From the NCBI GenBank assembly GCA_963840885.1, contig CAWJAN010000003.1, positions 1 through 50,340 on the forward strand: DNA of 50,340 nt, read 5' to 3'. Positions 1 to 50,340 of the stretch are shown here, piece by piece (positions within the stretch are counted from its first letter, which is position 1; every line of letters begins with the position of its first letter). The position numbers were made by a program, and so were the translations under genes. Under the pieces are notes generated by a model. The model was not told where the DNA came from. It was given only the letters and a program-made list of their open reading frames with translations, and did not search any database. The stretch is from an uncultured bacterium. Its GTDB lineage: Bacteria > Patescibacteriota > Minisyncoccia > Phycocordibacterales > GWA1-40-21.

Positions 1-362
1 TTGAATATAAAGGATTCGTATCCCAGAAGGAAAAGTTTGAATTGTTACAAAGAGCATGGCTCCTTATTCATCCGTCCAAGGGTGAAGGGTGGGGATTAGA
101 GCGATTGAAGCGAACTCGTTGAGTACACCTGTTATCGGCTACGATGTCGAATGGCCTGCGTGATTCAATAAAAAGCGGAGAAACAGGCATTTTAACACCA
201 ATGAGACCGGAATTACTCGCGGATGAAACAATGAAAGTTTTGGAAGACAAAAAGCTTTTTTCAGAGATGAGCAGGAACGCGCAACAATGGGCATATACCT
301 TTAATTGGGAAAAAAGCGGATGGGAAAGCTGGCAGATCATTAATCAAATATTGAATACATGA
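1..362 (+). CDS. glycosyltransferase family 1 (GT4-type), C-terminal part; 5' end outside window; frame broken twice
   Basis: Frame of nt 3 reads EYKGFVSQKEKFELLQRAWLLIHPSKGEGWGL. The expected continuation IEANSLSTPVIGYDV sits in another frame (about 104-148). NGLRDSIKSGETGIL resumes in ORF 144..362. Confidence 0.75.
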
Positions 363-1137
363 AAAGCAAAACCCTCGTTTCTATTATTATTGCAACTAAG
401 AACGAAGAAAAAAATATGTAGTTACGTGTCTCAAATCTCTTCAAGAACAAACATATCAAAATATAGAGATTATCGTTGTTGATAATAACTCCATCGATAC
501 TACTGTCATTTTAACAAAAAAGTTTTCGAAGAATGTCTACGTACATGGGGATGAGAGAAGTGAGCAAAGAAACTTTGGCGCTTATCGATCTAAAGGGGAA
601 TACTTGCTGTTTATCGATGCGGATATGATACTGACAAATGTTGTGGTCCAAAGTTGTATTAATCAAATTACATCACATAGTAATGCAGTCGCCGTTATAA
701 TCCCGGAACGATCAATTGGCGAGGGGTTTTGGGCAAGATGTAAGACTTTTGAAAAAACTTTTTATATTGGGAACAATGAAATTGAGGCCTCGCGATTCTT
801 CAAAAGGGAAATATTTCTTACATCCGGAGGCTATGATAAAGCCTTAATTAGTGGTGAAGACTGGGAATTAGGAAGACGCATTAGAAAATATGGCGATGTG
901 ATTCGCATAAATGAGTATATTATTCATAACGAAGGAAAGCTGACTTTCTTTGGTTCTCTGCGGAAGAAGTTATATTATGCAAAGAAATACCGTCAGTATG
1001 AGAAAAAGGTTGGTACAACCAAAGAGAAACAACGAACCGTTCTTCATAGATATCAGTTATACTTTTCCCAGCCAAAGAAACTCCTCACGCATCCATTACT
1101 GACAATAGGGATGTTGTTTGAAAACGAGCGAATTTAG
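359..1137 (+). CDS. glycosyltransferase family 2 (one frameshift at A7 run 408-414)
   Basis: ATG 359 overlaps the previous stop (ATGA). MKSKTLVSIIIATKNEEKN is followed, in the next frame, by VVTCLKSLQEQTYQNIEIIVVDNNS...EYLLFIDADM, which joins ORF 604..1137. Classic GT2 N-terminal and DxD layout. Confidence 0.8.
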
Positions 1138-1183
1138 TGTCGGCGCACTAGGCTATATTGGGTCGGTATCACAACAAAATGAT

Positions 1184-2132
1184 ATGGAACTTTCAATAAT
1201 TATCAATACTAGGGATCGGAAAGATATGCTTTATGCACTGCTTGAGAATGTAAAGCAGTGTGTTTTGCCCTTCAGCTATGAAGTCATTGTAGTAGAGGAT
1301 GCATCGCCCGACGACTACTCCCGTGAAATGAAAATGAAATTTCCCAAGGTTCGATTTATAAGAAATACGAAGAGATTATTTCTTATAGAATCGAGAACAT
1401 TGGTTGGAAAAACGCAAAGGGAACTTTCATCTTTTTTATAGATGATGACAATGAGATAAAAGATAAAAACCTTTTTACAAAAGCAAGAAAGATACTCGAC
1501 GCAAATGGAACTATTGGGGTGCTGGGATGCAGAACATACTATTTTGATGATCCGAAACGAATAATGATCGGGCTGAATAGTTTTAATAAGATGACCGGTA
1601 AAACGACATTCATAGGTATGAATCAGATAGATGTCGGCCAGTTGGATGGCATAAGAGACACAAACGACAACCCAAACGCTTTTTTTTTACCAAAAAAGAA
1701 TATCTCGAAAAATTGGGCGGTTTTTCTCCTGAAATAGTTCAGACATTTTTTTCCGAGGCTGATTATTCGGAGCGAATGAGGTCGCTCGGATTACGAGTTG
1801 TCCAGGCATCCGATCTAAAGGTATACCATAAATCTCCGGTTATTAATTTCAAGAAAATGACTGTGCGGAGTATGGGCGGAAGCCCGGAGCGGTTTTATTA
1901 TCTTATGCGGAACAGATTTTTGTTCATCCATAAATTTGGAACAGTTTCAGAGAAGATACTTTTTACTCTTGTGTTTTCTCACATATATACGCTATATTAT
2001 TTGGTATCACTTTTGCGTTTAAAAAACTACCCTATGATCTATTCCGGAATACGGGGAATACGGGATGGCTACATAATTATGTTGACAAATAGAATACCGA
2101 ATTATTATTCGAAAATGTATGATATACACTAA
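1184..2132 (+). CDS. glycosyltransferase family 2 (about three frameshifts)
   Basis: [16 protein letters not shown]...[11 protein letters not shown] (ORF 1118..1441), then [15 protein letters not shown] out of frame, then ORFs 1519..1737 and 1713..2132 ([23 protein letters not shown]). Breaks lie near 1380, 1440 and the T/A runs at 1680-1700. Confidence 0.7.
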
Positions 2133-3442
2133 AAAACCAATTATTTGTCTAGTCGGATTAGGGTATGTGGGTCTACCGCTTGCAGTATTATTCGGTAAAA
2201 CCGGTCTGAAAACATACGGATACACGAGAAGCAAGAAGAGAGTCGAGGAATTAAAGAAGACAAATGATCGTACCAAGGAGCTTTCGAAAAAACAATTAGA
2301 GACTACGAAGATTGAATATTCGAATGATCCTGAAATTATCAAAAAGGCCAATTTTATTATCGTAGCAGTTCCGACTCCGGTGGATGAAGCAAATAATCCG
2401 GATTTATCACCTGTCATTAGCGCGTCGGAGCTGGTTGGAAGAAATCTTCAGAAGAACAGCGTGGTAGTCTTCGAATCAACAGTATACCCCGGCGTGACTG
2501 AGGACATTTGCGTTCCGATTATTGAGAAATTTTCAAACCTGAAATGCGGAAAAGATTGGGTAGTTGGATATAGCCCAGAGCGGACAAATCCCGGGGATCA
2601 CACCCATACTCCCGATATGATCGTGAAGGTAACTTCCGGTATGGATGAAGCTAGTTCAGAATATATTGATAACATATACCAAAAGATTATTACAGCAGGA
2701 ACATTTAAAGCGAAGAATATAAAAGTAGCTGAAGCGTCCAAGGTGATAGAGAACACGCAGCGGGATATTAATATTGCTGTCATGAATGAGTTATCAATGA
2801 TCTTCGATCGTCTGGGGATTAATACCTTTGATGTATTGGAAGCGTCTGGAACAAAATGGACTTTTCTCCATTTAAGCCCGGACTTGTCGGCGGCCACTGT
2901 ATCGGAGTTGATCCGTACTATCTCGTTCAAAAAGCAGTAATCGAAGGTACCATCCACAACTGATTAGTGCTGCAAGAAGGATAAACGATAGTATGGCTTC
3001 GCATGTAGCTACCCAAATTGTAAAACTCCTTATTTCTTCGGGAAAAGAAGTTTCAGGAAGTAAAATTCTTATTATGGGGGCGACATTTAAAGAAGACGTA
3101 AAAGATAATCGTAACAGTAAAGTTGCAGATCTGATAAAGGAATTGAAAGACTACAATATAGAAGTTGATTTATATGAACCGGTATTGACAATTGATGAAC
3201 TGGGTCACGAATTTGAATTAGATAAGGAACATTTCACTTGGTATCTTGATAAGAAAAATAGGTACGATGGTATCTGTTATGCTGTTAATCATGAAGTTTT
3301 CCAAAAATATGAGTTAAAAGATCTCAAGGAGTTTTGCAAAAGGAAATCAGTTTTTTTTGATATCAAGGGAGATTTGTTCATTCACCTGACCAATCACTCT
3401 TTCTCTATAAAAGTTTATAATTCCCGGTTTACTGTACTCTAA
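2119..3442 (+). CDS. nucleotide-sugar dehydrogenase, TviB/WbpO/CapL-like (UDP-sugar 6-dehydrogenase); two frameshifts
   Basis: [13 protein letters not shown] Rossmann start, [38 protein letters not shown] is readable only after a frame change near 2870. A second change lies near 2950 before ORF 2993..3442. Confidence 0.85.
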
Positions 3443-3446
3443 AGTC

Positions 3447-4525
3447 ATGAAAATTACGTTTAACACCCATGAAAAGGCTCCACAATGGTGGGATCAAGAA
3501 GTGGAAAAACATAACGGCATTCTTTTGGGAACCTCGATGTGAGTAGGAATTTTATGAAAGCTTGGGACTCGGACAGGGACTATATCTTGAAGTTATCGTT
3601 GATAATAAGCGTACTATGCTTCTTGCGATTGGTGATGTTTTAATAGGTGGTCAGCTATTACTTTTTCTGCCAAAATCTATTCTCCGAATATTATCAAAGA
3701 TTCCCTTCTTGTGCGGATATACTTTTCATTTGCAGCCAACAGTTCTGGATAGGCACTTAGTACATGATGAAGATAAACTACTGAAAATCTCGATAAAGGT
3801 ATTGGATGAGTTAGAAAACGGCTCAAAAGTATCACAGAAATATTATGCCGGCAAGTTATATATGTTTTCCTAACAAGCAAACTGCGAAACTATTATATGA
3901 CACGCGTGAGAAGTATTCATATGGCCCATTGGGGACAACTCGCATATCGCTCGTATCAGAGGAACATAATTACAGTCGACTATCCTACAGCGTCAGAAAT
4001 AAAATATCGAAAGCAAAACGGTTGGGAATTACAAGTGAAATTTTAGACGCGAAGAATACCCATGTATATACCGAAGCTTTGTTAGAAAGTTGGAAGGCCA
4101 ATAAATTAAGCGTCAATAACACCAAATACTTTTCCCTGTTGCAACAATATGCTCCTGATAATGTTGTTTTTATAGTTTCGTATCTGGATGGAAAAGTAGT
4201 TGCAGGCGCAGGACTCTTACAGTTTGGCCATACAATTATGGAATCAAGTATTTTTGTCACTCCAGAGGCACGTGATGCACATATTCCTGGAGGCGATTTT
4301 CTTCAATGGAGTATTATTCAGTATGGCATTAGTCATAAATATACGCTCCTCGATTTGAATATGATTGGTGTTACTTTTGATAGCGAGCTGGAAGAAAAGA
4401 TCAAAAATGTTAACTATTTTAAGACAAAATGGGAAGGGGATACCATGTATGGATTAAACATTACAAAGATGAATGCATTTATGAAGCAAGTACAGGGACT
4501 TAAATATATATTTCTTGGAAAATGA
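3447..4525 (+). CDS. FemAB-like / GNAT-fold (Acetyltransf_6-type) protein, frameshifted
   Basis: ATG 3447 (MKITFNTHEKAPQWWDQEVEKHNG) continues through ORFs 3562..3873 and 3845..4525. RLSYSVRNKISKAKRLGI and the C-terminal GNAT-like core resemble FemAB-family proteins. Assignment is by motif memory only. Confidence 0.5.
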
Positions 4526-5264
4526 ATACAAAAAAAGATTTTTTTTGGAACAGTGATGAAAGCATACAAAGATATGCGAATGATGAATATTTTCTGTTTG
4601 ACGTTGAAAAAGTCATGTTATTTGAAGCCATCATGCTGCTTCGCAAGAAAATATCCGATATTAAGGTATTAGATATCGGTTGCGGTGGGGGCAGAACAAC
4701 TGTGCCGTTGCATAATATTGGACTTAAAGTCGTCGGGCTAGATCCAGCAGATAAATTGATTCGTTCTTTGCAAACCAAATACCCCTCAATTATCATCTGT
4801 CATTGGAAGTGCGGACAAGATCTCGTTTTTAAAAATAATTCTTTCGACATTGTGATATTTAGTCACAACAGTATTGACTATTTAAAGCCTTATAGGAATC
4901 GAGAAAGGGCATTGGATGAGATACACAGGGTGTTAAAAAAAGATGGATTTTTTATTTTTTCGTCACATGTTTTTCAATTTATTCCATATAACCTCACAAT
5001 ATTGCGAAACATTCTGAGAAATGCGACGGAATTTTCGATGCTCCGCAGCAAAGGTTACTTCCATGAAAAGATGAGTAATGGCATGACAGTCGATACGTAT
5101 TCGATTACACGTGAAGAGAAAAAAAGGAGCTCGCATTGCATGGGTTTCATATGTTAAAATCATCTCGGATCAATATGTATAACAAGTCACCGATCCGCTT
5201 ACTAATCGAAAATTATCTCAGTTGGGAACAATACTATCTAACACAAAAAACTCCTCATGAGTAA
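4522..5264 (+). CDS. class I SAM-dependent methyltransferase (frameshift at A7 run 5119-5125)
   Basis: VLDIGCGGGRTT motif I and DIVIFSHNSIDYL. After the A run the other frame reads ELALHGFHMLKSS...YYLTQKTPHE, with a stop at 5262-5264. Confidence 0.75.
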
Positions 5265-5937
5265 AGAAATTGCGAATACACAATACTATAACCAAGGATT
5301 CGAGATCCCGTCAAGTTCTTGCGGATCGAAAAGGTTTTTAATTTCATCACAAGCAACTTTTCATTCTCGAAAAAAACCAAGATTCTGGATATAGGTTGCT
5401 ACGGAAGTCATCTATTATACAAGCTGCATGCGAGGGGATACTCGCAACTCTTTGGTATAGATATTGTAAAACTGAAAAATGAATATGACTTTGAGTACAA
5501 TTTCTCAAAAGAGGATATCGAAAAGAAAACGAGCTTTCCTGATAAAAACTTTGACATATGCGTAATGTCCCACGTTTTAGAACATTTGTATGATGTGCCG
5601 GCAGCCGTAAGAGAAATCAAACGAATTTTGAAGGTGAACGGAAGCTTCGTGTTGTGTCTTCCTCTAGATTCAAATTTATTCGCGCGTACCCGTTATTTAT
5701 TCAATGCCCCTATTCATAACCCGTTCTCTACCGGAACACATATCAAGTTCTATAAATATAAAAAAGTATTAGAATATTTCAAGAAAATGGTTTTTCAATA
5801 GAAAATACTCAGATTTTCATCAATCCATTATGGTTTTATATGACAAAAAATATCCCTTTTTAAAAAAAATTGCATCTCTCTCTCCTGACAACTTTTCCAG
5901 TGAGATTGTGCTGCAGCTAAAGAAAATCACAGAATAG
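5257..5937 (+). CDS. class I SAM-dependent methyltransferase (about three frameshifts)
   Basis: ATG 5257 (MSKEIANTQYYNQGFE), then ORF 5319..5801 with ILDIGCYGSHL and DICVMSHVLEHL. The C-terminus NGFSIENTQIF...SSEIVLQLKKITE is readable in shifted frames up to the stop at 5935-5937. Confidence 0.7.
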
Positions 5938-5939
5938 CA

Positions 5940-6912
5940 ATGGATATTACATTACTGACGCGTAAGACAATACTTGTAACCGGCGGATGCGGCTTTCTCG
6001 GATCGAATCTTTGCGAAAAACTACTGAGTCTCGGGGCTTTTGTTGTTTGCGTAGACGATTTCTCTCAAGGAAAAGCTGCCAACGTAGCCGGCCTTATGAC
6101 TCATCCGAATTTCGAGTGCATAGAAAGTGATTGCAATGTTAGGAAATCCATAACTCCTATATTTAAGAAGCACAAAATCGACTATGTTTTTCACTATGCA
6201 GCAACAGTGGGAGTTAAGCGTACGATAGAGAACCCCCTAGCGGTTTTGGAAGATGGAGAAGGGATTAGGAATATTTTCATGTTATCTCATGAAAATAAGG
6301 ATTAAGAAGGTCGTCTTCGCATCGTCATCTGAAGTGTACGGTGAGCCCACTGAGCTTCCTGAGAAAGAAACGAGTCCCTTGGGTCCGGAGTTACCCTACG
6401 CGCTAGTGAAGTTGTTGGGCGAAAAATACTGTCTGGCATATTGGGAGAAGTATAGATTGCCTACCGTTGCTCTCCGATTCTTCAATGTATACGGCCCGAA
6501 ACAGGAAGCATCCGACTATGGATTCGTGGTTGGAATTTTTATAAAGCAGGCATTGGAGAACGAAAATCTAACTATTTTCGGCGACGGTACGCAAACCAGG
6601 GATTTTGTCTTTATAGAAGATAATGTAAATGCCGCAATTCATTCGTTAATTTCTGATAAAGCAAACGGCGAAGCCATAAATGTTGGTACAGGGAAACCGG
6701 TAACGGTACTCGAGTTGGCAAAGAAAATTATAGCATTATCAGGAAATGATGCTTCGCTTTCTTTTCTATCAAAGCGAAAGCAGGGCGAAATAACCCATCG
6801 TTACCCTGATATCAGGAAAATGGAAACACTCCTGGATTATAAACCTAGCATTACATTGGATGAAGGTCTGTTAAAAACCCTGGAATGGTATAAAAACTAT
6901 AGATCATTCTAA
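5940..6912 (+). CDS. NAD-dependent epimerase/dehydratase (SDR, UDP-sugar 4-epimerase/decarboxylase type); one frameshift near 6295
   Basis: ILVTGGCGFLGSNL, VVFASSSEVYGEP and the YxxxK region. ORFs 5940..6305 and 6253..6912 join if one G is removed at AAGGATT. Confidence 0.85.
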
Positions 6913-6946
6913 TAAAAATACTCGTATTCTGTCCCCATTAAATCTC

Positions 6947-8587
6947 ATGAATATTCGCGCACGACAGTATTGGCCATATATTGTGCTAACCATAGCAGCA
7001 TGTCTGCCATTTTTCATATATGGAGGTCGTGTGATAAATTCTCCTTATTTAAATCTCAAGTATTTTTCTTTTCAACAATTCTTTGGAGTTTGGTCGCAAG
7101 CGAATAAAGGTGGATTTTCTTATTATTTTCTCCCGTTTGATATTGGCGTGTCCACTCTCATGCGCGTTATGCCTCAGTCCTACGTTATTGAATTTACCGA
7201 TGCCATAGTGCTGTTCATAGCATTAATAAGTTCTTTTAAGTTATGTAAATATATATCTTCAAGCACTAAAATCGGACTGGTAGGAGCTTTTGTATATTCA
7301 TATTCAATCTTCGGGCAGTTCATGAGTAACTGGACGAATTCCGTCAGGTTCAATTATTTTTTCACTGGCCCCATTATTTTTTTATTCTTTTCTGTCGGCA
7401 GACGAAAAAACGAATTTTATTAAAACCGGGATAGCGCTCGGATTATGGAGTATTTTATTTATCGATGTAAATATTACTTTCATAGCGTATTTATATTTTT
7501 TTCTCGTCAGTGCGATAGTATTTCGACTTCTTACCGAATCGAGACAAATAGCGAAAAACCTGACACTGACTCTTATTGTGTTTACTCTTTGTTATATCAG
7601 CATCAATAGTGTAGCGTTTATATCATTTTTTTCCGACAGTTTTTTGCAAAGATCATACTTAACAAATGTGCTTGCAGCCGAATCTGTGGATTGGAAATCT
7701 TCAACAAGCTATGTGCACGAATTGTTTCGAGAACTGGGTGCACTGAATTATTATTATATGTTCTTAAACATTCGCATATCCCAACGCGCAAGTTTATCAA
7801 ACAAATCCATTAGTTATGCTCGCGAGCTATATGTTCCCGATTTTGGCGTTGATAAGTATTATTGTAAATCTTACTATTCCCAAGGTACGTGCGTTTATGA
7901 CGTTCCTACTAGTTATGCTCCTTTTTTGTCTCTTCATGGCTATGGGAGTATTTCTCTTATCGCCGACACGATATATTTATAGTCTGTTAACATATATTCC
8001 ATATTTTTCAATCTTTAGAGATACGTATAAGGTAATGTTTATCATAAACCTTATATACACAGTACTTATTGTGTACTTACTTATGTATATCAAGAATGTG
8101 CACAAAAATGTATTCAATATCTCGTTAGTGACAATCGTCGCGCTCGTTTTGATTAACTCTTACCAATATTGGACAGGCACTTTTTTAAATCAGGAACTCA
8201 TCTCTATTCCGAAATACTGGTATGATTTCAGCACTTTTTATCGAACTGACTATAGCAACAGCTCCGTTCTTTTTATGCCTAGAGATTTCGTTTCCGGCAT
8301 ATACATTTACGGCAGATCGAGGAAAAGCTACGACATTTTTCCGACCGCTCGTGAATGATAATCAAATTAACAATATAGACATTGTAAAAACACTTACAAG
8401 CGAAGCGCTCGTGTATGCCTACAATCAATATGCGTCTAAAGATTTTTCTACCATATTAGGATTCTATGCGATTCCGACTGTCCTCGTTCAGCATGATGTC
8501 GACTGGACGATATATAAGGCGAATAATCCGCGTCGAATAGAGCAAAGCCTGAATCACAATGTTGATTTCGTAAAATCGTTTCAATAA
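6947..8587 (+). CDS. polytopic membrane protein, possible GT-C-type glycosyltransferase; at least three frameshifts
   Basis: ORFs 6947..7423, 7578..7982, 7816..8358 and 8222..8587 are contiguous hydrophobic segments. The stretch 7424-7577 reads on in the frame of 7578 (KTGIALGLWSILFIDVNITF). Confidence 0.5.
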
Positions 8588-8589
8588 AT

Positions 8590-10668
8590 ATGAATATACA
8601 ACTCCGCCAATATCCATACGATAAAGATTGTACATTAGCTGTTACGCTCGATGATCTTCACCCCGAGGGAATAGAAAATTCGGATACATTGGATTTTGGT
8701 CATAATTTGAAAGGAGACTTCTGGACGAGAATCGATCATTTGGCGAAAACAATACCACTGATAAAAGTTACTATCTTTACAGTTGCTGATTGGCTTGACC
8801 GCAGCGATTTTCCTTCTGGAATTTTCCAGCCATTGAGAAGAGTACATCGCAAACGAAGATCATACATACCAGGCACATTCCGCCTGGATAGTCCGAAATA
8901 TAAAAAATGGGTCTACGCGCTAAACAGTAAGATACAGAAAGGTACTATTGAAATAGCACTCCATGGATTAACGCATCACAATAATAATCCTGCATTCTCT
9001 TCCAGTACTGAATTTCTCGGCATATCAAAGCAGGCGACAAACCAGAAGATTATAAACATGGTAGATATATTTAAAAAATCAGGTTTACGGTTCGCTGCCG
9101 GTTTTCGGGCTCCCGGGTGGGGTGTTACAAAAGGTTTGGTCGATGATTTAGAACAAAACAAGATGACGTACACAGCGAATAGCGCCGGTTTGTATGTTTC
9201 TCTCCAAGGTAATACGTTAAGCAAAGTTGGCTTAAAGAACCAAAAACTCTACGAACCGAATTTCATAGGCAAAGGTTTGGTTAATTTCACCGCGAATTGT
9301 TATCCGTACCAATATCAGAGAGCAGTTGAGATTGCAAAAAGGAATGGAATTATCATAGTTCACGCACATATAGCGAAGACAATATTTGGTTTGAAATATG
9401 TCGATAAGAATTTTGTAAATAATGTTAAGAAAATCATCAATGAAATTTCTAATCAGACAATGCAGCATGTATGGTTTGCATCACTGTCTGAGATAGCAGA
9501 ATTTTTATTAGCGAAGGAAAAAACAACACATACGAAAATTGATTCTGAAAAGATATCATTTACAAACAGAAGCAGTTTCGATCTGAAAGGTTTAACAATA
9601 TATGTCAATAACGAACCCTTTGTTATTGATTTAATAAGAGCAAAATCAACACGCATATTGGACATATCCAAGTATAAAAACGAGAGGACGAAAGTTTCAA
9701 TTATACTAACAGTCTATAATGGTGAGCAAAATGTTATTGAATCACTCGAATCATTGGTCCATCAAACGTATCATAATATCGAAATTATCGTTGTAAATGA
9801 CGGTTCGAGAGATAAAACCCGGACTGTATTACAGAAATATGTTAAGCAAAGTAGCGATCAACGAATTTCTATTTTGAATCAAACGAACCAAGGGAGAGCA
9901 CGGGCGAGAAATAATGGTTTTAAGAAAAGTTCAGGCGACATAGTTACATTTTGCGAGGATGACGCGAAATACGATAAAGATTATATTAAAAATGCGGTCG
10001 AAATATTCACTCGCGAGAAAGGAAAGTTGGGAGGAGTTATCGGACCGCATTATGTGTGGAATAAAAACGCAAGCATAAATACTCGCGCTAAGGATGTAGA
10101 ACGGCGAAGGAACTTTATCGGATACAAACCATCCTCATGTTGGTTTTACAGAAGGGAAGATTTTATAAAAGCTGGAATGTTTGATGAGACATTAGAGATG
10201 GTAGACGATGTAGTCCCGGCGTACGTACTTAAAAAGAAAGGGTACCATTTTGTTTTCGCCGAAAACTGCAGATGGTTACATAAAGAGCCTGTAAATTTTA
10301 GGATGTATCTGCGAAGAAAGTTCAGGGGAGGGATGGGATTAGCATTACTTCAAAAGACAGGATGGAAAAAACAAATTGTTCCTTTCAAATATTGGCTTGC
10401 ACTTGTTGGAATACTAACTATTGCAGTCGCTTGTATTCTATGGGAGCCTCTGTTATTTTTATTACTTCTGCCTGTTATGATGATAGCACTGGCAGTAATG
10501 CGGTCGGGTGATATCCGAAAGGTTCGATCGCACACAAATGAAACGCTTCCGTTCCTCGTGTTGGAAGTTTATATCGAATATATCTGGTGGTCTGCTACAT
10601 TTCTTGGCTATTTATACGGCTTAACGTTATCCGTACATTCAATTGATACGTATTTGAAAGGAAGATGA
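8590..10668 (+). CDS. fusion protein: DUF2334/polysaccharide-deacetylase-like domain + GT2 domain + C-terminal TM helices
   Basis: N-terminus LAVTLDDLHP...ALHGLTHH. The middle has VSIILTVYNGEQNV...IIVVNDGSRDKT...FCEDDA (GT2). The C-terminus is hydrophobic (LALVGILTIAVACILWEPLLFLLLLPVMMIAL). Confidence 0.7.
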   Translation: MNIQLRQYPYDKDCTLAVTLDDLHPEGIENSDTLDFGHNLKGDFWTRIDHLAKTIPLIKVTIFTVADWLDRSDFPSGIFQPLRRVHRKRRSYIPGTFRLDSPKYKKWVYALNSKIQKGTIEIALHGLTHHNNNPAFSSSTEFLGISKQATNQKIINMVDIFKKSGLRFAAGFRAPGWGVTKGLVDDLEQNKMTYTANSAGLYVSLQGNTLSKVGLKNQKLYEPNFIGKGLVNFTANCYPYQYQRAVEIAKRNGIIIVHAHIAKTIFGLKYVDKNFVNNVKKIINEISNQTMQHVWFASLSEIAEFLLAKEKTTHTKIDSEKISFTNRSSFDLKGLTIYVNNEPFVIDLIRAKSTRILDISKYKNERTKVSIILTVYNGEQNVIESLESLVHQTYHNIEIIVVNDGSRDKTRTVLQKYVKQSSDQRISILNQTNQGRARARNNGFKKSSGDIVTFCEDDAKYDKDYIKNAVEIFTREKGKLGGVIGPHYVWNKNASINTRAKDVERRRNFIGYKPSSCWFYRREDFIKAGMFDETLEMVDDVVPAYVLKKKGYHFVFAENCRWLHKEPVNFRMYLRRKFRGGMGLALLQKTGWKKQIVPFKYWLALVGILTIAVACILWEPLLFLLLLPVMMIALAVMRSGDIRKVRSHTNETLPFLVLEVYIEYIWWSATFLGYLYGLTLSVHSIDTYLKGR

Positions 10669-11348
10669 AATTTTTTATTGCATCACTATTTTTGCTGTTT
10701 TTCGCTGTTACACCAGCATTCGCACAACTTGACTTTTATCGCGTCCCATCTCAGCAGATATATCCTGAAGTATATATCCCCCAAAAGATTCTCTACGTCA
10801 ACTCATTGGATGAAATGAAGAAAAACCTTCTTAAAAATCCGAATACTCCTGTGGCTTATGTATTTAACACGCAGCAGCCGCAGGCTGACCTGAGAAACTA
10901 TCATCTTAAAGCACTGCCGAGCTTAACGGTTCGAAAAATCAATAATTCCCGATATATACTAACCATAGATAACATGACCGGAGACATCGTATTGGTTTTC
11001 AACCAGAAGTACCATGCCGCGTGGGATATTTCTACGAATAATGACGATGTCAAATGCGGTCTGCCGATGACGGTATATAAAAAATTTAATGTTTATGTAT
11101 GCAATGCTCTCAATATGAATTATAATATCATCGATGGACTTGAAGGGCTGGCGCAGAAGAAGCAAATCAAAGCCGAACACTTCTCGGTGAATGACTTAAG
11201 TAATGCGTGGCTCATCCATAGTACATCCCCGCATATGGATATCCTAATGGAGTTTGAAATTCAAAATTACTTTTACATCGGCTTTATCGTTTCATTTTTG
11301 GCCACCTGCTTTTGTATTGGGTACTTGATTACACATTTGAAAAAATAA
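10665..11348 (+). CDS. hypothetical exported protein with C-terminal membrane anchor
   Basis: Intact ORF with start overlapping the previous stop. Signal-like MKFFIASLFLLFFAVTPAFA and a C-terminal TM segment FYIGFIVSFLATCFCIGYLI. Confidence 0.55.
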   Translation: MKFFIASLFLLFFAVTPAFAQLDFYRVPSQQIYPEVYIPQKILYVNSLDEMKKNLLKNPNTPVAYVFNTQQPQADLRNYHLKALPSLTVRKINNSRYILTIDNMTGDIVLVFNQKYHAAWDISTNNDDVKCGLPMTVYKKFNVYVCNALNMNYNIIDGLEGLAQKKQIKAEHFSVNDLSNAWLIHSTSPHMDILMEFEIQNYFYIGFIVSFLATCFCIGYLITHLKK

Positions 11349-11349
11349 C

Positions 11350-12312
11350 ATGAAAATATTATTGACAGGATCTGCTGGTTTTATAGGATTTCATACTGCA
11401 AGAAAGCTGCTTGATCTGGGATATGAGGTTGTTGGGATTGATAATTTTAACGATTATTATGATCCACAGATAAAACGCGATCGCAACAAACTTCTATGCG
11501 GGTATAAAAATTTCTACTCCTATGAGGAAAATATTGCCAATAAAGAAAAAGTTAAAAAAATCTGCACTGAACATACGATTAATAAAATATGCCATTTGGC
11601 AGCACAAGCAGGCGTCAGATATTCACTTATCGATCCATTTTCTTATGAAGAATCAAATGTAAAAGGTTTTTTGGTGATGTTGGAAGTCGCGCGCCATCAT
11701 GATATACATGATTTTGTTTTCGCGTCCAGCGCATCAGTGTACGGAAACAATAAAATGCCGAAGAAAGGATTTTCTGAAAAAGATAGAGTAGATCATCCTA
11801 TGTCAATATATGGCGCGACAAAGCGCGCGAACGAGCTCATGGCGTTTTCTTATCAGCATTTATTTGGAATTAATTGTACGGCTTTGAGGTTTTTTAGTGT
11901 TTATGGTCCATGGGGACGGCCTGATATGGCACTGTTTAAATTTACAAAAGCCATTCTCGCAAATGAGGAAGTCTCGGTATTTAACTATGGTAAGATGACA
12001 AGGAACTTCACATACATCGATGATATTGTTTCAGGTGTGCTTGCCGCACTACAGAAGCCCTTCCCATATGAGATTTTTAACTTAGGTAATAATAGGACCG
12101 TTCCGCTAACACATTTTATCACCCAGATTGAAAGCGAACTGCGAAAAAAGGCAAAAATAAAGTTAATGCCAATGCAGCAGGGAGACATCCCTGATTCGCT
12201 TGCAAACGTGACGCATGCGTATGAAGAATTGGGTTTTATACCTAAAACAAATGTTGAAGGTGGAATAAAGCAATTTATCGACTGGTATAAAGAATACTAT
12301 CAGGTGAAATAA
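11350..12312 (+). CDS. NAD-dependent epimerase, UDP-glucuronate 4-epimerase-like
   Basis: MKILLTGSAGFIGFH, GIDNFNDYYDPQIKRDR, ASSASVYG, YGATKRANE. Confidence 0.8.
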   Translation: MKILLTGSAGFIGFHTARKLLDLGYEVVGIDNFNDYYDPQIKRDRNKLLCGYKNFYSYEENIANKEKVKKICTEHTINKICHLAAQAGVRYSLIDPFSYEESNVKGFLVMLEVARHHDIHDFVFASSASVYGNNKMPKKGFSEKDRVDHPMSIYGATKRANELMAFSYQHLFGINCTALRFFSVYGPWGRPDMALFKFTKAILANEEVSVFNYGKMTRNFTYIDDIVSGVLAALQKPFPYEIFNLGNNRTVPLTHFITQIESELRKKAKIKLMPMQQGDIPDSLANVTHAYEELGFIPKTNVEGGIKQFIDWYKEYYQVK

Positions 12313-12317
12313 GTGCT

Positions 12318-13529
12318 ATGATTCCACTGAAAAATATATATTTGAAATACTCCCGCAAAAAACAATTCCGCATCGCCAAGGATATTTTTGAAAAGTGCAT
12401 TATACCCCTTACGCTATTTATTTTGTGGATCGTACTATCACTTTTTTTTAATTCTGAAGTTGGATTTTCTGTTCTCACGTATAACCAAGGAAACTCCGAT
12501 TATGTGCAAATGCACACGGCAGAATTACTGGCGCATGAAAAAGTACATGGCCAGTTCGTCGCGGTGGAGAATAACGCGGGGATCGTTGCTGTTCGTTTTA
12601 ATACCTATATTAGAATCAATAGTGATAGGCTTATTTTCCGCATTAAAGAAAGAGGAGCACATTCATGGTACTATGTGAATTCGTATAAGGTAGATCAATT
12701 TCAACCAAGTCAATTGTTCACGTTCGGGTTCCCTCTTATAAAAAATTCAAAAGGAAAAACATACCAATTTGAAATAGAGTCTACGAAGGGAACACCGGGT
12801 GATGCGGTTGCCATAAGTCCTATTCAGCCGGTTTTTGTAGTTAAGTATCAGTTTCCCCGAACCGAGTTGTTCCACAATAAACAAATTTTAACATACTTTT
12901 TATATAAGAAGCTCTTGAATTCATTTAGTAATATTATTTTTCTTCTTTATTCCATTTCATATTTGGTACCTTTACTATTTTATTTATTAATGAAGCTTTC
13001 TTATAAAAAATATGTTATAGCCAGTTATCTATTTTCTGTTCCATTCCTCCTTTTTATCTCGAGGGCAATCGTTGTCGACAGGAAATTGCCTATAGTCAGT
13101 AATCTACTTTTTATAGGAGTTTTTGTTTTAGTCGTATTTAATATCGTTCCATTGCTGCTCACCAAAGAGAAAAAATATGTAATCTCGCGATATATGATTT
13201 CTTTCATACTCCTATTTTGTCTGCTTTTTAACATCTTCATTCTGCCCGATCCTAACGTCTTGCTATATGTATTATTCTATCTTTACTGGCTTATCCTTAT
13301 ATTAGTAACACGCTTTGACGAAACCGTTACCTTATCTGCCGCGTTGCTATTTTTAGCTACATGCCCGTTCTTTCTTATCTTCAACATGCGGCTTAATGCA
13401 GAAAAGTCCGGAGGTTTAGCATACTTGCTTCTCATAATCGGAATTATTCAGATTTTTTACGATAACGCCTTTCATCCTAAAAACATGATACGCTATAAAT
13501 CAATTCTTCCCATCCTTCGTAGAATATGA
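12318..13529 (+). CDS. polytopic membrane protein, unknown function
   Basis: Intact 403-aa ORF with an N-terminal TM helix, a soluble segment, then many hydrophobic helices. Confidence 0.55.
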   Translation: MIPLKNIYLKYSRKKQFRIAKDIFEKCIIPLTLFILWIVLSLFFNSEVGFSVLTYNQGNSDYVQMHTAELLAHEKVHGQFVAVENNAGIVAVRFNTYIRINSDRLIFRIKERGAHSWYYVNSYKVDQFQPSQLFTFGFPLIKNSKGKTYQFEIESTKGTPGDAVAISPIQPVFVVKYQFPRTELFHNKQILTYFLYKKLLNSFSNIIFLLYSISYLVPLLFYLLMKLSYKKYVIASYLFSVPFLLFISRAIVVDRKLPIVSNLLFIGVFVLVVFNIVPLLLTKEKKYVISRYMISFILLFCLLFNIFILPDPNVLLYVLFYLYWLILILVTRFDETVTLSAALLFLATCPFFLIFNMRLNAEKSGGLAYLLLIIGIIQIFYDNAFHPKNMIRYKSILPILRRI

Positions 13530-14722
13530 CAAAAATCAAATACATACCCATCGTGTCCGCGGTAATGGTCGTTCTGTTCATATATAAACAATGGTTTCTT
13601 CCATCTCTTTTAAGTGGCGGGGATGCGACATATGTATATCGTATGGCATACAGTGATTTTTCTCTTTTCCCGCTTGCATGGCAGGAAGGGGTCAATAACG
13701 GATATGGAGGGTATGCGGTGCCATTTTTGACATCATTTCCGATGGACATACCGATCGTGCTATTTGGAAAGTATTTGCATTTTTCCTGGGATGTGATTCA
13801 GCGAATGCGACTGTTTTACCCATTCATTATTCTGGGGATTTCATCGTCCCTGATAGTTTTTAGAAAACTTTTTCCGAAAAATGATTTTTATTTTCTTACT
13901 CCAATTTTATTTTTATGCAATACATATATACTCATGCTTGTTGGCGGAGGGCAGTTGCTTCTTGGACTAGCGTATGCTTGTATCCCCGTCTTATTTTTTT
14001 TGGCATACATGATAACCATTCAAAAGAAAAGTTTCATGTATTTAATTGTCCTCGAAGGTATCTTCTTCGCTCTGCAGATGGTATTTGATCTGCGTATTAC
14101 ATACATAACATTTGGACTCGTGATATTTTTCTGGATTTTTCATAATCTAATCGTACATGAGACCCTATTAATTCGTATTCGTTCGTTCATGAAGGTGATT
14201 ATTGTTCCGGCCTGCATTGTCGGCTTGATTCATGCATATTGGATTATCCCGGCGTTAGTCATTCACCAGAACACATTCGCTCAACTCGGCAGCGCGTACT
14301 CCTCGCAGAGTGCGGTGCAATTTTTTAGTTTTGCCACGTTTGAAAATGCTATTTCTCTTCTGCAGCCAAACTGGCCGAGTAACACTTTCGGAATTACCGG
14401 ATTCATGAGACCTGAATATTTGATCTACCCGTTGATAGGTTTTTCTCCATTACTTTATATTTCCAAGAAGAAAAAAAAAGAATCAGAATTGGTATTATTC
14501 ATGATGATTATCATTCTTCTCGCGTCATTTCTAGCAAAAGGATCAAATGAACCATTTGGGGTCTTGTATCTATGGGCATTTCAGCATGTTCCGGGTTTCA
14601 TCCTATTCAGGGACCCGACCAAATGGTACACACTCATTGCGGTCGGCTATAGTTTTCTTATTCCTTATGCCATAAACGAGATATATAATTTTCTGATGCG
14701 GGAAAAACCTTATGAAAAATAG
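13526..14722 (+). CDS. polytopic membrane protein (GT-C-like candidate)
   Basis: Intact 398-aa ORF, highly hydrophobic, start overlaps the previous stop. Confidence 0.55.
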   Translation: MTKIKYIPIVSAVMVVLFIYKQWFLPSLLSGGDATYVYRMAYSDFSLFPLAWQEGVNNGYGGYAVPFLTSFPMDIPIVLFGKYLHFSWDVIQRMRLFYPFIILGISSSLIVFRKLFPKNDFYFLTPILFLCNTYILMLVGGGQLLLGLAYACIPVLFFLAYMITIQKKSFMYLIVLEGIFFALQMVFDLRITYITFGLVIFFWIFHNLIVHETLLIRIRSFMKVIIVPACIVGLIHAYWIIPALVIHQNTFAQLGSAYSSQSAVQFFSFATFENAISLLQPNWPSNTFGITGFMRPEYLIYPLIGFSPLLYISKKKKKESELVLFMMIIILLASFLAKGSNEPFGVLYLWAFQHVPGFILFRDPTKWYTLIAVGYSFLIPYAINEIYNFLMREKPYEK

Positions 14723-15554
14723 TAACATTGCTCTTGCCGCGGTTTGTGCTCTTATCTTACTGTTGTGTTTTAGCGTCCGTGATGCTTTTTTGGGAAACCT
14801 TAAGCAAACATTTTCTCATCACACCCTCCCGGGAGATTACATGAAGCTATCAGAATTTCTGAATACAAACGATTTTTCCAGGGGCTTATGGGTGCCCGCC
14901 ATTCAGCGATATGGGTTTCATAGTACTATGCATCCGAGCGTGAACGCGAATGATCTCTTTTCCGCATATGATATGAAGTCGCTTGATAAGCAATTACCAA
15001 CATCTGTCGCCGAGCGATTGATTCGTGACAGTTCCATTTCGTATATTGTTATCCCGGATGATACAGAAGGTGAGTTGTTTGTTCAGAACAGAAAATATGA
15101 CGATTCGCAGTATAGAGAAGCAATCGGAACACTCGATAGCATCTCCTGGCTACATAGGAAGATTACTTTTGGAAAAATCATGGTGTATGAGGTAGCGCAG
15201 CCCTCCTCCCATTTTTCTTTTGCATCGCCGTCAGCCGCAACAGTACAAGCAAAGATGATAAACCCAACTGAATATGTTCTTAACGTCCACAATGTACAAA
15301 AAGGTGATCAGCTCATCTTTAGGGAGATATATGACACCCATTGGCAAATGAGTGACAATGGTAATTTGATTAATGCAGGCCTATATGATAAGCTATTTAT
15401 GACTTTTATACTTCCAAGAAGCGGGTCGTATTCAGTTCCGTTGAAATACGAGCCGCAACAACTTTTGAATAGAAGTATGCTTATTAGTATATCTGCATTA
15501 GTATCTGCATTTGCGTTACTAGTTCTTTGTTACATCTGGAAAAAAGAAATATGA
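14712..15554 (+). CDS. hypothetical membrane-anchored extracytoplasmic protein
   Basis: Intact 280-aa ORF with N- and C-terminal TM segments. It overlaps its neighbours on both sides, as in an operon. Confidence 0.5.
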   Translation: MKNSNIALAAVCALILLLCFSVRDAFLGNLKQTFSHHTLPGDYMKLSEFLNTNDFSRGLWVPAIQRYGFHSTMHPSVNANDLFSAYDMKSLDKQLPTSVAERLIRDSSISYIVIPDDTEGELFVQNRKYDDSQYREAIGTLDSISWLHRKITFGKIMVYEVAQPSSHFSFASPSAATVQAKMINPTEYVLNVHNVQKGDQLIFREIYDTHWQMSDNGNLINAGLYDKLFMTFILPRSGSYSVPLKYEPQQLLNRSMLISISALVSAFALLVLCYIWKKEI

Positions 15555-16522
15555 TTAGTTTTATTATTCCACTTTTGAACGAAGAAGAAAATATTCCGCT
15601 CTTGTATAGCCGTCTACTAAAGGTGCTTCCTTCTTTGGATAAAACGCATGAACTTATCTTTATTGATGATGGTTCGCGTGACGGGTCTTTGGCAGTTTTA
15701 AAGAAACTGGGGGATAAAGATCGCACAATCCGCATTTTTTCCTTTAGACGAAATAGAGGGAAAGCTGAAGCGTTGACACTTGGCTTTCAAATGGCGAAAG
15801 GTAATATTATTGTAACCATGGATGCCGATCTTCAGGATATGCCCGAAGAAGTTGGGAAGCTGTTGAAAAAGCAGAAAGAAGGATATGATGTAGTTTCCGG
15901 ATGGAAGAAAGAACGGCACGATCCGATATATAAGACGATTGCCTCACGTGTCTTCAATCGAATCGTCGGGATTATGTTCGGCTTACGGCTTCATGACTAT
16001 AACTGCGGTCTAAAAGTGTATACGAAGGATGCGGCAAAGAGCTTGCGATTGTATGGGGGAATGTATCGATTTATTCCTCTTATGGCATATGAGCAGGGTT
16101 TCTCAGTAACCGAAGTTCCGGTTGAACATGCGAAGCGGCTTTATGGGAAGTCAAAATATGGATTTTCGAAGCTCTGGAAGGATCTTCCTGATCTCTTTAC
16201 TATGTTATTTTTGACTCGCTATGGAAAGAGGCCACTTCATTTCTTCGGGACTATAGGAAGTATTGCATTTGTAATTGGGATAAGTTTATTGCTCTATCTG
16301 ATGATATTGCAAACCTTTTATCATCAGGCTATCGGGAGACGCCCGCTTCTTTTCGGAAGTATTCTCCTCATCCTCAGCGGTCTCCAAATCGCATTTACCG
16401 GTTTTCTCGCGGATTTGATCATTAATGTTTTTCATAACCCACAACTGGAACGGGATCGTCTTCATTTTTATTTGAAATATGATAGTGATAAGGACGGCAG
16501 CGACGAGATTGTGGTGAAATGA
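15551..16522 (+). CDS. GT2 polyprenyl-phosphate glycosyltransferase (GtrB/ArnC/DPM1-like) with C-terminal TM helices
   Basis: MISFIIPLLNEEENIP, FIDDGSRDGS, TMDADLQD, YRFIP, two C-terminal TM helices. ATG 15551 overlaps the stop at 15552-15554. Confidence 0.85.
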   Translation: MISFIIPLLNEEENIPLLYSRLLKVLPSLDKTHELIFIDDGSRDGSLAVLKKLGDKDRTIRIFSFRRNRGKAEALTLGFQMAKGNIIVTMDADLQDMPEEVGKLLKKQKEGYDVVSGWKKERHDPIYKTIASRVFNRIVGIMFGLRLHDYNCGLKVYTKDAAKSLRLYGGMYRFIPLMAYEQGFSVTEVPVEHAKRLYGKSKYGFSKLWKDLPDLFTMLFLTRYGKRPLHFFGTIGSIAFVIGISLLLYLMILQTFYHQAIGRRPLLFGSILLILSGLQIAFTGFLADLIINVFHNPQLERDRLHFYLKYDSDKDGSDEIVVK

Positions 16523-16547
16523 GTATTAAGTATATAGTATTTAGTAT
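16522..16547 (+). repeat. AGTATWW heptamer array (26-mer AGTATTAAGTATATAGTATTTAGTAT)
   Basis: AGTAT recurs at a 7-nt period. The 26-mer is identical at 19801-19826 and near-identical at 17504-17536. The array starts on the last base of the stop codon. Confidence 0.9.
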
Positions 16548-16561
16548 AACAACTCTCTAGG

Positions 16562-16711
16562 TTTGTCATCCTGGCGCAGTCCAGGATCTCGGGGAACAGC
16601 AATGGACATTTTTAACCCTAAGGCTTGCAAGTCAAATGTACTTTAGGACTATCTGGTTAAAATAAAATACTGTTTGATTGACGAGATTCCGGACTTCGCC
16701 GGAATGACAAA
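16562..16711. mobile_element. 150-bp MITE-like element with 29-bp hairpin-bearing terminal inverted repeats (GTCAT...AATCTC family)
   Basis: Left end TTTGTCATCCTGGCGCAGTCCAGGATCTC. The reverse complement of the right end is TTTGTCATTCCGGCGAAGTCCGGAATCTC (24/29 identical). The mismatches at stem positions are compensatory. There is no ORF inside. Confidence 0.75.
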
Positions 16712-16722
16712 TAGCAACTAAC

Positions 16723-16935
16723 ATGAAAATTCAAGATATATTATTTTTCGCCATACTTTTATTCCTTCTTTTTAAACGAAAGAGTCAGTGGTTTGTTATT
16801 GGGGGGTTGGTTTGCCTGGCTGCATCAATTCCTCTCTTTGCTTTGAGGGTCTTCTTTACTGCTCAGCATTTGGTTTGGTATGCTGCCGGTTTCTTATTGG
16901 TTGCAATTGTTCTAAAATATAGAGAACTAGCATGA
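16723..16935 (+). CDS. small two-TM membrane protein
   Basis: 70-aa ORF, two hydrophobic helices, stop overlaps the next start (ATGA). Confidence 0.5.
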   Translation: MKIQDILFFAILLFLLFKRKSQWFVIGGLVCLAASIPLFALRVFFTAQHLVWYAAGFLLVAIVLKYRELA

Positions 16936-17501
16936 AAATCGGCATTGATATTTCCCAGATCGCTTATGAAGGAACCGGGGTAGGGAACCTTACCAGAAAA
17001 CTAGTTGAGAACTTAATTCTATTGGATACGGATAACGAATATATTCTCTTTTATTCATCTCTGAGGCGGAATTTCAATTTTCAAATTTCAAATTTCCAAT
17101 TAACACCAAACGCAAAAGTTAAAGAATTCAAGTTTCCACCAATATTCCTCGATTTTCTTTGGAATAAACTACATATTTTTCCTATTGAGTGGTTGATTGG
17201 GAAAGTTGACGTATTCCTCTCATCGGATTGGACTCAGCCCCCTACAAAGGCGAAAAAGGCTACAATTCTCTATGACCTCATTGTATATAAATATCCGAAG
17301 GAAACTCACGACCAGTTTAAGTTTGACTTTAAACGGCTTCGTATTATCCCAAATATCGTCGCTTCTCAAAAGAGACGATTGCATTGGGTGAAAAAAGAAT
17401 GTGATACTATTATCTGTATATCAGAAGCAACGAAAAAGGACGCGATGGAGGTTTTAGGAATATCGGAGAATAAGTTGAAGGTGGTTTATCCGGGATTTTA
17501 A
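16932..17501 (+). CDS. glycosyltransferase family 1, N-terminal domain only (truncated or split)
   Basis: MKIGIDISQIAYEGTGVGN ... ISEATKKDAMEVLGISENKLKVVYPGF then stop. The paralogue at 17947 continues past its equivalent VTYPGI into the EX7E domain. That half is missing here, and the heptamer array begins 3 nt after the stop. Confidence 0.75.
   Translation: MKIGIDISQIAYEGTGVGNLTRKLVENLILLDTDNEYILFYSSLRRNFNFQISNFQLTPNAKVKEFKFPPIFLDFLWNKLHIFPIEWLIGKVDVFLSSDWTQPPTKAKKATILYDLIVYKYPKETHDQFKFDFKRLRIIPNIVASQKRRLHWVKKECDTIICISEATKKDAMEVLGISENKLKVVYPGF
17070..17104 (+). repeat. AATTTCA heptamer tract (5 units) inside a CDS
   Basis: aatttca attttca aatttca aatttcc aattaac, translated NFNFQISNFQL. 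Confidence 0.9.
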
Positions 17502-17503
17502 AT

Positions 17504-17536
17504 AGTATTAAGTATATAGTATCTAGTATTTAGTAT
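17504..17536 (+). repeat. AGTATWW heptamer array, left arm of the cassette around the four-helix-bundle gene
   Basis: agtatta agtatat agtatct agtattt agtat, directly abutting ATG 17537. Confidence 0.9.
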
Positions 17537-17908
17537 ATGCAGAGAAGAATTAGCTCATTTACTGATTTAGTGTGTTGGCAGGAGGGACATAAACTAGTCT
17601 TGGATGTCTACAAAATAACCACAAATTTTCCTAAAACAGAAATTTATTGCTTAATTGACCAGATGAGGAGATGTGTGATTTCTATAACAAGTAACATAGC
17701 GGAGGGGTTCTCCAGGAGAAGTAAAAAGGAGAAAGACCAATTTTACTATATGGCATTGGGGTCATTAACTGAATTGCAAAATCAATTACTTGTTGCTAGA
17801 GATTTGAAGTATCTAACACCACAAGAGTTCTCTCGAATAGCAAGCCACACCGTACTCGTATCAAAACTCATTAGGGGGCTTTTAAAAAGTTCTGCTAATC
17901 ATTCTTGA
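17537..17908 (+). CDS. four-helix-bundle protein (23S rRNA intervening-sequence protein / Avd family, PF05635/TIGR02436-like)
   Basis: FTDLVCWQEGHKLVLDVYKITTNFPKTEIYCLIDQMRRCVISITSNIAEGFSRRSKKEKDQFYYMALGSLTELQNQL matches the family signature (W-Q, FP..E, Q.RR...SI..NIAEG, GS..EL). Confidence 0.9.
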   Translation: MQRRISSFTDLVCWQEGHKLVLDVYKITTNFPKTEIYCLIDQMRRCVISITSNIAEGFSRRSKKEKDQFYYMALGSLTELQNQLLVARDLKYLTPQEFSRIASHTVLVSKLIRGLLKSSANHS

Positions 17909-17942
17909 TACTAAATACTAAATACTAAATACTTTATACTAT
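17908..17942 (-). repeat. ATACTAA heptamer array, right arm (inverted with respect to 17504-17536)
   Basis: atactaa x3, atacttt, atactat. The reverse complement is AGTATWW units. The array begins on the last base of the TGA stop and ends 4 nt before ATG 17947. Confidence 0.9.
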
Positions 17943-17946
17943 TGTT

Positions 17947-19062
17947 ATGATTATCGGAATAGATGGAAATGAAGCGAATGTGAAACGGAGGGTTGGTATT
18001 AGCGAATATGCGTACCAGCTTCTTTTGCAGTTTGTTAAGATCAGAACGAACGAAAAGTTTGTGATTTATTTGAAAGATCCTCCGTTGGAGGATTTTCCTG
18101 CCGAGACATTTTGGTGGAAGTATCAGATCGTGAAACCGAGGAAGTTATGGACGCAAATTGGATTGCCGTTACAGCTTTTTCTCGAACCCAGAAGACCAAA
18201 CGTATTTTTTACCCCATCTCATTATGCGCCGAGATTTTCTCCTATGCCATGCGCCATCGCGATCATGGATGTCGCGTATTTCCGTTTTCCGGAATATTTC
18301 GATAAAAGAGATTTATACCAACTTACTAAATGGACTGCATACTCGGTAAAAAGAGCAAAGCGCATATTTACCATTAGTCAGGCCACGAAAAATGATATAA
18401 TTGAGCAGTACAAAGTTCCTGAAGAAAGTGTCATCGTAACGTATCCCGGAATAAAAAAGAATTTGGATAAAACACAAGAAACTATGACAGACGTACGAGA
18501 AAAATATAAGATTTCGAAACAATACATTCTCTTTGTGGGAACTCTCCAGCCGAGAAAAAATATCGTCAGGCTCGTTGAGGCATTCGCTAAGATATTGGAG
18601 GATAAACAGCAGGAAGACTTAAATCTGGTCGTCGTCGGTAAAAAGGGATGGCTCTACGAAAAAATTCTTGAATCTCCCGGAAATTTAAAAATACTTGATA
18701 AAGTAAAATTTTTAGATTTCGTCCCCGATGAAGATCTCCCGTCGCTCTATAAGGATGCCTTGTGTTATGTCTTGCCGAGCTTGTATGAAGGATTTGGCTT
18801 ACCTGTCCTGGAAGCGATGAAATATGGATGTCCCGTTATTACGAGTAACGTCAGCAGTCTGCCCGAGGCAGGCGGTGACGCAGCTCTCTATGTCGATCCG
18901 TTGAATACGGATGATATTGCAGAAAAAATTAAAGAAGTTATCGATAGTAAGAAGCTACGTGATGACATGCGTGAAAAAGGATATGCCCATCTGAAAAAAT
19001 TCTCCTGGGAAAAGACTGCGAGAGAAACATTGAGGATTTTGGAAGAGATAGCAGCTAAATAG
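17947..19062 (+). CDS. glycosyltransferase family 1 (GT4), full length
   Basis: Intact 371 aa. ILFVGTLQPRKN and LPSLYEGFGLPVLEAMKYGCPVITS (EX7E region). Confidence 0.9.
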   Translation: MIIGIDGNEANVKRRVGISEYAYQLLLQFVKIRTNEKFVIYLKDPPLEDFPAETFWWKYQIVKPRKLWTQIGLPLQLFLEPRRPNVFFTPSHYAPRFSPMPCAIAIMDVAYFRFPEYFDKRDLYQLTKWTAYSVKRAKRIFTISQATKNDIIEQYKVPEESVIVTYPGIKKNLDKTQETMTDVREKYKISKQYILFVGTLQPRKNIVRLVEAFAKILEDKQQEDLNLVVVGKKGWLYEKILESPGNLKILDKVKFLDFVPDEDLPSLYKDALCYVLPSLYEGFGLPVLEAMKYGCPVITSNVSSLPEAGGDAALYVDPLNTDDIAEKIKEVIDSKKLRDDMREKGYAHLKKFSWEKTARETLRILEEIAAK

Positions 19063-19101
19063 CCTTTCTTGTAGATAATATTTTTATTTGCTTATCACCA
19101 A

Positions 19102-19186
19102 ATTGTTACATTGCTTCATTGTTTCATTGCTATAAAGAGCCATCTAATTGCATTAACAATGGAACAATCGAACAATGAAGCAATCG
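19102..19186. repeat. CATTG/CAATG octamer-periodic palindromic element, copy 1
   Basis: Left arm attgttac attgcttc attgtttc attgctat. Right arm aacaatgg aacaatcg aacaatga agcaatcg. It ends 8 nt before ATG 19194. Confidence 0.9.
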
Positions 19187-19193
19187 TTTATAT

Positions 19194-19787
19194 ATGAAAG
19201 ATAAAACAGGTAAAGTGTTAACTCCTCAGGAAACTGCTCGCAAGATACTCAATAGGATATCTAATATTCTTCTTGAACTCGATATATTCCTGCTTTTTAT
19301 CATCGGATGGGTTCCGATTCATCATGTCCGGCGGTTTTTCTATAGAGTTGCAGGAGTGAAAATTGGTCAGGGCTCGACCATCCATATGGGCACGGTATTT
19401 TATGATCCCAAGAATATTGAAGTTGGAAAGGATACTATCATTGGAGAAAGAGCCGTCTTGGATGGCCGGGCCATGCTTACTATCGGCGATCATGTGGATA
19501 TCGCTTCGGAAGTCATGATCTATAATTCCCAGCATGATGTGAACAGCGAGCATTTTACTGCGATCACAAAACCTGTTATCATTCAAGACTACGTCTTTAT
19601 CGGTCCGAGAGCAATTATTTTACCGGGAGTAACAATAGGGAAAGGCGCGGTAGTCGGTGCGGGAGCTGTTGTAACGAAAGATGTTGCTGATTTTTCAATT
19701 GTAGGTGGAGTGCCGGCGCAAGTCATTGGGGAAAGGAAGAATAAAGAATTGCATTATCGGTTAGGAAGAGCGAGATGGTTCAGGTAG
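19194..19787 (+). CDS. hexapeptide-repeat (LbH) O-acetyltransferase, WbbJ/Maa-like, with N-terminal TM segment
   Basis: IGERAVLDGRAMLTIGDHVDIASEV...IGPRAIILPGVTIGKGAVVGAGAVVTKDV...VGGVPAQVIG. Confidence 0.85.
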   Translation: MKDKTGKVLTPQETARKILNRISNILLELDIFLLFIIGWVPIHHVRRFFYRVAGVKIGQGSTIHMGTVFYDPKNIEVGKDTIIGERAVLDGRAMLTIGDHVDIASEVMIYNSQHDVNSEHFTAITKPVIIQDYVFIGPRAIILPGVTIGKGAVVGAGAVVTKDVADFSIVGGVPAQVIGERKNKELHYRLGRARWFR

Positions 19788-19793
19788 GAAGTA

Positions 19794-19828
19794 GGTATAT
19801 AGTATTAAGTATATAGTATTTAGTATTT
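19794..19828 (+). repeat. AGTATWW heptamer array containing the same 26-mer as 16522-16547
   Basis: ggtatat agtatta agtatat agtattt agtattt. Positions 19801-19826 are identical to 16522-16547. Confidence 0.9.
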
Positions 19829-19925
19829 TTTACATTATGAGCGAATCCCCTCCTCGGAGGGGACTACGAAGTAGAGGGGAGGGTTACGCAGGGTGAAAGA
19901 TCGGTAAACTTTCCATTTAGAAAAT

Positions 19926-20342
19926 ATGAAAACATATGCATTTCGGATACAGCCTGGAAAAGATCTTAAAGTTGAGTTGAAAAAGTTTGCTGAGGAGAAA
20001 AATATAAAAGCAGGGATAATACTTACTGCTGTTGGGTGCTTGACTAGGGCGACTATTCGTATGGCAGGTGCGACATCGAGGAATCAGGAAGTTAAAGTAT
20101 ATAATGAAGACTTTGAAGTAGTTTCGCTCATAGGAACAATGTCTGTGCTCGCGAAAAATGATTCTCATTTACATATCGCGCTTTCAAATAAAACAGGACA
20201 AGTAATCGGAGGACATCTCAAAGACGGTAGTAGAATTGGGGTAACAATGGAAATAGTCATTGGGGAACTTGAGAATGTAGAATTTACAACAGAGCTTGAT
20301 AACGGATCAGGATTTGATCTATTCAAAGTTATTGAAAAGTAA
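19926..20342 (+). CDS. PPC-domain (DUF296) protein
   Basis: AGIILTAVGCLTRATIRM...FEVVSLIGTMS...SHLHIALSNKTGQVIGGHL...TMEIVIGEL fits the PPC/DUF296 pattern. Confidence 0.75.
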   Translation: MKTYAFRIQPGKDLKVELKKFAEEKNIKAGIILTAVGCLTRATIRMAGATSRNQEVKVYNEDFEVVSLIGTMSVLAKNDSHLHIALSNKTGQVIGGHLKDGSRIGVTMEIVIGELENVEFTTELDNGSGFDLFKVIEK

Positions 20343-20348
20343 ATATTT

Positions 20349-21227
20349 ATGAAATTATCGATTATTACTATTAATACGAAAAAGAAGGAGTTGACGATTC
20401 AGTGTATGGAATCGTTGTACGACGTGTATAGGGCTGAATTTGAGAACGGGATTATGGAGTTGATTATCGTGGATAACAATTCTGACGATGATTCGGTTGC
20501 ATCAATGAAAGCAGTGATTAAGAAAGGAAATTTTAAAAACTTCAATATTATCGAGAGTAATAAAAAGTTGGGGTTTGGATCGAATAATAATTTGGGTGTC
20601 AAGCAGGCCAAAGGTGAATATATTTTACTTTTGAACAACGATACTATTGTTAAGTCAGGCATAGTTGAAATGCTCGAGTATATGGAAAAGCATCCTGAAG
20701 CGGCAATTTTAGGGGGAAGTCTCAAGAACTTTGATGCAACCCCACAGCCTTCAGCGGGGAAGTTCTACACTCCTGTTAACGCAATCATGCTGATGCTAGG
20801 GATGCAGCGGTTCGACTTATTGGATACAAGTCCAAAAACGATTTCTCAAGTTGATTGGGTAAAAGGGGCGTTGCTTATGATTCGGAAAGATGTTTTTGAC
20901 AAGCTTGGGGGATTTGATGAGAAAATATTCATGTATACCGAAGATATGGAACTTTGCTACAGAGCACATCTGGTCGGCTATAAAATCTTTTTCTATCCGG
21001 AGGTTGACGTAAGGCATAAAGACCAGGGAAGTTCGAACAGGACGTTCGCTATCGTAAATATCTACAAGAATCTTCAATATTTTTACAAAAAACATCGGCC
21101 TATTTGGGAATATTGGCTCATTAAATTCGTGTTACGGACCAAAGCATCTGCTTTGGTAGTTATCGGTAAGCTGCTCAGAAACACTTATCTTACTTCAACT
21201 TATGAAGAAGCTTTGGCAACTACTTGA
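20349..21227 (+). CDS. glycosyltransferase family 2
   Basis: LSIITINTKKKE, IIVDNNSDDDS, LGFGSNNNLG, LLLNNDT, YTEDMELCYR. Confidence 0.85.
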   Translation: MKLSIITINTKKKELTIQCMESLYDVYRAEFENGIMELIIVDNNSDDDSVASMKAVIKKGNFKNFNIIESNKKLGFGSNNNLGVKQAKGEYILLLNNDTIVKSGIVEMLEYMEKHPEAAILGGSLKNFDATPQPSAGKFYTPVNAIMLMLGMQRFDLLDTSPKTISQVDWVKGALLMIRKDVFDKLGGFDEKIFMYTEDMELCYRAHLVGYKIFFYPEVDVRHKDQGSSNRTFAIVNIYKNLQYFYKKHRPIWEYWLIKFVLRTKASALVVIGKLLRNTYLTSTYEEALATT

Positions 21228-24200
21228 CGACTATCTGCTCAAATTTGGAGTCGCTGCACTCATCGTTTTTACAGCGCTCTATCCGAAACTCCCAAGTATA
21301 CAGATCACACATACCTGGGTGTATATCCGTCTGGAGGATTTTGCTATCGCCACGGTAGTTATTATTTGGGTTATTCAGTTGCTGAGGAGAAAGGTATCGC
21401 TCCCTAAGCCTGAAGGTTTAGCTATATTGGCATATTGGCTTGCAGGCTTCATATCGCTGGTTTATTGCCTTTTGTTCATCGGTCCGCATCTTTCTAACTT
21501 TTTCCCGAAGATTGCTGCTTTACAGTATCTCCGCCGCATCGAGTACATGGTCCTTTTCTTCGTTGCGTTTTCAACTATTAAATCAAAAAAAGACATACGC
21601 GACTATGTTATAACCCTTTTTGTTACCGTTTCCGGGGTTATTCTCTATGGCCTTGGTCAGCGTACATACCTCATTCTTTGGCATGCGTTCCCGAGTTTTT
21701 TCGCCAAATATCCTTTCTGTTTTCCGGCATTCCTTACCGGGAATGAAGAGTTTGCAAAAGGGATTCCGCTTTGTCTTAATGAGGCGAATCGTATCGCCTC
21801 TACGTTCGGCGGGCATTATGATCTGGCTGCGTATCTTGTTTTCGTTGTCCCAATACTCATCGGAGTCTTTTTAATTGTAAAAAAATGGTATTGGAAAGTA
21901 ATTACAGCTGTTGTGTCCTTATGCGCAGTCGAGCTTTTAAACTTTACGTCATCCAGAACATCGTTCGCGGCTTATCTAATGGGCGTTATCGCAATGTTAC
22001 TCTTCTGGAAAAAGAAACGGTGGATTATCCCAGTAGTTGGACTCAGTATAGTAGTGAGCGCTTTTTTCGGAAACACAACGCTTCAGCGTTTCGCAAAAAC
22101 AGTTCAAGTGGTAAAGGTGGTTACTATAAATAAAAACGGTAATAATTTGCCATCTAACCTCCAAAGCATTATCAATAAAACAAAGGATAATATAGAAAAC
22201 CAAACGCCACAACAACCGGCGCCGGGAACTATTACCACAGCTATGCCTCAGGTCGCTACGGGGAGCGGAAATATAACGACAGTTGTAACGGATGCCGAGT
22301 TGAAAAAACTCATGGCAGAAGACACAGCGATCTCATCTGTTTCCGGAAGCTTTCTCATTCAGAAAGCATACGCGCTCGATATCTCATTTACCACACGGTT
22401 CCAGGCGGAGTGGCCGAGGGATTGGACTGCTTTCCAGAGTAAACCGATTTTAGGGACAGGATACTCTACGCTAACGCTCGCCTCTGATAATGATTATTTA
22501 CGGGCATTAGGTGAAACGGGAGCGGTAGGATTTTTCGCGTTTTTCTTCATTTTCGTCATTTTCGGTATGTATATGAAGGAAACTATTCCATTTGTAAAGG
22601 ATGATATGACAAAGGCATTCGTATTTGGATTGGCGGGCGGTGTTGTTGGCTTACTCTGTAACGCAGTCTTAATCGACGTTTTTGAAGCATCAAAGGTCGC
22701 AGAGCCGTTATGGCTGTTGTTGGGAATTGCCGTAGGTGGCTTAGCGCTCTATCAGAAAAAGCCGGTTGAGTATAAGCAGTTACTATTCAAATTCTTTACT
22801 TCAAGCTGGCTCATCGCACTGTATCTCCTGATCGTTCTTGGGATCGTTTACTTGCCATTGATTAATAATTTTTTCGTCGCGGACGACTTTACTTGGCTTC
22901 ACTGGGCTGCCTCCGGATCATTTAGCGCAATTCCTCATTACTTTATCAACTCGTCAGGATTTTTCTATCGTCCTATTTCAAAGACTGTCATGCTTATTCT
23001 TTACACACTCTTCTCTTTCCAGCCCCAGGGATATCATATTTTCAACCTGTCTCTCCACTTCCTCGCGGCTTTCGCTGTCTATTTGCTCATGCAGCAGTTT
23101 TTCAAGAAAAAAGTTTTTTCAAGTCTCGCTGCATTCCTGTTTCTTATTTTGCCCGCGCAAGCTGAAAATGTTTTCTGGATTTCGACCATATCCACAAATC
23201 TTTCAACTGTTTTTATTCTTTACTCCATTATTGCATTTATTCGATTCAGAAAATCAGATTCAATACTCGCGTATTGCACTTCGCTGGTACTTGCCTTACT
23301 TGCCTTATTCTCTTATGAAGGGGCAATGATTGCCCCACTGCTTATCATCGCAACCGACGTTTATCTGAGTTCAAAAAAGTATTCAATGAAAAGTTTATGT
23401 ATGCTATTCCGTTTGTGATCTTTTCGATCGGATACATCATTATTCATCAAGCCGTTCATGCCGTAGGTATGGGTGGCGATTACTCGTATAGCCTACTTCA
23501 TTTACTCCCTAATACAGTCGGGAATTACATCGGATATTTGTCACTTTTCTTATTTGGTCAAAATGTACTACCTTTCTTTTCTTCATTGCGGCTCTCGCTG
23601 AAATCATACTCACTAGTGTTTGTAGGTGCAGGAGGTCTTGTTATAGCAGGATTGGTCTATCTCCTCGTAAAGCAGCAGAACAAACTTCGCTCAGTCTTGA
23701 GAAACAATCCCGGCAGGTTCGTAGTATTCACACTTTCATTTATATTCATTGCTCTCCTACCATTCTTGGGGCTGGGAAATATGTCGGAGCGATACGGCTA
23801 TGTAGCATCTGTCGGATTCGTAATGCTCGTGAGTTATGTGCTGATGTGGATTGTTGAAACGTTTGCGAAGAAAAAAGAAAAAGTCATCATCATATCAGTG
23901 GTAATCATATTTACCGTAGTACTCTTTGCCACCTCCCTTATATCCCTCAGTAAAGAAGCCCAAGATTGGAATAAGGCTAGTAATGTTACCGCCTATACGT
24001 TACGCTACATGCATGTGTTGTATGGTGATATTCCGCCGGGATCGACACTTTATTTCGTAAATACTCCGATCCGGACAGGGAACGCGTGGGTATTTCCAGT
24101 AGGTCTTCCTGATGGACTGTGGTTTATTTATAGTGATGACACACAAGTGGTTAAAAATACAGGAACCGTAGAGGAGGCGAAAGCTGAAGCAGCGGGATCG

Positions 24201-24260
24201 AAGAGTAAATCGTATATTTTTGAGTTTGACAAGGATATGAAAATTAAAATTGCTCAGTGA
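21202..24260 (+). CDS. large membrane protein: O-antigen ligase (Wzy_C)-like N-terminal half fused to a TMTC/PMT-like GT-C half; one frameshift near 23372
   Basis: The SSRTSFAAYLMGVIAMLLFWKKK region is typical of Wzy_C. Later FVADDFTWLHW, FYRPISK, GYHIFNLSLHF and LPAQAENVFWIS resemble TMTC/DUF1736-type transferases. ORFs 21202..23418 and 23397..24260 join as KVFNEKFMYAIPF at an A run. Confidence 0.6.
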
Positions 24261-24307
24261 TGGCCGACTAACGATTATATAATTTTCATACTATGGTTTA
24301 TTACATT

Positions 24308-24384
24308 ATTGTTCCATTGTTCGATTGCTCCATTGCTGAAGTAACAATTGAACAATGAGCGTAGCGATAGCAATGAAACAATGG
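24308..24384. repeat. CATTG/CAATG octamer-periodic palindromic element, copy 2
   Basis: attgttcc attgttcg attgctcc attgctga, loop, aacaattg aacaatga [gcgtagcgat] agcaatga aacaatgg. The last unit contains ATG 24381. Confidence 0.9.
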
Positions 24385-25973
24385 TGATGAATAACATTAA
24401 GCTTAAACAAAAGCTAGAAATAACGATTTTAGCTGTCATAATAATCCTGGCATTTACTGTCCGTTTATATCGGTTTAATAATCCGATAGCGGATTGGCAC
24501 GCGTGGAGACAGGGAGATACCTCGGCAGTTTCGCGGAACTTTGTGGCCCATGGGTTTGACCTGCTCCATCCTCAGTACGATGATATCTCCAATGTTCAAA
24601 CCGGCGTGGATAATCCCAAGGGATATCGGTTTTTGGAGTTCCCTCTGTATAACCTTTTCCAAGCTGGAGGATTTGTCATTTTCGGCGTATTTACTCTCGA
24701 AGAATGGGGCCGGCTCGTAACTATTCTGATCTCGATGCTCGCGATTGTCTTCGTATATCTTATCGGGAAACGCTATGCGAACAGTACGGTTGGTTTTATT
24801 TCGGCTGCATTTTTCGCATTTGTCCCGTATAACATTTACTATGATAGGACTATTCTGCCTGATCCTGCGATGACTATGGCAATTCTTGGGGGTATCTATT
24901 TTTTTGGAAAATGGATAGATACAATTTCAAATTTCAAATTTCAAATTTCAAATGAAAAAGGGAAAGGCAACAATGAAAATAAATCTCGTAAAGGTACGAA
25001 TTTTTCCAAAGCGTCCCACCACAACGGCGATAACTTTTCCAAAGTGTCAGAAGTGAGCGTTCAGAGTTTTTCATTCTTACTATTAGCAATTATTTTTACT
25101 GCGTGCGCGTTGCTCTTTAAACCATTCGCGATATTCTTTGTTTTGCCGATGGTGTATCTGGCGTATAAGCGGTTCGGGTGGAAGATGATTCTCAGATGGG
25201 AACTATGGGTATTTACCATACTATCAGTCGCCCCTCTGGCATGGTGGCGGTTGTGGATGCAGCAATATCCAGAAGGAATACCTTCAAATACATGGCTTTT
25301 TAATGGCGGGAATGTGCGGTTTACGAGGTCATATTTCAGATGGGTCTTCGGTTTACGTATTGGAGGCTTAATTTCAGGGTGGTTTGGGTTACTTGTCCTC
25401 GCGATTGGGTTTATCAAACGGCCAAAAACGGACATGCTCTTTTTTTATTCTTTTGCACTCTCGGCATTAGTGTATATATTAGTAATTGCGCGCGGAAACT
25501 TACAGCATGATTATTATCAAATTATCATTATCCCTACCATTGCTTTCTTTTTCGGTCTTGGCGGTGATTATTTGTTGCATGCGAGGTCGAAGCTACTCCC
25601 GAATCTCTCGGTTGGGATAGGAATATTTGCTGCTTGTGTGCTGGTTGGATGGTGGATTGCCTGGTACCAAGTCCGGGACTACTTCAATATCAACAATCCG
25701 TCGCTTATCGTTGCAGGTAAAGCCGTAGACAGGCTTACTCCGAAGAATGCGCTGGTTATTGCTCCGTTAGATGGCGATACGACGTTTCTTTATCAAACGA
25801 AGCGTAAGGGGTGGCCGAGCTTTGAACATTCCCTCCCTGATCTGATACAATTAGGGGCAGATTATCTGGTTTTAGCGAACCCGCAGCCAAAAGATTACGA
25901 TATTGGGAAAACATATAAAATTGTGTCAGCAAATAAAGATTATATCTTGTTTGATTTGCACAAAAAGCCCTGA
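24381..25973 (+). CDS. GT-C glycosyltransferase, ArnT/PMT_2 (GT39/GT83-like), with a low-complexity loop insertion
   Basis: RLYRFNNPIADWHAWRQGDT, then many TM helices. The upstream part of track ORF 24348 is repeat-encoded, so the start is placed at ATG 24381 (alternative 24387). Confidence 0.75.
   Translation: MVMNNIKLKQKLEITILAVIIILAFTVRLYRFNNPIADWHAWRQGDTSAVSRNFVAHGFDLLHPQYDDISNVQTGVDNPKGYRFLEFPLYNLFQAGGFVIFGVFTLEEWGRLVTILISMLAIVFVYLIGKRYANSTVGFISAAFFAFVPYNIYYDRTILPDPAMTMAILGGIYFFGKWIDTISNFKFQISNEKGKGNNENKSRKGTNFSKASHHNGDNFSKVSEVSVQSFSFLLLAIIFTACALLFKPFAIFFVLPMVYLAYKRFGWKMILRWELWVFTILSVAPLAWWRLWMQQYPEGIPSNTWLFNGGNVRFTRSYFRWVFGLRIGGLISGWFGLLVLAIGFIKRPKTDMLFFYSFALSALVYILVIARGNLQHDYYQIIIIPTIAFFFGLGGDYLLHARSKLLPNLSVGIGIFAACVLVGWWIAWYQVRDYFNINNPSLIVAGKAVDRLTPKNALVIAPLDGDTTFLYQTKRKGWPSFEHSLPDLIQLGADYLVLANPQPKDYDIGKTYKIVSANKDYILFDLHKKP
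24923..24950 (+). repeat. AATTTCA heptamer tract (4 exact units) inside a CDS
   Basis: aatttca x4 followed by aatg, translated ISNFKFQISN. It opens a roughly 50-aa low-complexity insert. Confidence 0.9.
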
Positions 25974-26047
25974 ACTGAATGCACGAGGTTTATGGTAAAT
26001 CATTACGTAAAATGATGCTAATTCAAGCTTGGAGAAGATTGTTCCAT

Positions 26048-26152
26048 TGCTAACGCTCACTATTGTTCGCTCATTGCTCCATTGTTGTTTTAACAATTGA
26101 ACAATGAAACGAGTCCGACTCGGTGAAACAATTGAACAATTCTTACATTCCA
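26048..26152. repeat. CATTG/CAATG octamer-periodic palindromic element, copy 3
   Basis: The left arm has attgttcc, attgctaa, attgttcg, attgctcc, attgttgt. The right arm is aacaattg aacaatga aac[gagtccgactcg]gtg aaacaattg aacaattc. Confidence 0.9.
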
Positions 26153-26189
26153 ATCGTGGATACAGTATGTTTCGGCAAATAATCAAATC

Positions 26190-27380
26190 ATGAATATCTT
26201 AATTGTCTCTTCCTATCTTCCGTACCCTCTTATGGATGGGGGGAATGTTCGGTTGTTTAATATCATCAAGGAACTCTCGAAGAAAAATAAAATTACGCTT
26301 GTTTGTGAGATCCGAGCGAAACAGACAGAGACGGATGTAAAGGAAGTAAAAAAGTACTGTGAGGAAATAATTGTCGTTCCTCATAAAAAGCCATGGACTT
26401 TTGAAAATATCGTAAAATCGACTTTTTCTCCGTATCCGCTCCTCCTTGTCATGCATACCTTCCCGGAAATGAAGAAAAAAATTGTGGAGGTACTCAATCG
26501 GAAACGGTTTGATGTTATTCATGTCGAGACCTTTTATGTGTTTCAAAATCTCCCGAAAACGTATTTGCCCACAGTATTAGTAGAGCACAATATCGAATAT
26601 CTCGTCTATTCGCGCTATGCGAAAACTGCCAGGCCATATCTTCGTCCGCTGCTATACGGAGATATTGCGAAAATAAAATACTGGGAACAGAAATTCTGGA
26701 AAAAGGCGACGAAAGTTTGTGCTGTAACAGAAGAAGAAAAACACAAAATGAATAGAAGTGATGTGTGCGTCGTCCCGAATGGAGTTGATACCCGTATCTA
26801 TACATTGGCGCGTGCGAAGGATAGGAAAACGAAAAAAGTTTTGTTTATTGGGAGCTTCAAGTGGATACAAAACAGAGATTCGGTAAAGTGGATAATTAAG
26901 GATATTTGGCCAAAAATTGTCGAGAAGTTGGAATCAAAAAAAGCCACTATTACGCCAATTCTTTGGATTGTCGGGAGAAATATACCTGAAGATATTAAAG
27001 CGCTAAAAACAGATTCCATCGCATTCGAGGAGCACGCTGATGATACTGTAAAAGTTTACCAACAGAGCGATATTCTTCTCGCCCCGATAAAAGTCGGCGG
27101 CGGCAGCAGTTATAAAGTCATCGAGGCCATGGCCAGCGGTGTGCCGGTCGTTACGACGAATCTAGCTGCGGATGCATTAGGCGCCAAAAATGGGACGCAG
27201 ATTATTACCGGCGAAACTGACGAAGAACTGGCTGATGCGACAGTCAATCTTTTGCAAAACGCTTCTTACTATGAAATAATCAGAAAGAATGCCAGAGGCC
27301 TGATAGAGCAGAAATATAACTGGGAGAGCATTACTAAGGCTCTAGAGAAGGTGTATTCCGACGTTTCACAGGAAGCTTGA
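26190..27380 (+). CDS. glycosyltransferase family 1 (GT4)
   Basis: Intact 396 aa. MNILIVSSYLPYPLMDGGNVR and GGGSSYKVIEAMASGVPVVTT. Confidence 0.9.
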   Translation: MNILIVSSYLPYPLMDGGNVRLFNIIKELSKKNKITLVCEIRAKQTETDVKEVKKYCEEIIVVPHKKPWTFENIVKSTFSPYPLLLVMHTFPEMKKKIVEVLNRKRFDVIHVETFYVFQNLPKTYLPTVLVEHNIEYLVYSRYAKTARPYLRPLLYGDIAKIKYWEQKFWKKATKVCAVTEEEKHKMNRSDVCVVPNGVDTRIYTLARAKDRKTKKVLFIGSFKWIQNRDSVKWIIKDIWPKIVEKLESKKATITPILWIVGRNIPEDIKALKTDSIAFEEHADDTVKVYQQSDILLAPIKVGGGSSYKVIEAMASGVPVVTTNLAADALGAKNGTQIITGETDEELADATVNLLQNASYYEIIRKNARGLIEQKYNWESITKALEKVYSDVSQEA

Positions 27381-27414
27381 AGGTTTTCTGCCAATAATAT
27401 TACGTATTTCTAGA

Positions 27415-27500
27415 ATTGTTCCATTGTTCGATTGTTTCATTGTTAAAGCGAAGCATAAAAAATCGCCTAGCAATTGAGCAATGAAGCAATGTAGCAATTG
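27415..27500. repeat. CATTG/CAATG octamer-periodic palindromic element, copy 4 (cleanest)
   Basis: attgttcc attgttcg attgtttc attgttaa, 22-nt spacer, agcaattg agcaatga agcaatgt agcaattg. Confidence 0.9.
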
Positions 27501-27553
27501 ATTAAAGAAAAATGTTTATTAAAAGAGCGAATATGAATTAGCAATAAATCTCT

Positions 27554-28483
27554 ATGAAGACTCCTGACTTATCAATCATAGTCCTTACCTACAACACCAA
27601 GCAAATAACATTGGATGCGGTGAAGTCGGTGGAAGAGAATTATCAGAAAGATGTGACTTCCGGGAATTTTGAACTCATCGTCTGCGATAATCAGTCGACA
27701 GACGGGACCCAAGACGCATTTGCTGAATATAAAAAGACAACAAAAATTAAAACATTTCACTTCGTAAATAATGGCGGCAACATCGGCTTTGGAGCAGGGA
27801 ACAAAAAAGGACTCCCTTATGCAAAAGGAAGGTATATTTTGTTCTTAAATCCCGACACTATTTCATATCCAAAAACAATTTCGTATATGGTTGATTTTAT
27901 GGATAACCACCCTGATGCAGGTGCAGCGTCGTGCAAGCTGATGAATAAAGATGGAAAGCTAGACTTTAATTGTCACCGTGGATTCCCTACCCCATGGAAT
28001 GCATTTTGTTATTTTTTGGGATTACAGAGAATGTTTCCCAAGAGTCGGCTATTCGCGGGCTATACCCAAGGCTGGAAGGATTTATCGACCTCACATGAAG
28101 TTGACGCGATCGAGGGAGCGTTTATGATTATTCCCCGTGAAGTTGGAGAAAAAGTGGGTTGGTGGGACGAAGACTACTTCTTTAACGGCGAAGACATACA
28201 GCTCTGTATGGATATCAAAAAAGCAGGCTATAAGATCTATTATGTCGGGGAAGTAAATATCATGCATATCGGCGGTGTCGCGATGGGTACGAAAAAGGCT
28301 ACCCAAAATATAACAACTGCGAACGTCGAGCAAAAACGAAAAATGCAAAACGCAAGATTCAGCGCGATGAAGATATTCTACGAAAAAAACTACGCCAAAG
28401 CCTATCCCCAGCCAGTCATGTGGGCAGTCTACAAAGGCATCGACTACCTCCATAAAAAAAACACTCCAAAAGTGCTTTCATAA
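27554..28483 (+). CDS. glycosyltransferase family 2
   Basis: LSIIVLTYNTKQ, LIVCDNQSTDGT, IGFGAGNKKG, LFLNPDT, NGEDIQLC. Confidence 0.9.
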   Translation: MKTPDLSIIVLTYNTKQITLDAVKSVEENYQKDVTSGNFELIVCDNQSTDGTQDAFAEYKKTTKIKTFHFVNNGGNIGFGAGNKKGLPYAKGRYILFLNPDTISYPKTISYMVDFMDNHPDAGAASCKLMNKDGKLDFNCHRGFPTPWNAFCYFLGLQRMFPKSRLFAGYTQGWKDLSTSHEVDAIEGAFMIIPREVGEKVGWWDEDYFFNGEDIQLCMDIKKAGYKIYYVGEVNIMHIGGVAMGTKKATQNITTANVEQKRKMQNARFSAMKIFYEKNYAKAYPQPVMWAVYKGIDYLHKKNTPKVLS

Positions 28484-28523
28484 AATGTGTTATTCTTAGA
28501 ATGACTTACTTCAATCGCGCCAC

Positions 28524-28630
28524 GTCATTGCGAATCAGTCCGCAGACTGGTGCGGCAATCTTATTAGGTTACATTTAATCTGGTTTTCACGAGATTGCCG
28601 CGTCGCTCGGATGCCGCTCCTCGCAATGAC
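28524..28630. mobile_element. 107-bp MITE-like element of the GTCATT...AATCT hairpin-TIR family
   Basis: GTCATTGCGA-N18-GCGGCAATCT at 28524-28561. Its inverted copy AGATTGCCGC-N19-TCGCAATGAC ends at 28630. No ORF is needed to explain it. Confidence 0.7.
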
Positions 28631-28654
28631 GAAAATTACGCTATAATAATAACC

Positions 28655-29787
28655 ATGAGAGTAGGAATTGATGCGAGGTTGTGGGATGAGACGGGGATTG
28701 GGAGATATATTCGGAATTTAGTAAAGTATCTTCAGGAAGTTGATCAAGCGAATGAGTATGTTTTGTTCGTATTAGGTAAAGATTATGGGAATGTCAAAGC
28801 ACTAATTTCTAATAAAAAATGGAAAGTAGTGATAGCTGATGTTCGGTGGCATAGTTTTGCAGAACAGATCAAGCTTTCAGGCATTTTATATAAGGAGAAG
28901 CTTGATCTGATGCACTTTCCCTATTATTCTTACCCCATTTTATATAGCGGAAAGTTTGTTGCCACTATTCATGACCTCATCCTTCTCCATTTTCCCACAG
29001 GAAAAGCGTCGAATTTGCCCCATGTTTTTTATAAAGCAAAACTATTCGCGTATAAATTGCTTACGAGGAACGCGGTGTTGCATGCTCAGCAAATTATTGC
29101 TGTATCAAATGCCACGAAACAGGAAATTGTAGATCACTACCATATTCCTAAAGATAAAATTACCGTAACATACGAAGGGGTAGATGAGCGCATGGATGGA
29201 CAACAGAATAAGCTTGTTGATACTAGATACAAAATACTACATACTAAATACTTTCTTTACGTCGGGAACGCCTATCCTCACAAAAATCTTGAAAGACTTA
29301 TCCAAGCGTTTGGGATATTTAAAAAAGATAATGGTTCAGATGTAAAGCTTATCTTAGTTGGTAAGAATAACTATTTTTATAAGCGGTTGGAGAAAACAAT
29401 TGACGCGTATAGTCTGCGCTCTGATATATTGGTTTTCCACGACGTTAACGATGAAGCGCTTGGGTACTTATATAAAAATGCGATTGCAACGGTTATCCCA
29501 TCGCTGATGGAGGGGTTCGGTCTTCCGGCTCTTGAGGCTATGAGTCAGAAATGCCTGGTAGTCGCGTCTGATATTCCATCAATCCGTGAAATTTGCGGAA
29601 TAACGCGTTATACTTTGACCTAAAAGTGATAAAGGATATTGCCGGCACGCTTTCTATGGTATATAAGAAGAGGAATGATTTTTCGGCACAAAAAACAGAT
29701 GGGGTGAAAAAAACATCTCAATTTTCCTGGAAGAAAATGGCTGCAGAAACAAAACAAGTTTATGAAAGTAGCGTTCGTATACGATAG
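28655..29787 (+). CDS. glycosyltransferase family 1 (GT4); one frameshift near 29600
   Basis: MRVGIDARLWDETGIGRYIRN, FLYVGNAYPHKN, PSLMEGFGLPALEAM. The C-terminus continues as NNALYFDL...SWKKMAAETKQVY (ORF 29593..29787). The first 20 codons of track ORF 28595 are repeat-encoded. Confidence 0.85.
29221..29255 (-). repeat. TACTNNN heptamer tract (5 units, AGTAT family in reverse orientation) inside a CDS
   Basis: tactaga tacaaaa tactaca tactaaa tactttc, translated DTRYKILHTKYF. Confidence 0.85.
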
Positions 29788-30888
29788 AGTGAACAAATGG
29801 GGAGGAGCAGAGAGAGTGCTCCTGTCGCTTCGTGAAATTTTTCCTGACGCACCACTCTATACATCGGTGTACTCTCCAAACTCAGCTCAATGGGCAAACA
29901 AATTCAAAGTAATACCCTCTTTTTTGCAAAAGTTCCCCTTCGCATCCTCACGGCATGAGCTATTTCCTTATCTGATGCCGTTAGCCTTCGAAAGTTTTAA
30001 TTTCGACCAATATGATTTGGTTATTTCTGTTACCAGTGAGGCTGCCATGGGAATTCTGACGAGACCACACACGAAACATATCTGTATATGTTTGACGCCC
30101 ACGAGGTATCTCTGGAGCGGGTATGATGAGTACTTTGCAAATCCTATATTCCGATTCTTCACGAAGCCGATTATCACATATCTCCGAGCTTGGGATCAAA
30201 TAGCTTCGCAGAGGCCGGATGTTTTTGTCTCAATCTCCGGGGAGGTTCAAAAGCGTGTCAAGAAATACTTCAATCGGGATTCGGAATTAATATATCCCGC
30301 AGTAACTCTCGGCGATGGGTTAAAAGCAAGATATCGCAAGAAGCAAGAAGCAAGGCGAGGATAGCGATTATTTTCTCTGTCGTCTCAAGGTTTGTTCCGT
30401 ATAAGAGAATTGATCTAGCCATTCAGGCGTGCAATGAATTGAAGCTTCCGCTGAGAATAATCGGGAATGGGTCTGAGGAAAATCGATTGAGGTCCATGGC
30501 TGGCCCGACGATAGAATTTATAGGCAACTTGACGGATGAGGCCTTAATAAGGTATTATATGGGCTGTAAAGCCCTGCTATTCCCAGGCCATGAGGACCTG
30601 GGTTTGTCTATTATAGAAGTGCAGAAGTTCGGAAGACCGGTGATCGCATACAAAGCCGGTGGAGCATTGGAAACTGTGGTCGATGGAAAAACCGGCTATT
30701 TCTTTACTCCCCAAACAAAGTCTGCGTTGGTTAAGGCACTTAAAATGTTTATTGGACTCAACGGAGGTTTATCGAGAGGCGCTTTTGACAGAAAGTATAA
30801 AAGCGTATGTCAAAAGCAAGCACAAAAGTTTAGTCAAGAGAGTTTTCAAAAAGAAATAAGACAACTGGTCGAAAAAGTAATACAATAA
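29762..30888 (+). CDS. glycosyltransferase family 1; two frameshifts (about 30320 and 30375)
   Basis: MKVAFVYDRVNKWGGAERVL. The DSDYFL segment is readable only in the third frame. Then VSRFVPYKRIDLAIQA...FPGHEDLGLSIIEVQKFGRPVIA. Confidence 0.8.
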
Positions 30889-30892
30889 AAAT

Positions 30893-31982
30893 ATGAGAAT
30901 AATAATGTTCGCAGGAGGAGTTGGAAGTAGGCTATGGCCTATTTCCAGAAAAAATTCTCCTAAACAATTCGAGAAAATTATCGGAGACAAATCAATGCTG
31001 CAGATAGCAGTAAGCAAGTTGTTTCCTGATTTTAGCTGGAACGAAGTATATATTTCGACAGGGAAAAAATATCAAAATATGGTTCAATCGCAATTGCCTG
31101 ACTTGCCGGGTGATCATATTATGGTAGAACCTGAAATGCGGGATGTTGGGCCGGCAGTCGGATTGATAGCTGCTCAGTTTGTAAAAATGTGCCCGGATGA
31201 ACCGATTGCGCTTTTGTGGGGAAGTGATCATCTCGTGAGAAATGAAGAGCTGTTTCCGCAAAGCATTGAAAGTTGCAGAGAAGATGATTTTAGAAAACGG
31301 CAAAAAAATTGTCTTTGTAGGCCAAAAGCCCCGATTCGCCAATCAAAATGTCGGATACATTGAATTTGGGTCGGAAATAAAAAAGGTTGACGGGTTACCG
31401 ATCCACGCATTTAAAAGCTTCGAATATCATCCGCATCTATCCCAAGCAGAGCAGTATGTGAAAGATGGGCGGCACGCATGGAATCTGGGATATTTTGTCA
31501 CGACACCACGGTTCCTATGGAAACTATTCTCGGAATTTTCTCCGGTTTTATTTTCTCAACTGTTACAGATAAATAAAGCATTTGGAACACAAGATTTCCA
31601 GAAGGTACTCGATATCATTTATCCGACAGTTGAAAAAATATCCTTTGACAGTGCTGTACTGGAGAAAATGAACCCCAGAGACGGTGAGGTTTTGTCTGTT
31701 GATCTCGGGTGGAGTGATATTGGTGCGTGGGAAGCGTTAAAAGAAGCGTTAGCCAAGAGCGACGAAGAAAATGTGGTCAGAGGGAATGTGCTCGTTGAAG
31801 ACTCTACCGATACACTTATTTTTAACTATAATAAGAGCCAACTGGTAGTAGGTATCGATATGAATGATATGGTAATCGTGAATACAAACGATGTGCTTCT
31901 GATTTGTCCAAAGAACTCCGTTCCAAAAATTAAGGAATTGGTGAAAAGCCTCGAGGGAACAACCAACGATCATTTAGCATAA
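30893..31982 (+). CDS. manC: mannose-1-phosphate guanylyltransferase (ManC/CpsB-like); one frameshift near 31250
   Basis: MFAGGVGSRLWPISRKNSPKQF. ORFs 30893..31363 and 31242..31982 join as DHLVRNEE-FRKALKVAEKM. GYIEFG and DLGWSDIGAW are present. Confidence 0.8.
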
Positions 31983-31990
31983 TATGTACT

Positions 31991-32051
31991 CTTCTTACTG
32001 CATTTTACAACTTATTGAATTATACTAGTTGTAAAATCAGTCTAGAAGAAG
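31991..32051 (+). promoter_or_regulatory. long interrupted hairpin immediately upstream of the sugar-transferase start
   Basis: The inner stem attttacaact/agttgtaaaat (11 bp, perfect) is extended by actg/cagt and cttctt/aagaag across a 4-nt bulge. ATG 32054 follows. Confidence 0.6.
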
Positions 32052-32053
32052 TT

Positions 32054-32755
32054 ATGCCCTCTCAAAACTCAATTAGTTGGGTAGCTATTATGCCTATTTC
32101 TGAAAATAAAAAGAGCATTTACTACGAATCCGGGAAACGGATTATCGATTTTTTTTTATCCTCAATACTGCTTCTCATTTTTCTACCAATAATCATTATC
32201 GTATGTATTGCAATTAAGCTCGATACTCAAGGTCCTATTTTTGCTGATACTCCAGCCCGTGTCGGTCGAAAAGGGAAGTTATTTAAAATGTACAAATTCC
32301 GTTCAATGGTGCAAAATGCACATGAAATGTTGCGGGATAATCCTGAATACGCGAAGCTCCTGGATTCGTATAAACGAAGTAGTTATAAATTAAAGAATGA
32401 TCCGCGGGTCACAAATGTTGGAAAGTTTATTCGCAAACACTCACTAGATGAAATCCCGCAATTTTTAAACGTATTACGTGGTCAAATGAGTTTGGTGGGC
32501 CCAAGGGCATACTATCCCGATGAGCTTCGTGAGCAACAGAAAAAATACCCACATACCCAGGAATCGGTAAAAGTTGTGCTGTCAGTCAAGCCGGGAATCA
32601 CCGGATTCTGGCAGGTTTCCGGAAGAAGTGAAATTAACTTTGATAAACGTATCGAAATGGATGCAGAGTATGTAAAACGAAGGTCTATTCGTTACGATTT
32701 GTGGATATTAGCAAAAACCCCCTGGGCCATGGTTTCAGGAAAAGGAGCGTTGTAA
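32054..32755 (+). CDS. initiating sugar transferase (Bac_transf, WbaP/EpsL-like polyprenyl-phosphate hexose-1-phosphate transferase)
   Basis: FKMYKFRSMV, NDPRVTNVGKFIRKHSLDEIPQFLNVLRGQMSLVGPRA. The start is chosen at the first ATG after the hairpin (alternative 32090). Confidence 0.85.
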   Translation: MPSQNSISWVAIMPISENKKSIYYESGKRIIDFFLSSILLLIFLPIIIIVCIAIKLDTQGPIFADTPARVGRKGKLFKMYKFRSMVQNAHEMLRDNPEYAKLLDSYKRSSYKLKNDPRVTNVGKFIRKHSLDEIPQFLNVLRGQMSLVGPRAYYPDELREQQKKYPHTQESVKVVLSVKPGITGFWQVSGRSEINFDKRIEMDAEYVKRRSIRYDLWILAKTPWAMVSGKGAL

Positions 32756-32763
32756 AGAATAAG

Positions 32764-32787
32764 GCAGGATAGAGAACTCTACCCTGC
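32764..32787. terminator. hairpin between convergent genes (possible bidirectional terminator)
   Basis: gcaggatagag aa ctctaccctgc, 11-bp stem with one mismatch, no clear U tract. Confidence 0.4.
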
Positions 32788-32792
32788 TGCCG

Positions 32793-33008
32793 CTATGGTA
32801 TTTCACTAAAATACTGCTGATATCCTTCCAGACAGCCGTTGAGAAGGACATCCTCGTTCATGTTTGCGAGGAGCGGCAGATTTGAAATTAGATCTGCAGC
32901 AATTCTTTGGATAAGTACATCATACTTATCAGTTATATTTACCGTGGCTATTAGCCCGTGCTGCTTACACCAATCGAAGGCTAGTTTTTTTACTAATTCC
33001 GTTGCCAA
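32793..33008 (-). CDS. hypothetical small protein (71 aa)
   Basis: It is the only sizeable ORF in a gap that is non-coding on the + strand, and it is convergent with the sugar transferase. I recognise no motif. Confidence 0.4.
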   Translation of the reverse strand: MATELVKKLAFDWCKQHGLIATVNITDKYDVLIQRIAADLISNLPLLANMNEDVLLNGCLEGYQQYFSEIP

Positions 33009-33084
33009 GATTTATTCTCCTAATCTCAATAGTTAACAAACATCCCAGAGTATTATACAACAATTTAAGTTTGATATAAATTAT

Positions 33085-33114
33085 TTGACATTATTGGTCT
33101 TTGTCGGGTATGAT
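33085..33114 (+). promoter_or_regulatory. sigma70-type promoter candidate (TTGACA-N18-TATGAT)
   Basis: TTGACA at 33085-33090 and TATGAT at 33109-33114. The in-frame ATG 33122 lies 8 nt after the -10 box. Confidence 0.5.
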
Positions 33115-33121
33115 AGACATA

Positions 33122-35065
33122 ATGGATGGGTTTAAGAAGATAAGTTTGGGGCAAAATGATTTCGCTCAACAGAAATCACCTCCCTCCAGAAAACCTATGG
33201 CTCGCAAAAAATCACGAAGGAAATTTCTCTATATTGCTTGTGCAATTATTCTCGTTGTTATCCTCTTTACTGTATTCGGAGTGGTACTTCCCGCAAAAGC
33301 CGCGTACTCACATGCTAAATTAGCTATTGCTCAGGCGAAAATTGCGGCAACAGATTTGAAAACGCAGAATATTGCGGCAGCATCAGATGATTTAACGAAG
33401 ACACAGGATGCATTGCTTGTCACCAAAAAGGATGTCGATGGGATGTGGTATATGCAATTTATCCCTATAGCAAATTGGTATTATGGGGATGTATACCATC
33501 TTTTAAATGCCGGAAATTATGGAATTAATGCAGGTCAGATTGCGATTGATGCCGTAAAACCATATGCTGATTTATTAGGTCTCAAAGGTCAGAAGTTTAC
33601 CGGGGGTTCGGCTCAGGATAGAATCCAAACTGCTGTTTTAACAATGGGAAAGATTACCCCTCGAATCAACGATGTTGAAGCACAGCTCGTATTAGTAAAG
33701 AAAGAGATCGATCAGGTTGACCCAAATCATTATCCGTCTCTTTTCGGCGGTGGTAAAATAAAAAGCCAGCTGACGAGCGTTCGGACATACACGGACGAAG
33801 GCGTTGCATTTATTGAGCAAGCGAAGCCATTGATACAAGTTTTGCCATCAGCGCTCGGTGAGCCTACGCAACAGCATTACTTAGTTGTATTCCAAAACGA
33901 TAAAGAACGACGTCCGACGGGTGGATTCCTCACCGCGTATTCTATTTTCAGTGTTAATAAAGGGATAATTCATGTTGATTCCTCAAACGATATTTATACT
34001 TTGGATGATACTATCTCCAATAAGCCAAATGCCCCGAGGCCGATTCTCCAATATCTTCCGAAAGTGTACCAATTGAACCTCCGCGATACGAATCTCTCGC
34101 CAGATTTCGTAACATCCATGGATGCCTTCAATGCGATGTATAAAACTGCTCCGGGATATCAGAAAGTAGATGGAATTATAGCTGTTGATACACAGGCACT
34201 TGTCGCAGCTATGAATATACTTGGAGATATAGATGCGGGTGGTGAAACGTTTACCACCAAAACAGACCCACGATGTAATTGCCCGGAAGTTATTTACTCG
34301 CTGGAATCAACTGCAGACAGGCCGGTAAATTATGTGAGGGGTGATAGAAAAAGCGTTATCGGAGAACTGATGTACGCTATTATGAATAAAGCATTTACGT
34401 CGTCTCCCCGGTTGTATTGGGGGCCTCTTTTCCAGGCGATGATTACCGAGACGACCCAAAAGCATATTCTGTTTGATCTTTATAATACTGATGCGCAAAC
34501 AGGACTTGAGTCGTTGAATGCAAGCGGAAGAATTGCTCAGAATGTAAAAGGTGACTATCTCCACATTAATGAAGCGAATTTCGGAGGAGCGAAGTCGAAT
34601 ATGTATGTCAGTGAAGCAGTTGACCAAAAGTATGACGTCGCGAGTGATGGTACCATCACAAAGACAGTTACTGTGCATTATAAAAATCCGTTTCCACCAT
34701 CCGACTGTAATTTGGAACATGGAAATCTTTGTCTCAATGCGCCATTACGAAATTGGGTTCGCGTCTATGTACCGCAGGGAAGCCAACTCGTTACTAGCAG
34801 CGGCTCTCAGGTAAAAGTCACGTCATATGATGAATTGGGTAAAACTGTTTTTGAAGGATTCCTTATTATTAATCCTCTCGGTACTGCGACATATACCGTA
34901 GCATATAAATTGCCGTTTAAGCTGGCAGATAATTCCCCATTGCCTCTTCTTATCCAGAAACAGCCTGGCGTAGATAGCCAGGATACCACCATATCTGTCG
35001 GAAGCAATCAGCTGGATTCATTTTCCCTGGCGTCAGATAAGCAGTTGATGCTGCAGCTTAAGTAA
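33122..35065 (+). CDS. DUF4012-domain envelope protein
   Basis: N-terminal TM helix, then HYLVVFQNDKERRPTGGFLTAYS, typical of DUF4012. Track ORF 33101 starts at a TTG that overlaps the -10 box. Confidence 0.75.
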   Translation: MDGFKKISLGQNDFAQQKSPPSRKPMARKKSRRKFLYIACAIILVVILFTVFGVVLPAKAAYSHAKLAIAQAKIAATDLKTQNIAAASDDLTKTQDALLVTKKDVDGMWYMQFIPIANWYYGDVYHLLNAGNYGINAGQIAIDAVKPYADLLGLKGQKFTGGSAQDRIQTAVLTMGKITPRINDVEAQLVLVKKEIDQVDPNHYPSLFGGGKIKSQLTSVRTYTDEGVAFIEQAKPLIQVLPSALGEPTQQHYLVVFQNDKERRPTGGFLTAYSIFSVNKGIIHVDSSNDIYTLDDTISNKPNAPRPILQYLPKVYQLNLRDTNLSPDFVTSMDAFNAMYKTAPGYQKVDGIIAVDTQALVAAMNILGDIDAGGETFTTKTDPRCNCPEVIYSLESTADRPVNYVRGDRKSVIGELMYAIMNKAFTSSPRLYWGPLFQAMITETTQKHILFDLYNTDAQTGLESLNASGRIAQNVKGDYLHINEANFGGAKSNMYVSEAVDQKYDVASDGTITKTVTVHYKNPFPPSDCNLEHGNLCLNAPLRNWVRVYVPQGSQLVTSSGSQVKVTSYDELGKTVFEGFLIINPLGTATYTVAYKLPFKLADNSPLPLLIQKQPGVDSQDTTISVGSNQLDSFSLASDKQLMLQLK

Positions 35066-35189
35066 ATACTCAAATAATACTAATACTCAAATACCCAAAG
35101 ATTTACTCAAGAATACCCAAATGAAATCAGCAGACCACTCGTTCATTAGTGTATTTGTATATTAGATTATTTGGATATTAGTATATTAT

Positions 35190-35732
35190 ATGAGATCATA
35201 TAAACTTGAGGGTATTATTATCAAGCGCAGGAATGTCGGCGAGGCTGATCGGATCTTAACAGTAATGACGAAGGAGAATGGAAAGATCCAGGTAAAAGCT
35301 GTAGGGGTTCGCAGGATTACATCAAGGCGCTCATCTCATGTAGAGATGTTAAATACGGTATCCATGACTCTCTATCGCGGTTCCCGCATGCCTCTGCTTA
35401 CAGAAGTTGTTTCTCTCGAAGACTTTTCAGAAATTAAGTGTGACTTACGAAAAGTCGGTGTAGCCTATCATGTGTGTGAGTTGATAGATGCGTTATGTCC
35501 GGAAAATCAGGAAAATGAAGCTATTTATGTACTTTTTAAGGAATTAATAGAAAACTTCAGCGGTGATACTAATTTATATAAAGCAGTGTATCAATTTGAA
35601 GTAAAACTTCTCGAGCTTTTAGGATACTGGCCTCAAAATAACACACTCTCCGAATATGAAATTTCACCATTTATCGAGTCCATCCTCGAGCGTAAATTAA
35701 AAACTCGACAGATTCTTCCTCGTTTGCTATAA
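35190..35732 (+). CDS. recO: DNA repair protein RecO
   Basis: YKLEGIIIKRRNVGEADRILTVMTKENGKIQVKAVGVRR (OB-fold N-terminus), about 180 aa. Confidence 0.8.
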   Translation: MRSYKLEGIIIKRRNVGEADRILTVMTKENGKIQVKAVGVRRITSRRSSHVEMLNTVSMTLYRGSRMPLLTEVVSLEDFSEIKCDLRKVGVAYHVCELIDALCPENQENEAIYVLFKELIENFSGDTNLYKAVYQFEVKLLELLGYWPQNNTLSEYEISPFIESILERKLKTRQILPRLL

Positions 35733-35778
35733 TCCCATAGTTGAATGTTTATAGTGGTTTTCTGAAAGGAGCCATTTC

Positions 35779-36062
35779 ATGAAGCAAAGTGAACGTTCTA
35801 CTCAATCAGCGAAAAGGAATGAAGCAAAACCGGGAAAATACTGTGGATGTTATGGATTCCATCAGCCCTCGTTTTAGTGTTTTCAGTAGCACTTTTCATC
35901 TTCGCTACTAGTCAGCCAAATAATCCTGCTGGAGCGAAATCCGCGATGATCGTCGCGACTATACTTGCCCTAGTATTCGTTTTAAGCTTAGTTATAAATT
36001 CGATCTTGCAAGCCAGGAGAATAAACAGCGGTAAAATCAGTATAGAATACCATGGCATCTAG
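35779..36062 (+). CDS. small membrane protein (one frameshift near 35838)
   Basis: AAGGAG lies 7 nt upstream of ATG 35779 (MKQSERSTQSAKRNEAKPGK). The frame changes at GGGAAAATAC into ORF 35847..36062, which has two TM helices. Confidence 0.5.
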
Positions 36063-36066
36063 GTAA

Positions 36067-36091
36067 GAGGTGATATGTTACATATCACCTC
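36067..36091 (+). terminator. perfect 11-bp hairpin after the small membrane protein gene
   Basis: gaggtgatatg tta catatcacctc, starting 5 nt after the stop. There is no U tract. Confidence 0.45.
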
Positions 36092-36110
36092 ATATTGCAT
36101 ACACAAAATA

Positions 36111-36139
36111 TTGACATATGATTATATGTATGGTATTTT
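36111..36139 (+). promoter_or_regulatory. promoter candidate for the glyQS leader (TTGACA-N14-TGgTATTTT extended -10)
   Basis: TTGACA at 36111-36116 and TGGTATTTT at 36131-36139. Confidence 0.5.
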
Positions 36140-36145
36140 AAATAG

Positions 36146-36280
36146 AATTTGCGATGAAGAGGTTGACCTGCGAGCTAGAAAAAGAGTCCTCCTCTGGAAC
36201 GGAAATGAGGGTGGAACCGCGGGTTTAAAACGACTCGTCCCTGTTGATTATTTGTTAATCGATAGAGACGAGTTTTTTTG
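36146..36280 (+). promoter_or_regulatory. T-box riboswitch leader (glycine-type) with terminator/antiterminator
   Basis: GAGGGTGGAACCGCGGG (about 36207-36223) matches the T-box core AGGGUGGNACCGCG. A GCGATGA GA-motif sits at the 5' end (36150-36156). The terminator ACTCGTC...GACGAGT plus T7 lies at 36233-36279, and its 5' strand (CCCT) competes with AGGG of the T-box. Confidence 0.8.
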
Positions 36281-36292
36281 TTGAAAAAAATT

Positions 36293-37606
36293 ATGGATAA
36301 TTTGATGGAGAAAATTACAGCATTAGCGAAGCGGAGGGGATTTATTTATCCCGGCTCCGAGATTTATGGCGGACTGGCCGGAACATGGGATTATGGTCCA
36401 TTGGGCACTGAACTCAAGCGCAACATCAAAAATATCTGGTGGAAGAACGTGGTTCTTGAACGCGATGACATGGTTGGAATCGATGCCGCAATCATGATGA
36501 ATCCCCGCGCCTGGGAAGCATCAGGTCATGTCGAGGCATTCACAGATCCTCTTGTCGAATGTAAAATTTGTCATTTGCGGTTTCGATCGGATAAACCTGA
36601 CGAAATAAAGCAGCATGTTCAGACCCATAAAGGACAGGTTGTCGAATGGACAGAGCCTCAGCAATTCAACCTTTTAGTTAAGGCCTACTTAGGTGTTCTA
36701 GAGGGGAAACAAGCAGAGTTATATTTGCGTGGCGAAATTACAAATGGTGTCCACGTCAATTTTAAAAACGTGGTAAGTTCTTCCAGAGTCAAGATTCCCT
36801 TTGGTATTGCTCAAATCGGAAAAGCATTCAGGAACGAGATTACTCCGGGGAACTTTGTTTTCAGATCCAGAGAATTTGAGCAAATGGAAACTCAGTTTTA
36901 TGTTAAACCGGTAGACATAGAAGGTAAAAAGTGGTTTGAGTATTGGAAGCAAAACCGACTTGAATGGTTCCTCTCTCTCGGCATCCGAAAAGAAAATATC
37001 CGTTTTAGAGATCATGCAGATGACGAACGGGCGCATTATGCGCGAGCAGCAACAGATTTGGAGTACAACGCTCCATGGGGTTGGCAAGAATTTATGGGAA
37101 TTCATCACAGGGGTGATTGGGATTTAACCAGGCACCAAAAGTATAGCGGAAAGCCTATGACATATAATGATCCGGAATCTGGAGAAGAATATATACCGTG
37201 GGATATTGAGACATCTGCCGGGGTTGATAGATCATTATTATTCTTTTTGGTGGATGCATATAATGAAGAGGGAAAGCGTATCGTTTTAAAACTCCATCCA
37301 AAACTGGCACCGGTTAAGGCGGCGGTATTTCCCTTGTTAGCCAACAAACCGGAATTAACGAAAGTCGCGGAAAAAGTATATCGGGATTTGAAAAAGAATA
37401 TCGATGGTGTGGTAGCCTGGGATGACCGGGGAAATATCGGAAAGCGATATTTATCGCAGGATGAGATAGGAACGCCATATTGTATTACCATTGATTTCCA
37501 GACACTGGAAGATCAAACTGTCACACTGAGAGACCGGGATACTACCAAGCAGGAACGGGTAAAAATTGAAGACCTTCTTACTCTACTTCAGAAGAAACTA
37601 CAGTAA
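36293..37606 (+). CDS. glyQS: glycine--tRNA ligase (dimeric class II GlyRS)
   Basis: MEKITALAKRRGFIYPGSEIYGGLAGTWDYGPLG, FRNEITPGNFVFRSREFEQME, YIPWDIETSAGVDR. Start is at ATG 36293, because track TTG 36278 lies inside the terminator U tract. Confidence 0.9.
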   Translation: MDNLMEKITALAKRRGFIYPGSEIYGGLAGTWDYGPLGTELKRNIKNIWWKNVVLERDDMVGIDAAIMMNPRAWEASGHVEAFTDPLVECKICHLRFRSDKPDEIKQHVQTHKGQVVEWTEPQQFNLLVKAYLGVLEGKQAELYLRGEITNGVHVNFKNVVSSSRVKIPFGIAQIGKAFRNEITPGNFVFRSREFEQMETQFYVKPVDIEGKKWFEYWKQNRLEWFLSLGIRKENIRFRDHADDERAHYARAATDLEYNAPWGWQEFMGIHHRGDWDLTRHQKYSGKPMTYNDPESGEEYIPWDIETSAGVDRSLLFFLVDAYNEEGKRIVLKLHPKLAPVKAAVFPLLANKPELTKVAEKVYRDLKKNIDGVVAWDDRGNIGKRYLSQDEIGTPYCITIDFQTLEDQTVTLRDRDTTKQERVKIEDLLTLLQKKLQ

Positions 37607-37618
37607 GGCCCTTCTACA

Positions 37619-37784
37619 GGCCGGAAAGGATTTGCAATCCTTTCTGTATGTTTTGTAAATCGCACAAATGTCATTTCAGTAAACTTTGTGCCACGTTCAC
37701 TGACAATACTAAACTCGTGTAATGCATTCATATTTGGTGGATATTACAAAACGTTTCGGAATGGTTTACAAAACCATTCCGGCT
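37619..37784 (+). repeat. double-hairpin intergenic element (family B), long copy
   Basis: Hairpin 1 is gaaaggat-ttgca-atcctttc (37624-37644). A conserved gtaaatcgcacaa..tcatttcag core follows. Then AACGTTTCGG and hairpin 2, cggaatggttt-aca-aaaccattccg (37757-37781). Confidence 0.85.
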
Positions 37785-37839
37785 ACTGGACAGCTAAGAA
37801 GGGAAGTTTACTAACTCCTGTTTATGCTATACTCCGATC

Positions 37840-38608
37840 ATGATTTCATATCGACAATTAGCCATTGATGCTGCGAAAGAGGCAGGGAAAGTATTGTTGG
37901 AATTATCCAAGAACGATATCCGGTATCGGATGAAGAATGAACATGATATTTTGGCTGAGGGAGACTTAAAATCGGAAGAGATAATCATAAAGAGAGATTA
38001 ATACACATTTTCCTGATCACAGTATCTTATCCGAAGAGGCAGGCGCAGATCAAAATACTTCAGAGTATCTGTGGATTATCGACCCGATTGATGGGACAAT
38101 TAATTTTTCTCGACATATTGAGGAGTATTGTATTTCTATCGGATTGAAGAAGGACGAGGACATAATTTTGGGACTTATTTACCAGCCTGCATTGGACAAG
38201 CTGTTTGTAGCTGAAAAAGGGAAGGGTGCATTTTTAAATCAGACAAAGATAGCGGTCTCACATGAATCTGAATTAATAAAATCACTTATCGCGACAGATA
38301 GTTCTTCGAAAATTGACAAACGCGAAGATTCATTCGCTGTCTTATCGAAAATCTGTGCAGATGTACGGCACATCAGGATATTTGGCAGCTGCGCGCTCCA
38401 TATGAGCCGGGTGGCTCAAGGGCAACTGGATTTTTATTATAAATCCGGATTTAATTACTGGGATTATGCAGCCGGAATGCTCATCGTCGAAGCAGCCGGC
38501 GGAAAAGTAACAGATTTTGATGGTAATCCGATCACACAGAACAGTAAAAATATACTTGCCTCAAACTCACTTCTCCATGAAAAAGCCCTGAAACTTATTA
38601 ATGGTTGA
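37840..38608 (+). CDS. inositol monophosphatase family protein (SuhB/IMPase-like); one frameshift near 37993
   Basis: ATG 37840 MISYRQLAIDAAKEAGKVL, then in the next frame INTHFPDHSILSEEAG...WIIDPIDGTINF, continuing into ORF 38144..38608. Confidence 0.8.
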
Positions 38609-38644
38609 TGTTGATATGCTAATCTAAGATAGGCTATTCCCCGG

Positions 38645-38774
38645 GCCGGAAAGGATTTGTAATCCTTTCTGTATAGTTAGTAAATCGCATAACATATCAT
38701 TTCAGCAAAGTTTCGGAATGGTTTGCACCACAAGGGCACTAACTTCGCGGAAGTGTCGCAAAACCATTCCGGCT
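38645..38774 (+). repeat. double-hairpin intergenic element (family B), second copy, same orientation
   Basis: gccggaaaggatttgtaatcctttctgtat..gtaaatcgcataa..tcatttcag ... gtttcggaatggttt[46-nt expanded loop]aaaccattccggct. Confidence 0.85.
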
Positions 38775-38827
38775 TCAGAATCCTTTGGCTCTTCTGGTAC
38801 ATTTGGTACCTTCGGCTCGTACTATAT

Positions 38828-38856
38828 TTGACATAGTTTTAAAAAATTGTTACAGT
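38828..38856 (+). promoter_or_regulatory. sigma70-type promoter candidate (TTGACA-N17-TACAGT)
   Basis: TTGACA at 38828-38833 and TACAGT at 38851-38856. ATG 38864 lies 8 nt downstream, with no room for an SD. Confidence 0.5.
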
Positions 38857-38863
38857 AATCAAG

Positions 38864-39364
38864 ATGTTTAAAAACAAAATCCTTATTACAGTCGTGGCAG
38901 TCGCTGTAGCGCTCATCGTTGTCGCGGGCGGCGGTTTCTATATTCTCTCAAAGAATTCATCACAATCTGCAGCTCCAACTCCGGGACCCGAAGCTCAGCA
39001 GCAAATTTTGACTATGAATCCTGAAGATATTGGGATGAAATTGTCACAAGTGACCTATACGAAAAAAAGTCCTCCAGGGCCAGCACTTCGTCTCGAAATA
39101 ACCAAATTAGATGGTATTAAATCTATAGACTGTGAGATTCACTACAGCCATGCTACCGATACGGGAGATCGCACGACCGAAGGCTTGCTCTGCAATATCG
39201 ATATCAAACCTGGAACATCAAGTATAACCCAGGATTTTCCTTATGCGACCTGTTCGGATGTATGCCACTACCAAAAAGATATAAAAGGAGTAGAAGCCAT
39301 AGTAAAAGTTACCAAATCTGACGGAAAAATCTACCAGATAGACCAGAAACTCGCAGATCAGTAG
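38864..39364 (+). CDS. hypothetical membrane-anchored or secreted protein
   Basis: Intact 166-aa ORF with an N-terminal TM/signal segment ILITVVAVAVALIVVAGGGFYIL. Confidence 0.55.
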   Translation: MFKNKILITVVAVAVALIVVAGGGFYILSKNSSQSAAPTPGPEAQQQILTMNPEDIGMKLSQVTYTKKSPPGPALRLEITKLDGIKSIDCEIHYSHATDTGDRTTEGLLCNIDIKPGTSSITQDFPYATCSDVCHYQKDIKGVEAIVKVTKSDGKIYQIDQKLADQ

Positions 39365-39441
39365 TTTCTAGAATTCTTCCTTTTTCTTCACCTCTTAGAT
39401 TTTCCCTATTCCTTTTTGCATTAAGATAGCATAGTATAATT

Positions 39442-39681
39442 TTGTCGTCCGACGTAATTACTAATATAGAAAGGGATATCGTGAAATTATTATGCGTCGA
39501 CATACTTTGCTTAAATGGTCAACCAGCAGAGGGGGTGCAGATAATAGTTCCGTCTGACTTATCTTCTGAGGAAGAGCATTCTTTTATAACTTTAGAAATT
39601 CAACGATTAAACACGAGATTAACTTCTCGTGGTCAATGCGTTGGAAAGTCTACTACCAAGATCGTAGAGGATCTTCTATAG
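39442..39681 (+). CDS. hypothetical small protein (start uncertain)
   Basis: ORF with TTG/GTG starts only, followed directly by a strong intrinsic terminator. No recognisable motif. Confidence 0.3.
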   Translation: MSSDVITNIERDIVKLLCVDILCLNGQPAEGVQIIVPSDLSSEEEHSFITLEIQRLNTRLTSRGQCVGKSTTKIVEDLL

Positions 39682-39711
39682 GGATCATGTTCCACACATG
39701 ATCCCTTTTTC
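39681..39711 (+). terminator. rho-independent terminator
   Basis: gggatcatg ttccaca catgatccc followed by ttttt. Confidence 0.8.
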
Positions 39712-39726
39712 TTACTATTTTCTTTC

Positions 39727-39756
39727 TTGACAGAGCATGAAAATTGTACTTAAATA
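39727..39756 (+). promoter_or_regulatory. dcw promoter candidate (TTGACA-N17/18-TTAAAT/TAAATA)
   Basis: TTGACA at 39727-39732 and an AT-rich -10 at 39750-39756, about 70 nt upstream of mraZ. Confidence 0.5.
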
Positions 39757-39760
39757 GAAT

Positions 39761-39790
39761 AAGTAGTACAAAGTAGGAAAAAGTAGGAAA
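39761..39790 (+). promoter_or_regulatory. three direct AAGTAG boxes at exact 10-nt spacing: candidate MraZ operator
   Basis: aagtagtaca aagtaggaaa aagtaggaaa (39761, 39771, 39781), between the promoter candidate and mraZ. Confidence 0.6.
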
Positions 39791-39817
39791 TTCTCTTGTT
39801 CTGCCTGCAAGAGAATT
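39789..39817 (+). promoter_or_regulatory. 10-bp hairpin in the mraZ 5' leader
   Basis: aattctcttg ttctgcctg caagagaatt, ending 9 nt before ATG 39826. Confidence 0.5.
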
Positions 39818-39825
39818 AATAATCT

Positions 39826-40260
39826 ATGCTTTTAGGACGATCTGAAGGAAAAATAAGCACCAAATTTCAGGCGGCGTTCCCAAAACGATTTAGGGAAGAT
39901 ACCGGTGATATTTTAATCGTAACGAAAGGACTGGAAAGCTGTCTTATTATCGTGTCTGAGGAAAACTGGAAAACGCTCCTGGAGGGAACTGAAGGAAGAC
40001 CTTTTACAAATAAAGCAACCCGGGAGTTACAGCGTTTTCTTTTGGGAAATGCTGAACGAGTTGAGCTCGATTCAAAAGGACGGTTTGTTATTCCTGAATA
40101 TTTACGGAAGCACGCGGGCATAACAGATGAAGTGATTTTTGCAGGACTTGAGAGGTTTGTGGAAGTGTGGGATAAGGATCAATGGGATAAGCATCAGAAA
40201 GTACTTTCCGACAATATCGCCTCGATCGCGGAAAGGTTAGGTGAGATTGAAGGGAAATGA
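39826..40260 (+). CDS. mraZ: transcriptional regulator MraZ
   Basis: Two SpoVT/AbrB-like halves: ISTKFQAAFPKRFRE and LDSKGRFVIPEYLRKHAGI. It is first in the dcw order. Confidence 0.9.
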   Translation: MLLGRSEGKISTKFQAAFPKRFREDTGDILIVTKGLESCLIIVSEENWKTLLEGTEGRPFTNKATRELQRFLLGNAERVELDSKGRFVIPEYLRKHAGITDEVIFAGLERFVEVWDKDQWDKHQKVLSDNIASIAERLGEIEGK

Positions 40261-41151
40261 CCGAGTTCCATACAAGTGTACTTTTACAGGAAGCAATTGC
40301 AAGTCTGAATATTTCAGAAGGGAAGCGATATATTGATGCCACGCTTGGAGGAGGAGGGCACACGAGGGCGATCCTTGAGAAGGGTGGTCAAGTGTTGGGG
40401 ATTGACCAAGATGAGGAAGCGATTGAACATGTTCGGGTAGAATTCAAAATTCAAAATTCAAAATTCAAAGTTGGTAAAGAATTAATTTTGATGTATGGAA
40501 ACTTTAAAGATATAAGAGAGATCGCAGAGAAAAATGGATTTGGAAAAGTGGATGGGATTCTGTTTGACATTGGTATTTCCAGTCATCATGTCGATACGCC
40601 GGAGAGAGGATTTAGTTTTCAGACAGATGCACCGCTGGACATGAGGATGGATAGAAGTCTAGGTGTTACTGCAGCAGACTTGATAAATGGGTTGTGGAGA
40701 GAAGAATTAATCTCGTTATTTATGAAGCTGGGGGAAGAGTATCGTGCGAAAAAAAATAACGGAAGCAATAATACGCGCGAGAGAAGTTAAGCAAATTGAA
40801 ACGACAAAGGAATTAGCTACGATCATTGAAAAAGCTGTTGGGGGACACGGGGTAGGAATACATCCTGCGACGAAAGTGTTTCAGGCATTAAGGATTGCTG
40901 TGAACGATGAATTGAACAGCTTAGAAGAGGGATTAAGCGGTGCAATTGATCTTTTACAGTCAAAGGGAAGGATCGTAGTTATATCATTTCACTCTCTGGA
41001 AGATAGGATTGTGAAGAATGCATTCTTAGAATTTGAAAATAAAGGGTTAGGAATAATTCTTACCAAGAAGCCTATGGTACCAAGCGGTGACGAACAGAAG
41101 CGAAACAAAAGAAGCAGAAGTGCGAAGATGAGAATTTTTGAGAGAGGGTAA
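40257..41151 (+). CDS. rsmH: 16S rRNA (cytosine1402-N4)-methyltransferase RsmH; one frameshift at A8 run 40749-40756
   Basis: HTSVLLQEAI, DATLGGGGHT, FDIGISSHHVD, ERGFSF, then after the A run KITEAIIRAR...ATKVFQALRIAVNDEL...ISFHSLEDRIVK. Confidence 0.9.
40441..40468 (+). repeat. AATTCAA heptamer tract (4 exact units) inside rsmH
   Basis: aattcaa x4, translated EFKIQNSKFK, in the variable linker between the SAM-binding GID motif and the YGNF strand. Confidence 0.9.
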
Positions 41152-41290
41152 AGCGTTAAGGGTAAAGGGAAAAGTGAAATGTTTAAGGTCTAATTTCTAA
41201 TGCCTAAAGAAAACTACAGTGGCAAAGTTTATTAGATTTTAAAGCATTTGACATTTTATTAGAAATTAGGAATTAGACATTTGGCATTAC
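41145..41290. repeat. intergenic spacer built from 7-nt periodic degenerate repeats in inverted arrangement
   Basis: agggtaa agcgtta agggtaa agggaaa agtgaaa tgtttaa ggtctaa tttctaa tgcctaa (41145-41207), then ttagaaa ttaggaa ttagaca tttggca (41259-41286). Confidence 0.85.
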
Positions 41291-41320
41291 TGTGGAGGAC
41301 ATTATAGATTAAGTTATTAT

Positions 41321-41608
41321 ATGAATAGAACAAAGATTTTTTTTGCATTGTTATTTGGTATCGTGGCTTTGTCGGCTGTTATTCAGGTATCGGCCTCAAA
41401 TTTTCTGTCGACTGATGGAATAGATTTGGCTCAAGTTCAAAACAGAATCGAAGCGTTAAAAAAAGAAAATATTCTTTTGAAACAAAAGATTTATGCCAGT
41501 GCTTCCTTGACAGAAATCGCGTCTGAAGCTGCGACTCTTGGATTTATTCCAAGTAATGACACCGTGTTTATCGATACCTCCTCGCAGCCCATCGCTATTA
41601 AACCATGA
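41321..41608 (+). CDS. ftsL: FtsL-like cell division protein
   Basis: 95 aa, single N-terminal TM helix, coiled-coil segment NRIEALKKENILLKQKI. It lies between rsmH and ftsI, and its stop overlaps the ftsI start. Confidence 0.7.
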   Translation: MNRTKIFFALLFGIVALSAVIQVSASNFLSTDGIDLAQVQNRIEALKKENILLKQKIYASASLTEIASEAATLGFIPSNDTVFIDTSSQPIAIKP

Positions 41609-43293
41609 CATGGCGTTACCACCTTATTCTGCTTTTCTTCGGTCTGGCATTCATGGCTATCACAGCAAAGCTCTTCTGGTGGCAGGTCGTAAAAGCTGAA
41701 GAGCTTTCAGATCTAGGTCAGGCACAGTACTCAAAAAATCTCCAAATAGAACCCATTCGGGGTGACATAAAAGCATCAGACGATTTTCCTCTCGCGACAA
41801 ATAAGCTATCATATCTTGTTTTCGCGAATCCGAAAGAAATTGGCGATAAAGAAGATACTGCAAATAAATTGGCACCCATTCTGGGCATGGACAGCGCGAC
41901 TATAAGCGGGAAGTTGACTCAAGATAAATTTTGGGTTCCGATAAAACCGAGTATCGATGAAGATACCAGAAAGACAATTGATGCGCTCCGTATACCTGGT
42001 GTTGGTTTTCAGGAGGAATATGGCAGGCTTTATACTGAAGCGTCAACAGCTGCACAACTTCTTGGATTTGTTGGTAAGGATACATTCGGAAATGATAAAG
42101 GGTATTTTGGCTTAGAAGGGTATTACGATAGGCAATTACGTGGCAGAGCAGGACAGGCAGTTATCATTAACGATGCATTTGGGCGTCCTGTTTTATCGAA
42201 ATTTGATGGTAGTTCCGGAGAGTTAGACGGCCGGTCATTTCTGACGCTCCATATTGATCGTGCTATCCAGTTCCTCGTTGAATCGAAATTAAAGGCAGGA
42301 ATTAATAAATACGGTGCTGAAAGCGGTATGGCTGCGGTCATGGACCCGGCAACCGGGGGTATACTGGCTATGTCGGCATTTCCATCATTTGATCCGAGAA
42401 GCTATGGAAATTACGATGTTTCACTGTATAAAAATCCCTTTATCACGGATACGTACGAACCAGGATCTACGTTTAAGCCTCTTGTTATGGCGGCAGGAAT
42501 GGAGTCTCATCTCATTACACCTACTTCGACCTGTCCTGTTTGCGGGGGTCCGGTTTCAAGTCGGAGGATACGATATCCATACTTGGAATGATCAGTATTT
42601 TGCTAACACCGATATGACGCACATCATGATTGACTCCAGACAATACCGGTATGGTGTATATTGCCCAAAGATTAGGCCTGGATCGTATGTTGTCGTATCT
42701 GGGTAAATATGGGATAGGAGATTCGACGGGGATAGATTTAGAAGGTGAGTTGGCACCGGGATTAAAACGCAACCGGATTGGTATCCGATTGATCTGGCGA
42801 CCGCGGGATTCGGGTCAGGGAATTTCTGTCACCCCCATAGAGCTTCTGGACGCATTTGCTACTATCGCGAATAAGGGTCAGCGTATGGAACCTCATGTCG
42901 TGTCGGAGATTACCACTCCTGATGGTCAGCAGATAACTATCCCGCCGAAAGTACTGGACCAGCCAATTGCTGAAGGAACTGCGAAAGTCATGACTGAAAT
43001 CTTAGTTCACGCAGTCGATGAGGGAGAGGCGAAGTTTGCCAGACTGGCAAAGGATATCGAATAGCCGGAAAGACCGGTACAGCGTCAATTCCACTGAACG
43101 GACATTATGATCCACGAAAACGATTGCTTCATTTATCGGATTCGCTCCAGCCGATAATCCAAAGTTTATTATGTTGGTTATCTTAAACAAGCCCACTGCT
43201 TCAATTTATGGCGCCGAAACCGCTGCGCCCATATTCTTCGACATCGCGAAAAACTTGCTGGTCTATTATGGAATTCCACCGAGTGGAGATTAA
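41605..43293 (+). CDS. ftsI: class B penicillin-binding protein (FtsI/PBP2-type transpeptidase); at least five frameshifts
   Basis: N-terminal TM helix and dimerisation domain, then STFKP (SxxK). SDN is readable after a shift near 42640, GFGQGISVTP after a compensated pair at about 42770/42815, and AGKTGTA after a shift near 43055. The C-terminus YYGIPPSGD ends at 43291-43293. Confidence 0.85.
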
Positions 43294-43297
43294 TGTC

Positions 43298-43702
43298 TGT
43301 CATTCCGGCTTGTCCGGAATCTCATCGACTTACACGAGGATTGATGGATTGAGTTGGTGGTAAAGATCCTTGAAGGTTGGATTCATCAGTTGATATGAGT
43401 TCTAACTTTATCTTTTCGTGACATATTTTTGATTTGTTTCTCTCTGATGATTGCTTGTGATGATCCTTCTATTGCCTCGTAATATATTAAGTTGTGTAGG
43501 TTATATTTCTGAGTAAATCCCTTTATAATCTCCAAGCTTGTGTTCTTGGAGTTCTTCGAAGTAGCATTATTCGTGACACCAGTGTATAAACGGGGTTGTT
43601 GCTCTTGTTACCCATAATGTAGACAAACATGTACTTGCTAGTCATACCGATTCAATTTACAGTCTACCAGATTGAAGAGATTCCGGACAAGCCGGAATGA
43701 CA
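43298..43702. mobile_element. 405-bp element with perfect 26-bp terminal inverted repeats enclosing a degenerate GIY-YIG nuclease gene
   Basis: TGTCATTCCGGCTTGTCCGGAATCTC at 43298-43323 is the exact reverse complement of 43677-43702. Each arm is itself a hairpin. Confidence 0.8.
43387..43645 (-). pseudogene. GIY-YIG (COG2827/URI-type) nuclease gene, spread over three frames
   Basis: The minus strand reads MTSKYMFVYIMGNKSNN, then YTGVTNN, LLRRT, EHK, and KGFTQKYNLHNLIYYEAIEGSSQAIIREKQIKNMSRKDK in different frames. Confidence 0.7.
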
Positions 43703-43707
43703 TATCA

Positions 43708-44037
43708 TCAACGTATATTCGTTCCTGGGGGAGTTTTTTTAAGAGGTTTAAGCGGCAGTGGTACTTTTCCGTCTGCGGCGAGGATCATGCCTTCGGAGAA
43801 TTCGCCCATCATCTTTCTGGGTTCTAAGTTGATTATGAAGACAAATGTTTTTCCTATAAGTTGCTCGGGGGTATAAAATTGTGAGATTCCGGAGAGGATG
43901 TTTCGCTGTCCTTCCGGACCGAAGTCGACTGTCAGACGAAGTAATTTGTTCGAACCCTCTTTGTGTTCACAGTTAAGAATTGTACCTACCCTGAGATCAA
44001 GTTTATCAAAATCTTCAAATGTAATAAGTGGTTTCAT
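43708..44037 (-). CDS. csaA: tRNA-binding domain protein (CsaA/Trbp111/EMAP-like)
   Basis: FDKLDLRVGTILNCE, LLRLTVDFG, ILSGISQFYTPEQLIGKTFVFIINLEPRKMMGEFSEGMILAA. Confidence 0.85.
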   Translation of the reverse strand: MKPLITFEDFDKLDLRVGTILNCEHKEGSNKLLRLTVDFGPEGQRNILSGISQFYTPEQLIGKTFVFIINLEPRKMMGEFSEGMILAADGKVPLPLKPLKKTPPGTNIR

Positions 44038-44040
44038 ATG

Positions 44041-44320
44041 CTATTGCGGCAGCTCTTCTAAATATTTATCCAATCTCTTCTCGAGTTCTTTTATTTGTTG
44101 ATTGTGGAGCTTTAGGAGTAACATGACGTCTAATATATCTTCACGAAGATCTTTTGTATTTTTATTCATATCCTTGAGATCCTTTCCATATATTCGGATA
44201 TCTTTCCCGACAGATTTAATATCCTGCTTGGTTGCCAGCTTTCGAAGATCGAGAAGTAATGGCTGAAGCGCATGCTTAAAAATTTTTCGTATCGCGCCTC
44301 AAATCTTTCGTCGTCAACAT
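44041..44320 (-). CDS. small coiled-coil protein, hypothetical; one frameshift at the A5T5 run near 44280
   Basis: MLTTKDLRRDTKNF, then in the adjacent frame KHALQPLLLDLRKLATKQDIKSVGKDIRIYGKDLKDMNKNTKDLREDIL...ELEKRLDKYLEELPQ. Its stop is 3 nt from the csaA start. Confidence 0.4.
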
Positions 44321-44464
44321 AGTAGCATCATAAATGTTTTTCTCACTCGGCGCAATCGGCAAACTGGACAAAGTCCGAATCTTATAGTACAATACTTTCG
44401 TGCTCGTGTCTTGTGATTGTTTGCAGACGCGAGCATATTTTGGTTTACGTTTCACTGTCTGTAG

Positions 44465-44526
44465 CCGGAGCACATTTGCAATGTGCTACGAAACGTTTCG
44501 GACCAGGTTGCAAACCTGCTCCGGCC
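44465..44526 (+). repeat. double-hairpin intergenic element (family B), minimal copy
   Basis: ccgg agcacat-ttgca-atgtgct acgAAACGTTTCGG accaggtt-gca-aacctgct CCGGcc. It has the same loops and linker as 37619-37784, with different stem sequences. Confidence 0.8.
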
Positions 44527-44548
44527 TCGATCGTGATATAATAATTTT

Positions 44549-45779
44549 ATGTGGCAGAAGACGAAGAATATCTATCATTTATTCGTAGCTGTCCTCGCAA
44601 ATGTCGTGTATCGTTTTCCCGGCCGTAAACTTACTGTTATCGGCGTTACAGGGACCGATGGAAAAACCACTACTGTCAATCTCATTTATCATATACTCAA
44701 ATCTGCAGGAAAATCCGTATCCATGATTTCCACAGTTGGAGCAAGTATTCATGGAGAGATTTATATCCTCTGTGGATTTTCACGCTCACAATCACCCTGA
44801 TTCATTCTTCATTGCAGAAAGTTTTTATCGAAAGCAGTAAAGGGGAGGAGAAAGCAAAGAGAACTTCATCTTGTTCTCGAAGTCTCCTCTCACGGGGCTT
44901 GATCAATATAAGCCATGGGGTATTCCATTTAAAGTCGGGGGTTATAACGAATATTACTAACGAGCATTTGGCATTATCATAAGACATATGATAATTATCT
45001 TCTCATGCGAAAGCAAAACTTCTCAAGAAAGCAAAGATCTGGGCACTCTTCTCAATAAGGATGATGGAGCTTTCGAAAAGCTGCAGCGAACACTTACACA
45101 TCAGAAACTGGTTACGTATGGCATTCGCTCGGCTGTTGATGTTTCTCCGAAATCGTTTCCGTTTACATCCCGTCTGCCCGGCGAATTTAATACATACAAT
45201 ATGCTTGCCGCAATCGCAGTTTGTACATCTCTTGGTATTTCCAATGAAAAAATAAAAGACGGGTTAGCTTCGTTTACGCTACCCTTAGGCAGGATGAACA
45301 TGATAAAAAACGGGATGGGAATGGATATATTTGTCGACTATGCACACACCCCAAATGCTCTCACTCAAGCATTAACGACGCTCAATTCGATGAGGAAGAA
45401 AAACTCAAAAATAATTTCGATCATCGGAGCGGAAGGGTATAGAGATATCAAGAAACGTCCAAAGTTGGGAGAAATTGCCATGTCCCTTTCTGATAGAGTT
45501 ATTATTACATCGGTCGATCCGCGGGGACTGATGGATGAGATAAATAAGGCTATTTTAACTGGTGCTAAAAAGGCAGGAGGAGAATTGGGAAAAAACGTAT
45601 TTATTGAACCTGATAGACAAAAGGCAATCGATATGGCAATACACACGTTAGGTAAAAAAGGCGATATTATTGGGATCTTCGGAAAAGGCCACGAGAGGTC
45701 AATGAATATGGATGGCAAGCACGAGCTCCCATGGAGTGACTATGAAGCAGTGGAAACAGCGTTAAGAGCGAGGGCATAG
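44549..45779 (+). CDS. murE: UDP-N-acetylmuramoyl-tripeptide synthetase MurE; dense frameshift cluster at 44770-45045
   Basis: VIGVTGTDGKTTT. VLEVSSHG, LDQYKPWGIPFKVG, VITNITNEHL and AKAKLLKKAK are each readable in a different frame. ORF 44988..45779 follows (DYAHTPNAL, IIGAEGYRD). Confidence 0.8.
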
Positions 45780-45873
45780 CGTTTCGTCTTCGTTAATATT
45801 TCCACCGACGCTAAGACTATGGAAGATAAAACGGTGGGCAAGCAAGGGTAAAGAATTATAGTATCATAATTGT

Positions 45874-46419
45874 ATGAAGTTTCTGAAATTAACGAAAGAG
45901 AAGGTATATATTGCTCTTCTTTTACTACCAAACATACTATTAATCGCAGTACTTATTCCTCTGCATAATATTTGGATGCAACTCATTCTGTCAATTTGCG
46001 TTTCTTACATAGCAATCAGTCTCATAGCTTCTCCGATTATTCGCTTTGTGATGTTTCTTCCTTTTTTTAAGCTTACACTAGCTAGAGTTATCATAACATT
46101 GCTTATTACATGGGGGTTCTATATTGTATTGAATTTTATGCTTTCTTTCTATGGCACAAGCTCGCAATGTATCAATATTCCTACGATTCCAGATTCGAAC
46201 ACAAATATATCTACCATTCCAATTCAACCCCAAGACCCATGGTGTAATAATGACAATACTACGTTTAATCCATTATATTATAGTTTTATACATATATTAC
46301 CAACTACTATCAACATAGTATTCTTGTTACCTATAATTCAATATATAATTGCTTGTGGATTAGTATATCCATTCACTAAGCTCAATAGAAAAAAGCGAAC
46401 TAAGAAGAATTCTGATTAG
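45874..46419 (+). CDS. hypothetical polytopic membrane protein
   Basis: Intact 181-aa ORF with about 4 TM helices and a basic C-terminus. Confidence 0.5.
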   Translation: MKFLKLTKEKVYIALLLLPNILLIAVLIPLHNIWMQLILSICVSYIAISLIASPIIRFVMFLPFFKLTLARVIITLLITWGFYIVLNFMLSFYGTSSQCINIPTIPDSNTNISTIPIQPQDPWCNNDNTTFNPLYYSFIHILPTTINIVFLLPIIQYIIACGLVYPFTKLNRKKRTKKNSD

Positions 46420-46435
46420 CGGCAGTGTGGAAAAT

Positions 46436-47164
46436 ATGTATAAAGACGGGAACATTTATAAGTTTTCAATATTTAAGAATTATAAAAATCTGATCCATGG
46501 GACATCGACGAAATACTATGGTAGTATGAAGAAAGACAGTATCGAAAGTACCCGGAATCAGCCAAAGTTCTTATCCGATTTGAATATACCGGACGAAGAA
46601 TTTGTGAGGCTCCATCAAGTACATAGCAGTGCTGTCCATACAATCCTTGAGGGAAATGGTTTGACAAAGAAAACTGGTGATGGAATGGTAACCGATCAGA
46701 AAAATATTTTTATGGGCGTAAGCACTGGAGATTGTTTGCCTATTTTTTTCTATGATCCTGATAAAAATACTACAGCGATTATTCACGCAGGCTATATGGG
46801 TCTCCTATTGGGAATTATCCACGAGGTAGTAGTGAAATTGAAAAAAATAGGCGTTATGCCTGAATCTACTCGGGTTGGTATTGGACCGGGGATTGGGATC
46901 GAGTGCTACGATGTCCCGGAAGAGCGAGTTAAAAAGTTTAGGAAACAGTATCCTAAATTAAAAGATTTTTATGAAATTCGGGAACAGAAGTATTATCTCA
47001 GCCTTTCTGCGATTGCCGAACAATTGTTGTTGGCGAATGGCTTTATGAAAGAAAATATAGAAGTCGCAAATATTTGTACGAGTTGTCATACCGATGAGTT
47101 TTTCTCATATCGTAAGGATATTGATAAGAATAGAAGATTTATGAACGTGATCGGAACGATATAG
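46436..47164 (+). CDS. pgeF: peptidoglycan editing factor PgeF / YfiH (DUF152, laccase-domain protein)
   Basis: LIHGTSTK, LHQVHSSAV, GDGMVTD, STGDCLPIFFYD, IIHAGYMG, CTSCHTDEFFSYRKD. Confidence 0.85.
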   Translation: MYKDGNIYKFSIFKNYKNLIHGTSTKYYGSMKKDSIESTRNQPKFLSDLNIPDEEFVRLHQVHSSAVHTILEGNGLTKKTGDGMVTDQKNIFMGVSTGDCLPIFFYDPDKNTTAIIHAGYMGLLLGIIHEVVVKLKKIGVMPESTRVGIGPGIGIECYDVPEERVKKFRKQYPKLKDFYEIREQKYYLSLSAIAEQLLLANGFMKENIEVANICTSCHTDEFFSYRKDIDKNRRFMNVIGTI

Positions 47165-47174
47165 ATATTATTCT

Positions 47175-47233
47175 AACAATTGAACAATGAAGCAATGGAG
47201 CCACGTAGAACGTGGCAAGCAATGAAACAATTC
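47175..47233 (+). repeat. CAATG octamer module (right-arm type only) with central mini-hairpin, copy 5
   Basis: aacaattg aacaatga agcaatgg a[gccacgtagaacgtggc]a agcaatga aacaattc, 56 nt upstream of murC. Confidence 0.9.
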
Positions 47234-47288
47234 GTTTAAGATATATAAGAATAGCGAACATCAAGAAAGTGTTCATAGAAAAACGAAC

Positions 47289-48704
47289 ATGAAAATAAAG
47301 AACGTACATTTTTTCGGAATTAAAGGGGTCGGTATGACGCCTTTGGCGATTATCGCAAAAGAGGCAGGGTTTCATGTGACCGGTTGTGATATAAAAGATG
47401 AATTCATAACGGATGCCGCTTTGCGGGAGGTCGGGATTAATCCTGCTGAAGGATTTTCTCCTAAGCACGTTGAAGATATAGATTTGCTTATCGCCACTGG
47501 CGCGCATAAGGGATTTGAAAACCCGGAGGTTCAGGCAGCTGTCGAAAAGAATATCCCGTTCTTTATGCAAGGTGAAGCCGTTGGGGCATTTATGGAGGGG
47601 AAAATCTTTAATAGGAAGCTAAAAGGGATATCGGTCGCGGGATGTCACGGAAAAACCACGACGACTGCTATGCTGGCAACAATCTTTTCTGAGGCAGGGC
47701 TTGATCCTTCATATATTGTAGGGACAAGTGATATGCGGCCATTGGGATTGCCGGGACATTACGGGAAAGGTGAATATTTCATCGCAGAAGCGGATGAGTA
47801 CGCGACTGAACCGAACGAATTAAAAACTCCGAAATTCCTTTGGCAGTATCCGAAATACGCAATTATTACAAATGTAGAATTTGACCATCCGGATGTCTAT
47901 GGATCCATCGAAGAAGTACGAGATGCGTATCTCTTTTTCGCAGCGAATGTCGGAAAGGATGGGGCACTTATCGTAAATGGCGATGATGACGAGACGACGA
48001 AAGCATTAGAAGGGTATAAGCGGAAGAGAATCAGTTTCGGTAAGAAGCCCGATAATGATTATGTTTTACAGAAGGTTTCTGTGTCTGACGGTCAGACGAT
48101 CTTTTTCGCGGCGTCACGATACAAAGATTTGGGGAAGTTTGTCCTAAATGTATTTGGAGAACACAATGCCCTTAATGCGCTTGCCGCAGCGATTGTTGCG
48201 CTCGAAGCAGACGTTCCGATTGATGACATTAAAAAAGGACTTTTTCTGTTTGGCGGGACGAGGCGTCGCATGGAATTTGTCGGAAAAACGCCCCATGGCG
48301 CAGTTATCTATGATGACTATGCACATCATCCTACGGAAATCCGGAAAACACTCTCCGGTCTTAAGAATCAGTTTCCTGATAAGAAAATTCTTACGATTTT
48401 TCAGCCTCATACCTATTCACGAACAAAATTATTGTTTGATCAATTTTCTACTGCATTTGAAGATATTGACGAAGCAATAGTAACTGAAATCTTTCCATCT
48501 GCTCGTGAGGAATTTGATGGATCGGTATCTTCGAATGGCTTAGTTGAAGCTATGAATACACACAAAAATAATGCTCATTTTTTGAGAAGTTTTGATGATG
48601 TGATACAATACCTCAGTGAAAAAAAGCCCGGTCCCAACTGGATAATCGTCACCATGGGCGCTGGCGATATATATAGAGTTGGAGATCGGCTATTAGAAGG
48701 GTGA
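47289..48704 (+). CDS. murC: UDP-N-acetylmuramate--L-alanine ligase
   Basis: VHFFGIKGVGMTPLA, VAGCHGKTTTTAM, NVEFDHPD, DDYAHHPTEI. Intact 471 aa. Confidence 0.9.
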   Translation: MKIKNVHFFGIKGVGMTPLAIIAKEAGFHVTGCDIKDEFITDAALREVGINPAEGFSPKHVEDIDLLIATGAHKGFENPEVQAAVEKNIPFFMQGEAVGAFMEGKIFNRKLKGISVAGCHGKTTTTAMLATIFSEAGLDPSYIVGTSDMRPLGLPGHYGKGEYFIAEADEYATEPNELKTPKFLWQYPKYAIITNVEFDHPDVYGSIEEVRDAYLFFAANVGKDGALIVNGDDDETTKALEGYKRKRISFGKKPDNDYVLQKVSVSDGQTIFFAASRYKDLGKFVLNVFGEHNALNALAAAIVALEADVPIDDIKKGLFLFGGTRRRMEFVGKTPHGAVIYDDYAHHPTEIRKTLSGLKNQFPDKKILTIFQPHTYSRTKLLFDQFSTAFEDIDEAIVTEIFPSAREEFDGSVSSNGLVEAMNTHKNNAHFLRSFDDVIQYLSEKKPGPNWIIVTMGAGDIYRVGDRLLEG

Positions 48705-48783
48705 AGGGTAAAGGGGGAAGCGTAAAGTGCAAGCTGCGGCTTTATTCTTAACGCTATACCCTTAACGCTAAACGCTTATTTTT
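48704..48783. repeat. intergenic spacer of 7-nt periodic repeats (AAGGGTA family) in inverted arrangement
   Basis: aagggta aaggggg aagcgta aagtgca, then taacgct ataccct taacgct aaacgct. It shares the 13-mer AGCGTTAAGGGTA (reverse orientation, 48757-48769) with 41152-41164. Confidence 0.85.
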
Positions 48784-50112
48784 ATGCAGAAATTTGAAAT
48801 AATTGGGGGAAATCCGTTAAAGGGTACAGTCAAAGTTTCTGGTTCTAAAAACGTGGCATTAAAATTACTCGTTGCGGCATGCTTAACAGATGAGCCGGTT
48901 GTTATTCATAACGTTCCTCTTATCGATGACGTGTATGTGATGGTCGATATTTTAAAGGATTTGGGTGTTTCGGTTACGTTGACAGACCATACATTGCATA
49001 TTCATGCAAAGCAATTTGGTTCTCATATTATTTCTCTCGAGAAAGCAGCAAAGGCGAGAACTTCTGTCATGTTCATGGTGCCACTGTTGTATAGAATGAA
49101 AGAGGCGATTATACCGAATCCGGGAGGTTGTAGACTTGGAGCCCGTCCCATAAATCGTATTGTTGAAGGACTTCAGCAGATGAATGCTGAGATTGAGTAT
49201 CGAAGTGAGGATGGATTTTTCCATGCGAAGACCGATGATCTCAAAGCTTCTCATTATACATTTCAAAAGAACACACATACGGGTACGGAGACACTTATTA
49301 TGGCCGCGTCGATTGCGGGAGGGAAAACCATACTAAAAAACGCCGCTGAAGAACCTGAAATAGATGACCTTATTGATTTCTTAAATGCGATGGGGGCACA
49401 AATTACACGTTCCGCAAAGCGGGAAATCACGATTTTTGGAAAAGAGCGATTGCATGGTACTGAATTTACCATTAGTCCTGACCGGAATGAAGTCGTAACA
49501 TTTGCTATCGCAGCGATCGTAACCAAGGGGAATGTGACCGTCGAGAACGTCCATAAAAATAGCCTGAAAGAGTTTCTCGAAATGCTGTCGAAAGCAAATG
49601 GGGGCTTTGAGGAAACAAAAAACGGAATGAGATTTTATTATAAAGACCTGCTTGTAGCCACAGATGTTGTTACTTCCATCTATCCCGGGTTTATGACGGA
49701 TTGGCAATCACCCTGGGCTGTTCTTATGACCCAAGCAGAAGGTGTTTCGACTATTCATGAAACAGTTTTTGAGAATAAATGCGGATACTACCTTGAATTA
49801 AAAAAAATGGGTGCCAAAATTACACCATTCAAGCCGCATGTAGAAGATCCCGAATCTTTCTATAATTTCAACCTGGATGACGATCAAAAAGGATTTGTAC
49901 ACGCGTTAAAAATTTACGGACCAACTGAGCTGCACAATGCTGTGGTAAACTCAATTGATATACGTGCGGGAGCGACCGTAGTCGTGGCTGCCTTGGCAGC
50001 CAAAGGAAAGTCGACGATATTCGGGATCGAAAAACTCGATCGCGGATACGAAAATTTTGAAATACGATTAAACGCATTAGGTGCAAATATACAACGAGTA
50101 AAAGAAGATTAA
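48784..50112 (+). CDS. murA: UDP-N-acetylglucosamine 1-carboxyvinyltransferase
   Basis: GGNPLKGTVKVSGSKNVALKLL, and the PNPGGCRLGARPINR active-site Cys loop. Intact 442 aa. Confidence 0.92.
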   Translation: MQKFEIIGGNPLKGTVKVSGSKNVALKLLVAACLTDEPVVIHNVPLIDDVYVMVDILKDLGVSVTLTDHTLHIHAKQFGSHIISLEKAAKARTSVMFMVPLLYRMKEAIIPNPGGCRLGARPINRIVEGLQQMNAEIEYRSEDGFFHAKTDDLKASHYTFQKNTHTGTETLIMAASIAGGKTILKNAAEEPEIDDLIDFLNAMGAQITRSAKREITIFGKERLHGTEFTISPDRNEVVTFAIAAIVTKGNVTVENVHKNSLKEFLEMLSKANGGFEETKNGMRFYYKDLLVATDVVTSIYPGFMTDWQSPWAVLMTQAEGVSTIHETVFENKCGYYLELKKMGAKITPFKPHVEDPESFYNFNLDDDQKGFVHALKIYGPTELHNAVVNSIDIRAGATVVVAALAAKGKSTIFGIEKLDRGYENFEIRLNALGANIQRVKED

Positions 50113-50117
50113 ACCAT

Positions 50118-50340
50118 ATGAAAAATATTGGAGCAATAATATTAGCGGCTGGGAAAGGCAAGAGAATGAGCTCGAAAGATGTGAATAAAGTTGTCTTACC
50201 AGTGGCAGGGAAGCCAATGATACTTCATACTGTTCAACTGCTCGATTATCTCGGAATTAGAACCGTAGTAATAGTAGTAGGTTTCGCTAAAAAATCTGTC
50301 ATGAACATTCTGGGCGAGCGAGTATTATTTGCGGAACAAA
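50118..50340 (+). CDS. nucleotidyltransferase, GlmU N-terminal-domain-like; 3' end outside window
   Basis: GAIILAAGKGKRMSSKDVNKVVLPVAGKPMI (G-x-G-x-R pyrophosphorylase motif). Confidence 0.7.
   Translation, partial: MKNIGAIILAAGKGKRMSSKDVNKVVLPVAGKPMILHTVQLLDYLGIRTVVIVVGFAKKSVMNILGERVLFAEQ

Follow-up and report, generated by a model that had tools for sequence, protein, structure and literature searches.

A stretch of 150 bp lies between two genes of an uncultured patescibacterium, and its ends form hairpins like those on either side of a small GIY-YIG gene 27 kb away. What kind of element is it, and did it arrive as one mobile piece? A sequence-only reading of this DNA had described it as an ORF-less miniature element built like the GIY-YIG cassette and shaped by selection on DNA or RNA structure, and had suggested, by comparison with REP/RAYT and MITE systems, that it is a non-autonomous partner of the nuclease-bearing element. 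We followed up these claims in the window (the whole stretch of DNA that was analysed, 50,340 nucleotides) and in other genomes and metagenomes.

The element and its hairpin ends

The element lies in a 200-bp gap between a GT2 glycosyltransferase gene (15527-16522) and an ORF for a 70-aa membrane protein (16723-16935), directly after a stop codon and within a co-directional row of genes. Its parts are given here under the names that we justify below, with SRM standing for Ssn-related motif.

16562-16711: the 150-bp element, two inverted ends and a spacer, in the gap between two genes
16562..16590, plus strand: left SRM, composed of TTT, GTC, stem ATCCTGG, loop CGCAGT, stem CCAGGAT, C and TC
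16591..16682, no strand: spacer, AT-rich, 35.9% GC, 92 bp
16683..16711, minus strand: right SRM, composed of TTT, GTC, stem ATTCCGG, loop CGAAGT, stem CCGGAAT, C and TC

The left end (16562-16590) reads TTTGTCATCCTGGCGCAGTCCAGGATCTC, and the right end (16683-16711), which points inward at the left one, reads TTTGTCATTCCGGCGAAGTCCGGAATCTC as its reverse complement. The two are identical at 24 of 29 positions, with mismatches at positions 9, 11, 16, 22 and 24. Position 16 lies in the loop; in the stem, 9 pairs with 24 and 11 with 22. The earlier description of the ends is therefore accurate: four of the five differences make up two compensated stem pairs, and each end, when single-stranded, still forms a perfect 7-bp DNA hairpin (-5.3 kcal/mol on the left, -5.7 kcal/mol on the right). 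Beyond the core of the motif family, the ends have in common TTT before GTC, five of six loop bases and CTCG after the stem. The element measures 144 bp from GTC to GTC, and its ends are richer in GC (52-55%) than its spacer (36%). It is indeed ORF-less, as ORFs wholly within it do not exceed 22-27 aa; the spacer itself is free of ORFs, and neither an Rfam match nor any relative was detected for it.

Within the 50-kb window, the pattern GTCATYCYGG-N4-10-CCRGRATCTC has four matches, at 16565-16590 (+), 16683-16708 (-), 43299-43323 (+) and 43677-43701 (-), and it has none in 100 shuffles. A covariance model of the motif, run over the whole window, returned only those four sites (E 2e-8 to 6e-7), with the rest at E > 1. 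It places the left SRM at 16561-16593 (E 5.9e-7) and the right SRM at 16680-16712 (E 2.3e-8). The exact core of the right SRM, 24-25 nt, recurs in dozens of metagenome contigs.

Relation to the Ssn nucleases

[quoted passage not shown] The same work defined the NTS of Neisseria and the broader class of SRMs as oriented hairpins preceded by three conserved nucleotides, with a C directly after the palindrome that is critical. SsnA, a GIY-YIG protein of 94 aa, binds the hairpin as single-stranded DNA only, not as RNA, and cuts a few nucleotides upstream of it; cleavage depends above all on the three bases before the palindrome, and binding above all on the C that follows it. The NTS-ssnA-NTS layout was likened to insertion sequences and to REP/RAYT, and cutting and binding were demonstrated only for four enzymes of Neisseria and Wolbachia (PMC11893778).

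All four sites in the window have GTC followed by a perfect 7-bp palindrome, and all four have a C directly after it (...CCAGGAT-C, ...CCGGAAT-C). The GTC and post-palindrome C columns are invariant in an alignment of 64 motif sequences. In addition, a relative of the window's GIY-YIG protein (39% identity, E 2e-17; locus L063) has on both flanks sequences that depart from the published NTS consensus of Neisseria by no more than one mismatch. The GTC-palindrome-C plan at all four sites, together with these near-canonical NTS flanks, identifies the ends of the element, on sequence grounds, as SRMs. The shared plan also confirms the end architecture that had been proposed to link the element with the GIY-YIG cassette.

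The published search pattern, HGTCWYN(0-2)YYVSBRHN(0-5)WNVSBRGN(0-2)RNCYNB, matches none of the four window hairpins (0/4). Of the 279 perfect GTCAT-hairpin-C motifs near ssn relatives it finds only 29, and those with 6-7-bp stems all escape it. Since the pattern is a search heuristic derived from 29 genomes of four phyla (PMC11893778), we read the mismatch as marking a variant and not as an exclusion. The sequence data thus speak with good confidence for an isolated, inward-facing pair of SRMs around a 92-bp AT-rich spacer, that is, a gene-less counterpart of the SRM-ssn-SRM cassette. An element of this kind is covered by the existing 2025 account; what is new is the 7-bp-stem variant of Patescibacteria, occurring as an isolated gene-less pair. 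In the literature on GIY-YIG combined with miniature, inverted repeat or hairpin, nothing came nearer than PMC11893778.

The other two sites of the window belong to a cassette of 403 bp, 27 kb from the element, in which inverted SRMs lie on either side of a GIY-YIG gene.

43298..43323, plus strand: SRM on the 3' flank of the ssn pseudogene, stem ATTCCGG, loop CTTGT
43339..43636, minus strand: ssn-type single-domain GIY-YIG gene, decayed (by Pfam and tblastn)
43677..43703, minus strand: SRM on the 5' flank of the ssn pseudogene, stem and loop identical to the copy at 43298

The two motifs match the covariance model with E 2.1e-7 (43298..43323, hairpin -6.4 kcal/mol) and E 1e-7 (43677..43703), and the inverted repeat is 97% complementary. 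The cassette cannot be called nuclease-bearing in the sense of the earlier reading. The homology of the gene between the motifs (between 43324 and 43676) is split over three reading frames (tblastn HSPs in frames -3, -2 and -1), and the near-invariant R31/H35 of the family (the Arg and His after TGVTNN) are replaced. When stitched together, the protein matches Pfam PF01541 (GIY-YIG) with E 5.6e-8; a search of NCBIfam gave no match, and the nearest PDB structures are the UPF0213 proteins 1zg2 (E 1e-6) and 1ywl (E 2e-4). Indirectly, the near-canonical NTS on either side of the homologue at L063 speak for a place in the Ssn family. As read, the only ssn copy in the 50-kb window is a pseudogene, and no working nuclease is encoded there, so the SRM sites of the element may be relics. 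Frameshifts affect three adjacent genes in the region 41605-45779, namely a penicillin-binding protein in at least three pieces, ssn in three frames and a Mur ligase in two pieces; in the rest of the window the long genes are uninterrupted. These frameshifts reflect either local assembly or sequencing error or genuine decay.

Relatives of the window's GIY-YIG protein are single-domain proteins, mostly of 92-115 aa, that are common in Patescibacteria and many other phyla. We examined the flanks of 80 loci with such relatives in GTDB genomes from many phyla (1.2 Mb). The layout is repeated across phyla, with GTCAT-stem-loop-stem-ATC upstream of ssn and its reverse complement downstream, and the stem sequences vary by lineage (TTCTGG, TTCCGG, TTCCCGC, TCCTGAA, TTGCGAGG). 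Of the 2409 GTCAT occurrences in the 80 loci, 276 lead into a perfect hairpin (6 bp or more) with a C behind it; in reversed-sequence controls, 2 of 1642 do so. Several of the relatives' proteins end in ...ILDKPE and the stop codon, and one starts with MSFRLVRN, which is translated hairpin; the ssn gene is thus tightly bounded by the motif.

Under a perfect-stem criterion, inward pairs in the 80 loci fall into two classes. The first comprises 28 ssn-containing cassettes that measure 334-439 bp, a layout present at 28 of the 80 loci, and in 28 of 28, as in the window, the gene between the motifs is of the GIY-YIG type. The second comprises ORF-less pairs of 52-154 bp from 21 sources, with the window's unit at the long end of the range. 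Adjacent SRMs (spacers of up to 250 bp for inward pairs) are arranged inward in 56 cases, in tandem in 12 and outward in 36, and the outward pairs are largely a product of arrays of inward ones.

Gene-less pairs can be multi-copy. OZ245366.1 (Thermodesulfobacteriota) has 19 copies of a 76-bp gene-less unit, 91-100% identical, at two loci 124 kb apart, and another genome (locus L068) has three 122-bp gene-less units next to ssn, 86-89% identical, one of them with a different yet perfect stem at one end. In OZ245366.1 the 76-bp SRM pair is tandemly repeated about every 112 bp, and these arrays flank two copies of ssn on either side.

L035 9357-10910, and L036 2419-2718 and 9852-11033: arrays of OZ245366.1, of BIME/NIME-like organisation

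The two ends of a pair tend to differ in gene-less units, with unlike stems in 28 of 33 pairs, and to agree in cassettes, where stems are unlike in 9 of 29 and the same in 20 of 29 (Fisher 2e-5). The contrast may mean that long perfect palindromes are avoided, or that the two ends arose independently.

To follow stem changes through the family, we aligned 150 covariance-model matches (118 distinct), an alignment that is itself fitted to the structure. In it 96.3% of stem cells are paired; shuffling lowers the figure to 76.2%, and sliding the partners to 55% or less. Five of the eight stem pairs have changed on both sides, with 177 double-change cells where 47 are expected, and the two pairs that vary in the window (U-A/C-G and C-G/U-A) are among the variable pairs of the family. 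A metagenome scan with GTCATYCYGGCGNAGTCCRGRATC, in which the two variable pairs are unconstrained on either side and no pairing is required, gave 122 matches, and 110 of these keep both pairs Watson-Crick (Fisher 2e-13 and 1e-14; as the metagenome sequences are not phylogenetically independent, these p-values are overstated, but the direction is clear). The sequence comparisons thus bear out the expected excess of compensatory over other stem changes, and support selection on the hairpin at the level of the family. The earlier wording, selection on DNA or RNA structure, can be narrowed: the DNA half stands and the RNA half falls, since the cognate nuclease binds single-stranded DNA and not RNA.

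Origin of the 150-bp unit

Five syntenic relatives, with GT2 identities of 62-71%, allow the GT2/small-ORF junction to be compared. In four of them the junction is tight and free of the motif: the small ORF starts directly at the GT2 stop in one (L002), the two genes overlap in another (L205), and 5 bp (L206) and 56 bp (L204) separate them in the remaining two. From these four of five relatives, the element is to be seen as a gain and not as a conserved terminator, the outcome that had been named as fatal to the earlier reading. The fifth relative (L001, 71% identical) has about 145 bp at the junction, with one minus-strand, long-loop SRM-like sequence (6620-6692) that contains one stem mismatch. 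It scores under the covariance-model threshold, and it aligns to significant long-loop copies in a Curtissbacteria genome (L004). By sequence, this suggests that the junction has acquired SRM-type motifs at least twice.

Repeats of other kinds are found nearby. Two more intergenic repeat families, of AGTAT/ATACT and CAATG/CATTG type, occur just past gene ends, often as palindromic pairs.

AGTAT/ATACT- and CAATG/CATTG-type repeats, first group: 16517-16556, 17499-17538, 19782-19835, 29220-29254
AGTAT/ATACT- and CAATG/CATTG-type repeats, second group: 19101-19202, 24307-24358, 26073-26107, 27397-27503, 47171-47209

An AGTAT arm adjoins the 150-bp element on its left, and the gap therefore holds two kinds of repeat. 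At 17501-17943, a 23S-rRNA-IVP/four-helix-bundle gene (17537-17908, PF05635) sits inside 36-nt inverted repeats of the AGTAT-type short repeats (17501-17536 / 17908-17943, 92% complementary). This gene is absent from the corresponding junction of the relatives, where the gaps are 2-3 bp (L204, L206) or hold a short palindrome of another simple repeat (L001). The layout of the locus, a small gene within an intergenic palindrome, is that of SRM-ssn-SRM. The 189-aa ORF before it (16932-17501) corresponds only to the N-terminal half of a GT4 glycosyltransferase. All five relatives likewise have the half-length ORF as a gene of its own, with a full GT4 after it, which shows that it is not the result of truncation by the adjacent IVP cassette.

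How did the pair come to lie at the junction? The course by which the motifs of the window spread is something we infer. The whole 150-bp unit, interior included, is single-copy in the window and about 1.9 Mb of fetched loci (200-odd), where blastn with the element and its interior matched hairpin cores only. The spacer and the ssn cassette have no significant local similarity (149 of 500 shuffles score as well). A target-site duplication is found at neither window pair (flanks CTAGGTTT / AAATAGCA and TAATGTCT / ATATCATC), and flanking direct repeats in 82 distinct pairs are at the level of a shuffled-partner control. In the metagenome scan, 109 of 122 matches have no inward partner, and for the loop subtype of the element (CGNAGT) only 1 of 120 contigs has ssn nearby. 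With an interior that is unique in the data searched and a nuclease gene in view that is a pseudogene, the proposed role as non-autonomous partner of the nuclease element goes unsupported.

It is possible, though we lean against it, that two solo SRMs came to lie side by side through independent insertions or SRM-templated recombinations, much as a small NIME/BIME cluster might accrete. The unlike stems of the element would then be no surprise, being usual in gene-less pairs but not in cassettes, and solo motifs of its subtype predominate in metagenomes. The junction also seems prone to accumulate repeats, as judged from the second repeat family, with its arm at 16517-16556, and from the single SRM-like sequence of another subtype that L001 has at the same place. 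However, the TTT, loop bases and CTCG common to both ends suggest descent from one source, and adjacent SRMs are far more often inward (56) than tandem (12). Such accretion fits the spacer, duplication, partner and stem data about as well as movement of the 150-bp unit does.

Rather doubtful, in our view, is an origin of the whole unit as an internally deleted ssn cassette that Ssn, acting in trans, excised and inserted in one piece. The ends of the element are those of a cassette, four relatives have a tight junction where the unit was gained, whole gene-less SRM pairs occur elsewhere in multiple copies that conserve the interior, and NTS-ssnA-NTS has been found to resemble an insertion sequence (PMC11893778). 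Against this, the interior has neither similarity to the cassette nor a second copy where we searched, and the two ends belong to different SRM subtypes, with a loop type (CGNAGT) unlike that of the cassette (CTTGT). The rarity of ssn near this loop subtype, the many partnerless matches and the lack of target-site duplications above the shuffled control also speak against it. Moreover, we know of no strand-transfer activity in GIY-YIG nucleases.

More general, and unlikely, is the idea that gene-less SRM pairs are true non-autonomous transposable units, moved by the GIY-YIG single-strand nuclease, whose hairpin-guided cuts, on opposite strands and just beyond either end, would release or copy the unit without duplicating the target. 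Were it true, the movement of units by a GIY-YIG enzyme would be transposition or homing chemistry new for this class, and the surplus of gene-less pairs with heterologous stems would be either a rule of the mechanism or a sign that perfect long palindromes are avoided.

We consider it very unlikely that the element works at the RNA level, be it as a terminator, as a hairpin that stabilises mRNA or as a small RNA, between GT2 and the downstream ORF. The transcript would fold strongly (-56.9 kcal/mol, z = -5.5), its location right after a stop codon in a co-directional row would suit such a function, and REP-type hairpins are known to stabilise upstream mRNA. But neither hairpin has a U-tract or a terminator call, and Rfam yielded no match, either in the whole window at gathering thresholds or in 16400-16900 under permissive settings. 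Four of five syntenic relatives do without the element, with genes that abut or overlap, and a terminator role leaves unexplained why inverted copies of the motif occur on both sides of ssn in many phyla. SsnA, finally, does not bind RNA (PMC11893778). An intrinsic terminator in particular was rejected on the missing terminator call and on the absence of the hairpin from four of the five relatives.

A classical MITE derived from an insertion sequence with a DDE transposase and terminal inverted repeats is least probable of all: the 29-nt inverted ends, the length of 150 bp and the intergenic location would fit, but neither window pair has a flanking direct repeat, the 82 pairs do not exceed their shuffled control, the sole gene found between such ends is a 95-aa GIY-YIG gene, and the ends are self-complementary hairpins instead of simple terminal inverted repeats.

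Taking the element as an isolated, gene-less SRM pair, we can outline how it might work. When the DNA is single-stranded, during replication, repair, transformation or conjugation, each arm would form a separate 7-bp hairpin on the strand that carries it. If the characterised Ssn enzymes are a guide, an Ssn nuclease would bind the hairpin and its 3' C, and cut a few nucleotides 5' of GTC. As the two motifs face inward, two cuts would result, just outside the unit and on opposite strands. We infer that an Ssn enzyme of the source organism acts on the sites of the element; this enzyme would necessarily be encoded off this contig.

Significance and comparison with known systems

These findings place the Ssn/SRM hairpin-nuclease system in Patescibacteria (CPR), whose tiny genomes make any selfish or recombination-modulating repeat worth noting. 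They also show that the published SRM pattern undercounts the family, with about one hairpin in ten found in the loci examined and the 7-bp-stem variants missed. Published SRM counts therefore probably understate the family, especially in Patescibacteria. The comparison with relatives documents cleanly how a motif was gained between two genes that otherwise abut, which bears on the question of SRM spread. For specificity assays, ATCCTGG and ATTCCGG could serve as natural compensatory stem variants.

DDE-type MITEs have in common with the element that they are small and ORF-less, with inverted ends shared with a gene-carrying element. They differ from it in that the window pairs lack a target-site duplication, on which the MITE reading fails in its classical form, in that each end of the element is complementary to itself, and in that the partner gene encodes a nuclease of 95 aa, for which no integrase activity is known to us.

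REP/BIME and RAYT resemble the system more closely. Here too, extragenic palindromes form hairpins as single-stranded DNA, occur singly, in inverted pairs and in arrays, bracket a small nuclease gene and show no target-site duplication; the element can be likened to a REP pair of a BIME. RAYT, however, is an IS200/IS605-like Y1 HUH transposase, whereas the gene in the window is of the GIY-YIG type. The head of REP is a GTAG/GTGG tetranucleotide, as compared with GTC in the window motif. The resemblance is one of logic and not of homology. The REP/RAYT comparison in the sequence-only reading accordingly stands as an analogy, one also drawn in PMC11893778, and not as family membership.

The NIMEs of Neisseria (dRS3-RS-dRS3) consist of hairpin repeats in inverted pairs that flank an "RS" spacer of about 50-150 bp (Bentley et al. 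2007, PMC1797815), and dRS3 is the core of NTS (PMC11893778). The element is like them in its GC-rich ends and GC-poor spacer (52-55% and 36% in the window), and NIMEs, like SRM pairs, come as isolated units and as arrays. The spacers of NIMEs form repeat families, whereas that of the window is unique in the data searched; the window has a single unit and no array, and its hairpins have ATTCCGG/ATCCTGG in place of ATTCCC-N8-GGGAAT.

Compared with Ssn/SRM as published (PMC11893778), the stems in the window are shorter, 7 bp as against 8 or more, the host belongs to the Patescibacteria/CPR, a group unnamed in the main text of that paper, and the local ssn is a pseudogene. The motifs of the window are known from sequence, and the biochemistry comes from the enzymes of Neisseria and Wolbachia. 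The likeness extends to the oriented GTC-palindrome-C motif, the inverted copies that flank a small GIY-YIG gene, the gene-less copies and the variation of stems between lineages. The 2025 picture thus remains unchanged, with its host range and its motif definition extended.

Follow-up and report, generated by a model that had tools for sequence, protein, structure and literature searches.

Within a 50,340-nt stretch of DNA (from here: the window), a small gene of the family first known from intervening sequences (IVSs) of 23S rRNA lies between two glycosyltransferase genes and is enclosed by two arrays of tandem heptamers in inverted orientation. This arrangement raises the question of what kind of element has come to reside in the operon, and whether its presence has cost one of the neighbouring genes a domain. 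To our knowledge, the S23p/IVS protein family comprises thousands of members and has been without known function since 1993, and the heptamer repeat arrays that have been noted since 1990 are still unexplained. The inverted-array bracket that we describe across phyla links these two puzzles, and the link is testable in cultivable species, e.g. in Xanthomonas, Bacteroides, Nostoc and Riemerella.

The whole unit measures 443 bp, with the four-helix-bundle gene filling the loop of a stem of ~36 bp (Table 1). The inverted repeat 17501-17536 / 17908-17943 has 36 nt per arm that are 92% complementary, and both arms have a period of 7, with 5.3 and 4.9 copies, respectively (TRF). In the predicted RNA fold, the arrays on either side of the four-helix-bundle ORF pair with each other. 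The left arm starts with the last base of the upstream gene's TAA and extends up to the enclosed gene's ATG, which is directly preceded by the letters agtatta agtatat agtatct agtattt agtat. The right arm overlaps the TGA of the enclosed gene with the letters atactaa atactaa atactaa atacttt atactat, and the ATG of the next gene follows 3 nt beyond the arm. The inverted heptamer arrays that the initial annotation had described around this ORF are hence present, and its proposal of a discrete inserted cassette holds as well: the inverted arrays are exactly its bounds, and relatives possess an empty site.

The host context is a protein-coding operon in which both glycosyltransferase genes are intact and point in the same direction. 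A search of the window with Rfam gave no rRNA, and the cassette sits between protein-coding genes, not in a 23S or 16S helix. The four-helix bundle is the sole ORF of the cassette, in which a transposase domain is absent. Comparison of the filled with the empty site revealed the inverted repeats and no duplicated bases of the kind expected for a target-site duplication. In consensus scans, promoter-like or terminator-like sites were no more frequent at the cassette than in shuffled sequences.

Table 1. Position, strand and supporting evidence of the cassette, its neighbouring genes and further arrays and hairpins in the window
Feature	Position	Strand	Evidence or context
N-terminal GT4 (GT-B) half-domain gene, intact, stand-alone	16932..17501	+	Domain match, homologue lengths, relatives
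Left hairpin arm, ~5 tandem heptamers AGTATWW	17501..17536	+	Pairs with right arm in predicted RNA fold
Four-helix-bundle gene, TIGR02436 / PF05635 (23S rRNA intervening-sequence protein, 'S23p')	17537..17908	+	Profile matches, AlphaFold
Right hairpin arm, ~5 tandem heptamers ATACTWW	17908..17943	+	Reverse complement of left arm
Full-length GT4/GT1 glycosyltransferase gene	17947..19062	+	Domain match; adjoins N-half gene in cassette-free relatives
Solo left-arm array AGTATTA AGTATAT AGTATTT AGTATA	16522..16548	+	Overlaps TGA of GT2 gene
Second solo left-arm array	19795..19828	+	7 nt past stop of acetyltransferase gene
Right-arm-type array ATACTAG ATACAAA ATACTAC ATACTAA ATACT	29220..29252	+	In-frame, inter-domain hinge of GT4 gene 28595-29623
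ORF-less intergenic hairpin, tandem 8-mer arms (ATTGTTYC / GRAACAAT)	19102..19186	.	Intergenic space missing in relatives
Further hairpins of 8-mer type	24308-24384, 26073-26107, 27415-27498		

The enclosed ORF encodes a protein of 123 aa with a pI of 9.55 that carries DQMRRCVISITSNIAEG and GSLTEL. Its matches to PF05635 (E = 3e-35, 120.9 bits, cut-off 33.8) and TIGR02436 (111.5 bits, cut-off 24) agree with the initial assignment of this 372-nt ORF to the four-helix-bundle family. The AlphaFold model consists of four helices (pLDDT 93.8), and its top structural matches were 2GSC (Xcc0516) and 2RLD (BT_0352), with TM values of 0.87-0.95 and 33-35% identity in the case of 2GSC. Both are bundles of the 'S23 ribosomal protein family' that rank on top by sequence as well as by structure; each of the two entries contains five chains, and Xcc0516 has been described as a homopentamer. 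The initial annotation had also drawn a connection to Avd, the accessory protein of diversity-generating retroelements (DGRs). At the level of the fold this relationship stands: bAvd and Avd in structures of DGR ribonucleoproteins resemble the 123-aa protein with a TM of about 0.75, and bAvd (PDB 4DWL; DGR RNP 8UB7) shares the four-helix-bundle fold as part of an RNA-protein complex, at about 11% identity. It does not extend to family membership, as the protein scored 32.1 bits against the Avd model NF033474 (cut-off 80) and 31.2 bits against the Pfam bAvd model PF22296 (cut-off 40). Phage homologues were not found, PADLOC returned no defence match, and the conserved motif (Q.RR...S..SNIAEG, GS..E) matched no known nuclease or recombinase. 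This basic four-helix-bundle protein is most plausibly a putative nucleic-acid binder.

The question of a damaged neighbour can be answered from homologues of the upstream gene. The initial annotation stated that the upstream ORF ends with VVYPGF and that the next gene is full-length, and both statements are matched by the sequence. It further proposed that the cassette had landed in, or recombined with, a glycosyltransferase gene, and this proposal did not survive the comparison. The 189-aa product of the upstream ORF matches the N-terminal GT4 domain only, and the best 119 homologues of this N-terminal half (60-74% identity) are equally short, all of them between 176 and 229 aa and most between 177 and 200 aa. 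An end of the type ...YPG(F/I/L) was also found in the cassette-free loci L022-L026, L108 and L109. Where the initial annotation would have had an uninterrupted full-length GT1 gene sought among relatives, the orthologues are short and stop at the same inter-domain hinge with or without the cassette. No C-terminal glycosyltransferase half is located 3' of the cassette, where the next gene comes with an N-terminal domain of its own. The reading as a truncated gene is refuted because relatives possess the short gene without the cassette. Two of the outcomes that the initial annotation had named as refuting, a cassette-free short gene in relatives and a conserved stand-alone protein, were thus both observed. 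A tempting misreading is corrected in this way: judged by its homologues, the N-terminal GT4 half is a genuine, conserved stand-alone gene without truncation, and not the casualty of an insertion.

Among relatives, the junction between the N-half glycosyltransferase gene and the GT1 gene occurs in three states, namely empty, with an ORF-less AGTAT hairpin, and with hairpin plus ORF. The junction is empty in four relatives. In L025 it reads ...YPGL TAA cact ATG..., and in L026, L108 and L109 the spacer amounts to 0-11 nt or the genes overlap (overlap in one relative), so the cassette occupies a position that otherwise is a spacer of ≤11 nt. The hairpin without ORF is found in L107, the closest relative, and orthologous cassettes occupy the same junction in L004 and L030, both from Levybacteria-type contigs. 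With regard to the identity of the flanking genes, the window is nearer to the empty-site locus L025 than to the cassette-bearing L004, which at first suggested independent insertions. Because the three junction cassettes (window, L004 and L030) are near-reciprocal best hits, a single old insertion followed by losses appears at least as likely.

The bracket of inverted arrays extends far beyond this junction. In a sample of loci that is biased to sequences resembling the query, inverted arrays flank 53 of 90 family genes from many phyla compared with 2 of 117 control genes, which were the other genes of the same loci (Fisher p = 2.5e-22). The expectation, voiced in the initial annotation, that further copies of the family might be flanked by arrays was therefore confirmed. 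A layout like that in the window was found in Calothrix, Nostoc, Trichormus and Riemerella. The significant flank arrays had a period of 7 in 60 and a period of 8 in 10 of 72 cases, and the median number of copies per arm was ~4.5. The unit sequence is genome-specific and varies freely, while the periodicity and the complementarity of the arms are kept; in locus L101, for instance, (GGGGACT)n / (CCCCAGT)n arms surround the four-helix-bundle gene. Both neighbours are co-oriented with the enclosed gene in 56 of 71 cassettes and both are antisense in only two, with a median gap of 46 nt on either side. Among the mismatches of the 53 arm pairs, 28 were G.U and 39 were A.C on the sense strand (p = 0.22), an outcome without the G.U excess that would point to selection of the pairing in the sense RNA and not in the DNA. 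A 23S-motif scan of the 101 gene-bearing loci for an rRNA context gave one single-motif match, in L090, where Rfam found no rRNA. Heptamers can place stops in all three frames, as 7 mod 3 = 1, and those in the arms of the window do so; as a general explanation of why heptamers exist, this idea fails on GC-rich units without stop triplets in L106, L080 and L101.

Arrays are also present away from the cassette. The pattern (ATACNNN)4 had 10 matches at five sites in the window, compared with 0.01 expected from shuffles, and three of the five AGTATWW/ATACTWW array sites are copies of the left arm. Over 40 nt, the array at 16522 is 73% identical to positions 17499-17538, with the unit variants in the same order and no right arm present, and the array at 19795 is 88% identical to the same segment. 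The right-arm-type array that lies within a GT4 gene encodes DTRYKILHTKYF, and the corresponding position of its orthologue in L110 is occupied by (NNAATAC)6. At the site of the ORF-less hairpin between the GT1 and acetyltransferase genes, these two genes overlap in L004, L025, L026 and L108. In total, at least nine other array sites in the window lack a four-helix-bundle gene, and seven loci (L001, L034, L038, L076, L093, L096 and L101) contain ORF-less arrays or hairpins of the arm's own unit elsewhere. Because arrays occur gene-free and within coding regions, the heptamer arrays may be a general mutational product and not a part of the element.

Several known systems share features with the cassette. 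The 23S IVS of Coxiella likewise has an S23p-family ORF in the loop of a long terminal-inverted-repeat stem and tandem heptamers immediately 5' of the ATG. In this IVS, the stem consists of a 28-bp terminal inverted repeat and is cut by RNase III, and three or four GACAGAT heptamers adjoin the S23p ATG in a copy number that varies between strains (PMC4990558). It differs from the cassette in the sequence of the heptamer (GACAGAT versus AGTATWW) and in its host, which is an rRNA helix and not the spacer between two glycosyltransferase genes. More generally, rRNA IVSs resemble the cassette in being discrete, sense-oriented insertions in a transcribed unit, with ORF-less versions at the same sites. 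A 23S IVS with an S23p ORF is also known from Leptospira, Brucella and Xanthomonas (PMC4990558), and ORFs of this type (IVP) were found in 16S and 23S insertions of CPR bacteria (PMC11270868) and between cas genes (PMC3936711).

The arms, in turn, resemble the intergenic tandem 7-mers GGGAATC of Xanthomonas, GGGGA(C/T)T of Nostoc and TAACTGA of Beggiatoaceae and the heptanucleotides of Calothrix. These arrays typically have ~4 units of genome-specific sequence, often form convergent pairs capable of stem-loops, and lie near gene ends or adjoin a start codon. Heptamer repeats were found by Rehm et al. to be strongly over-represented in Xanthomonas and Nostoc, and polymerase slippage has been proposed in the literature as the source of the heptamer excess. 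In contrast to the cassette, most arrays in the published heptamer-rich genomes enclose no four-helix-bundle gene, and in the respective papers they are taken for G-quadruplex or regulatory repeats, with no mention of this protein family. At XCC0516 of Xanthomonas, the annotated start is overlapped by a GGGAATC array, 6 nt from bccP, and the published table lists no inverted partner array for this gene (PMC4692102 supplement). Within the literature searchable, heptamers beside a four-helix-bundle gene were noted only in the Coxiella paper.

We favour the interpretation of the feature as an IVS-type hairpin element resident in an mRNA operon, to which we assign a probability somewhat above one half (about 0.55). 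The cassette would be transcribed along with the host operon, probably for want of its own promoter, and the left and right arms would pair in the transcript. By analogy with rRNA IVSs, in particular that of Coxiella, RNase III could then cut the long arm duplex, which would liberate a small mRNA and disconnect the cistrons on either side. The 7-nt period is probably the favoured slippage unit for lengthening of the stem, and the complementarity of the arms might be kept up by selection or conversion. Several points count against this interpretation, among them the bias of the locus sample, the lack of a G.U excess in the arm mismatches and the arrays that occur apart from the gene. In addition, in 41% of the family genes no inverted repeat was detectable within 130 nt; no Shine-Dalgarno sequence precedes the cassette ATG, which adjoins the arm, so that translation would have to start from paired or cleaved RNA; and the authors of the Coxiella study considered S23p as probably not produced in vivo (PMC4990558). 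As the cassette makes plain, elements of the IVS type are not confined to rRNA and colonise mRNA operons in sense orientation. This bears on the punctuation of polycistronic transcripts in genomes with very short spacers, e.g. those of CPR bacteria.

Four other explanations were weighed against the IVS-type element. Insertion into, or recombination with, a full-length GT1 gene that thereby lost its C-terminal domain is hardly credible given the short homologues and cassette-free orthologues, even though the upstream ORF ends exactly at the inter-domain hinge, the array starts right after its stop, and the hinge of another GT4 gene in the window holds an array of the same family. That the cassette is a component or remnant of a DGR in which the protein acts as Avd would be compatible with the similar fold and the weak matches to the Avd models, and is nevertheless very improbable: besides the scores below both curated cut-offs and the lack of phage homologues, no reverse transcriptase was detected among the 20 window ORFs that were compared with Pfam (19 with lengths of 138-738 aa and one of 70 aa), and no long direct repeat pair resembling TR/VR exists in the window, in line with the initial annotation. 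It is also unlikely that an ordinary resident gene merely lies between generic, slippage-born hairpins with a role in RNA processing or stability, which would make 'cassette' a misnomer. The gene-free arrays of the window, the arrays embedded and conserved in coding sequence, the slippage invoked in the literature and the arrays on one or both sides of 15 of 83 control genes from related loci are consistent with such an origin. However, inverted pairs surround 59% of the family genes and <2% of the others in the same loci, the arms adjoin the ATG and the stop, and arms and ORF are jointly present or absent at the orthologous junction, bar the one hairpin-only state. Moreover, stem, heptamers and ORF also form a discrete insertion in rRNA genes.

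The fourth alternative, of low probability, is a two-part system like RAYT/REPIN, in which the pentameric protein would recognise the heptamer or octamer hairpins of its genome and spread or maintain them, or control their processing. RAYTs are HUH/Y1 (IS200/IS605-like) transposases, and REPs have the form of imperfect palindromes and not of tandem heptamers. The REP/REPIN-RAYT arrangement resembles the cassette in placing a gene between oppositely oriented copies of a short dispersed repeat native to that genome, with gene-less inverted doublets that form hairpins scattered intergenically; it differs in its protein, as the PF05635 four-helix bundle has no recognisable catalytic domain. Several observations argue for a two-part system. 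The arms share the unit family of the genome, which recurs without the ORF in the seven loci mentioned; the left arm itself recurs at 16522 and 19795 as a dispersed repeat of ~28 nt with the same order of variants; and free variation of the unit between genomes goes along with preserved periodicity and complementarity. The number of units per arm is close to the five chains of both crystallised relatives, the fold relative bAvd belongs to an RNA-protein complex, and four-helix-bundle genes exist in Xanthomonas and Nostoc, the heptamer-rich genera of Rehm et al. On the other side, the motif of the protein is unlike those of known nucleases and recombinases, and the 8-mer hairpins of the window lack a cognate gene, as no four-helix-bundle gene flanked by ATTGTTYC 8-mers was present in the window or among the fetched loci. 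Common units could also be explained by a genome-wide slippage bias together with vertical descent, and the cassette at the junction appears old and vertically inherited, not recently mobile. Furthermore, we know of no binding or catalytic activity for the PF05635/TIGR02436 family.

If a two-part system did exist, the 30-year-old question of the role of IVS proteins would be answered, and the excess of heptamers would be explained for the cyanobacterial heptanucleotide repeats, GGGAATC in Xanthomonas and GGGGAYT in Nostoc. One explanation would then account for IVS-like insertions in rRNA and RNase P RNA as well as in operon spacers. A gene-bearing hairpin would represent the 'autonomous' copy in such a system and the ORF-less hairpins its dependants, with ~5 units per arm next to five subunits.

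The 123-aa four-helix-bundle gene is enclosed by an inverted repeat, as the initial annotation had described. The two 36-nt arms are 92% complementary, and both consist of tandem 7-nt units, 5.3 in the left arm and 4.9 in the right. The left one runs up to the ATG, and the right one overlaps the stop codon, TGA. Five sites in the window hold 10 matches to the pattern (ATACNNN)4, compared with an expectation of 0.01. In the predicted RNA fold of positions 17480-17965 the two arrays pair with each other, forming a single long stem that encloses the ORF. At the cassette, promoter and terminator signals are not in excess, and a G.U/A.C mismatch test on the arms gave no sign of sense-strand RNA-level selection.

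Coordinates of the cassette and of related repeat structures in the window
Feature	Position	Strand	Description
Four-helix-bundle ORF	17537-17908	+	123 aa; motifs DQMRRCVISITSNIAEG and GSLTEL
Inverted repeat enclosing the ORF	17501-17536 / 17908-17943		36 nt, 92% complementary
Solo left-arm copy	16522-16548	+ (gene)	overlaps GT2 gene stop; 73% identity to 17499-17538 over 40 nt; no right arm
Solo left-arm copy	19795-19828	+ (gene)	7 nt past acetyltransferase stop; 88% identity to 17499-17538 over 40 nt; no right arm
ORF-less intergenic hairpin	19102-19186		tandem 8-mer arms ATTGTTYC / GRAACAAT
ORF-less intergenic hairpin	24308-24384		same 8-mer arms
ORF-less intergenic hairpin	26073-26107		same 8-mer arms
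ORF-less intergenic hairpin	27415-27498		same 8-mer arms
Hairpin, other unit	35064-35188		tandem 7-8-mer arms, AAATACTC / ATTAGTAT
Hairpin, other unit	41177-41288		tandem 7-8-mer arms, ATTAGAA
Hairpin, other unit	48696-48778		tandem 7-8-mer arms, GAAGGGT / AACGCTA

The encoded protein matches Pfam family PF05635 (23S_rRNA_IVP, E = 3e-35) and NCBIfam TIGR02436 ('four helix bundle protein', 111.5 bits with a cut-off of 24). It is basic (pI 9.55), and its AlphaFold model (pLDDT 93.8) predicts four helices. Xcc0516 (2GSC, five chains) is its sole sequence relative in the PDB. The model superposes best on 2GSC (TM 0.87-0.95) and 2RLD, followed by bAvd at ~11% identity. Both closest crystallised relatives contain five chains per entry, and Xcc0516 was described as a homopentamer (PMC4990558). 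An Avd identity was rejected, as the protein scored below threshold against the curated Avd models (32 bits with a cut-off of 80 and 31 with a cut-off of 40). Among 20 window ORFs scanned against Pfam, which include glycosyltransferases, an epimerase, a Mur ligase, MurA, a PBP and a tRNA synthetase, there was no reverse transcriptase, and a repeat search of the window yielded no TR/VR-like pair, in agreement with the earlier reading. Searches for phage homologues of the protein and for a PADLOC match were likewise negative.

The earlier interpretation was half right: the cassette exists, but it is not an Avd element and no gene is disrupted by it. The upstream 189-aa glycosyltransferase (N-half GT) had been regarded as a fragment truncated by the cassette. 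It has more than two thousand homologues, of which the best 119 (60-74% identity) all measure 176-229 aa, mostly 177-200 aa. In syntenic contigs the short gene stops at the identical ...YPG(F/I/L) hinge, including the cassette-free loci L025, L026, L108 and L109, where a full GT1 gene follows directly (spacers of 4 nt in L025, 11 nt in L026 and 3 nt in L109; overlap in L108). A convergent enolase gene comes next in the three contigs L022-L024. The empty site of L025 reads ...tatccaggattgTAAcactATGattattgg and the filled site of the window ...tatccgggatttTAA, array, ORF, array, tgttATGattatcgg; comparison of the two revealed no target duplication. Judged from these homologue lengths and the shared hinge end, the short GT is a conserved stand-alone gene and the cassette fills a tiny intergenic spacer. 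Within the N-half GT, an (AATTTCA)n array at 17070-17101 encodes NFNFQISNFQ; because homologues retain NFQFSIFNFQ, this array-like peptide is old. Two more heptamer arrays, both perfect, lie at 24923-24953 (AATTTCA, 4.4 copies) and 40441-40469 (AATTCAA, 4.1 copies).

The junction between the two GT genes exists in three states. It is empty in four relatives, whereas L004 (Levybacteria RIFCSPLOWO2_12_FULL_41_12) and a further locus, L030, carry a four-helix-bundle gene with AGTAT-type arms abutting ATG and stop, and in L107, the closest relative by N-half GT (74% identity), AGTATWW / WWATACT heptamers form a hairpin of 81 nt that contains no ORF. Repeated insertion at this junction may have occurred, given that by its flanking genes the window is closer to the empty-site L025 than to L004. 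A single old insertion, followed by loss of the ORF or of the entire hairpin, is favoured by the sequence comparison because the junction proteins of the window, L004 and L030 are near-reciprocal best hits and about as diverged (64-67%) as the flanking genes (49-63%). That the arm type was kept through such divergence argues for functional arms.

Flanking inverted arrays are a trait of the gene family, as shown by 101 loci collected from genomes and metagenomes. When 130 nt to either side of the gene are considered and the 99th percentile of shuffled flanks is the threshold, an inverted repeat surrounds 53 of 90 distinct family genes but only 2 of 117 other genes from the same loci (odds ratio 82, p = 2.5e-22). 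Significant flank arrays have almost exclusively a period of 7 (60 cases) or 8 (10 cases), with a median of ~4.5 copies. The unit varies freely among genomes (e.g. GGCAAGR, GTGAARC, CAGTTGR, GGTGGTC, CAGGGGC, GGGGACT, GAATTAT, GTAGTAA, AGTATTA), while period and arm complementarity are retained. Annotated records give (AGGGTGT)n / (ACACCCT)n for Calothrix brevissima, (TAGGGAG)8 / (CTCCCTA)5 for Nostoc edaphicum, (GGTTYAA)n / (AACCTTR)n for Riemerella anatipestifer and, for Trichormus variabilis, (ATTCAGA)n upstream and no more than a short remnant downstream; in locus L101 the gene is surrounded by (GGGGACT)n / (CCCCAGT)n arms. Cassettes lie in sense within co-directional gene strings: of 71 loci, 56 have both neighbours in the cassette's orientation and 2 have both antisense, at a median gap of 46 nt per side. 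One rare antisense placement is the Nostoc edaphicum cassette on plasmid pNe_5 (L115, NZ_CP054697.1 259376-259744), which separates the genes for the beta and alpha subunits of ribonucleotide reductase and lies on the strand opposite to theirs. In related loci, arrays or hairpins built from the cassette's unit but lacking an ORF are found nearby.

The anatomy is that of the Coxiella 23S IVS, in which RNase III cuts a stem of 28 bp, formed by terminal inverted repeats, that encloses an S23p ORF, with three or four GACAGAT heptamers, variable in number among strains, directly upstream of the ATG (PMC4990558). The rRNA location defining S23p-bearing IVSs is the difference; by anatomy, the window element is grouped with them, outside rRNA. 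IVP ORFs were found in CPR 16S and 23S insertions (PMC11270868) and also between cas genes, e.g. cmr3 and cmr2 (PMC3936711). Our comparisons show a discrete unit of stem and ORF, sense-oriented inside operons, for which a long duplex is predicted. By analogy with rRNA IVSs, it would be co-transcribed with the host operon and RNase III would cut the stem, freeing a small mRNA and parting the flanking cistrons.

Heptamer arrays are an unexplained excess in bacterial genomes, with 186 GGGAATC arrays in Xanthomonas campestris (70 in inverted pairs), GGGGA(C/T)T arrays in Nostoc, heptanucleotide repeats in Calothrix and TAACTGA arrays in Beggiatoaceae that stop 1 nt short of start codons; slippage was proposed as their origin (PMC4692102, PMC4679880). 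The 7-nt period was probably favoured by slippage of 7-nt units under selection for a long stem, which fits the copy-number variation among Coxiella strains. The heptamer-array papers do not mention the four-helix-bundle family, yet XCC0516, a member with a crystal structure, has its annotated start overlapped by array #15 of the Xanthomonas supplement (PMC4692102). In full-text searches of openly accessible papers by family name and identifier, the Coxiella paper alone linked the gene to heptamers. The family-wide bracket and its tie to this classic repeat puzzle are the part worth pursuing. On a bolder reading, the protein may serve the array hairpins of the genome as a trans-acting partner, which recalls RAYT genes and their flanking REPs.

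Further copies make the left arm a dispersed repeat of ~28 nt, with the unit variants in the same order. The 8-mer pattern has 6 matches at three of the four hairpin sites, with 0 expected, and the copy at 26073 was found as a direct repeat. The hairpin at 19102 occupies a spacer absent from relatives, whose two genes overlap there. The three hairpins of other units are intergenic between co-directional neighbours. The hinge between the two domains of a GT4 gene (28595-29623) contains an in-frame ATACTNN array at 29220-29252, encoding DTRYKILHTKYF, with AAA in the unit where an in-frame TAA would fall. At the same hinge, the orthologue in L110 (58% identity, ~780-830) has (NNAATAC)6, encoding NTINTKYKILNTKYF, preceded by (AAAATTC)4; the hinge segment resembles a coding linker derived from an array. 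One frameshift interrupts the GT4 gene at ~29598: past ...REICG, the homologous C-terminus ...FSWKKMAAETKQVYES... is read in a different frame as far as 29786, so that the gene is a pseudogene or the assembly is wrong here.

A penicillin-binding-protein gene (41605-43293) seems to be divided among several ORFs, which points to frameshifts or errors in the assembly. The dimerisation domain lies in ORF 41605-42591, along with positions 1-68 only of the transpeptidase domain, and a later ORF ending at 43293 (terminus ...GAETAAPIFFDIAKNLLVYYGIPP) is, by eye, a possible continuation. A second small gene is bracketed by a 29-nt inverted repeat (43298-43326 / 43674-43702, 97% complementary, TGTCATTCCGGCTTGTCCGGAATC...). 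Its overlapping minus-strand ORF pieces 43386-43535 and 43523-43645 (YIMGNKSNNPVYT...; ...KGFTQKYNLHNLIYYE...REKQIK) resemble, by eye, a candidate frameshifted small GIY-YIG protein. An ORF-less inverted repeat of the 43298-43326 type lies at 16565-16711. Dispersed repeats with the GC-rich palindromes GGCCGGAAAGGATTTGCAATCCTTTC... and AAACGTTTCGG... occur at 37606-37667 / 38631-38692, 37745-37783 / 44487-44525 and 44464-44525.

Follow-up and report, generated by a model that had tools for sequence, protein, structure and literature searches.

Octamer-periodic repeats at five gene junctions of a Patescibacteriota contig and their likeness to PF05635 intervening-sequence cassettes

What are short tandem repeats doing at junction after junction between genes for the cell envelope? 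In the window, by which we mean the whole stretch of 50,340 nucleotides analysed here, five sites carry runs of an 8-nt unit built on ATTG or on its complement CAAT. A sequence-only reading had described these as five palindromic elements, each in the 5' region of an envelope gene, and had offered three roles for them: an operator or attenuator shared across an envelope regulon, a hairpin acting at the RNA level, or a mobile palindromic element. Here, we ask whether the elements belong to the genes beside them or have come to lie between them.

The repeat family itself is real. A degenerate three-unit pattern (CAATGNNNCAATNNNNCAAT), allowing at most one mismatch, matches the window 12 times against 0.20 expected, with every match inside the five named sites, and a count of 12 was reached in 0 of 100 shuffles. 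Chains of at least three period-8 units, whether of the ATTG or the CAAT type, are likewise confined to the five sites when the whole window is searched. On reading the sequence of these sites, one finds 8-nt ATTGYTNN runs on the left and complementary NNRCAAT runs on the right, arranged as follows:

19102..19133, no strand assigned, copy 1, left arm: ATTGTTAC ATTGCTTC ATTGTTTC ATTGCTAT
19155..19186, no strand assigned, copy 1, right arm: AACAATGG AACAATCG AACAATGA AGCAATCG
24308..24384, no strand assigned, copy 2: four ATTG units, an 8-nt loop, two CAAT units, the insert GCGTAGCGAT and two further CAAT units
26038..26144, no strand assigned, copy 3: an ATTG arm broken by inserts and a CAAT arm broken by the small hairpin GAGTCCGACTC
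27415..27500, no strand assigned, copy 4: four ATTG units, a 24-nt loop and four CAAT units, in the gap between a GT4 and a GT2 gene
47175..47233, + strand, copy 5: a solo arm of three plus two CAAT-type units around the GC hairpin GCCACGTAGAACGTGGC

Copies 1–4 are thus palindromic as first described, an ATTG arm being followed by a CAAT arm, but copy 5 is a CAAT-only solo arm. The coordinates had to be corrected at copy 3, which starts at 26038 rather than 26048 and has short inserts in its arms. All five copies are intergenic and contain no ORF, and copies 1, 2, and 4 have arms of four units each. The short inserts within the ATTG arms (GAGCGT...) look like units of another family and, because of this resemblance, the arrays can be regarded as mosaics.

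The genes downstream of the five copies are, by Pfam, a hexapeptide acetyltransferase, a PMT_2 glycosyltransferase (GT-C), a GT4, a GT2, and MurC, and every copy lies between + strand genes; the Pfam identities agree with the labels read from the sequence (acetyltransferase, ArnT-like GT-C, GT1, GT2, and murC). The right arm of copy 1 is followed after 7 nt by the ATG of the acetyltransferase gene (19194), copy 2 abuts the GT-C start at 24387, copy 3 is flanked by the GT-C and GT4 genes, and copy 5 by a Cu-oxidase_4 (YfiH-like) gene and murC. The siting in "5' regions" is correct in that the copies end 2–55 nt from the downstream start codon, but they lie equally near the upstream stop codon (12–64 nt), and "intercistronic spacer" is as good a description of all five.

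The units share a core and differ at fixed places. Positions 1–4 of the octamer are invariant within the arms, positions 5 and 6 are 64–91% identical, and positions 7 and 8 about 40%; between adjacent units, identity is 1.0 at positions 1–4 and 0.37–0.43 at positions 7 and 8. Neighbouring units therefore differ at the last two positions in about 60% of cases, and they are not the perfect units of a phase-variation simple-sequence repeat. The family does have the make-up of tandem 6–9-nt units in which a core is conserved and other positions vary; its unit is 8 nt long and so not a heptamer, though heptamer families share the window.

The order of these non-identical units recurs from copy to copy. 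On the right side, copies 2, 3, and 5 have a common layout (AACAATTG AACAATGA, insert, AxCAATxx AACAATxx), and the solo copy 5 has the unit order seen in copies 2 and 3 on that side; on the left side, the arms open ATTGTTCC..ATTGTTCG..ATTGCTCC in copies 2, 3, and 4. A 20-mer said to be shared by copies 2 and 4, and in reverse by copy 1, is indeed identical in copies 2 and 4, but copy 1 has its two units the other way round (CAATGGAACAATCGAACAAT) and is not an exact reverse complement. The layout of the window copies is also found in a Daviesbacteria metagenome-assembled genome, with 97% identity over 32 nt. Because an order of unlike units is common to the copies, these are paralogues, copies of a small non-coding repeat and not products of slippage at each site independently. 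Rfam, at gathering thresholds, has no match in the whole window; there are no tRNA, tmRNA, or rRNA genes in the window, nor any transposase, integrase, or recombinase. By eye, no direct repeat in the manner of a target-site duplication borders copies 1–5, and in the literature covered, which was incomplete, no description of an ATTGYTNN-type repeat was found.

As single strands, copies 1–4 are predicted to fold into 7-bp helices split by mismatches of 1–2 nt, with folding energies of −22.7 to −31.9 kcal/mol and z-scores of −2.1 to −4.8; the best hairpin is that of copy 4 (−30.1 kcal/mol, z = −4.75). The predicted stem is about 30 bp long in copies 1–4 and, though interrupted, falls within the 25–35 bp of complementary termini that typify the intervening sequences (IVSs) of rRNA. 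The variable positions pair with a frequency of 0.53 between the two arms of one element, against 0.38–0.40 for arms taken from other loci and 0.37–0.43 for adjacent units; the stems are maintained, yet regularly interrupted.

Stable interrupted stems are what the proposal of RNA-level hairpins predicts, and for the octamer copies such a role is plausible on the folding models. The proposal fares less well on strand, for there is no sense-strand G.U signature. Copies 1 and 3, together with a second octamer family described below, fold better as the antisense strand, copy 4 and one heptamer family as the sense strand, and across the tested elements no consistent polarity gives the sense strand a G.U advantage; since the polarity is inconsistent, we make no claim as to the RNA strand. 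Promoter and terminator scans over 16–30 kb of the window gave counts equal to those of shuffles, with no element called terminator-like, and the elements do not have the GC-rich stem and U tract of an intrinsic terminator.

The octamer family is not the only one of its kind here. Tandem Repeats Finder (TRF), together with a reading of all intergenic gaps, revealed at least four other 7–8-nt periodic families in the window, including some at recO, mraW/ftsL, and murC/murA:

16523..16549, + strand, solo AGTATNN heptamer array directly 3' of a GT2 stop codon
19795..19830, + strand, solo AGTATNN heptamer array 8 nt 3' of the acetyltransferase stop codon
29220, no strand assigned, ATACT array (the complement of AGTATNN), in frame in the interdomain linker of a glycosyltransferase gene
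35066..35189, no strand assigned, second octamer palindrome, core TAYYCAAA / TTTGRRTA, filling the gap 5' of recO
41175..41290, no strand assigned, heptamer palindrome NTCTAAT / ATTAGNN, between mraW and a DivIC/FtsL-like gene
48705..48783, no strand assigned, heptamer palindrome of GSGTWWA units and their complement, 79 nt, filling the murC–murA gap

Within 13 kb of the glycosyltransferase cluster there are nine periodic elements, and the remaining 37 kb have four.

About 1.2 kb upstream of copy 1, one such pair of arms encloses a gene:

17502..17536, + strand, upstream arm: five AGTATNN heptamers occupying the whole 35-nt stop-to-start gap
17537..17908, + strand, PF05635 / TIGR02436 gene of 123 aa (E 3e-35)
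17909..17946, + strand, downstream arm: five NNATACT heptamers, 38 nt, up to the next ATG (17947)

The two arms are inverted complements of each other and mismatch at variable positions only, and an ORF for the N-terminal domain of a GT4 enzyme ends exactly at the cassette. The "four helix bundle protein" family TIGR02436/PF05635 is very common and is a relative of Avd, the accessory protein of diversity-generating retroelements (DGRs); to our knowledge, no nuclease, recombinase, or transposase activity has been ascribed to PF05635. The protein encoded here is a four-helix bundle, weakly Avd-like, and annotated as a "23S rRNA intervening-sequence protein"; its nearest solved structure is that of Xanthomonas XCC0516 (PDB 2GSC, E 9e-16), which holds five chains.

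Within the window, no PF05635 gene has arms of the ATTG type, and one must look elsewhere for the two together. Loci selected for their arrays contained six more PF05635 genes, five of which have inverted periodic arms with cores specific to the locus. Among these five is one (L030) from an isolate, Hanstruepera ponticola (Flavobacteriaceae), in which the PF05635 gene has CAATGAA-type octamers upstream and CATT-type octamers downstream; the order of the arms is thus CAAT, gene, CATT, and the phylum differs from that of the window's host.

To avoid choosing loci by their repeats, eighty metagenomic loci were taken by protein similarity alone, giving 65 non-redundant PF05635 loci, with 104 genes from the same loci as controls; the search was built on four PF05635 sequences, and the sample is confined to the subfamily to which the protein of the window belongs. 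Flanks were called complementary when the pair scored above the 99th percentile of permuted pairs, which was the case for 33 of the 65 PF05635 genes and 3 of the 104 controls (p = 9e-14). A periodic array was present upstream of 39/65 PF05635 genes versus 9/104 controls (p = 1e-12) and downstream of 31/65 versus 16/104 (p = 8e-6). When the upstream flank was matched without gaps to the downstream flank in reverse complement, the best match had a median of 14, compared with 7 in permuted pairs.

In this sample, period 7 prevails (n = 47) over period 8 (n = 8), arms have a median of 4.4–4.6 units, or about 30 nt, and the PF05635 gene is co-directional with both neighbours in 39 of 47 cases, the gaps having medians of 54 and 50 nt, roughly one arm each. 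Related PF05635 proteins tend to have related arms (r = 0.19, Mantel 0/2000), a correlation that is confounded by host relatedness. The upstream arm has more G than C in all 22 of 22 cassettes of the window's subfamily; as a general polarity rule this was rejected, being broken by the cassette of a relative (L121, below) and by two ORF-less families of the window.

By its MurC homologues, the window belongs to the Patescibacteria, close to Microgenomates (Roizman-, Levy-, and Daviesbacteria). Relatives allow some junctions to be compared, with the reservation that the closest MurC homologue is only 72% identical. In a relative with 60% MurC identity (L123), the Cu-oxidase_4 (yfiH) and murC genes overlap by 4 nt, leaving room for neither spacer nor element. 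Neither this relative nor the other two (L121 and L122) has any ATTG/CAAT array. Because the genes overlap in the one relative and the arrays are missing from all three, the 124-nt spacer around copy 5 is best read, from the sequences compared, as a gain in the window's lineage. The murC–murA junction exists in three states: a 3-nt gap in L122, the ORF-less palindrome of the window, and in L121 a PF05635 cassette, whose 121-aa gene has TCTAA/TTAGA heptamer arms. Metagenome contigs contained no close relatives of the GT-C gene with which the junctions of copies 1–4 could be compared. The distribution of the octamer elements among relatives is sporadic, as judged on relatives none of which is close (closest MurC 72%).

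A scan for three and a half ATTGYTNN units, with one genome per species, found at least 120 loci. Among the matches listed, the hosts are Bacteroidota (Saprospiraceae, Chitinophagaceae, Pedobacter, and Bacteroidales), many Patescibacteria, and others, and about 90% of the arrays are intergenic. An ATTG arm followed by a CAAT arm outnumbers the reverse order by 32 to 3 (p = 4e-7) among the matches listed, where such palindromes are commonest in loci of the Candidate Phyla Radiation (CPR; 12 of 30 clusters). As this order reads identically on both strands, it belongs to the hairpin itself, whichever way transcription runs. In many of the loci listed, CAAT arrays on the sense strand lie beside start codons and ATTG arrays beside stop codons; the distances to starts were taken from maximal ORFs and are biased small, since the arrays hold stops and starts in all frames.

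The neighbours of these arrays show no functional bias. Among the matches listed, 71 genes of other genomes start beside an ATTGYT array; their Pfam families number 129, SecY, ribosomal protein S2, RuvB, ATP synthase, PFL, and CorA among them, and glycosyltransferases make up 2 of the 71. In viral contigs, 121 arrays match the pattern, yet none of the 121 is palindromic, all being single-arm tandem arrays, and no PF05635 gene accompanies them. Phages are thus not an evident vector for the elements and, since the viral arrays are frequent but never palindromic, plain tandem arrays of matching pattern are probably something else.

We conclude that the octamer elements belong to a widespread class of short-period (7–8-nt) inverted arms in the gaps between co-directional genes of many bacteria, and that they are not a control site specific to envelope genes. 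Going further, the reading we favour, at evenly balanced odds, makes each of the five sites a miniature member, without an ORF, of an IVS-like class of hairpin cassettes that invade operons; the link between the five copies and the cassettes is drawn from the architecture common to both and from the one case in Hanstruepera.

At the five sites, each arm strings together some four octamers that keep a fixed core (ATTGYT, or RCAAT as its complement) and leave two positions free. On this model, the full form would be a promoterless cassette in which two complementary periodic arms bracket a PF05635/TIGR02436 gene of about 120 aa, and which inserts, in the direction of its neighbours, after one gene's stop codon and before the next gene's start codon; palindromes without an ORF, such as those of the octamer family, would be its miniature form. 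In the operon transcript, the arms might pair into a long interrupted stem that pulls the upstream stop and the downstream start together, and the insertion could in this way be tolerated even where the genes of relatives overlap. The stem of about 30 bp would probably be a substrate of RNase III, as in the intervening sequences of rRNA.

There are other explanations that the reader should keep in mind. The arrays could be local simple-sequence repeats that arose in place by replication slippage, became palindromic by local inverted duplication, and are neither mobile nor functional, an account that we think unlikely although it deserves serious attention. Heptamer and octamer repeats are over-represented in the intergenic DNA of several phyla according to the literature, many matches in the genome and viral scans are plain single-arm arrays of near-identical units, and the lack of target-site duplications at copies 1–5 and of a transposase in the window is in keeping with it. 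However, an invariant core with two variable fixed positions (0.37–0.43 at positions 7 and 8) is not the pattern that slippage leaves, the order of distinct units and even the position of the insert are common to copies at separate sites, and neither the 32 to 3 chirality among the matches listed nor the association with one protein family is expected from slippage alone. A distinctly less probable account has the arrays bound by a protein acting on the transcript (S1-, Csp-, or CsrA-like, or a PF05635 pentamer), with the CAATG arm tuning translation or coupling it to the upstream gene. The CAAT arrays by start codons and ATTG arrays by stop codons at many listed loci would suit this, as would the 4–5 units per arm beside the five chains of the homologue in PDB 2GSC, and no Shine–Dalgarno motif is visible at the five downstream genes. 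In copies 1–3, a mini-ORF begins at a CAATG unit and, at its end, overlaps the downstream start as ATGA or TGATG, and a similar proposal has been made for the TAACTGA repeats (PMC4679880). Set against these points, the start-codon distances are biased small by the use of maximal ORFs, the mini-ORF overlaps occur in 3 of 5 copies (a rough p of about 0.05), and the cores are wholly unlike between loci, even for related PF05635 proteins, which speaks against sequence-specific recognition.

The crowding of nine periodic elements into 13 kb of the glycosyltransferase cluster, with four in the other 37 kb, raises the idea that they are recombination sites which shuffle gene cassettes of a polysaccharide cluster in the manner of integron attC sites. 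The GT4 N-terminal-domain ORF that stops exactly at the PF05635 cassette, the in-frame ATACT array in the interdomain linker of another glycosyltransferase, and the GT-C and GT4 genes, each with a CAAT arm 5' and an ATTG arm 3', could be seen as its traces; but no integrase or recombinase is found in the window, and periodic elements occur as well at recO, mraW, and murC/murA and, elsewhere, by genes of all kinds, so that we hold the idea to be quite improbable. Least credible of all, to the point that we would be surprised to see it upheld, is the idea that an envelope regulon shares these sites as its DNA operator or transcription attenuator. All five copies do precede envelope-related genes, but the window consists largely of glycosyltransferase and dcw/mur clusters, and because of this very high envelope background such adjacency is expected by default. 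The promoter and terminator signals do not exceed those of shuffles, the 71 loci in other genomes (among the matches listed) show no functional bias, the orthologous murC junction of L123 lacks the element, and other periodic families sit at junctions of non-envelope genes. It was on the last three of these counts that the envelope regulon first proposed for the elements had to be given up, the comparison at the orthologous yfiH–murC junction having gone against it.

Of the three roles originally put forward, the mobile palindromic element is the best supported. The unit order common to the copies, the sporadic distribution, and an architecture of the PF05635 type speak for it, with the amendment that its preference is for whole intercistronic gaps and not for 5' regions. 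One may extend the reading of the five sites as miniature cassettes to a wider proposal, which we offer tentatively and would sooner doubt than accept: "intervening sequences" might not be specific to rRNA at all, and pan-bacterial PF05635 (Avd-like) cassettes with 7–8-nt arms might invade operon junctions and leave ORF-less hairpins behind. The arrays of Xanthomonas, cyanobacteria, Bacteroidota, and CPR bacteria would then be footprints of such cassettes, and the pentameric protein may recognize the 4–5 units of an arm.

Three matters have long gone without explanation, namely, the intergenic heptamer and octamer arrays (STRR, GGGAATC, and TAACTGA), the origin of rRNA intervening sequences, and the function of the TIGR02436/PF05635 family, and the present data tie the arrays, the intervening sequences, and the family together statistically. 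For those who annotate genomes, the elements account for many of the odd gaps between cistrons in genomes of CPR bacteria and Bacteroidota, and they should not be recorded as regulatory motifs of the adjoining genes. As far as we could find, the statistical tie between short-period arrays and the PF05635 family is apparently undescribed, and no account of periodic arms around PF05635 genes was met with in the literature covered, which is incomplete.

How do the elements compare with known systems? Like MITEs (miniature transposable elements with inverted repeats) and REP/BIME sequences, they are small, non-coding, hairpin-forming, multi-copy, and intergenic. With MITEs they have in common inverted terminal repeats and multiple dispersed copies, but they differ in having no target-site duplication and, in the window, no matching insertion sequence or parent transposase. 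BIMEs, too, are mosaics of short modules; internally periodic arms are not a feature of either MITEs or REPs. The octamer elements further differ from REP/BIME sequences in being AT-rich and periodic, without a GTAG or CGTC head and without a RAYT.

Intervening sequences of rRNA are sporadic stem-loops, seen as selfish and of horizontal origin, some of which carry a PF05635 ORF (PMC4990558, PMC11270868); that of Coxiella has a 28-bp terminal stem and is cut by RNase III (PMC4990558), and the intervening-sequence protein, which has been called functionally uncharacterised, is also found in rRNA insertions of CPR bacteria (PMC11270868). The cassette at 17502–17946 has the layout of the 23S rRNA intervening sequences of Coxiella and Leptospira, which have complementary termini and either an ORF of about 120 aa of the PF05635 family or none. 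Unlike those, which occupy helices 9, 25, or 45 of 23S rRNA, the cassette and the octamer copies lie between protein-coding genes and have arms with a 7–8-nt period, and cutting by RNase III, a feature of the rRNA sequences, is for the window's elements only inferred.

Close counterparts are the arrays of Xanthomonas, where Rehm et al. 2015 (PMC4692102) described GGGANTN heptamers with a conserved core and variable positions, mostly in groups of four units. These arrays are 89–93% intergenic, lie near the upstream ORF, form 70–75 convergent (inverted) pairs per genome, and were discussed as G-quadruplex motifs, and Nostoc has GGGGAYT arrays (PMC4692102). Row 15 of the supplementary table of that paper places a GGGAATC array at the start of XCC0516, the PF05635/TIGR02436 homologue; the paper makes no link from the arrays to the four-helix-bundle gene. 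The octamer family resembles the GGGANTN arrays in its tandem cored units, about four per array, its intergenic siting, and its inverted pairs, and differs from these G-rich 7-nt repeats in having an AT-rich unit of 8 nt that cannot form a G4, and in its CPR host. MacGregor 2015 (PMC4679880) reported TAACTGA heptamers that precede start codons in members of the Beggiatoaceae, the cyanobacteria, and the Bacteroidetes. With these, with the cyanobacterial STRR heptamers, and with the long simple-sequence repeats of Mrazek 2007, the octamer family shares the form of intergenic short tandem repeats and a patchy spread across phyla; the STRR and TAACTGA arrays are mostly direct arrays of identical 7-nt units, whereas the octamer family is inverted, heterogeneous at fixed positions, and 8 nt in period. 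Short-period arrays as a kind are thus already on record, and what the window adds to them is the 8-nt unit and the CPR host.

The IVP cassette, a gene for a 23S rRNA intervening-sequence protein together with two inverted heptamer arms, has exact boundaries in the window, and heptamer arrays touch two glycosyltransferase (GT4) genes there:

16932-17501, 189-aa ORF limited to the N-terminal domain (Glyco_transf_4) of a glycosyltransferase of the GT4 type
17502-17946, PF05635/TIGR02436 gene of 123 aa with its arms, five AGTATNN and five inverted NNATACT heptamers that bracket it exactly
29220-29252, NNATACT heptamer array of ~4.7 units, in frame within the GT4 gene at 28595-29623

The heptamer arms are the sole spacer between the PF05635 gene and its neighbours on both sides. 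The 189-aa ORF stops at the conserved ..VVYPG interdomain point, directly before the cassette, and this GT4 gene may have been cut short by insertion of the cassette. The second GT4 gene carries its array in the interdomain linker, where it encodes ..DTRYKILHTKY.., and the core of this array is the same as that of the cassette's downstream arm (NNATACT).

Periodic palindromes of other families are found at three further junctions:

35066-35189, octamer palindrome of the TAYYCAAA family, before recO
41175-41290, heptamer palindrome of the TCTAAT family, in the gap separating mraW from an ftsL-like gene
48705-48783, heptamer palindrome of the GSGTWWA family, between murC and murA

The palindrome at the murC-murA junction of the window has no ORF. 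In the closest relative (L121, 72% MurC identity), this junction is occupied by a PF05635 gene with arms of three TNTCTAA and four TTAGNNN units (L121 1491-1969), and in a second relative, L122, there is a 3-nt gap.

Among the five intergenic ATTGYTNN/NNRCAAT octamer elements of the window (copies 1-4 hairpins, copy 5 a solo arm), three have a mini-ORF whose start lies at a CAATG unit in the right arm and whose end overlaps the next gene's start codon as ATGA or TGATG:

19159-19197, mini-ORF region of copy 1
24355-24387, mini-ORF region of copy 2
26104-26193, mini-ORF region of copy 3

This overlap is absent in copies 4 and 5, and it could be due to chance (rough p ~0.05) or could represent a reinitiation device.

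The window also contains other repeats and a stretch poor in + strand genes:

37606-37790, 38631-38775 and 44464-44525, ~170-nt repeat with several hairpins, GGCCGGAAAGGATTTGCAATCCTTTCTG ... CGGAATGGTTTACAAAACCATTCCGGC
16560-16590, 16680-16710, 43300-43330 and 43680-43710, GC-rich hairpins resembling REP elements, GAGATTCCGGAC..GCCGGAATGAC type
43708-44037, - strand, ORF of 109 aa

The ~170-nt family, which comprises two complete copies at a distance of 1 kb and one incomplete copy, has no match by Rfam or ARAGORN, and the REP-like hairpins recur in long non-coding gaps. Nearly all genes of the window are on the + strand, and 43065-44548, which includes the 109-aa ORF, is 1.5 kb without a convincing + strand gene; a PBP-like frame seems to have its 3' end at the start of this stretch.

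At other loci, ATTGYTNN arrays are frequent in IMG/VR viral contigs (L204-L323), including giant-virus MAGs, always as single-arm tandems; no palindromic ATTGYTNN array and no nearby PF05635 gene was found in these contigs. A Patescibacteria MAG (L014) possesses a tandem pair of PF05635 genes of different subfamilies (4969-5764), which share one heptamer array lying between them, and an ATTG/CAAT palindrome is located 700 nt from the pair.

Follow-up and report, generated by a model that had tools for sequence, protein, structure and literature searches.

The spacer between rsmH and ftsL was found to be a real inserted hairpin, whose arms were short runs of 7-base units. It lay on the + strand of a contig segment of 50,340 nt, the whole of which was analysed (the window). 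Its closest precedents are the heptanucleotide repeats of bacteria, such as the cyanobacterial STRR, and the intervening sequences of rRNA. There is, in our judgement, about an even chance that it represents a gene-less version of an element class whose gene-carrying form holds a PF05635 gene, encoding the '23S rRNA intervening-sequence protein' (IVP).

The rsmH stop codon (TAA, 41149–41151) and the ftsL start codon (ATG at 41321) were separated by 169 nt. A preliminary description of this DNA had reported a spacer dominated by degenerate 7-nt units arranged as inverted arms, and the sequence was as described: nine contiguous heptamers (41145–41207) were followed by a gap of 51 nt (41208–41258) and then by complementary words (41259–41286). 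Eight of the nine heptamers fitted the pattern NNNNWAA that had been assigned to them, but AGCGTTA ends in TTA. The nine were also two distinct arrays sharing one register, only the second of which paired as had been supposed. The first array (41145–41179; AGGGTAA, AGCGTTA, AGGGTAA, AGGGAAA, AGTGAAA), supported by Tandem Repeats Finder and by comparison with shuffled sequence, was a solo array of the AAGGGTA type that included the rsmH stop codon and was without a complementary partner inside the spacer; its word family recurred at 48696–48727. The second array (41180–41207; TGTTTAA, GGTCTAA, TTTCTAA, TGCCTAA, or NNNCTAA), which reads as TTAG-N3 words on the opposite strand, formed the 5' arm of the hairpin. 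Its four units alone were complementary to the four units of the 3' arm (41259–41286; TTAGAAA, TTAGGAA, TTAGACA, TTTGGCA), leaving the first five heptamers unpaired. Tandem Repeats Finder returned two rows within the spacer, at 41158–41179 and 41258–41281. The claim that the recurrent TAA falls in every frame held true, with seven such codons (at 41149, 41157, 41163, 41184, 41191, 41198 and 41205) closing all three frames in approximately 50 nt.

A repeat search placed the arms at 41177–41201 and 41258–41282 (25 nt, 84% complementary) and identified a second pairing, 41178–41212 with 41254–41288, that was shifted by exactly 7 nt; the arms could therefore pair in several registers, as had been proposed. 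Folding predicted an interrupted stem-loop at 41174–41285 (+ strand; MFE = -28.6 kcal/mol, z = -3.75 against dinucleotide shuffles), in which 41177–41186 paired with 41273–41282 (10 bp) and 41189–41202 with 41257–41270 (14 bp). Folding of the entire 186-nt spacer gave a sense-strand z of only -1.2, the flanks diluting the signal of the trimmed hairpin. The base of the stem was situated 23 nt past the rsmH stop and 36 nt ahead of the ftsL start, rather than at the codons themselves, and the 3' arm ended 33 nt before the ftsL ATG. Rfam 15 produced no match at the gathering threshold anywhere in the window, and a known RNA family was rejected on that basis; an E-value search of the spacer recovered only uninformative plant miRNA-precursor models, at 20–21 bits against thresholds of 90–140. 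The window contained no tRNA, tmRNA or rRNA.

Comparison with related genomes indicated how the spacer arose. The rsmH and ftsL genes overlapped by 4 nt in eight relatives (L002, L005, L007, L009, L010, L012, L013 and L014), and only the window (169 nt), L001 (142 nt), L004 (60 nt), L008 (42 nt) and L018 (71 nt) had a spacer. Since most relatives overlap the two genes as ATGA, the 169-nt spacer was interpreted as a derived insertion, which the preliminary description had missed; on the evidence of these sequences, the ATGA overlap is the ancestral state in Levybacteria (Patescibacteria/CPR), the group to which this genome belongs. L001, the closest relative, carried an insertion of the same build and unrelated words at the same junction, and the L004 spacer was likewise periodic, with words unrelated to those of the window. 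The three spacers displayed no homology and could not be aligned, and therefore one old insertion and repeated independent insertions are indistinguishable. In L001, the mraZ TGA and the rsmH ATG had a gene-less CAATG element exactly between them; in the window these genes formed an ATGA overlap, that is, an empty site. Orthologous junctions kept the position of an array while its words changed between relatives, and arrays of the same kind occupied the same junctions in related genomes, in agreement with the expectation that they would be conserved in kind or position. A metagenome scan with FtsL recovered no closer relatives, and the best match to MraZ among 5.8 billion proteins was 82% identical.

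The window held 11 period-7 and 7 period-8 arrays, where about 0.1 would be expected in shuffled sequence. Against dinucleotide shuffles of the whole window there were 11 period-7 segments (0.07 expected) and seven period-8 segments (0.1 expected), while periods 3–6, 9 and 11–13 gave 0–1 segments each. The excess over shuffled controls that had been predicted for period 7 survived when only intergenic sequence was shuffled (6 versus 0.04), as did that at period 8 (7 versus 0.00). Enrichment was approximately 100-fold at both periods and no other period was in excess. Non-coding sequence, 13.9% of the window, contained 14 of the 18 arrays. A typical array comprised 4–5 units with a near-constant length of 28–35 nt, and its 3' end was often 2–9 nt ahead of a start codon; no Shine-Dalgarno motif was visible 5' of genes in the window. 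Units combined a conserved core with variable positions (TTAG-NNN, AGTAT-WW, ATTGYT-NN), and the word families (AATTTCA, AGTAT, CAATG, AACGCT) appeared again in relatives and at loci unrelated to one another. Copies had only the unit words in common, their loops being unrelated. Of ten elements whose two strands were both folded, five folded better as the sense strand and four as the antisense, and one (47170) was equivocal. Across these ten, neither fold stability nor G-U content consistently favoured one strand, and selection for a sense-strand RNA stem is therefore at most putative.

All further recurrences listed in the preliminary description (at 16522, 17504, 17908, 19794 and 48704) were present in the Tandem Repeats Finder output, which together with the period-8 excess also bore out its 8-nt version in the CAATG elements. 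All of the arrays described here were on the + strand. Solo AGTATWW arrays began within the stop codon of an upstream glycosyltransferase gene (16522–16548) and 8 nt past another stop codon (19795–19828). The spacer between a Mur ligase gene and murA was occupied by a hairpin (48696–48778; Tandem Repeats Finder and folding), in which an AAGGGTA-type array overlapped the TGA stop and a complementary TAACGCT/TACCCTT array ended 6 nt before the ATG. A period-8 hairpin (AAATACTC... / ATTAGTAT...; 35064–35188) filled the DUF4012–recO spacer from stop to start, and the same junction in L004 had an array of different words. CAATG-type period-8 hairpins were found at 19102–19186 (ATTGYTNN x4, loop, NNARCAAT x4), 26040–26140 (composite) and 27415–27498 (MFE = -30.1 kcal/mol, z = -4.97), accompanied by a solo array 8 nt 5' of a start codon (24308–24335) and by units either side of a small G+C-rich hairpin (47177–47230). 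Arrays within genes fell in loops or linkers and consisted of stop-free words. Perfect AATTCAA x4.1 lay in a variable surface loop of the rsmH coding sequence (40441–40469), where relatives had a heptamer array with different words at the same position. Perfect AATTTCA x4.4 lay in frame in a PMT_2 gene (24923–24953; encoding ..SNFKFQISN...), an AATTTCA-type array in frame in a GT4 N-domain gene (17072–17101), the region being an insertion of 4–5 residues relative to the L021 orthologue, and an ATACTAA-type array, likewise in frame, where a GT4 glycosyltransferase gene encodes its interdomain linker (29220–29252).

The AGTATWW arrays at 17502 and 17908 were the ends of a gene cassette, which had also escaped the preliminary description. 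This element (17502–17942, 441 nt) was flanked by two glycosyltransferase genes and consisted of AGTATWW x5, a PF05635 gene (17537–17908; Pfam E = 3e-35) and ATACTAA x5 in inverted orientation. The 35-nt upstream array (17502–17536) spanned exactly from the upstream stop codon to the IVP ATG, and the downstream array (17908–17942) ended 4 nt before the next ATG. The arms were complementary at 32 of 35 positions and the inverted-repeat score was 55, compared with 19.5 +/- 4.2 in shuffles. The same layout was seen in five further independent CPR contexts, in a decayed copy in L001 and at cyanobacterial plasmid loci; in total, at least one flanking heptamer array was present at 14 of 15 IVP loci from CPR and cyanobacterial plasmids, a small sample picked by similarity to one protein. 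IVP-flanking arrays always abutted the ATG, and in the 35 nt 5' of it period-7 identity was 0.57–0.79, against 0.04–0.40 for other periods. Furthermore, 26 of 69 period-7 arrays lay within the 1.6% of sequence adjoining IVP genes (P ~ 8e-29).

Syntenic operons in Nostoc provided both states of the site. Empty sites read TAG-GTT-ATG or TAA-TTT-ATG, while filled sites contained the stop codon, array, IVP gene, inverted array and ATG; from this comparison, array, gene and array constitute one insertion unit in the stop-to-start gap. There was no clear target-site duplication between filled and empty sites. Array words co-varied with IVP lineage, across host orders. The rsmH–ftsL element was tied to these cassettes by its build and by a shared 4-nt core rather than by homology, the TTAG-N3 frame being common to its arms and to the IVP 3' array; its membership of the IVP-linked class is accordingly offered as a putative assignment. 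The loop (41208–41258) showed no similarity to the PF05635 gene, and a decayed PF05635 cassette is at most a possible origin of the spacer. The link between IVP genes and heptamer arrays appears to be new to the literature, where nothing was found on tandem repeats, heptameric or inverted, in CPR bacteria, or on PF05635 with heptamer repeats. In cyanobacteria, Bacteroidota and CPR bacteria, PF05635 proteins occur in very large numbers, and no function is known for them. The structure of one relative (PDB 2GSC) has five chains and was published under a title with the words 'five four-helix bundles', while the accessory protein Avd, from diversity-generating retroelements, forms pentamers that carry positive charge (PMC6182149).

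The preliminary description knew of no standard signal with this organisation. That remains correct for terminators, REP, iterons, CRISPR and Rfam families, but not in general: bacteria have a well-known and over-represented class of heptanucleotide tandem repeats, and the gene-carrying element of the window is laid out like an rRNA intervening sequence with a PF05635 gene. In Coxiella the intervening sequence is 428 nt long, with a PF05635 ORF, terminal inverted repeats and a 28-bp stem within which RNase III cleaves, and is regarded as a selfish insertion (PMC4990558). The cassette at 17502–17942 resembles the rRNA intervening sequences of Leptospira and Coxiella burnetii (PMC4990558) in its size (~430–445 nt), its PF05635 ORF of ~120 codons and its inverted repeats of ~28–35 nt. 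Unlike those sequences, which occupy helix 25 or 45 of 23S rRNA, the window elements lay between protein-coding cistrons and had arms made of 7-nt units. The predicted stem of the rsmH–ftsL spacer (10 + 14 bp) was within the range of such sequences (~20–35 bp), but the 51 nt between the arms of the spacer contained no ORF, whereas the cassette contained the gene. Among heptanucleotide repeats, namely cyanobacterial STRR, Xanthomonas GGGAATC (some in inverted pairs) and TAACTGA of cyanobacteria and of Beggiatoaceae, beside starts in the latter (PMC4679880, PMC4692102), there are likewise head-to-tail 7-nt units, mostly intergenic, often directly 5' of starts and occasionally in inverted pairs, that vary in length and sequence among relatives at conserved positions. 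Copy excess and intergenic bias were found here too; variation in unit number between close strains was not, in a small sample. Unlike those repeats, the window arrays were short (4–5 units), degenerate, of several word families plus an 8-nt family, and typically paired as hairpin arms filling a stop-to-start gap in a CPR host. An association with PF05635 is absent from the papers on heptanucleotide repeats (PMC4679880, PMC4692102).

Short gene-less hairpins inserted at gene junctions also recall MITEs, REP/REPIN and the Rickettsia palindromic elements. Presence and absence differed at orthologous sites in the same manner (rsmH–ftsL was filled in five genomes and overlapping in eight), and some copies, like those of the Rickettsia elements, were in frame within genes at tolerant loops. 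Unlike MITEs and REPINs, the window elements had no full-length consensus, their arms were internally periodic and no target-site duplication was seen; nor was a transposase or RAYT present among the ORFs scanned in the 50-kb window. A classical MITE was rejected on account of the unrelated loops, the lack of a clear target-site duplication and the failure to identify a recombinase. A CRISPR array was dismissed since the units were contiguous and of 7–8 nt, rather than repeats of 24–48 nt with unique spacers, and iterons because 7-nt units in inverted arms at many operon junctions contrast with direct repeats of ~17–22 bp at a replication origin. Cumulative GC skew rose monotonically through the window without a turning point.

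Under the preferred reading, the class would comprise small insertions, each arm of which is an array of 7-nt (or 8-nt) degenerate units, four to five in number. The gene-carrying form, consisting of array, IVP gene and inverted array, enters as a unit precisely between stop and start, and a gene-less element would have landed in the ATGA junction of rsmH and ftsL in the lineage of this genome. It would be co-transcribed with the dcw operon, its TAA-rich units would stop translation of rsmH in whatever frame a ribosome arrived, and its arms would pair into an interrupted stem of ~24 bp. By analogy with the intervening sequences of rRNA that bear PF05635, RNase III probably cleaves this stem; failing that, the stem would at least make the stretch separating the cistrons compact and structured. 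We infer both RNase III processing and protein binding at the element. Since its words follow IVP lineages, the 7-nt period is a heritable trait of this family of elements. A multimeric protein that reads the units one by one may lie behind it (PF05635 relatives are pentamers), and so may growth through replication slippage. A hairpin function would not account for the solo arrays, nor for those lying in frame in coding sequence.

A post-transcriptional site belonging to the host, where arrays bind a multimeric RNA-binding protein with one word per subunit and so adjust how ftsL and other genes downstream are translated, is unlikely, although several observations are consistent with it. Many arrays ended 2–9 nt before a start, those beside IVP genes always abutting the ATG; no Shine-Dalgarno motif was visible in the window; and array positions were kept at orthologous junctions while words changed. 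TRAP and HutP are ring homo-oligomers that read (G/U)AG repeats and UAG-N4 respectively, one word per subunit. The HutP site has a 7-nt period, like TTAG-N3 here, and the units of conserved core and variable positions included a comparable WAG-N4 pattern. MacGregor suggested the same role for TAACTGA repeats, with ribosomal protein S1 or a Csp protein as the binder (PMC4679880). However, words in both orientations on one coding strand present different RNA sequences, and several unrelated word families coexisted in one genome, which is unlike TRAP and HutP. The ancestral ATGA overlap had no spacer, and hence no regulation here can be ancestral; the 3' arm stopped 33 nt short of the ftsL ATG; and the only candidate for a binding protein or ring was the PF05635 pentamer. 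Quite improbable, too, is that these are neutral simple-sequence repeats without function, turned over by slippage under weak selection and inverted by template switching. Heptanucleotides are the most over-represented class of long SSR in many bacteria (PMC4679880, PMC4692102), and the turnover of words at persistent positions, the stop-free arrays in loops and linkers, and the absence of strand asymmetry would all be expected of such repeats. A polymerase footprint was reportedly Mrazek's idea, in 2007, for slippage of heptamers. Yet no array indel was observed between strains L021/L023 and L024/L025 (99.2% and 99.6% identical), among 45 and 13 substitutions respectively, a small sample; the dinucleotide repeat (TC)n, by comparison, differed between L002 and L003. 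A hypermutable contingency locus was disfavoured for the same reason. Arrays were moreover short and nearly constant in length, used the same words at unrelated loci and in relatives, arrived with the IVP gene as a unit where empty sites lacked them, and followed IVP lineage across host orders; matched inverted arms are not made by slippage alone.

Two further explanations were far less probable. The spacer could contain a transcription signal: the hairpin might act as an intrinsic terminator or attenuator beyond rsmH, or a promoter inside the spacer might serve ftsL and the dcw genes downstream. A long hairpin straight after a stop codon and a weak sigma-70-like match (TTGGCA-18-TAGATT, 41281–41310) might suggest such a signal; this is very doubtful. 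The stem was A+T-rich, its 3' arm was followed by ...GGCATTACTGTGGAGG without a U tract, and a scan of 39300–41700 gave no terminator within 41150–41320, so that an intrinsic terminator was rejected. Promoter-like matches were at chance (5, versus 5.4 in shuffles), and the ancestral overlap of rsmH and ftsL favours co-transcription. That inverted arrays are crossover sites, at which a site-specific recombinase inverts or excises the intervening segment, is the most remote of the explanations considered. It would account for folding without strand asymmetry and for inverted copies kilobases apart, AGTATWW at 16522, 17502 and 19795 being inverted relative to 17908 and 29220, and AAGGGTA at 41145 relative to its complement at 48747. 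Against this, all genes in the 50-kb window were on one strand in an order conserved with L001 and L021, no recombinase was found among the window ORFs scanned against Pfam, and inverted variants were absent among the near-identical strains.

Bacterial heptanucleotide repeats have been on record since 1990. The present evidence ties them to PF05635 proteins, through joint insertion and through words inherited with protein lineage across phyla. A broader proposal, which we advance tentatively and consider doubtful, is that heptamer arrays, including those of CPR genomes and the STRR-type repeats of heterocystous cyanobacteria, are the cis-acting ends of widespread, unrecognised small mobile cassettes built around a pentameric four-helix-bundle PF05635 protein, each subunit of the ring reading one unit, with gene-less hairpins as non-autonomous forms moved, or processed and regulated, in trans. 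If the tie between these repeats and PF05635 proteins holds genome-wide, it would give heptamer repeats a testable origin, supply a candidate nucleic-acid ligand for a pentameric family related to Avd, and explain how tight CPR operons (dcw, thyA-folA, def-fmt) tolerate insertions. In annotation, such spacers, together with in-frame heptamer loops in rsmH and glycosyltransferases, should be treated as insertions rather than as regulatory signals of the host. A MraZ operator was rejected as an identity for the spacer, since such an operator consists of direct repeats of a short G-rich word at 10-nt spacing 5' of mraZ, and the spacer, located 3' of rsmH, repeats every 7 nt. The sole period-10 match in the window was the MraZ box array itself, an operator-type signal at 39757–39790 that was separate from the spacer and conserved in relatives.

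A segment was counted as an array when, over 21 comparisons, its identity at lag p reached 76% or more. This gave 11 period-7 and 7 period-8 segments in the window, where dinucleotide shuffles led to an expectation of about 0.1, and 0–1 segments at periods 3–6 and 9–13 by the same count. When only intergenic sequence was shuffled (32 segments, 36.5% G+C), the observed and expected numbers were 6 and 0.04 for period 7, and 7 and 0.00 for period 8. The non-coding 13.9% of the window held 14 of the 18 arrays; many arrays began in or just past a stop codon, or ended 2–9 nt short of a start codon. Since the excess persisted against shuffles and was biased towards non-coding DNA, the period-7 signal raised in the preliminary description is not refuted by comparison with shuffled controls. 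The single period-10 segment was an AGTAG x3 array (39757–39790, 10-nt spacing), approximately 40 nt upstream of mraZ; (A/G)GT(A/G)G x3 was kept upstream of mraZ in L001, L005, L007, L008, L010, L012 and L014–L017 (comparison records), and this array is presumably the MraZ operator.

The rsmH-ftsL region reads as first described. The rsmH stop codon (TAA) lies at 41149–41151 and the ftsL ATG at 41321; nine heptamers stand back to back at 41145–41207, followed by a 51-nt gap (41208–41258) and a downstream arm at 41259–41286 (TTAGAAA, TTAGGAA, TTAGACA, TTTGGCA). Eight of the nine units fit the proposed pattern NNNNWAA, AGCGTTA being the exception. The observation is confirmed, and the interpretation given with it was right in part. 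The upstream heptamers are two arrays sharing one register, namely a five-unit AAGGGTA-type array (41145–41179), which has no partner in the spacer, and a four-unit NNNCTAA array (41180–41207), which is the sole part complementary to the downstream arm. A repeat search identified inverted arms at 41177–41201 and 41258–41282 (84% complementarity), along with a further pairing displaced by precisely 7 nt. The trimmed hairpin (41174–41292) folded at -28.6 kcal/mol (z = -3.75).

Homologues of MraZ assigned the window to Patescibacteria. The matched comparison genomes were Levybacteria (Microgenomates), the nearest relative being L001, with MraZ 82% identical and gene order as in the window. The rsmH and ftsL genes overlapped by 4 nt (ATGA) in L002, L005, L007, L009, L010, L012, L013 and L014. 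A spacer was found in five genomes only: the window (169 nt, heptamer-armed), L001 (142 nt, heptamer arms), L004 (60 nt, period-8 array), and L008 and L018 (42 and 71 nt, with a different G+C-rich repeat). The words of the L001 arms were far from those of the window (AAATCTC, AAATCTC, AAAGACA ... TTTGAGATTTTATCTTTGATTT), and the array-bearing spacers of the window, L001 and L004 could not be aligned. On this comparison, the spacer is a derived insertion. Other junctions showed the same pattern. A CAATG-type octamer hairpin sat exactly between the mraZ TGA and rsmH ATG in L001, whereas these two genes overlap as ATGA in the window; at the DUF4012-recO junction, arrays were present in the window (35064–35188) and L004 with differing words. 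The heptamer arrays are not hypermutable; near-identical strains (99.2–99.6%) differed by substitutions only. Several of the Levybacteria-like records (L004–L007, L010, L012, L013) were titled 'uncultured Gammaproteobacteria', an apparent mislabelling on deposition; also listed were L019 (Sungiibacteriota) and L020 (Oscillospiraceae).

Elsewhere in the window, the ORF at 17537–17908 encodes a PF05635 '23S rRNA intervening-sequence protein', or IVP (E = 3e-35), with a weaker bAvd-like match; Avd itself forms a pentamer with positive charge (PMC6182149). The 35 nt between the upstream stop codon and the IVP ATG comprise five AGTATWW units, and the 35 nt after the IVP stop are their inverse complement at 32 of 35 positions (inverted-repeat score 55 versus 19.5 ± 4.2 for shuffles). 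Among the CPR contigs fetched, [AT]GTA[TG]-type heptamer arrays abutted the IVP ATG in every independent homologue context, usually with the complement 3' of the stop. Array-flanked genes occurred in thyA-IVP-folA (L024, and L032 of Saccharimonadales), def-IVP-fmt (L030), TraG-IVP-M23 (L031, a Gottesmanbacterium) and, in another Levybacterium (L021), at the same glycosyltransferase junction as in the window. In the latter two regions (window 16932–19062, L021 2443–4525), the cassettes (IVPs 65% identical) lie between an ORF with only the GT4 N-domain and a full-length GT4 gene, and the shared junction implies that the insertion is old and stably inherited there. L001 contained a decayed IVP copy between AATTACG arrays.

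A tblastn search of plasmids returned IVP homologues that were almost exclusively cyanobacterial and likewise flanked by heptamer arrays: GTAGGGA x8 before and TCCCTAC x5 after the IVP in Nostoc edaphicum; GTAGGGT x4 and TACACCC x4 in Calothrix; in N. punctiforme, TCAGGAG x5 directly next to the ATG and CTTCTGA-type units past the stop; GGGAAAA-type arrays on each side in Nostoc ATCC 53789; and AAAGCTA x17 in Pseudanabaena, where the IVP lies between cas6 and cas4. IVP genes between cas genes have been noted before (PMC3936711). Of 69 period-7 arrays counted over 15 loci (140 kb), 26 lay no more than 70 nt from the start or stop of an IVP gene, a zone making up 1.6% of the sequence (binomial P ~8e-29); 14 of the loci had at least one such array. 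Two Nostoc plasmids carried the IVP at different, adjacent junctions of a syntenic operon; the empty sites were TAG-GTT-ATG and TAA-TTT-ATG, and the filled sites stop, array, IVP, inverted array and ATG. Therefore, the arrays come with the IVP gene and do not belong to the target site itself. The PF05635 cassettes of the Nostoc plasmids L041 (4962–5383) and L042 (4949–5455), at adjacent junctions of the same operon, were unrelated (proteins 39% identical, heptamer words different) and were interpreted as direct evidence of independent insertions. Array words follow IVP lineage: TCAGRAG in L036, L039 and L041 (80–98% protein identity), ACTTCAA and CTGCCYT in L038 and L043 (Nostoc versus Stanieria, 79%), AAAGCTA in L044 and L040 (72%), and [AT]GTA[TG] in CPR (61–76%). 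This association of PF05635 genes with heptamer arrays, which spans phyla, was the most interesting outcome, and warrants genome-wide testing; the literature search found no paper tying PF05635 to heptamer repeats, nor any on such repeats in CPR.

Arrays also occurred within coding sequence. Stop-free AATTTCA/AATTCAA arrays (AATTTCA x4.3, ~30 nt) were in frame in three unrelated window genes, at 17072–17101 (GT4 N-domain), 24923–24953 (PMT_2) and 40441–40469 (rsmH), encoding (NFKFQIS)n-like peptides and resembling the in-frame palindromic elements of Rickettsia. The GT4 array region contains an insertion of 4–5 residues relative to the L021 orthologue. Across Levybacteria, rsmH contained a four-unit heptamer array in a variable loop past the SAM-binding GxGGH motif (window 40441–40469; L001 4113–4141; L002 6661–6690; L004 10598–10641; L006 10760–10796; L008 2608–2649; L009 1384–1419; L013 3149–3190; L014 5694–5724; L015 753–795; L016 2831–2874), ~185–200 nt from the start codon in most of these genomes. 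The words were entirely different among genomes (AATTCAA, AATTTCA, GCGTCTA, GAATTAA, GGAGARC and others) and the arrays perfect in several; protein-level selection cannot maintain their 7-nt unit.

The heptanucleotide repeats (STRR, GGGAATC, TAACTGA) form a class that is well recognised but still without explanation, for which Mrazek suggested polymerase slippage (PMC4679880, PMC4692102). The Coxiella intervening sequence is a selfish element of 428 nt with a PF05635 ORF, compared with 441 nt for the window cassette; the inverted repeats at its termini build a 28-bp stem, within which RNase III cuts (PMC4990558). The rsmH-ftsL element is a variant of heptamer repeats and intervening-sequence-like palindromic insertions. 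Its arms and the 3' array of the IVP have the TTAG-N3 frame in common, no similarity was found between its loop and the IVP gene, and we read it, from its build, as a putative gene-less member of the IVP-cassette class. Two features may make it tolerable: beyond rsmH its units shut each of the three reading frames, and in the transcript it would fold back upon itself; solely by analogy, the stem might be processed by RNase III. A reading in terms of RNA only is weakened because ten folded elements showed no consistent strand bias in fold stability or G-U content, because solo arrays exist, and because stop-free words stand in frame in the three window genes.

Other features were noticed in passing. 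A small, frameshifted GIY-YIG (COG2827-like) gene (43293–43706, minus strand) lay between inverted TGTCATTCCGGC-N-GCCGGAATGACA hairpins at the PBP/tRNA-binding-protein junction; in L001 a decayed PF05635 cassette takes its place there. A second such hairpin pair (16556–16580, 16683–16709) occurred inside the 409-nt spacer after 16522. A two-hairpin repeat (CGGAAAGGATTTGCAATCCTTTCTG ... CGGAATGGTTTACAAAACCATTCCG) with three copies (37607–37800, 38630–38800, 44440–44550) is another intergenic palindromic element family. A divergent T-box leader (36061–36245), upstream of the glycyl-tRNA synthetase gene (36278–37606), scored 33.2 bits (E = 6e-6), far under the Rfam gathering score of 93; its GGGTGGAACCGCGGG box can be recognised, and a T run accompanies its terminator hairpin. 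Several conserved genes (rsmH, PBP and others) were split into overlapping ORFs (40744–40790, 42591–42630, 7578–8587, 29762–30888, 30893–31982), through either assembly indel errors or genuine pseudogenes. In rsmH the break falls ~300 nt downstream of the heptamer array, and so the two are not linked. Finally, a (TC)n tract (L002 5863–5917, L003 5291–5350) differed in length between 99.8% identical assemblies, and, upstream of mraZ, adjoined the reverse-transcriptase/Avd pair of a diversity-generating retroelement.

Follow-up and report, generated by a model that had tools for sequence, protein, structure and literature searches.

The stretch of DNA analysed here, a window of 50,340 nt, contains the convergent genes ftsI and csaA, whose stop codons (43291-43293 and 43708-43710, respectively) are separated by 414 nt, of which 405 (43298-43702) form a unit that runs from one hairpin arm to another. 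The gene names given in a preliminary description of this sequence agree with the Pfam domains (PBP_dimer and Transpeptidase in the ftsI product; tRNA_bind, PF01588, in the csaA product) and with the gene context, ftsI being the last gene of an mraZ-rsmH-ftsL-ftsI cluster. The coordinates likewise agree with its placement of the unit, which leaves 4 nt to the ftsI stop on one side and 5 nt to the csaA stop on the other. The components of the locus are listed below; L235 and L236 stand for the contigs of two of the closest intact homologues, and alignment A2 compares four elements.

43294..43297, no strand: 4-nt spacer from the ftsI stop to the left arm, read from the sequence
43298..43323, plus strand: left arm, an Ssn-related hairpin motif and the exact inverted partner of 43677-43702; fold z -3.8
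43330..43645, minus strand: ssn reading (single-domain GIY-YIG), full length, with five small indels
43646..43676, minus strand: leader of 31 nt from the upstream arm to the ATG, A+T-rich and alignable with the L235 and L236 leaders (alignment A2)
43677..43702, minus strand: right arm, the same 26-mer, with its head directed away from the gene
43703..43707, no strand: 5-nt spacer from the right arm to the csaA stop, read from the sequence

The perfect hairpin-bearing inverted repeats of 26 bp noticed earlier are borne out. The 26-mer TGTCATTCCGGCTTGTCCGGAATCTC is present in exactly two copies in the window, one on the plus strand (43298-43323) and one on the minus strand (43677-43702); none is expected by chance (100 shuffles), and a repeat finder extends the arm pair to 29 nt at 97%. 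Either arm, taken as single-stranded DNA, forms a hairpin at -6.4 kcal/mol (z about -4), in which the 7-bp stem ATTCCGG/CCGGAAT closes a loop of 5 nt. The left arm consists of a T-GTC head, the stem with the loop CTTGT and a following C-TC, and its head also points away from the gene, so that the two arms make up what is called here a heads-out pair. No match to the sigma-70 consensus is found in the leader, no Rfam family matches at gathering thresholds across the whole window, and a tRNA scan of the window finds none.

The convergent arrangement of ftsI and csaA is conserved in six genomes and one metagenome contig, with csaA 66-72% and ftsI 51-71% identical, and the spacers between the two genes are 0, 0, 0, 2, 5 and 40 nt long in L201-L206 and 0 nt in L243. 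A further contig, L241, carries an unrelated 252-aa ORF at the csaA-ftsI junction, and in the nearest relative (L237, csaA 83% identical) an intact ssn gene adjoins csaA in the opposite orientation. The short spacers, the L241 ORF and the reversed ssn gene of L237 together indicate that the junction is variable and that the unit is extra DNA. Given the position and orientation of the L237 gene, the event may be old or the site may have been reused. Because the relatives with an empty site are distant (52-72% amino acid identity), the preference for insertion over ancestral loss rests on parsimony; a metagenome scan for closer relatives yielded none above 72% csaA identity, and among the relatives found there is no empty site for this junction at the nucleotide level. 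No target-site duplication is detectable at the window locus, where the flanks, ..TAATGTC on one side and TATCATCA.. on the other, contain no direct repeat, and none is seen at L235-L237. By comparison with the seven syntenic relatives and their spacers of 0-40 nt, the unit thus appears to be a discrete insertion into a minimal convergent spacer, as had been proposed.

The ssn reading on the minus strand is composed of the segments 43645-43592, 43589-43566, 43564-43550, 43548-43531, 43529-43404 and 43389-43330, in the frame order -3, -2, -3, -1, -2, -1, i.e., six segments with five frame changes, in agreement with the original remark that the reading is spread over all three frames. The claim that this is a GIY-YIG gene holds as well: after frame correction, residues 6-77 of the 85-aa version match PF01541 at 53.4 bits (cutoff 22.6). 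GIY-YIG is the sole significant domain in the corrected protein, with no sign of HUH/Y1 or of any known transposase class (DDE, HUH, Ser or Tyr recombinase and Cas1 were considered). The corrected reading covers residues 1-93 of a 97-aa homologue (P0001), has no extra domain and shares 64-76% identity with homologues that are intact. The database proteins nearest to it are intact GIY-YIG proteins; they measure about 95-100 aa and are labelled, where a label is given, mostly as Patescibacteria. A PDB sequence search with the corrected protein gives no match, and NCBIfam gives a sub-threshold match only.

Compared with intact homologues, the ssn reading contains indels of -1, +2, +1, +1 and +1, mostly outside homopolymers, so that as assembled the codons for the catalytic Tyr, Tyr and Glu lie in different frames. 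The neighbouring genes are affected too: ftsI has about 6 frame switches in 1.7 kb, several of them at G5, GGG or AAAA runs, and rsmH has one, although both genes are otherwise well conserved. Given these frameshifts, either the assembly is error-prone or the genome is decaying, and the frameshifts in neighbouring essential genes, which point to an error-prone assembly, soften the assignment of ssn as a pseudogene. It is possible, at a modest level of credence, that ssn is intact in the organism and that all five frameshifts are sequencing or assembly errors, in which case the locus would be a working Ssn cassette rather than a remnant. Besides the state of ftsI and rsmH, this possibility is favored by the full-length reading with no large deletion and by its 64-76% identity to intact genes; repeated elements are, moreover, prone to polishing errors. 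It is countered by the position of most of the five indels outside homopolymers and by their density, 5 in about 300 nt, roughly 10 times that in the neighbouring 6 kb (P about 1e-4 by a Poisson estimate at the local indel rate). On balance, real decay of this copy is the probable explanation. The term remnant used in the preliminary description is therefore retained in part: five indels do break ssn as assembled, whereas some or all of them are possibly assembly errors.

To place the unit in a broader context, 80 genomic loci of the ssn family were fetched, 77 of which have enough flank for a hairpin scan. These loci come from Patescibacteria, Nitrospirota, Gamma-, Alpha- and Deltaproteobacteria, Ignavibacteria, Chloroflexota, Clostridia and other groups, and their proteins show 52-69% identity to the reference protein. 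Many of the nearest database proteins end with ...DKPE followed by the stop codon or have MSFRLVRN at their start; both are translations of arm sequence, and they gave the first indication that such arms can enclose intact genes. Hairpins of the form GTCA-stem-C, with a stem of at least 6 bp, flank the gene on both sides in the heads-out orientation at 28 of the 77 loci and in the heads-in orientation at a single one; the hairpin density is 2.7/kb beside ssn versus 0.14/kb further off, an approximately 19-fold difference. The heads-out orientation is not universal, given that the motifs nearest to Neisseria gonorrhoeae ssnA are heads-in.

The three closest intact homologues (L235, L236 and L237) were examined on their contigs. 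In L235, the arm sequence of the window is present on both sides of the gene, at a site upstream of mraZ; in L236, which has the same downstream arm and an upstream arm that differs by one base pair, the site lies between unrelated genes; in L237, the same downstream arm is found beside csaA, and the contig starts at the gene, so that the upstream side is unseen. In a four-way alignment, homology starts with TGTCAT and ends with ATGACA; the right arm (alignment A2, columns 389-413) is invariant in the four elements, whereas their interiors are about 70% identical. One MAG contains two ssn copies (L134 and L146) that are 83% identical, with the homology confined to the gene and the arm. Thus, intact GIY-YIG ORFs do sit inside such hairpin pairs, as the 28 heads-out loci and the identical arms of L235 attest. 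A search of 2.9 million viral contigs yields only 2 weak ssn loci and hence no obvious vector.

These features match those of a recently described system. The Ssn proteins are a family of single-domain GIY-YIG proteins (CDD cd10448; Chenal et al., Nat Commun 2025, PMC11893778), the founding member of which is the 94-aa SsnA of N. meningitidis. The target of this protein is a hairpin repeat termed NTS, an extended dRS3 repeat with the consensus CGTCATTCCCGCGMAVGCGGGAATCYRG. SsnA binds single-stranded DNA only, and only the motif strand (GTC-palindrome-C); its nick lies on that strand, a few nucleotides to the 5' side of the GTC, and the complement is left uncut; double-stranded DNA is not cut (PMC11893778). 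The GTC, i.e., the triplet that precedes the palindrome, is most important for cleavage, the C directly after the palindrome is most important for binding, and catalysis requires Y6, Y17 and E64 (PMC11893778). Four homologues in all were reported to show this strand-specific binding and nicking, namely, the enzymes of Neisseria, N. elongata, N. wadsworthii and Wolbachia (PMC11893778). Ssn-related motifs (SRMs) occur near 71% of the homologues, on both sides in 42%, with ssn accompanied by hundreds of solo or paired hairpins (PMC11893778). The same authors call the NTS-ssnA-NTS architecture identical to that of insertion sequences, draw a parallel to RAYT/REP and hypothesise domestication (PMC11893778).

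For comparison with Neisseria, we used the SsnA orthologue of N. gonorrhoeae (L271:1198-1482, 94 aa), taken from a chromosome sequence catalogued among plasmids, in which Y6, Y17 and E64 are found at the published positions; a protein-database search aimed at Neisseria SsnA had returned Rhodocyclales-like proteins only. The corrected window protein aligns with this orthologue along its entire length, with 38% identity over 88 aa (E 9e-19, pairwise; the cut-off used for Ssn homologues in PMC11893778 is E < 1e-10), and hhalign aligns the family profile A1 with it at a probability of 99.7% (E 4e-26). Y6, Y17 and E64 align with VYI, LYTG and REKQ, respectively, of the corrected reading; in the family alignment, Y7 is nearly invariant, and Y17 and E64 are invariant. 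The arms, too, retain the GTC head, the palindrome and the following C, i.e., the determinants that are critical according to PMC11893778. The published SRM pattern, HGTCWYN(0-2)YYVSBRHN(0-5)WNVSBRGN(0-2)RNCYNB, hand-built from 29 genomes (PMC11893778), has 0 matches in the window versus 9 obtained with the same code at the gonococcal locus as a positive control. The arms escape the pattern because their stem is one to two pairs shorter, and across the 77 homologue loci the pattern finds motifs on both sides at 7, versus 28 in the structural scan.

Taken together, these results make it highly likely that the segment is one copy of an Ssn-family hairpin-ssn-hairpin cassette, that is, a gene of about 95 aa with its own NTS/SRM motifs, and by its sequence the unit is best classified within the Ssn/SRM system, as a member whose motif is a variant one. 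Searches of the GIY-YIG literature (TIR/transposase, MITE/hairpin, REP-associated, COG2827) returned nothing relevant, and the Ssn work was reached via dRS3. The suggestion that such an element class is undescribed does not hold, given that the hairpin-ssn-hairpin arrangement, its associated hairpins and the likeness to IS and RAYT-REP are all in PMC11893778. The class of cassette has thus been known since 2025, and what is added here is the variant motif, the probable host among Patescibacteria and the likely decayed copy.

Membership in the Ssn family also bears on a different explanation for the insertion, namely, that the ftsI-csaA spacer was invaded by a homing endonuclease of the free-standing GIY-YIG type. 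Such an origin would account for a GIY-YIG domain within a discrete insertion, and the catalytic domain (PF01541) is indeed shared with I-TevI-type homing endonucleases. However, the window protein consists of just one domain, about 97 aa long, lacks a DNA-binding domain or extension and has no intron or target-gene context; the cassette is found in unrelated sites with no conserved target gene; and the characterised Ssn members act on single-stranded DNA only and do not cut double-stranded DNA (PMC11893778). Homing into this spacer is thus extremely improbable.

The hairpins of the window are not limited to the cassette. A structural scan detects 5 hairpins with stems of at least 7 bp versus 0.27 expected, and three heads-out pairs are present in total. 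Two of these are free of ORFs:

16565..16708, no strand: ORF-less heads-out pair with the arms GTCATCCTGG..CCAGGATC and GTCATTCCGG..CCGGAATC and a 96-nt interior
28524..28630, no strand: ORF-less heads-out pair with long-loop arms, GTCATTGCG...GCAATC, and a 32-nt interior

The ORF-less relatives that had been reported in the window are therefore real as heads-out hairpin pairs; the right arm at 28524..28630 folds no better than shuffles. The 16565-16708 pair was considered as a candidate internal-deletion derivative of the cassette; its interior shows only a marginal similarity to the 5' leader of the cassette (15 of 500 shuffles score as well). There is no second ssn gene in the 50-kb window, where 240 family proteins gave chance-level matches only.

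All six window hairpins are intergenic and located at gene ends, a distribution that would be expected if the arms were REP-like terminators or mRNA stabilisers for convergent genes, with an incidental nuclease pairing. Such a role would be compatible with the Ssn assignment. At the arms, however, there is no terminator-like site and no T-run; the roughly 19-fold enrichment of hairpins next to ssn and their fixed orientation do not look incidental; and direct binding and cleavage by Ssn have been published (PMC11893778). As the explanation of the arms, a terminator function is very unlikely.

The spread of the arm motif was assessed with the pattern GTCATTCCGG-N3-8-CCGGAATCTC, which has 20 fixed bases, in data that include one genome per species. 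At least 120 loci from about a dozen phyla contain this motif versus about 6 expected (an estimate that assumes uniform composition). Among the matches listed, the hosts are Alpha- and Gammaproteobacteria, Bacteroidota, Fibrobacter and Treponema as well as Nitrospirota, Dehalococcoidia, Caldisericota, KSB1 and Patescibacteria. Many of the listed copies have an inverted partner 10-40 nt further on, with a different stem within the same GAGAT...ATGAC frame, and an ssn gene lies within the fetched flank at 1 of the 120 motif loci among the matches listed. This pattern of few genes and many hairpins matches the one reported for Neisseria.

Filled and empty versions of one site can be compared at the nucleotide level in the Sphingobium 'Tom' replicons, which are 86-95% identical around fnrL. 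Seven Sphingobium records contain an arm-ssn-arm unit near fnrL (e.g., L273:1927-2307). At the same spot, AP027342 and AP027328 have a single palindrome, GTCACCCCGGG-TCAAG-CCCGGGGTGAC, that equals the outer half of the left arm joined to the outer half of the right arm, and AP027337 has an unrelated palindromic repeat. Such double-headed hairpins are rare, with 3 in the 1.58 Mb of fetched loci versus roughly 390 single-headed ones. Because each arm is itself a hairpin, the stems of the inverted arms match in direct orientation as well, which in the window is visible as a repeat family (D1) in the repeat finder output; hence the cassette would be lost, and a double-headed hairpin left in its place, if the arms recombined or replication slipped from one to the other. 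Alternatively, the palindrome of AP027342 and AP027328 could be the target of insertion. Judged from these sequences, the Sphingobium comparison suggests that cassettes are gained or lost via the arms and is a lead rather than a demonstration. Together with the relatives whose ftsI-csaA spacers lack the unit, it provides the presence/absence polymorphism anticipated for a mobile element.

Comparison with known systems helps to narrow down what such a cassette might do. The likeness to Ssn/NTS(SRM) includes the SsnA homologue itself, a GIY-YIG protein with one domain, a length of about 95 aa and the conserved Tyr/Tyr/Glu residues; the flanking hairpins, in which a GTC head precedes the palindrome and a C follows it; and the additional ORF-less intergenic hairpins. 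The differences are the stem of 7 bp with a 5-nt loop, which the published SRM pattern misses; the strict heads-out pair, as opposed to the dense mixed arrays around gonococcal ssnA; the host, which to judge by the labels of the closest MAGs is probably a member of Patescibacteria/CPR; and the frameshifts in the window copy. The arms belong to the same type of repeat as dRS3 of Neisseria, whose core, ATTCCC-N8-GGGAAT, corresponds to ATTCCGG-N5-CCGGAAT in the window, and the Neisseria NIMEs resemble the window elements in that pairs of arms surround short spacers. The stem sequence and the host are different, however, and dRS3 is also an attachment site of a filamentous phage, with no such thing in the window.

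RAYT/REP-REPIN systems also combine a small nuclease gene within inverted hairpin repeats, ORF-less singlets and inverted doublets, and hairpin recognition in single-stranded DNA; unlike the hydrolytic GIY-YIG protein of the window, RAYT is a Y1 HUH tyrosine enzyme that forms a covalent intermediate, and the head of REP is GTAG whereas that of the window motif is GTC. Similarly, IS200/IS605 elements share with the cassette the small size, subterminal hairpins, action on single-stranded DNA and the absence of target-site duplication. Their ends, however, are asymmetric and are both cut on the same strand by TnpA (Y1), whereas the ends of the window unit are perfect inverted repeats, of which the known Ssn enzyme cuts one orientation only.

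These comparisons are compatible with the following scenario. On whichever strand becomes single-stranded, the nick by an Ssn enzyme would fall at the 5' end, immediately outside the cassette; in the window, it is predicted in or beside 43294..43297 on the plus strand and in or beside 43703..43707 on the minus strand (positions inferred from PMC11893778). Because of its five indels, the window copy makes no enzyme as assembled and therefore would be acted on in trans only. Cassettes would be gained and lost as units through their arms, and arm-by-arm recombination or replication slippage would reduce a cassette to one double-headed hairpin. Tentatively, then, the cassettes may be mobile elements of a mechanistic class yet to be demonstrated, in which a hydrolytic GIY-YIG nickase specific for single-stranded DNA marks both outer edges of a heads-out hairpin pair, and the unit is then moved or removed by the replication or recombination machinery of the host. 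Under this scenario, the double-headed palindrome would be the signature of an empty site or the target, the window copy would be decayed and non-autonomous, and the ORF-less pairs would be MITE-like.

A stronger version, which corresponds to the reading in the preliminary description, takes the unit for a present or former autonomous insertion sequence whose mechanism would be of a new class, with the GIY-YIG protein as the transposase, the arms as the ends and the ORF-less pairs as MITEs; it can be assessed against the same observations. In its favor are the sharp ends of a discrete insertion, the occurrence of the same arms around homologues in unrelated contexts, the homology between the L134 and L146 copies of one MAG that is limited to the gene and the arm, and the presence of a family with 55-68% identity across many phyla. 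The 20-base motif at 120 or more loci, with about 6 expected and many short heads-out pairs among them, and the filled/empty polymorphism in Sphingobium point in the same direction, and the authors of the Ssn study raise the same idea (PMC11893778). Against it, no target-site duplication is present at the window locus or at the aligned elements, an ssn gene is within reach at only 1 of the 120 motif loci among the matches listed, the 2 matches in 2.9 million viral contigs offer no obvious vector, and no transposition event has been observed. GIY-YIG nucleases hydrolyse DNA and are not known to carry out strand transfer. Furthermore, SsnA spares the complement of its motif, so that with inverted arms each strand is cut at one end only, unlike in IS200/IS605 excision. 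Given one cut end per strand and an enzyme that hydrolyses DNA with no strand transfer, an IS200-like peel-and-paste route is unsupported. The autonomous insertion sequence is thus an unlikely reading; transposition of the cassettes in general, here treated as a hypothesis, is doubtful. The label transposon-like applied in the preliminary description remains a hypothesis, considering the absent target-site duplication, the hydrolytic GIY-YIG enzyme and the cutting of a single strand orientation by SsnA.

The Ssn/SRM system was described only in 2025. Because the window hairpins escape the published SRM pattern, surveys that employ this pattern undercount the system. The ftsI-csaA locus is a clean case of the cassette as a discrete insertion between abutting stop codons, and in Sphingobium, filled and empty versions of one site, compared at the nucleotide level, suggest a route by which cassettes come and go via their arms. 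The picture of what the element is remains unchanged by these findings; the locus and the Sphingobium sites provide concrete substrates for the question of Ssn cassette mobility.

The comparison of filled and empty sites at nucleotide resolution is provided by the Tom replicons of Sphingobium. Seven of these replicons carry the arm-ssn-arm arrangement (e.g., the filled site L273:1927-2307), whereas two contain, at the same place, a single double-headed palindrome (empty sites L274:~990-1020 and L276:913-940). The empty-site palindrome, GTCACCCCGGG-TCAAG-CCCGGGGTGAC, is composed of both outer arm halves, and the 10-14 nt beside its right head are different in every strain.

The closest intact homologue of the ssn gene in the window (76% identical) is found at L237:1-687, a contig of JGI metagenome 3300078412 that starts 2 nt before this gene. 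It also adjoins csaA, with 83% identity between the csaA genes of L237 and the window, but is convergent with csaA, whereas the window copy is co-directional with it. One possible origin of this difference in orientation is an inversion mediated by the inverted arms of 26 bp; another is that the same end of csaA was hit independently by a second insertion. In one other relative, the csaA-ftsI junction contains neither the ssn cassette nor an empty site but an unrelated ORF (L241:470-1243), whose 252-aa product has no known function. This junction appears to receive insertions repeatedly.

Two ssn copies that are 83% identical are present in a single Nitrospiraceae MAG (L134 and L146), and the identity is confined to the ssn gene and its downstream arm. 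The ends of several short contigs (L235, L237 and L240) coincide with the end of ssn or csaA or lie no more than some 40 nt from it, a pattern that breakage at the repeated arms during assembly would produce. Next to the cassette, two conserved essential genes are frameshifted, namely ftsI (window 41605-43293), with approximately six frame changes, several of them at G5, GGG or AAAA runs, and rsmH (window 40257-41151), with one. A putative Mur-ligase-like reading at window 44549-45779 is apparently in two pieces. Elsewhere in the window (roughly 8.5-29 kb), many genes are long unbroken ORFs. The frameshifts in the ftsI/rsmH region are attributable either to an indel-prone assembly or to decay of that part of the genome.

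The window also contains two heads-out hairpin pairs that enclose no ORF:

16565-16708: hairpin pair with a 96-nt interior
28524-28630: hairpin pair of the long-loop type GTCATTGCG...GCAATC, with arms of 37-38 nt

In the first pair, the stems differ between the arms (ATCCTGG/CCAGGAT and ATTCCGG/CCGGAAT), a change that preserves the hairpin structure, and both arms keep one GTCAT...ATCTC frame. The similarity of its interior to the 5' leader of the cassette is marginal, with 15 of 500 shuffles scoring equally well. For the long-loop pair, no cognate ssn was identified; this sequence family is the source of the spurious 'VIARSEATKQS'-like peptides annotated in many genomes.

The PLSDB 'plasmid' record NZ_CP119140.1 is actually a 2.17-Mb Neisseria gonorrhoeae chromosome, in which ssnA lies within an array of 16 NTS hairpins, in both orientations, spread over 2.7 kb (L271, positions 1881078-1883756). 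The NTS hairpins nearest to gonococcal ssnA are heads-in, in contrast to the heads-out pairs of the window subfamily.

Genomes from roughly twelve bacterial phyla (at least 120 loci) share one exact hairpin motif of 20 bases, GTCATTCCGG..CCGGAATCTC, and among the matches listed its loops look lineage-typical:

CGAAAG-like loops: Proteobacteria
GCTTGAC-like loops: Bacteroidota and Spirochaetes
ACTTGAT-like loops: other lineages

Among 77 genomic loci of the ssn subfamily represented in the window, the published degenerate SRM pattern (Chenal et al. 2025, PMC11893778) detects motifs on both sides of the gene in 7, and a simple structural rule (GTCA, then a stem of at least 6 bp, then C) does so in 28. 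Surveys that rely on the SRM pattern would be expected to undercount this system outside Proteobacteria.
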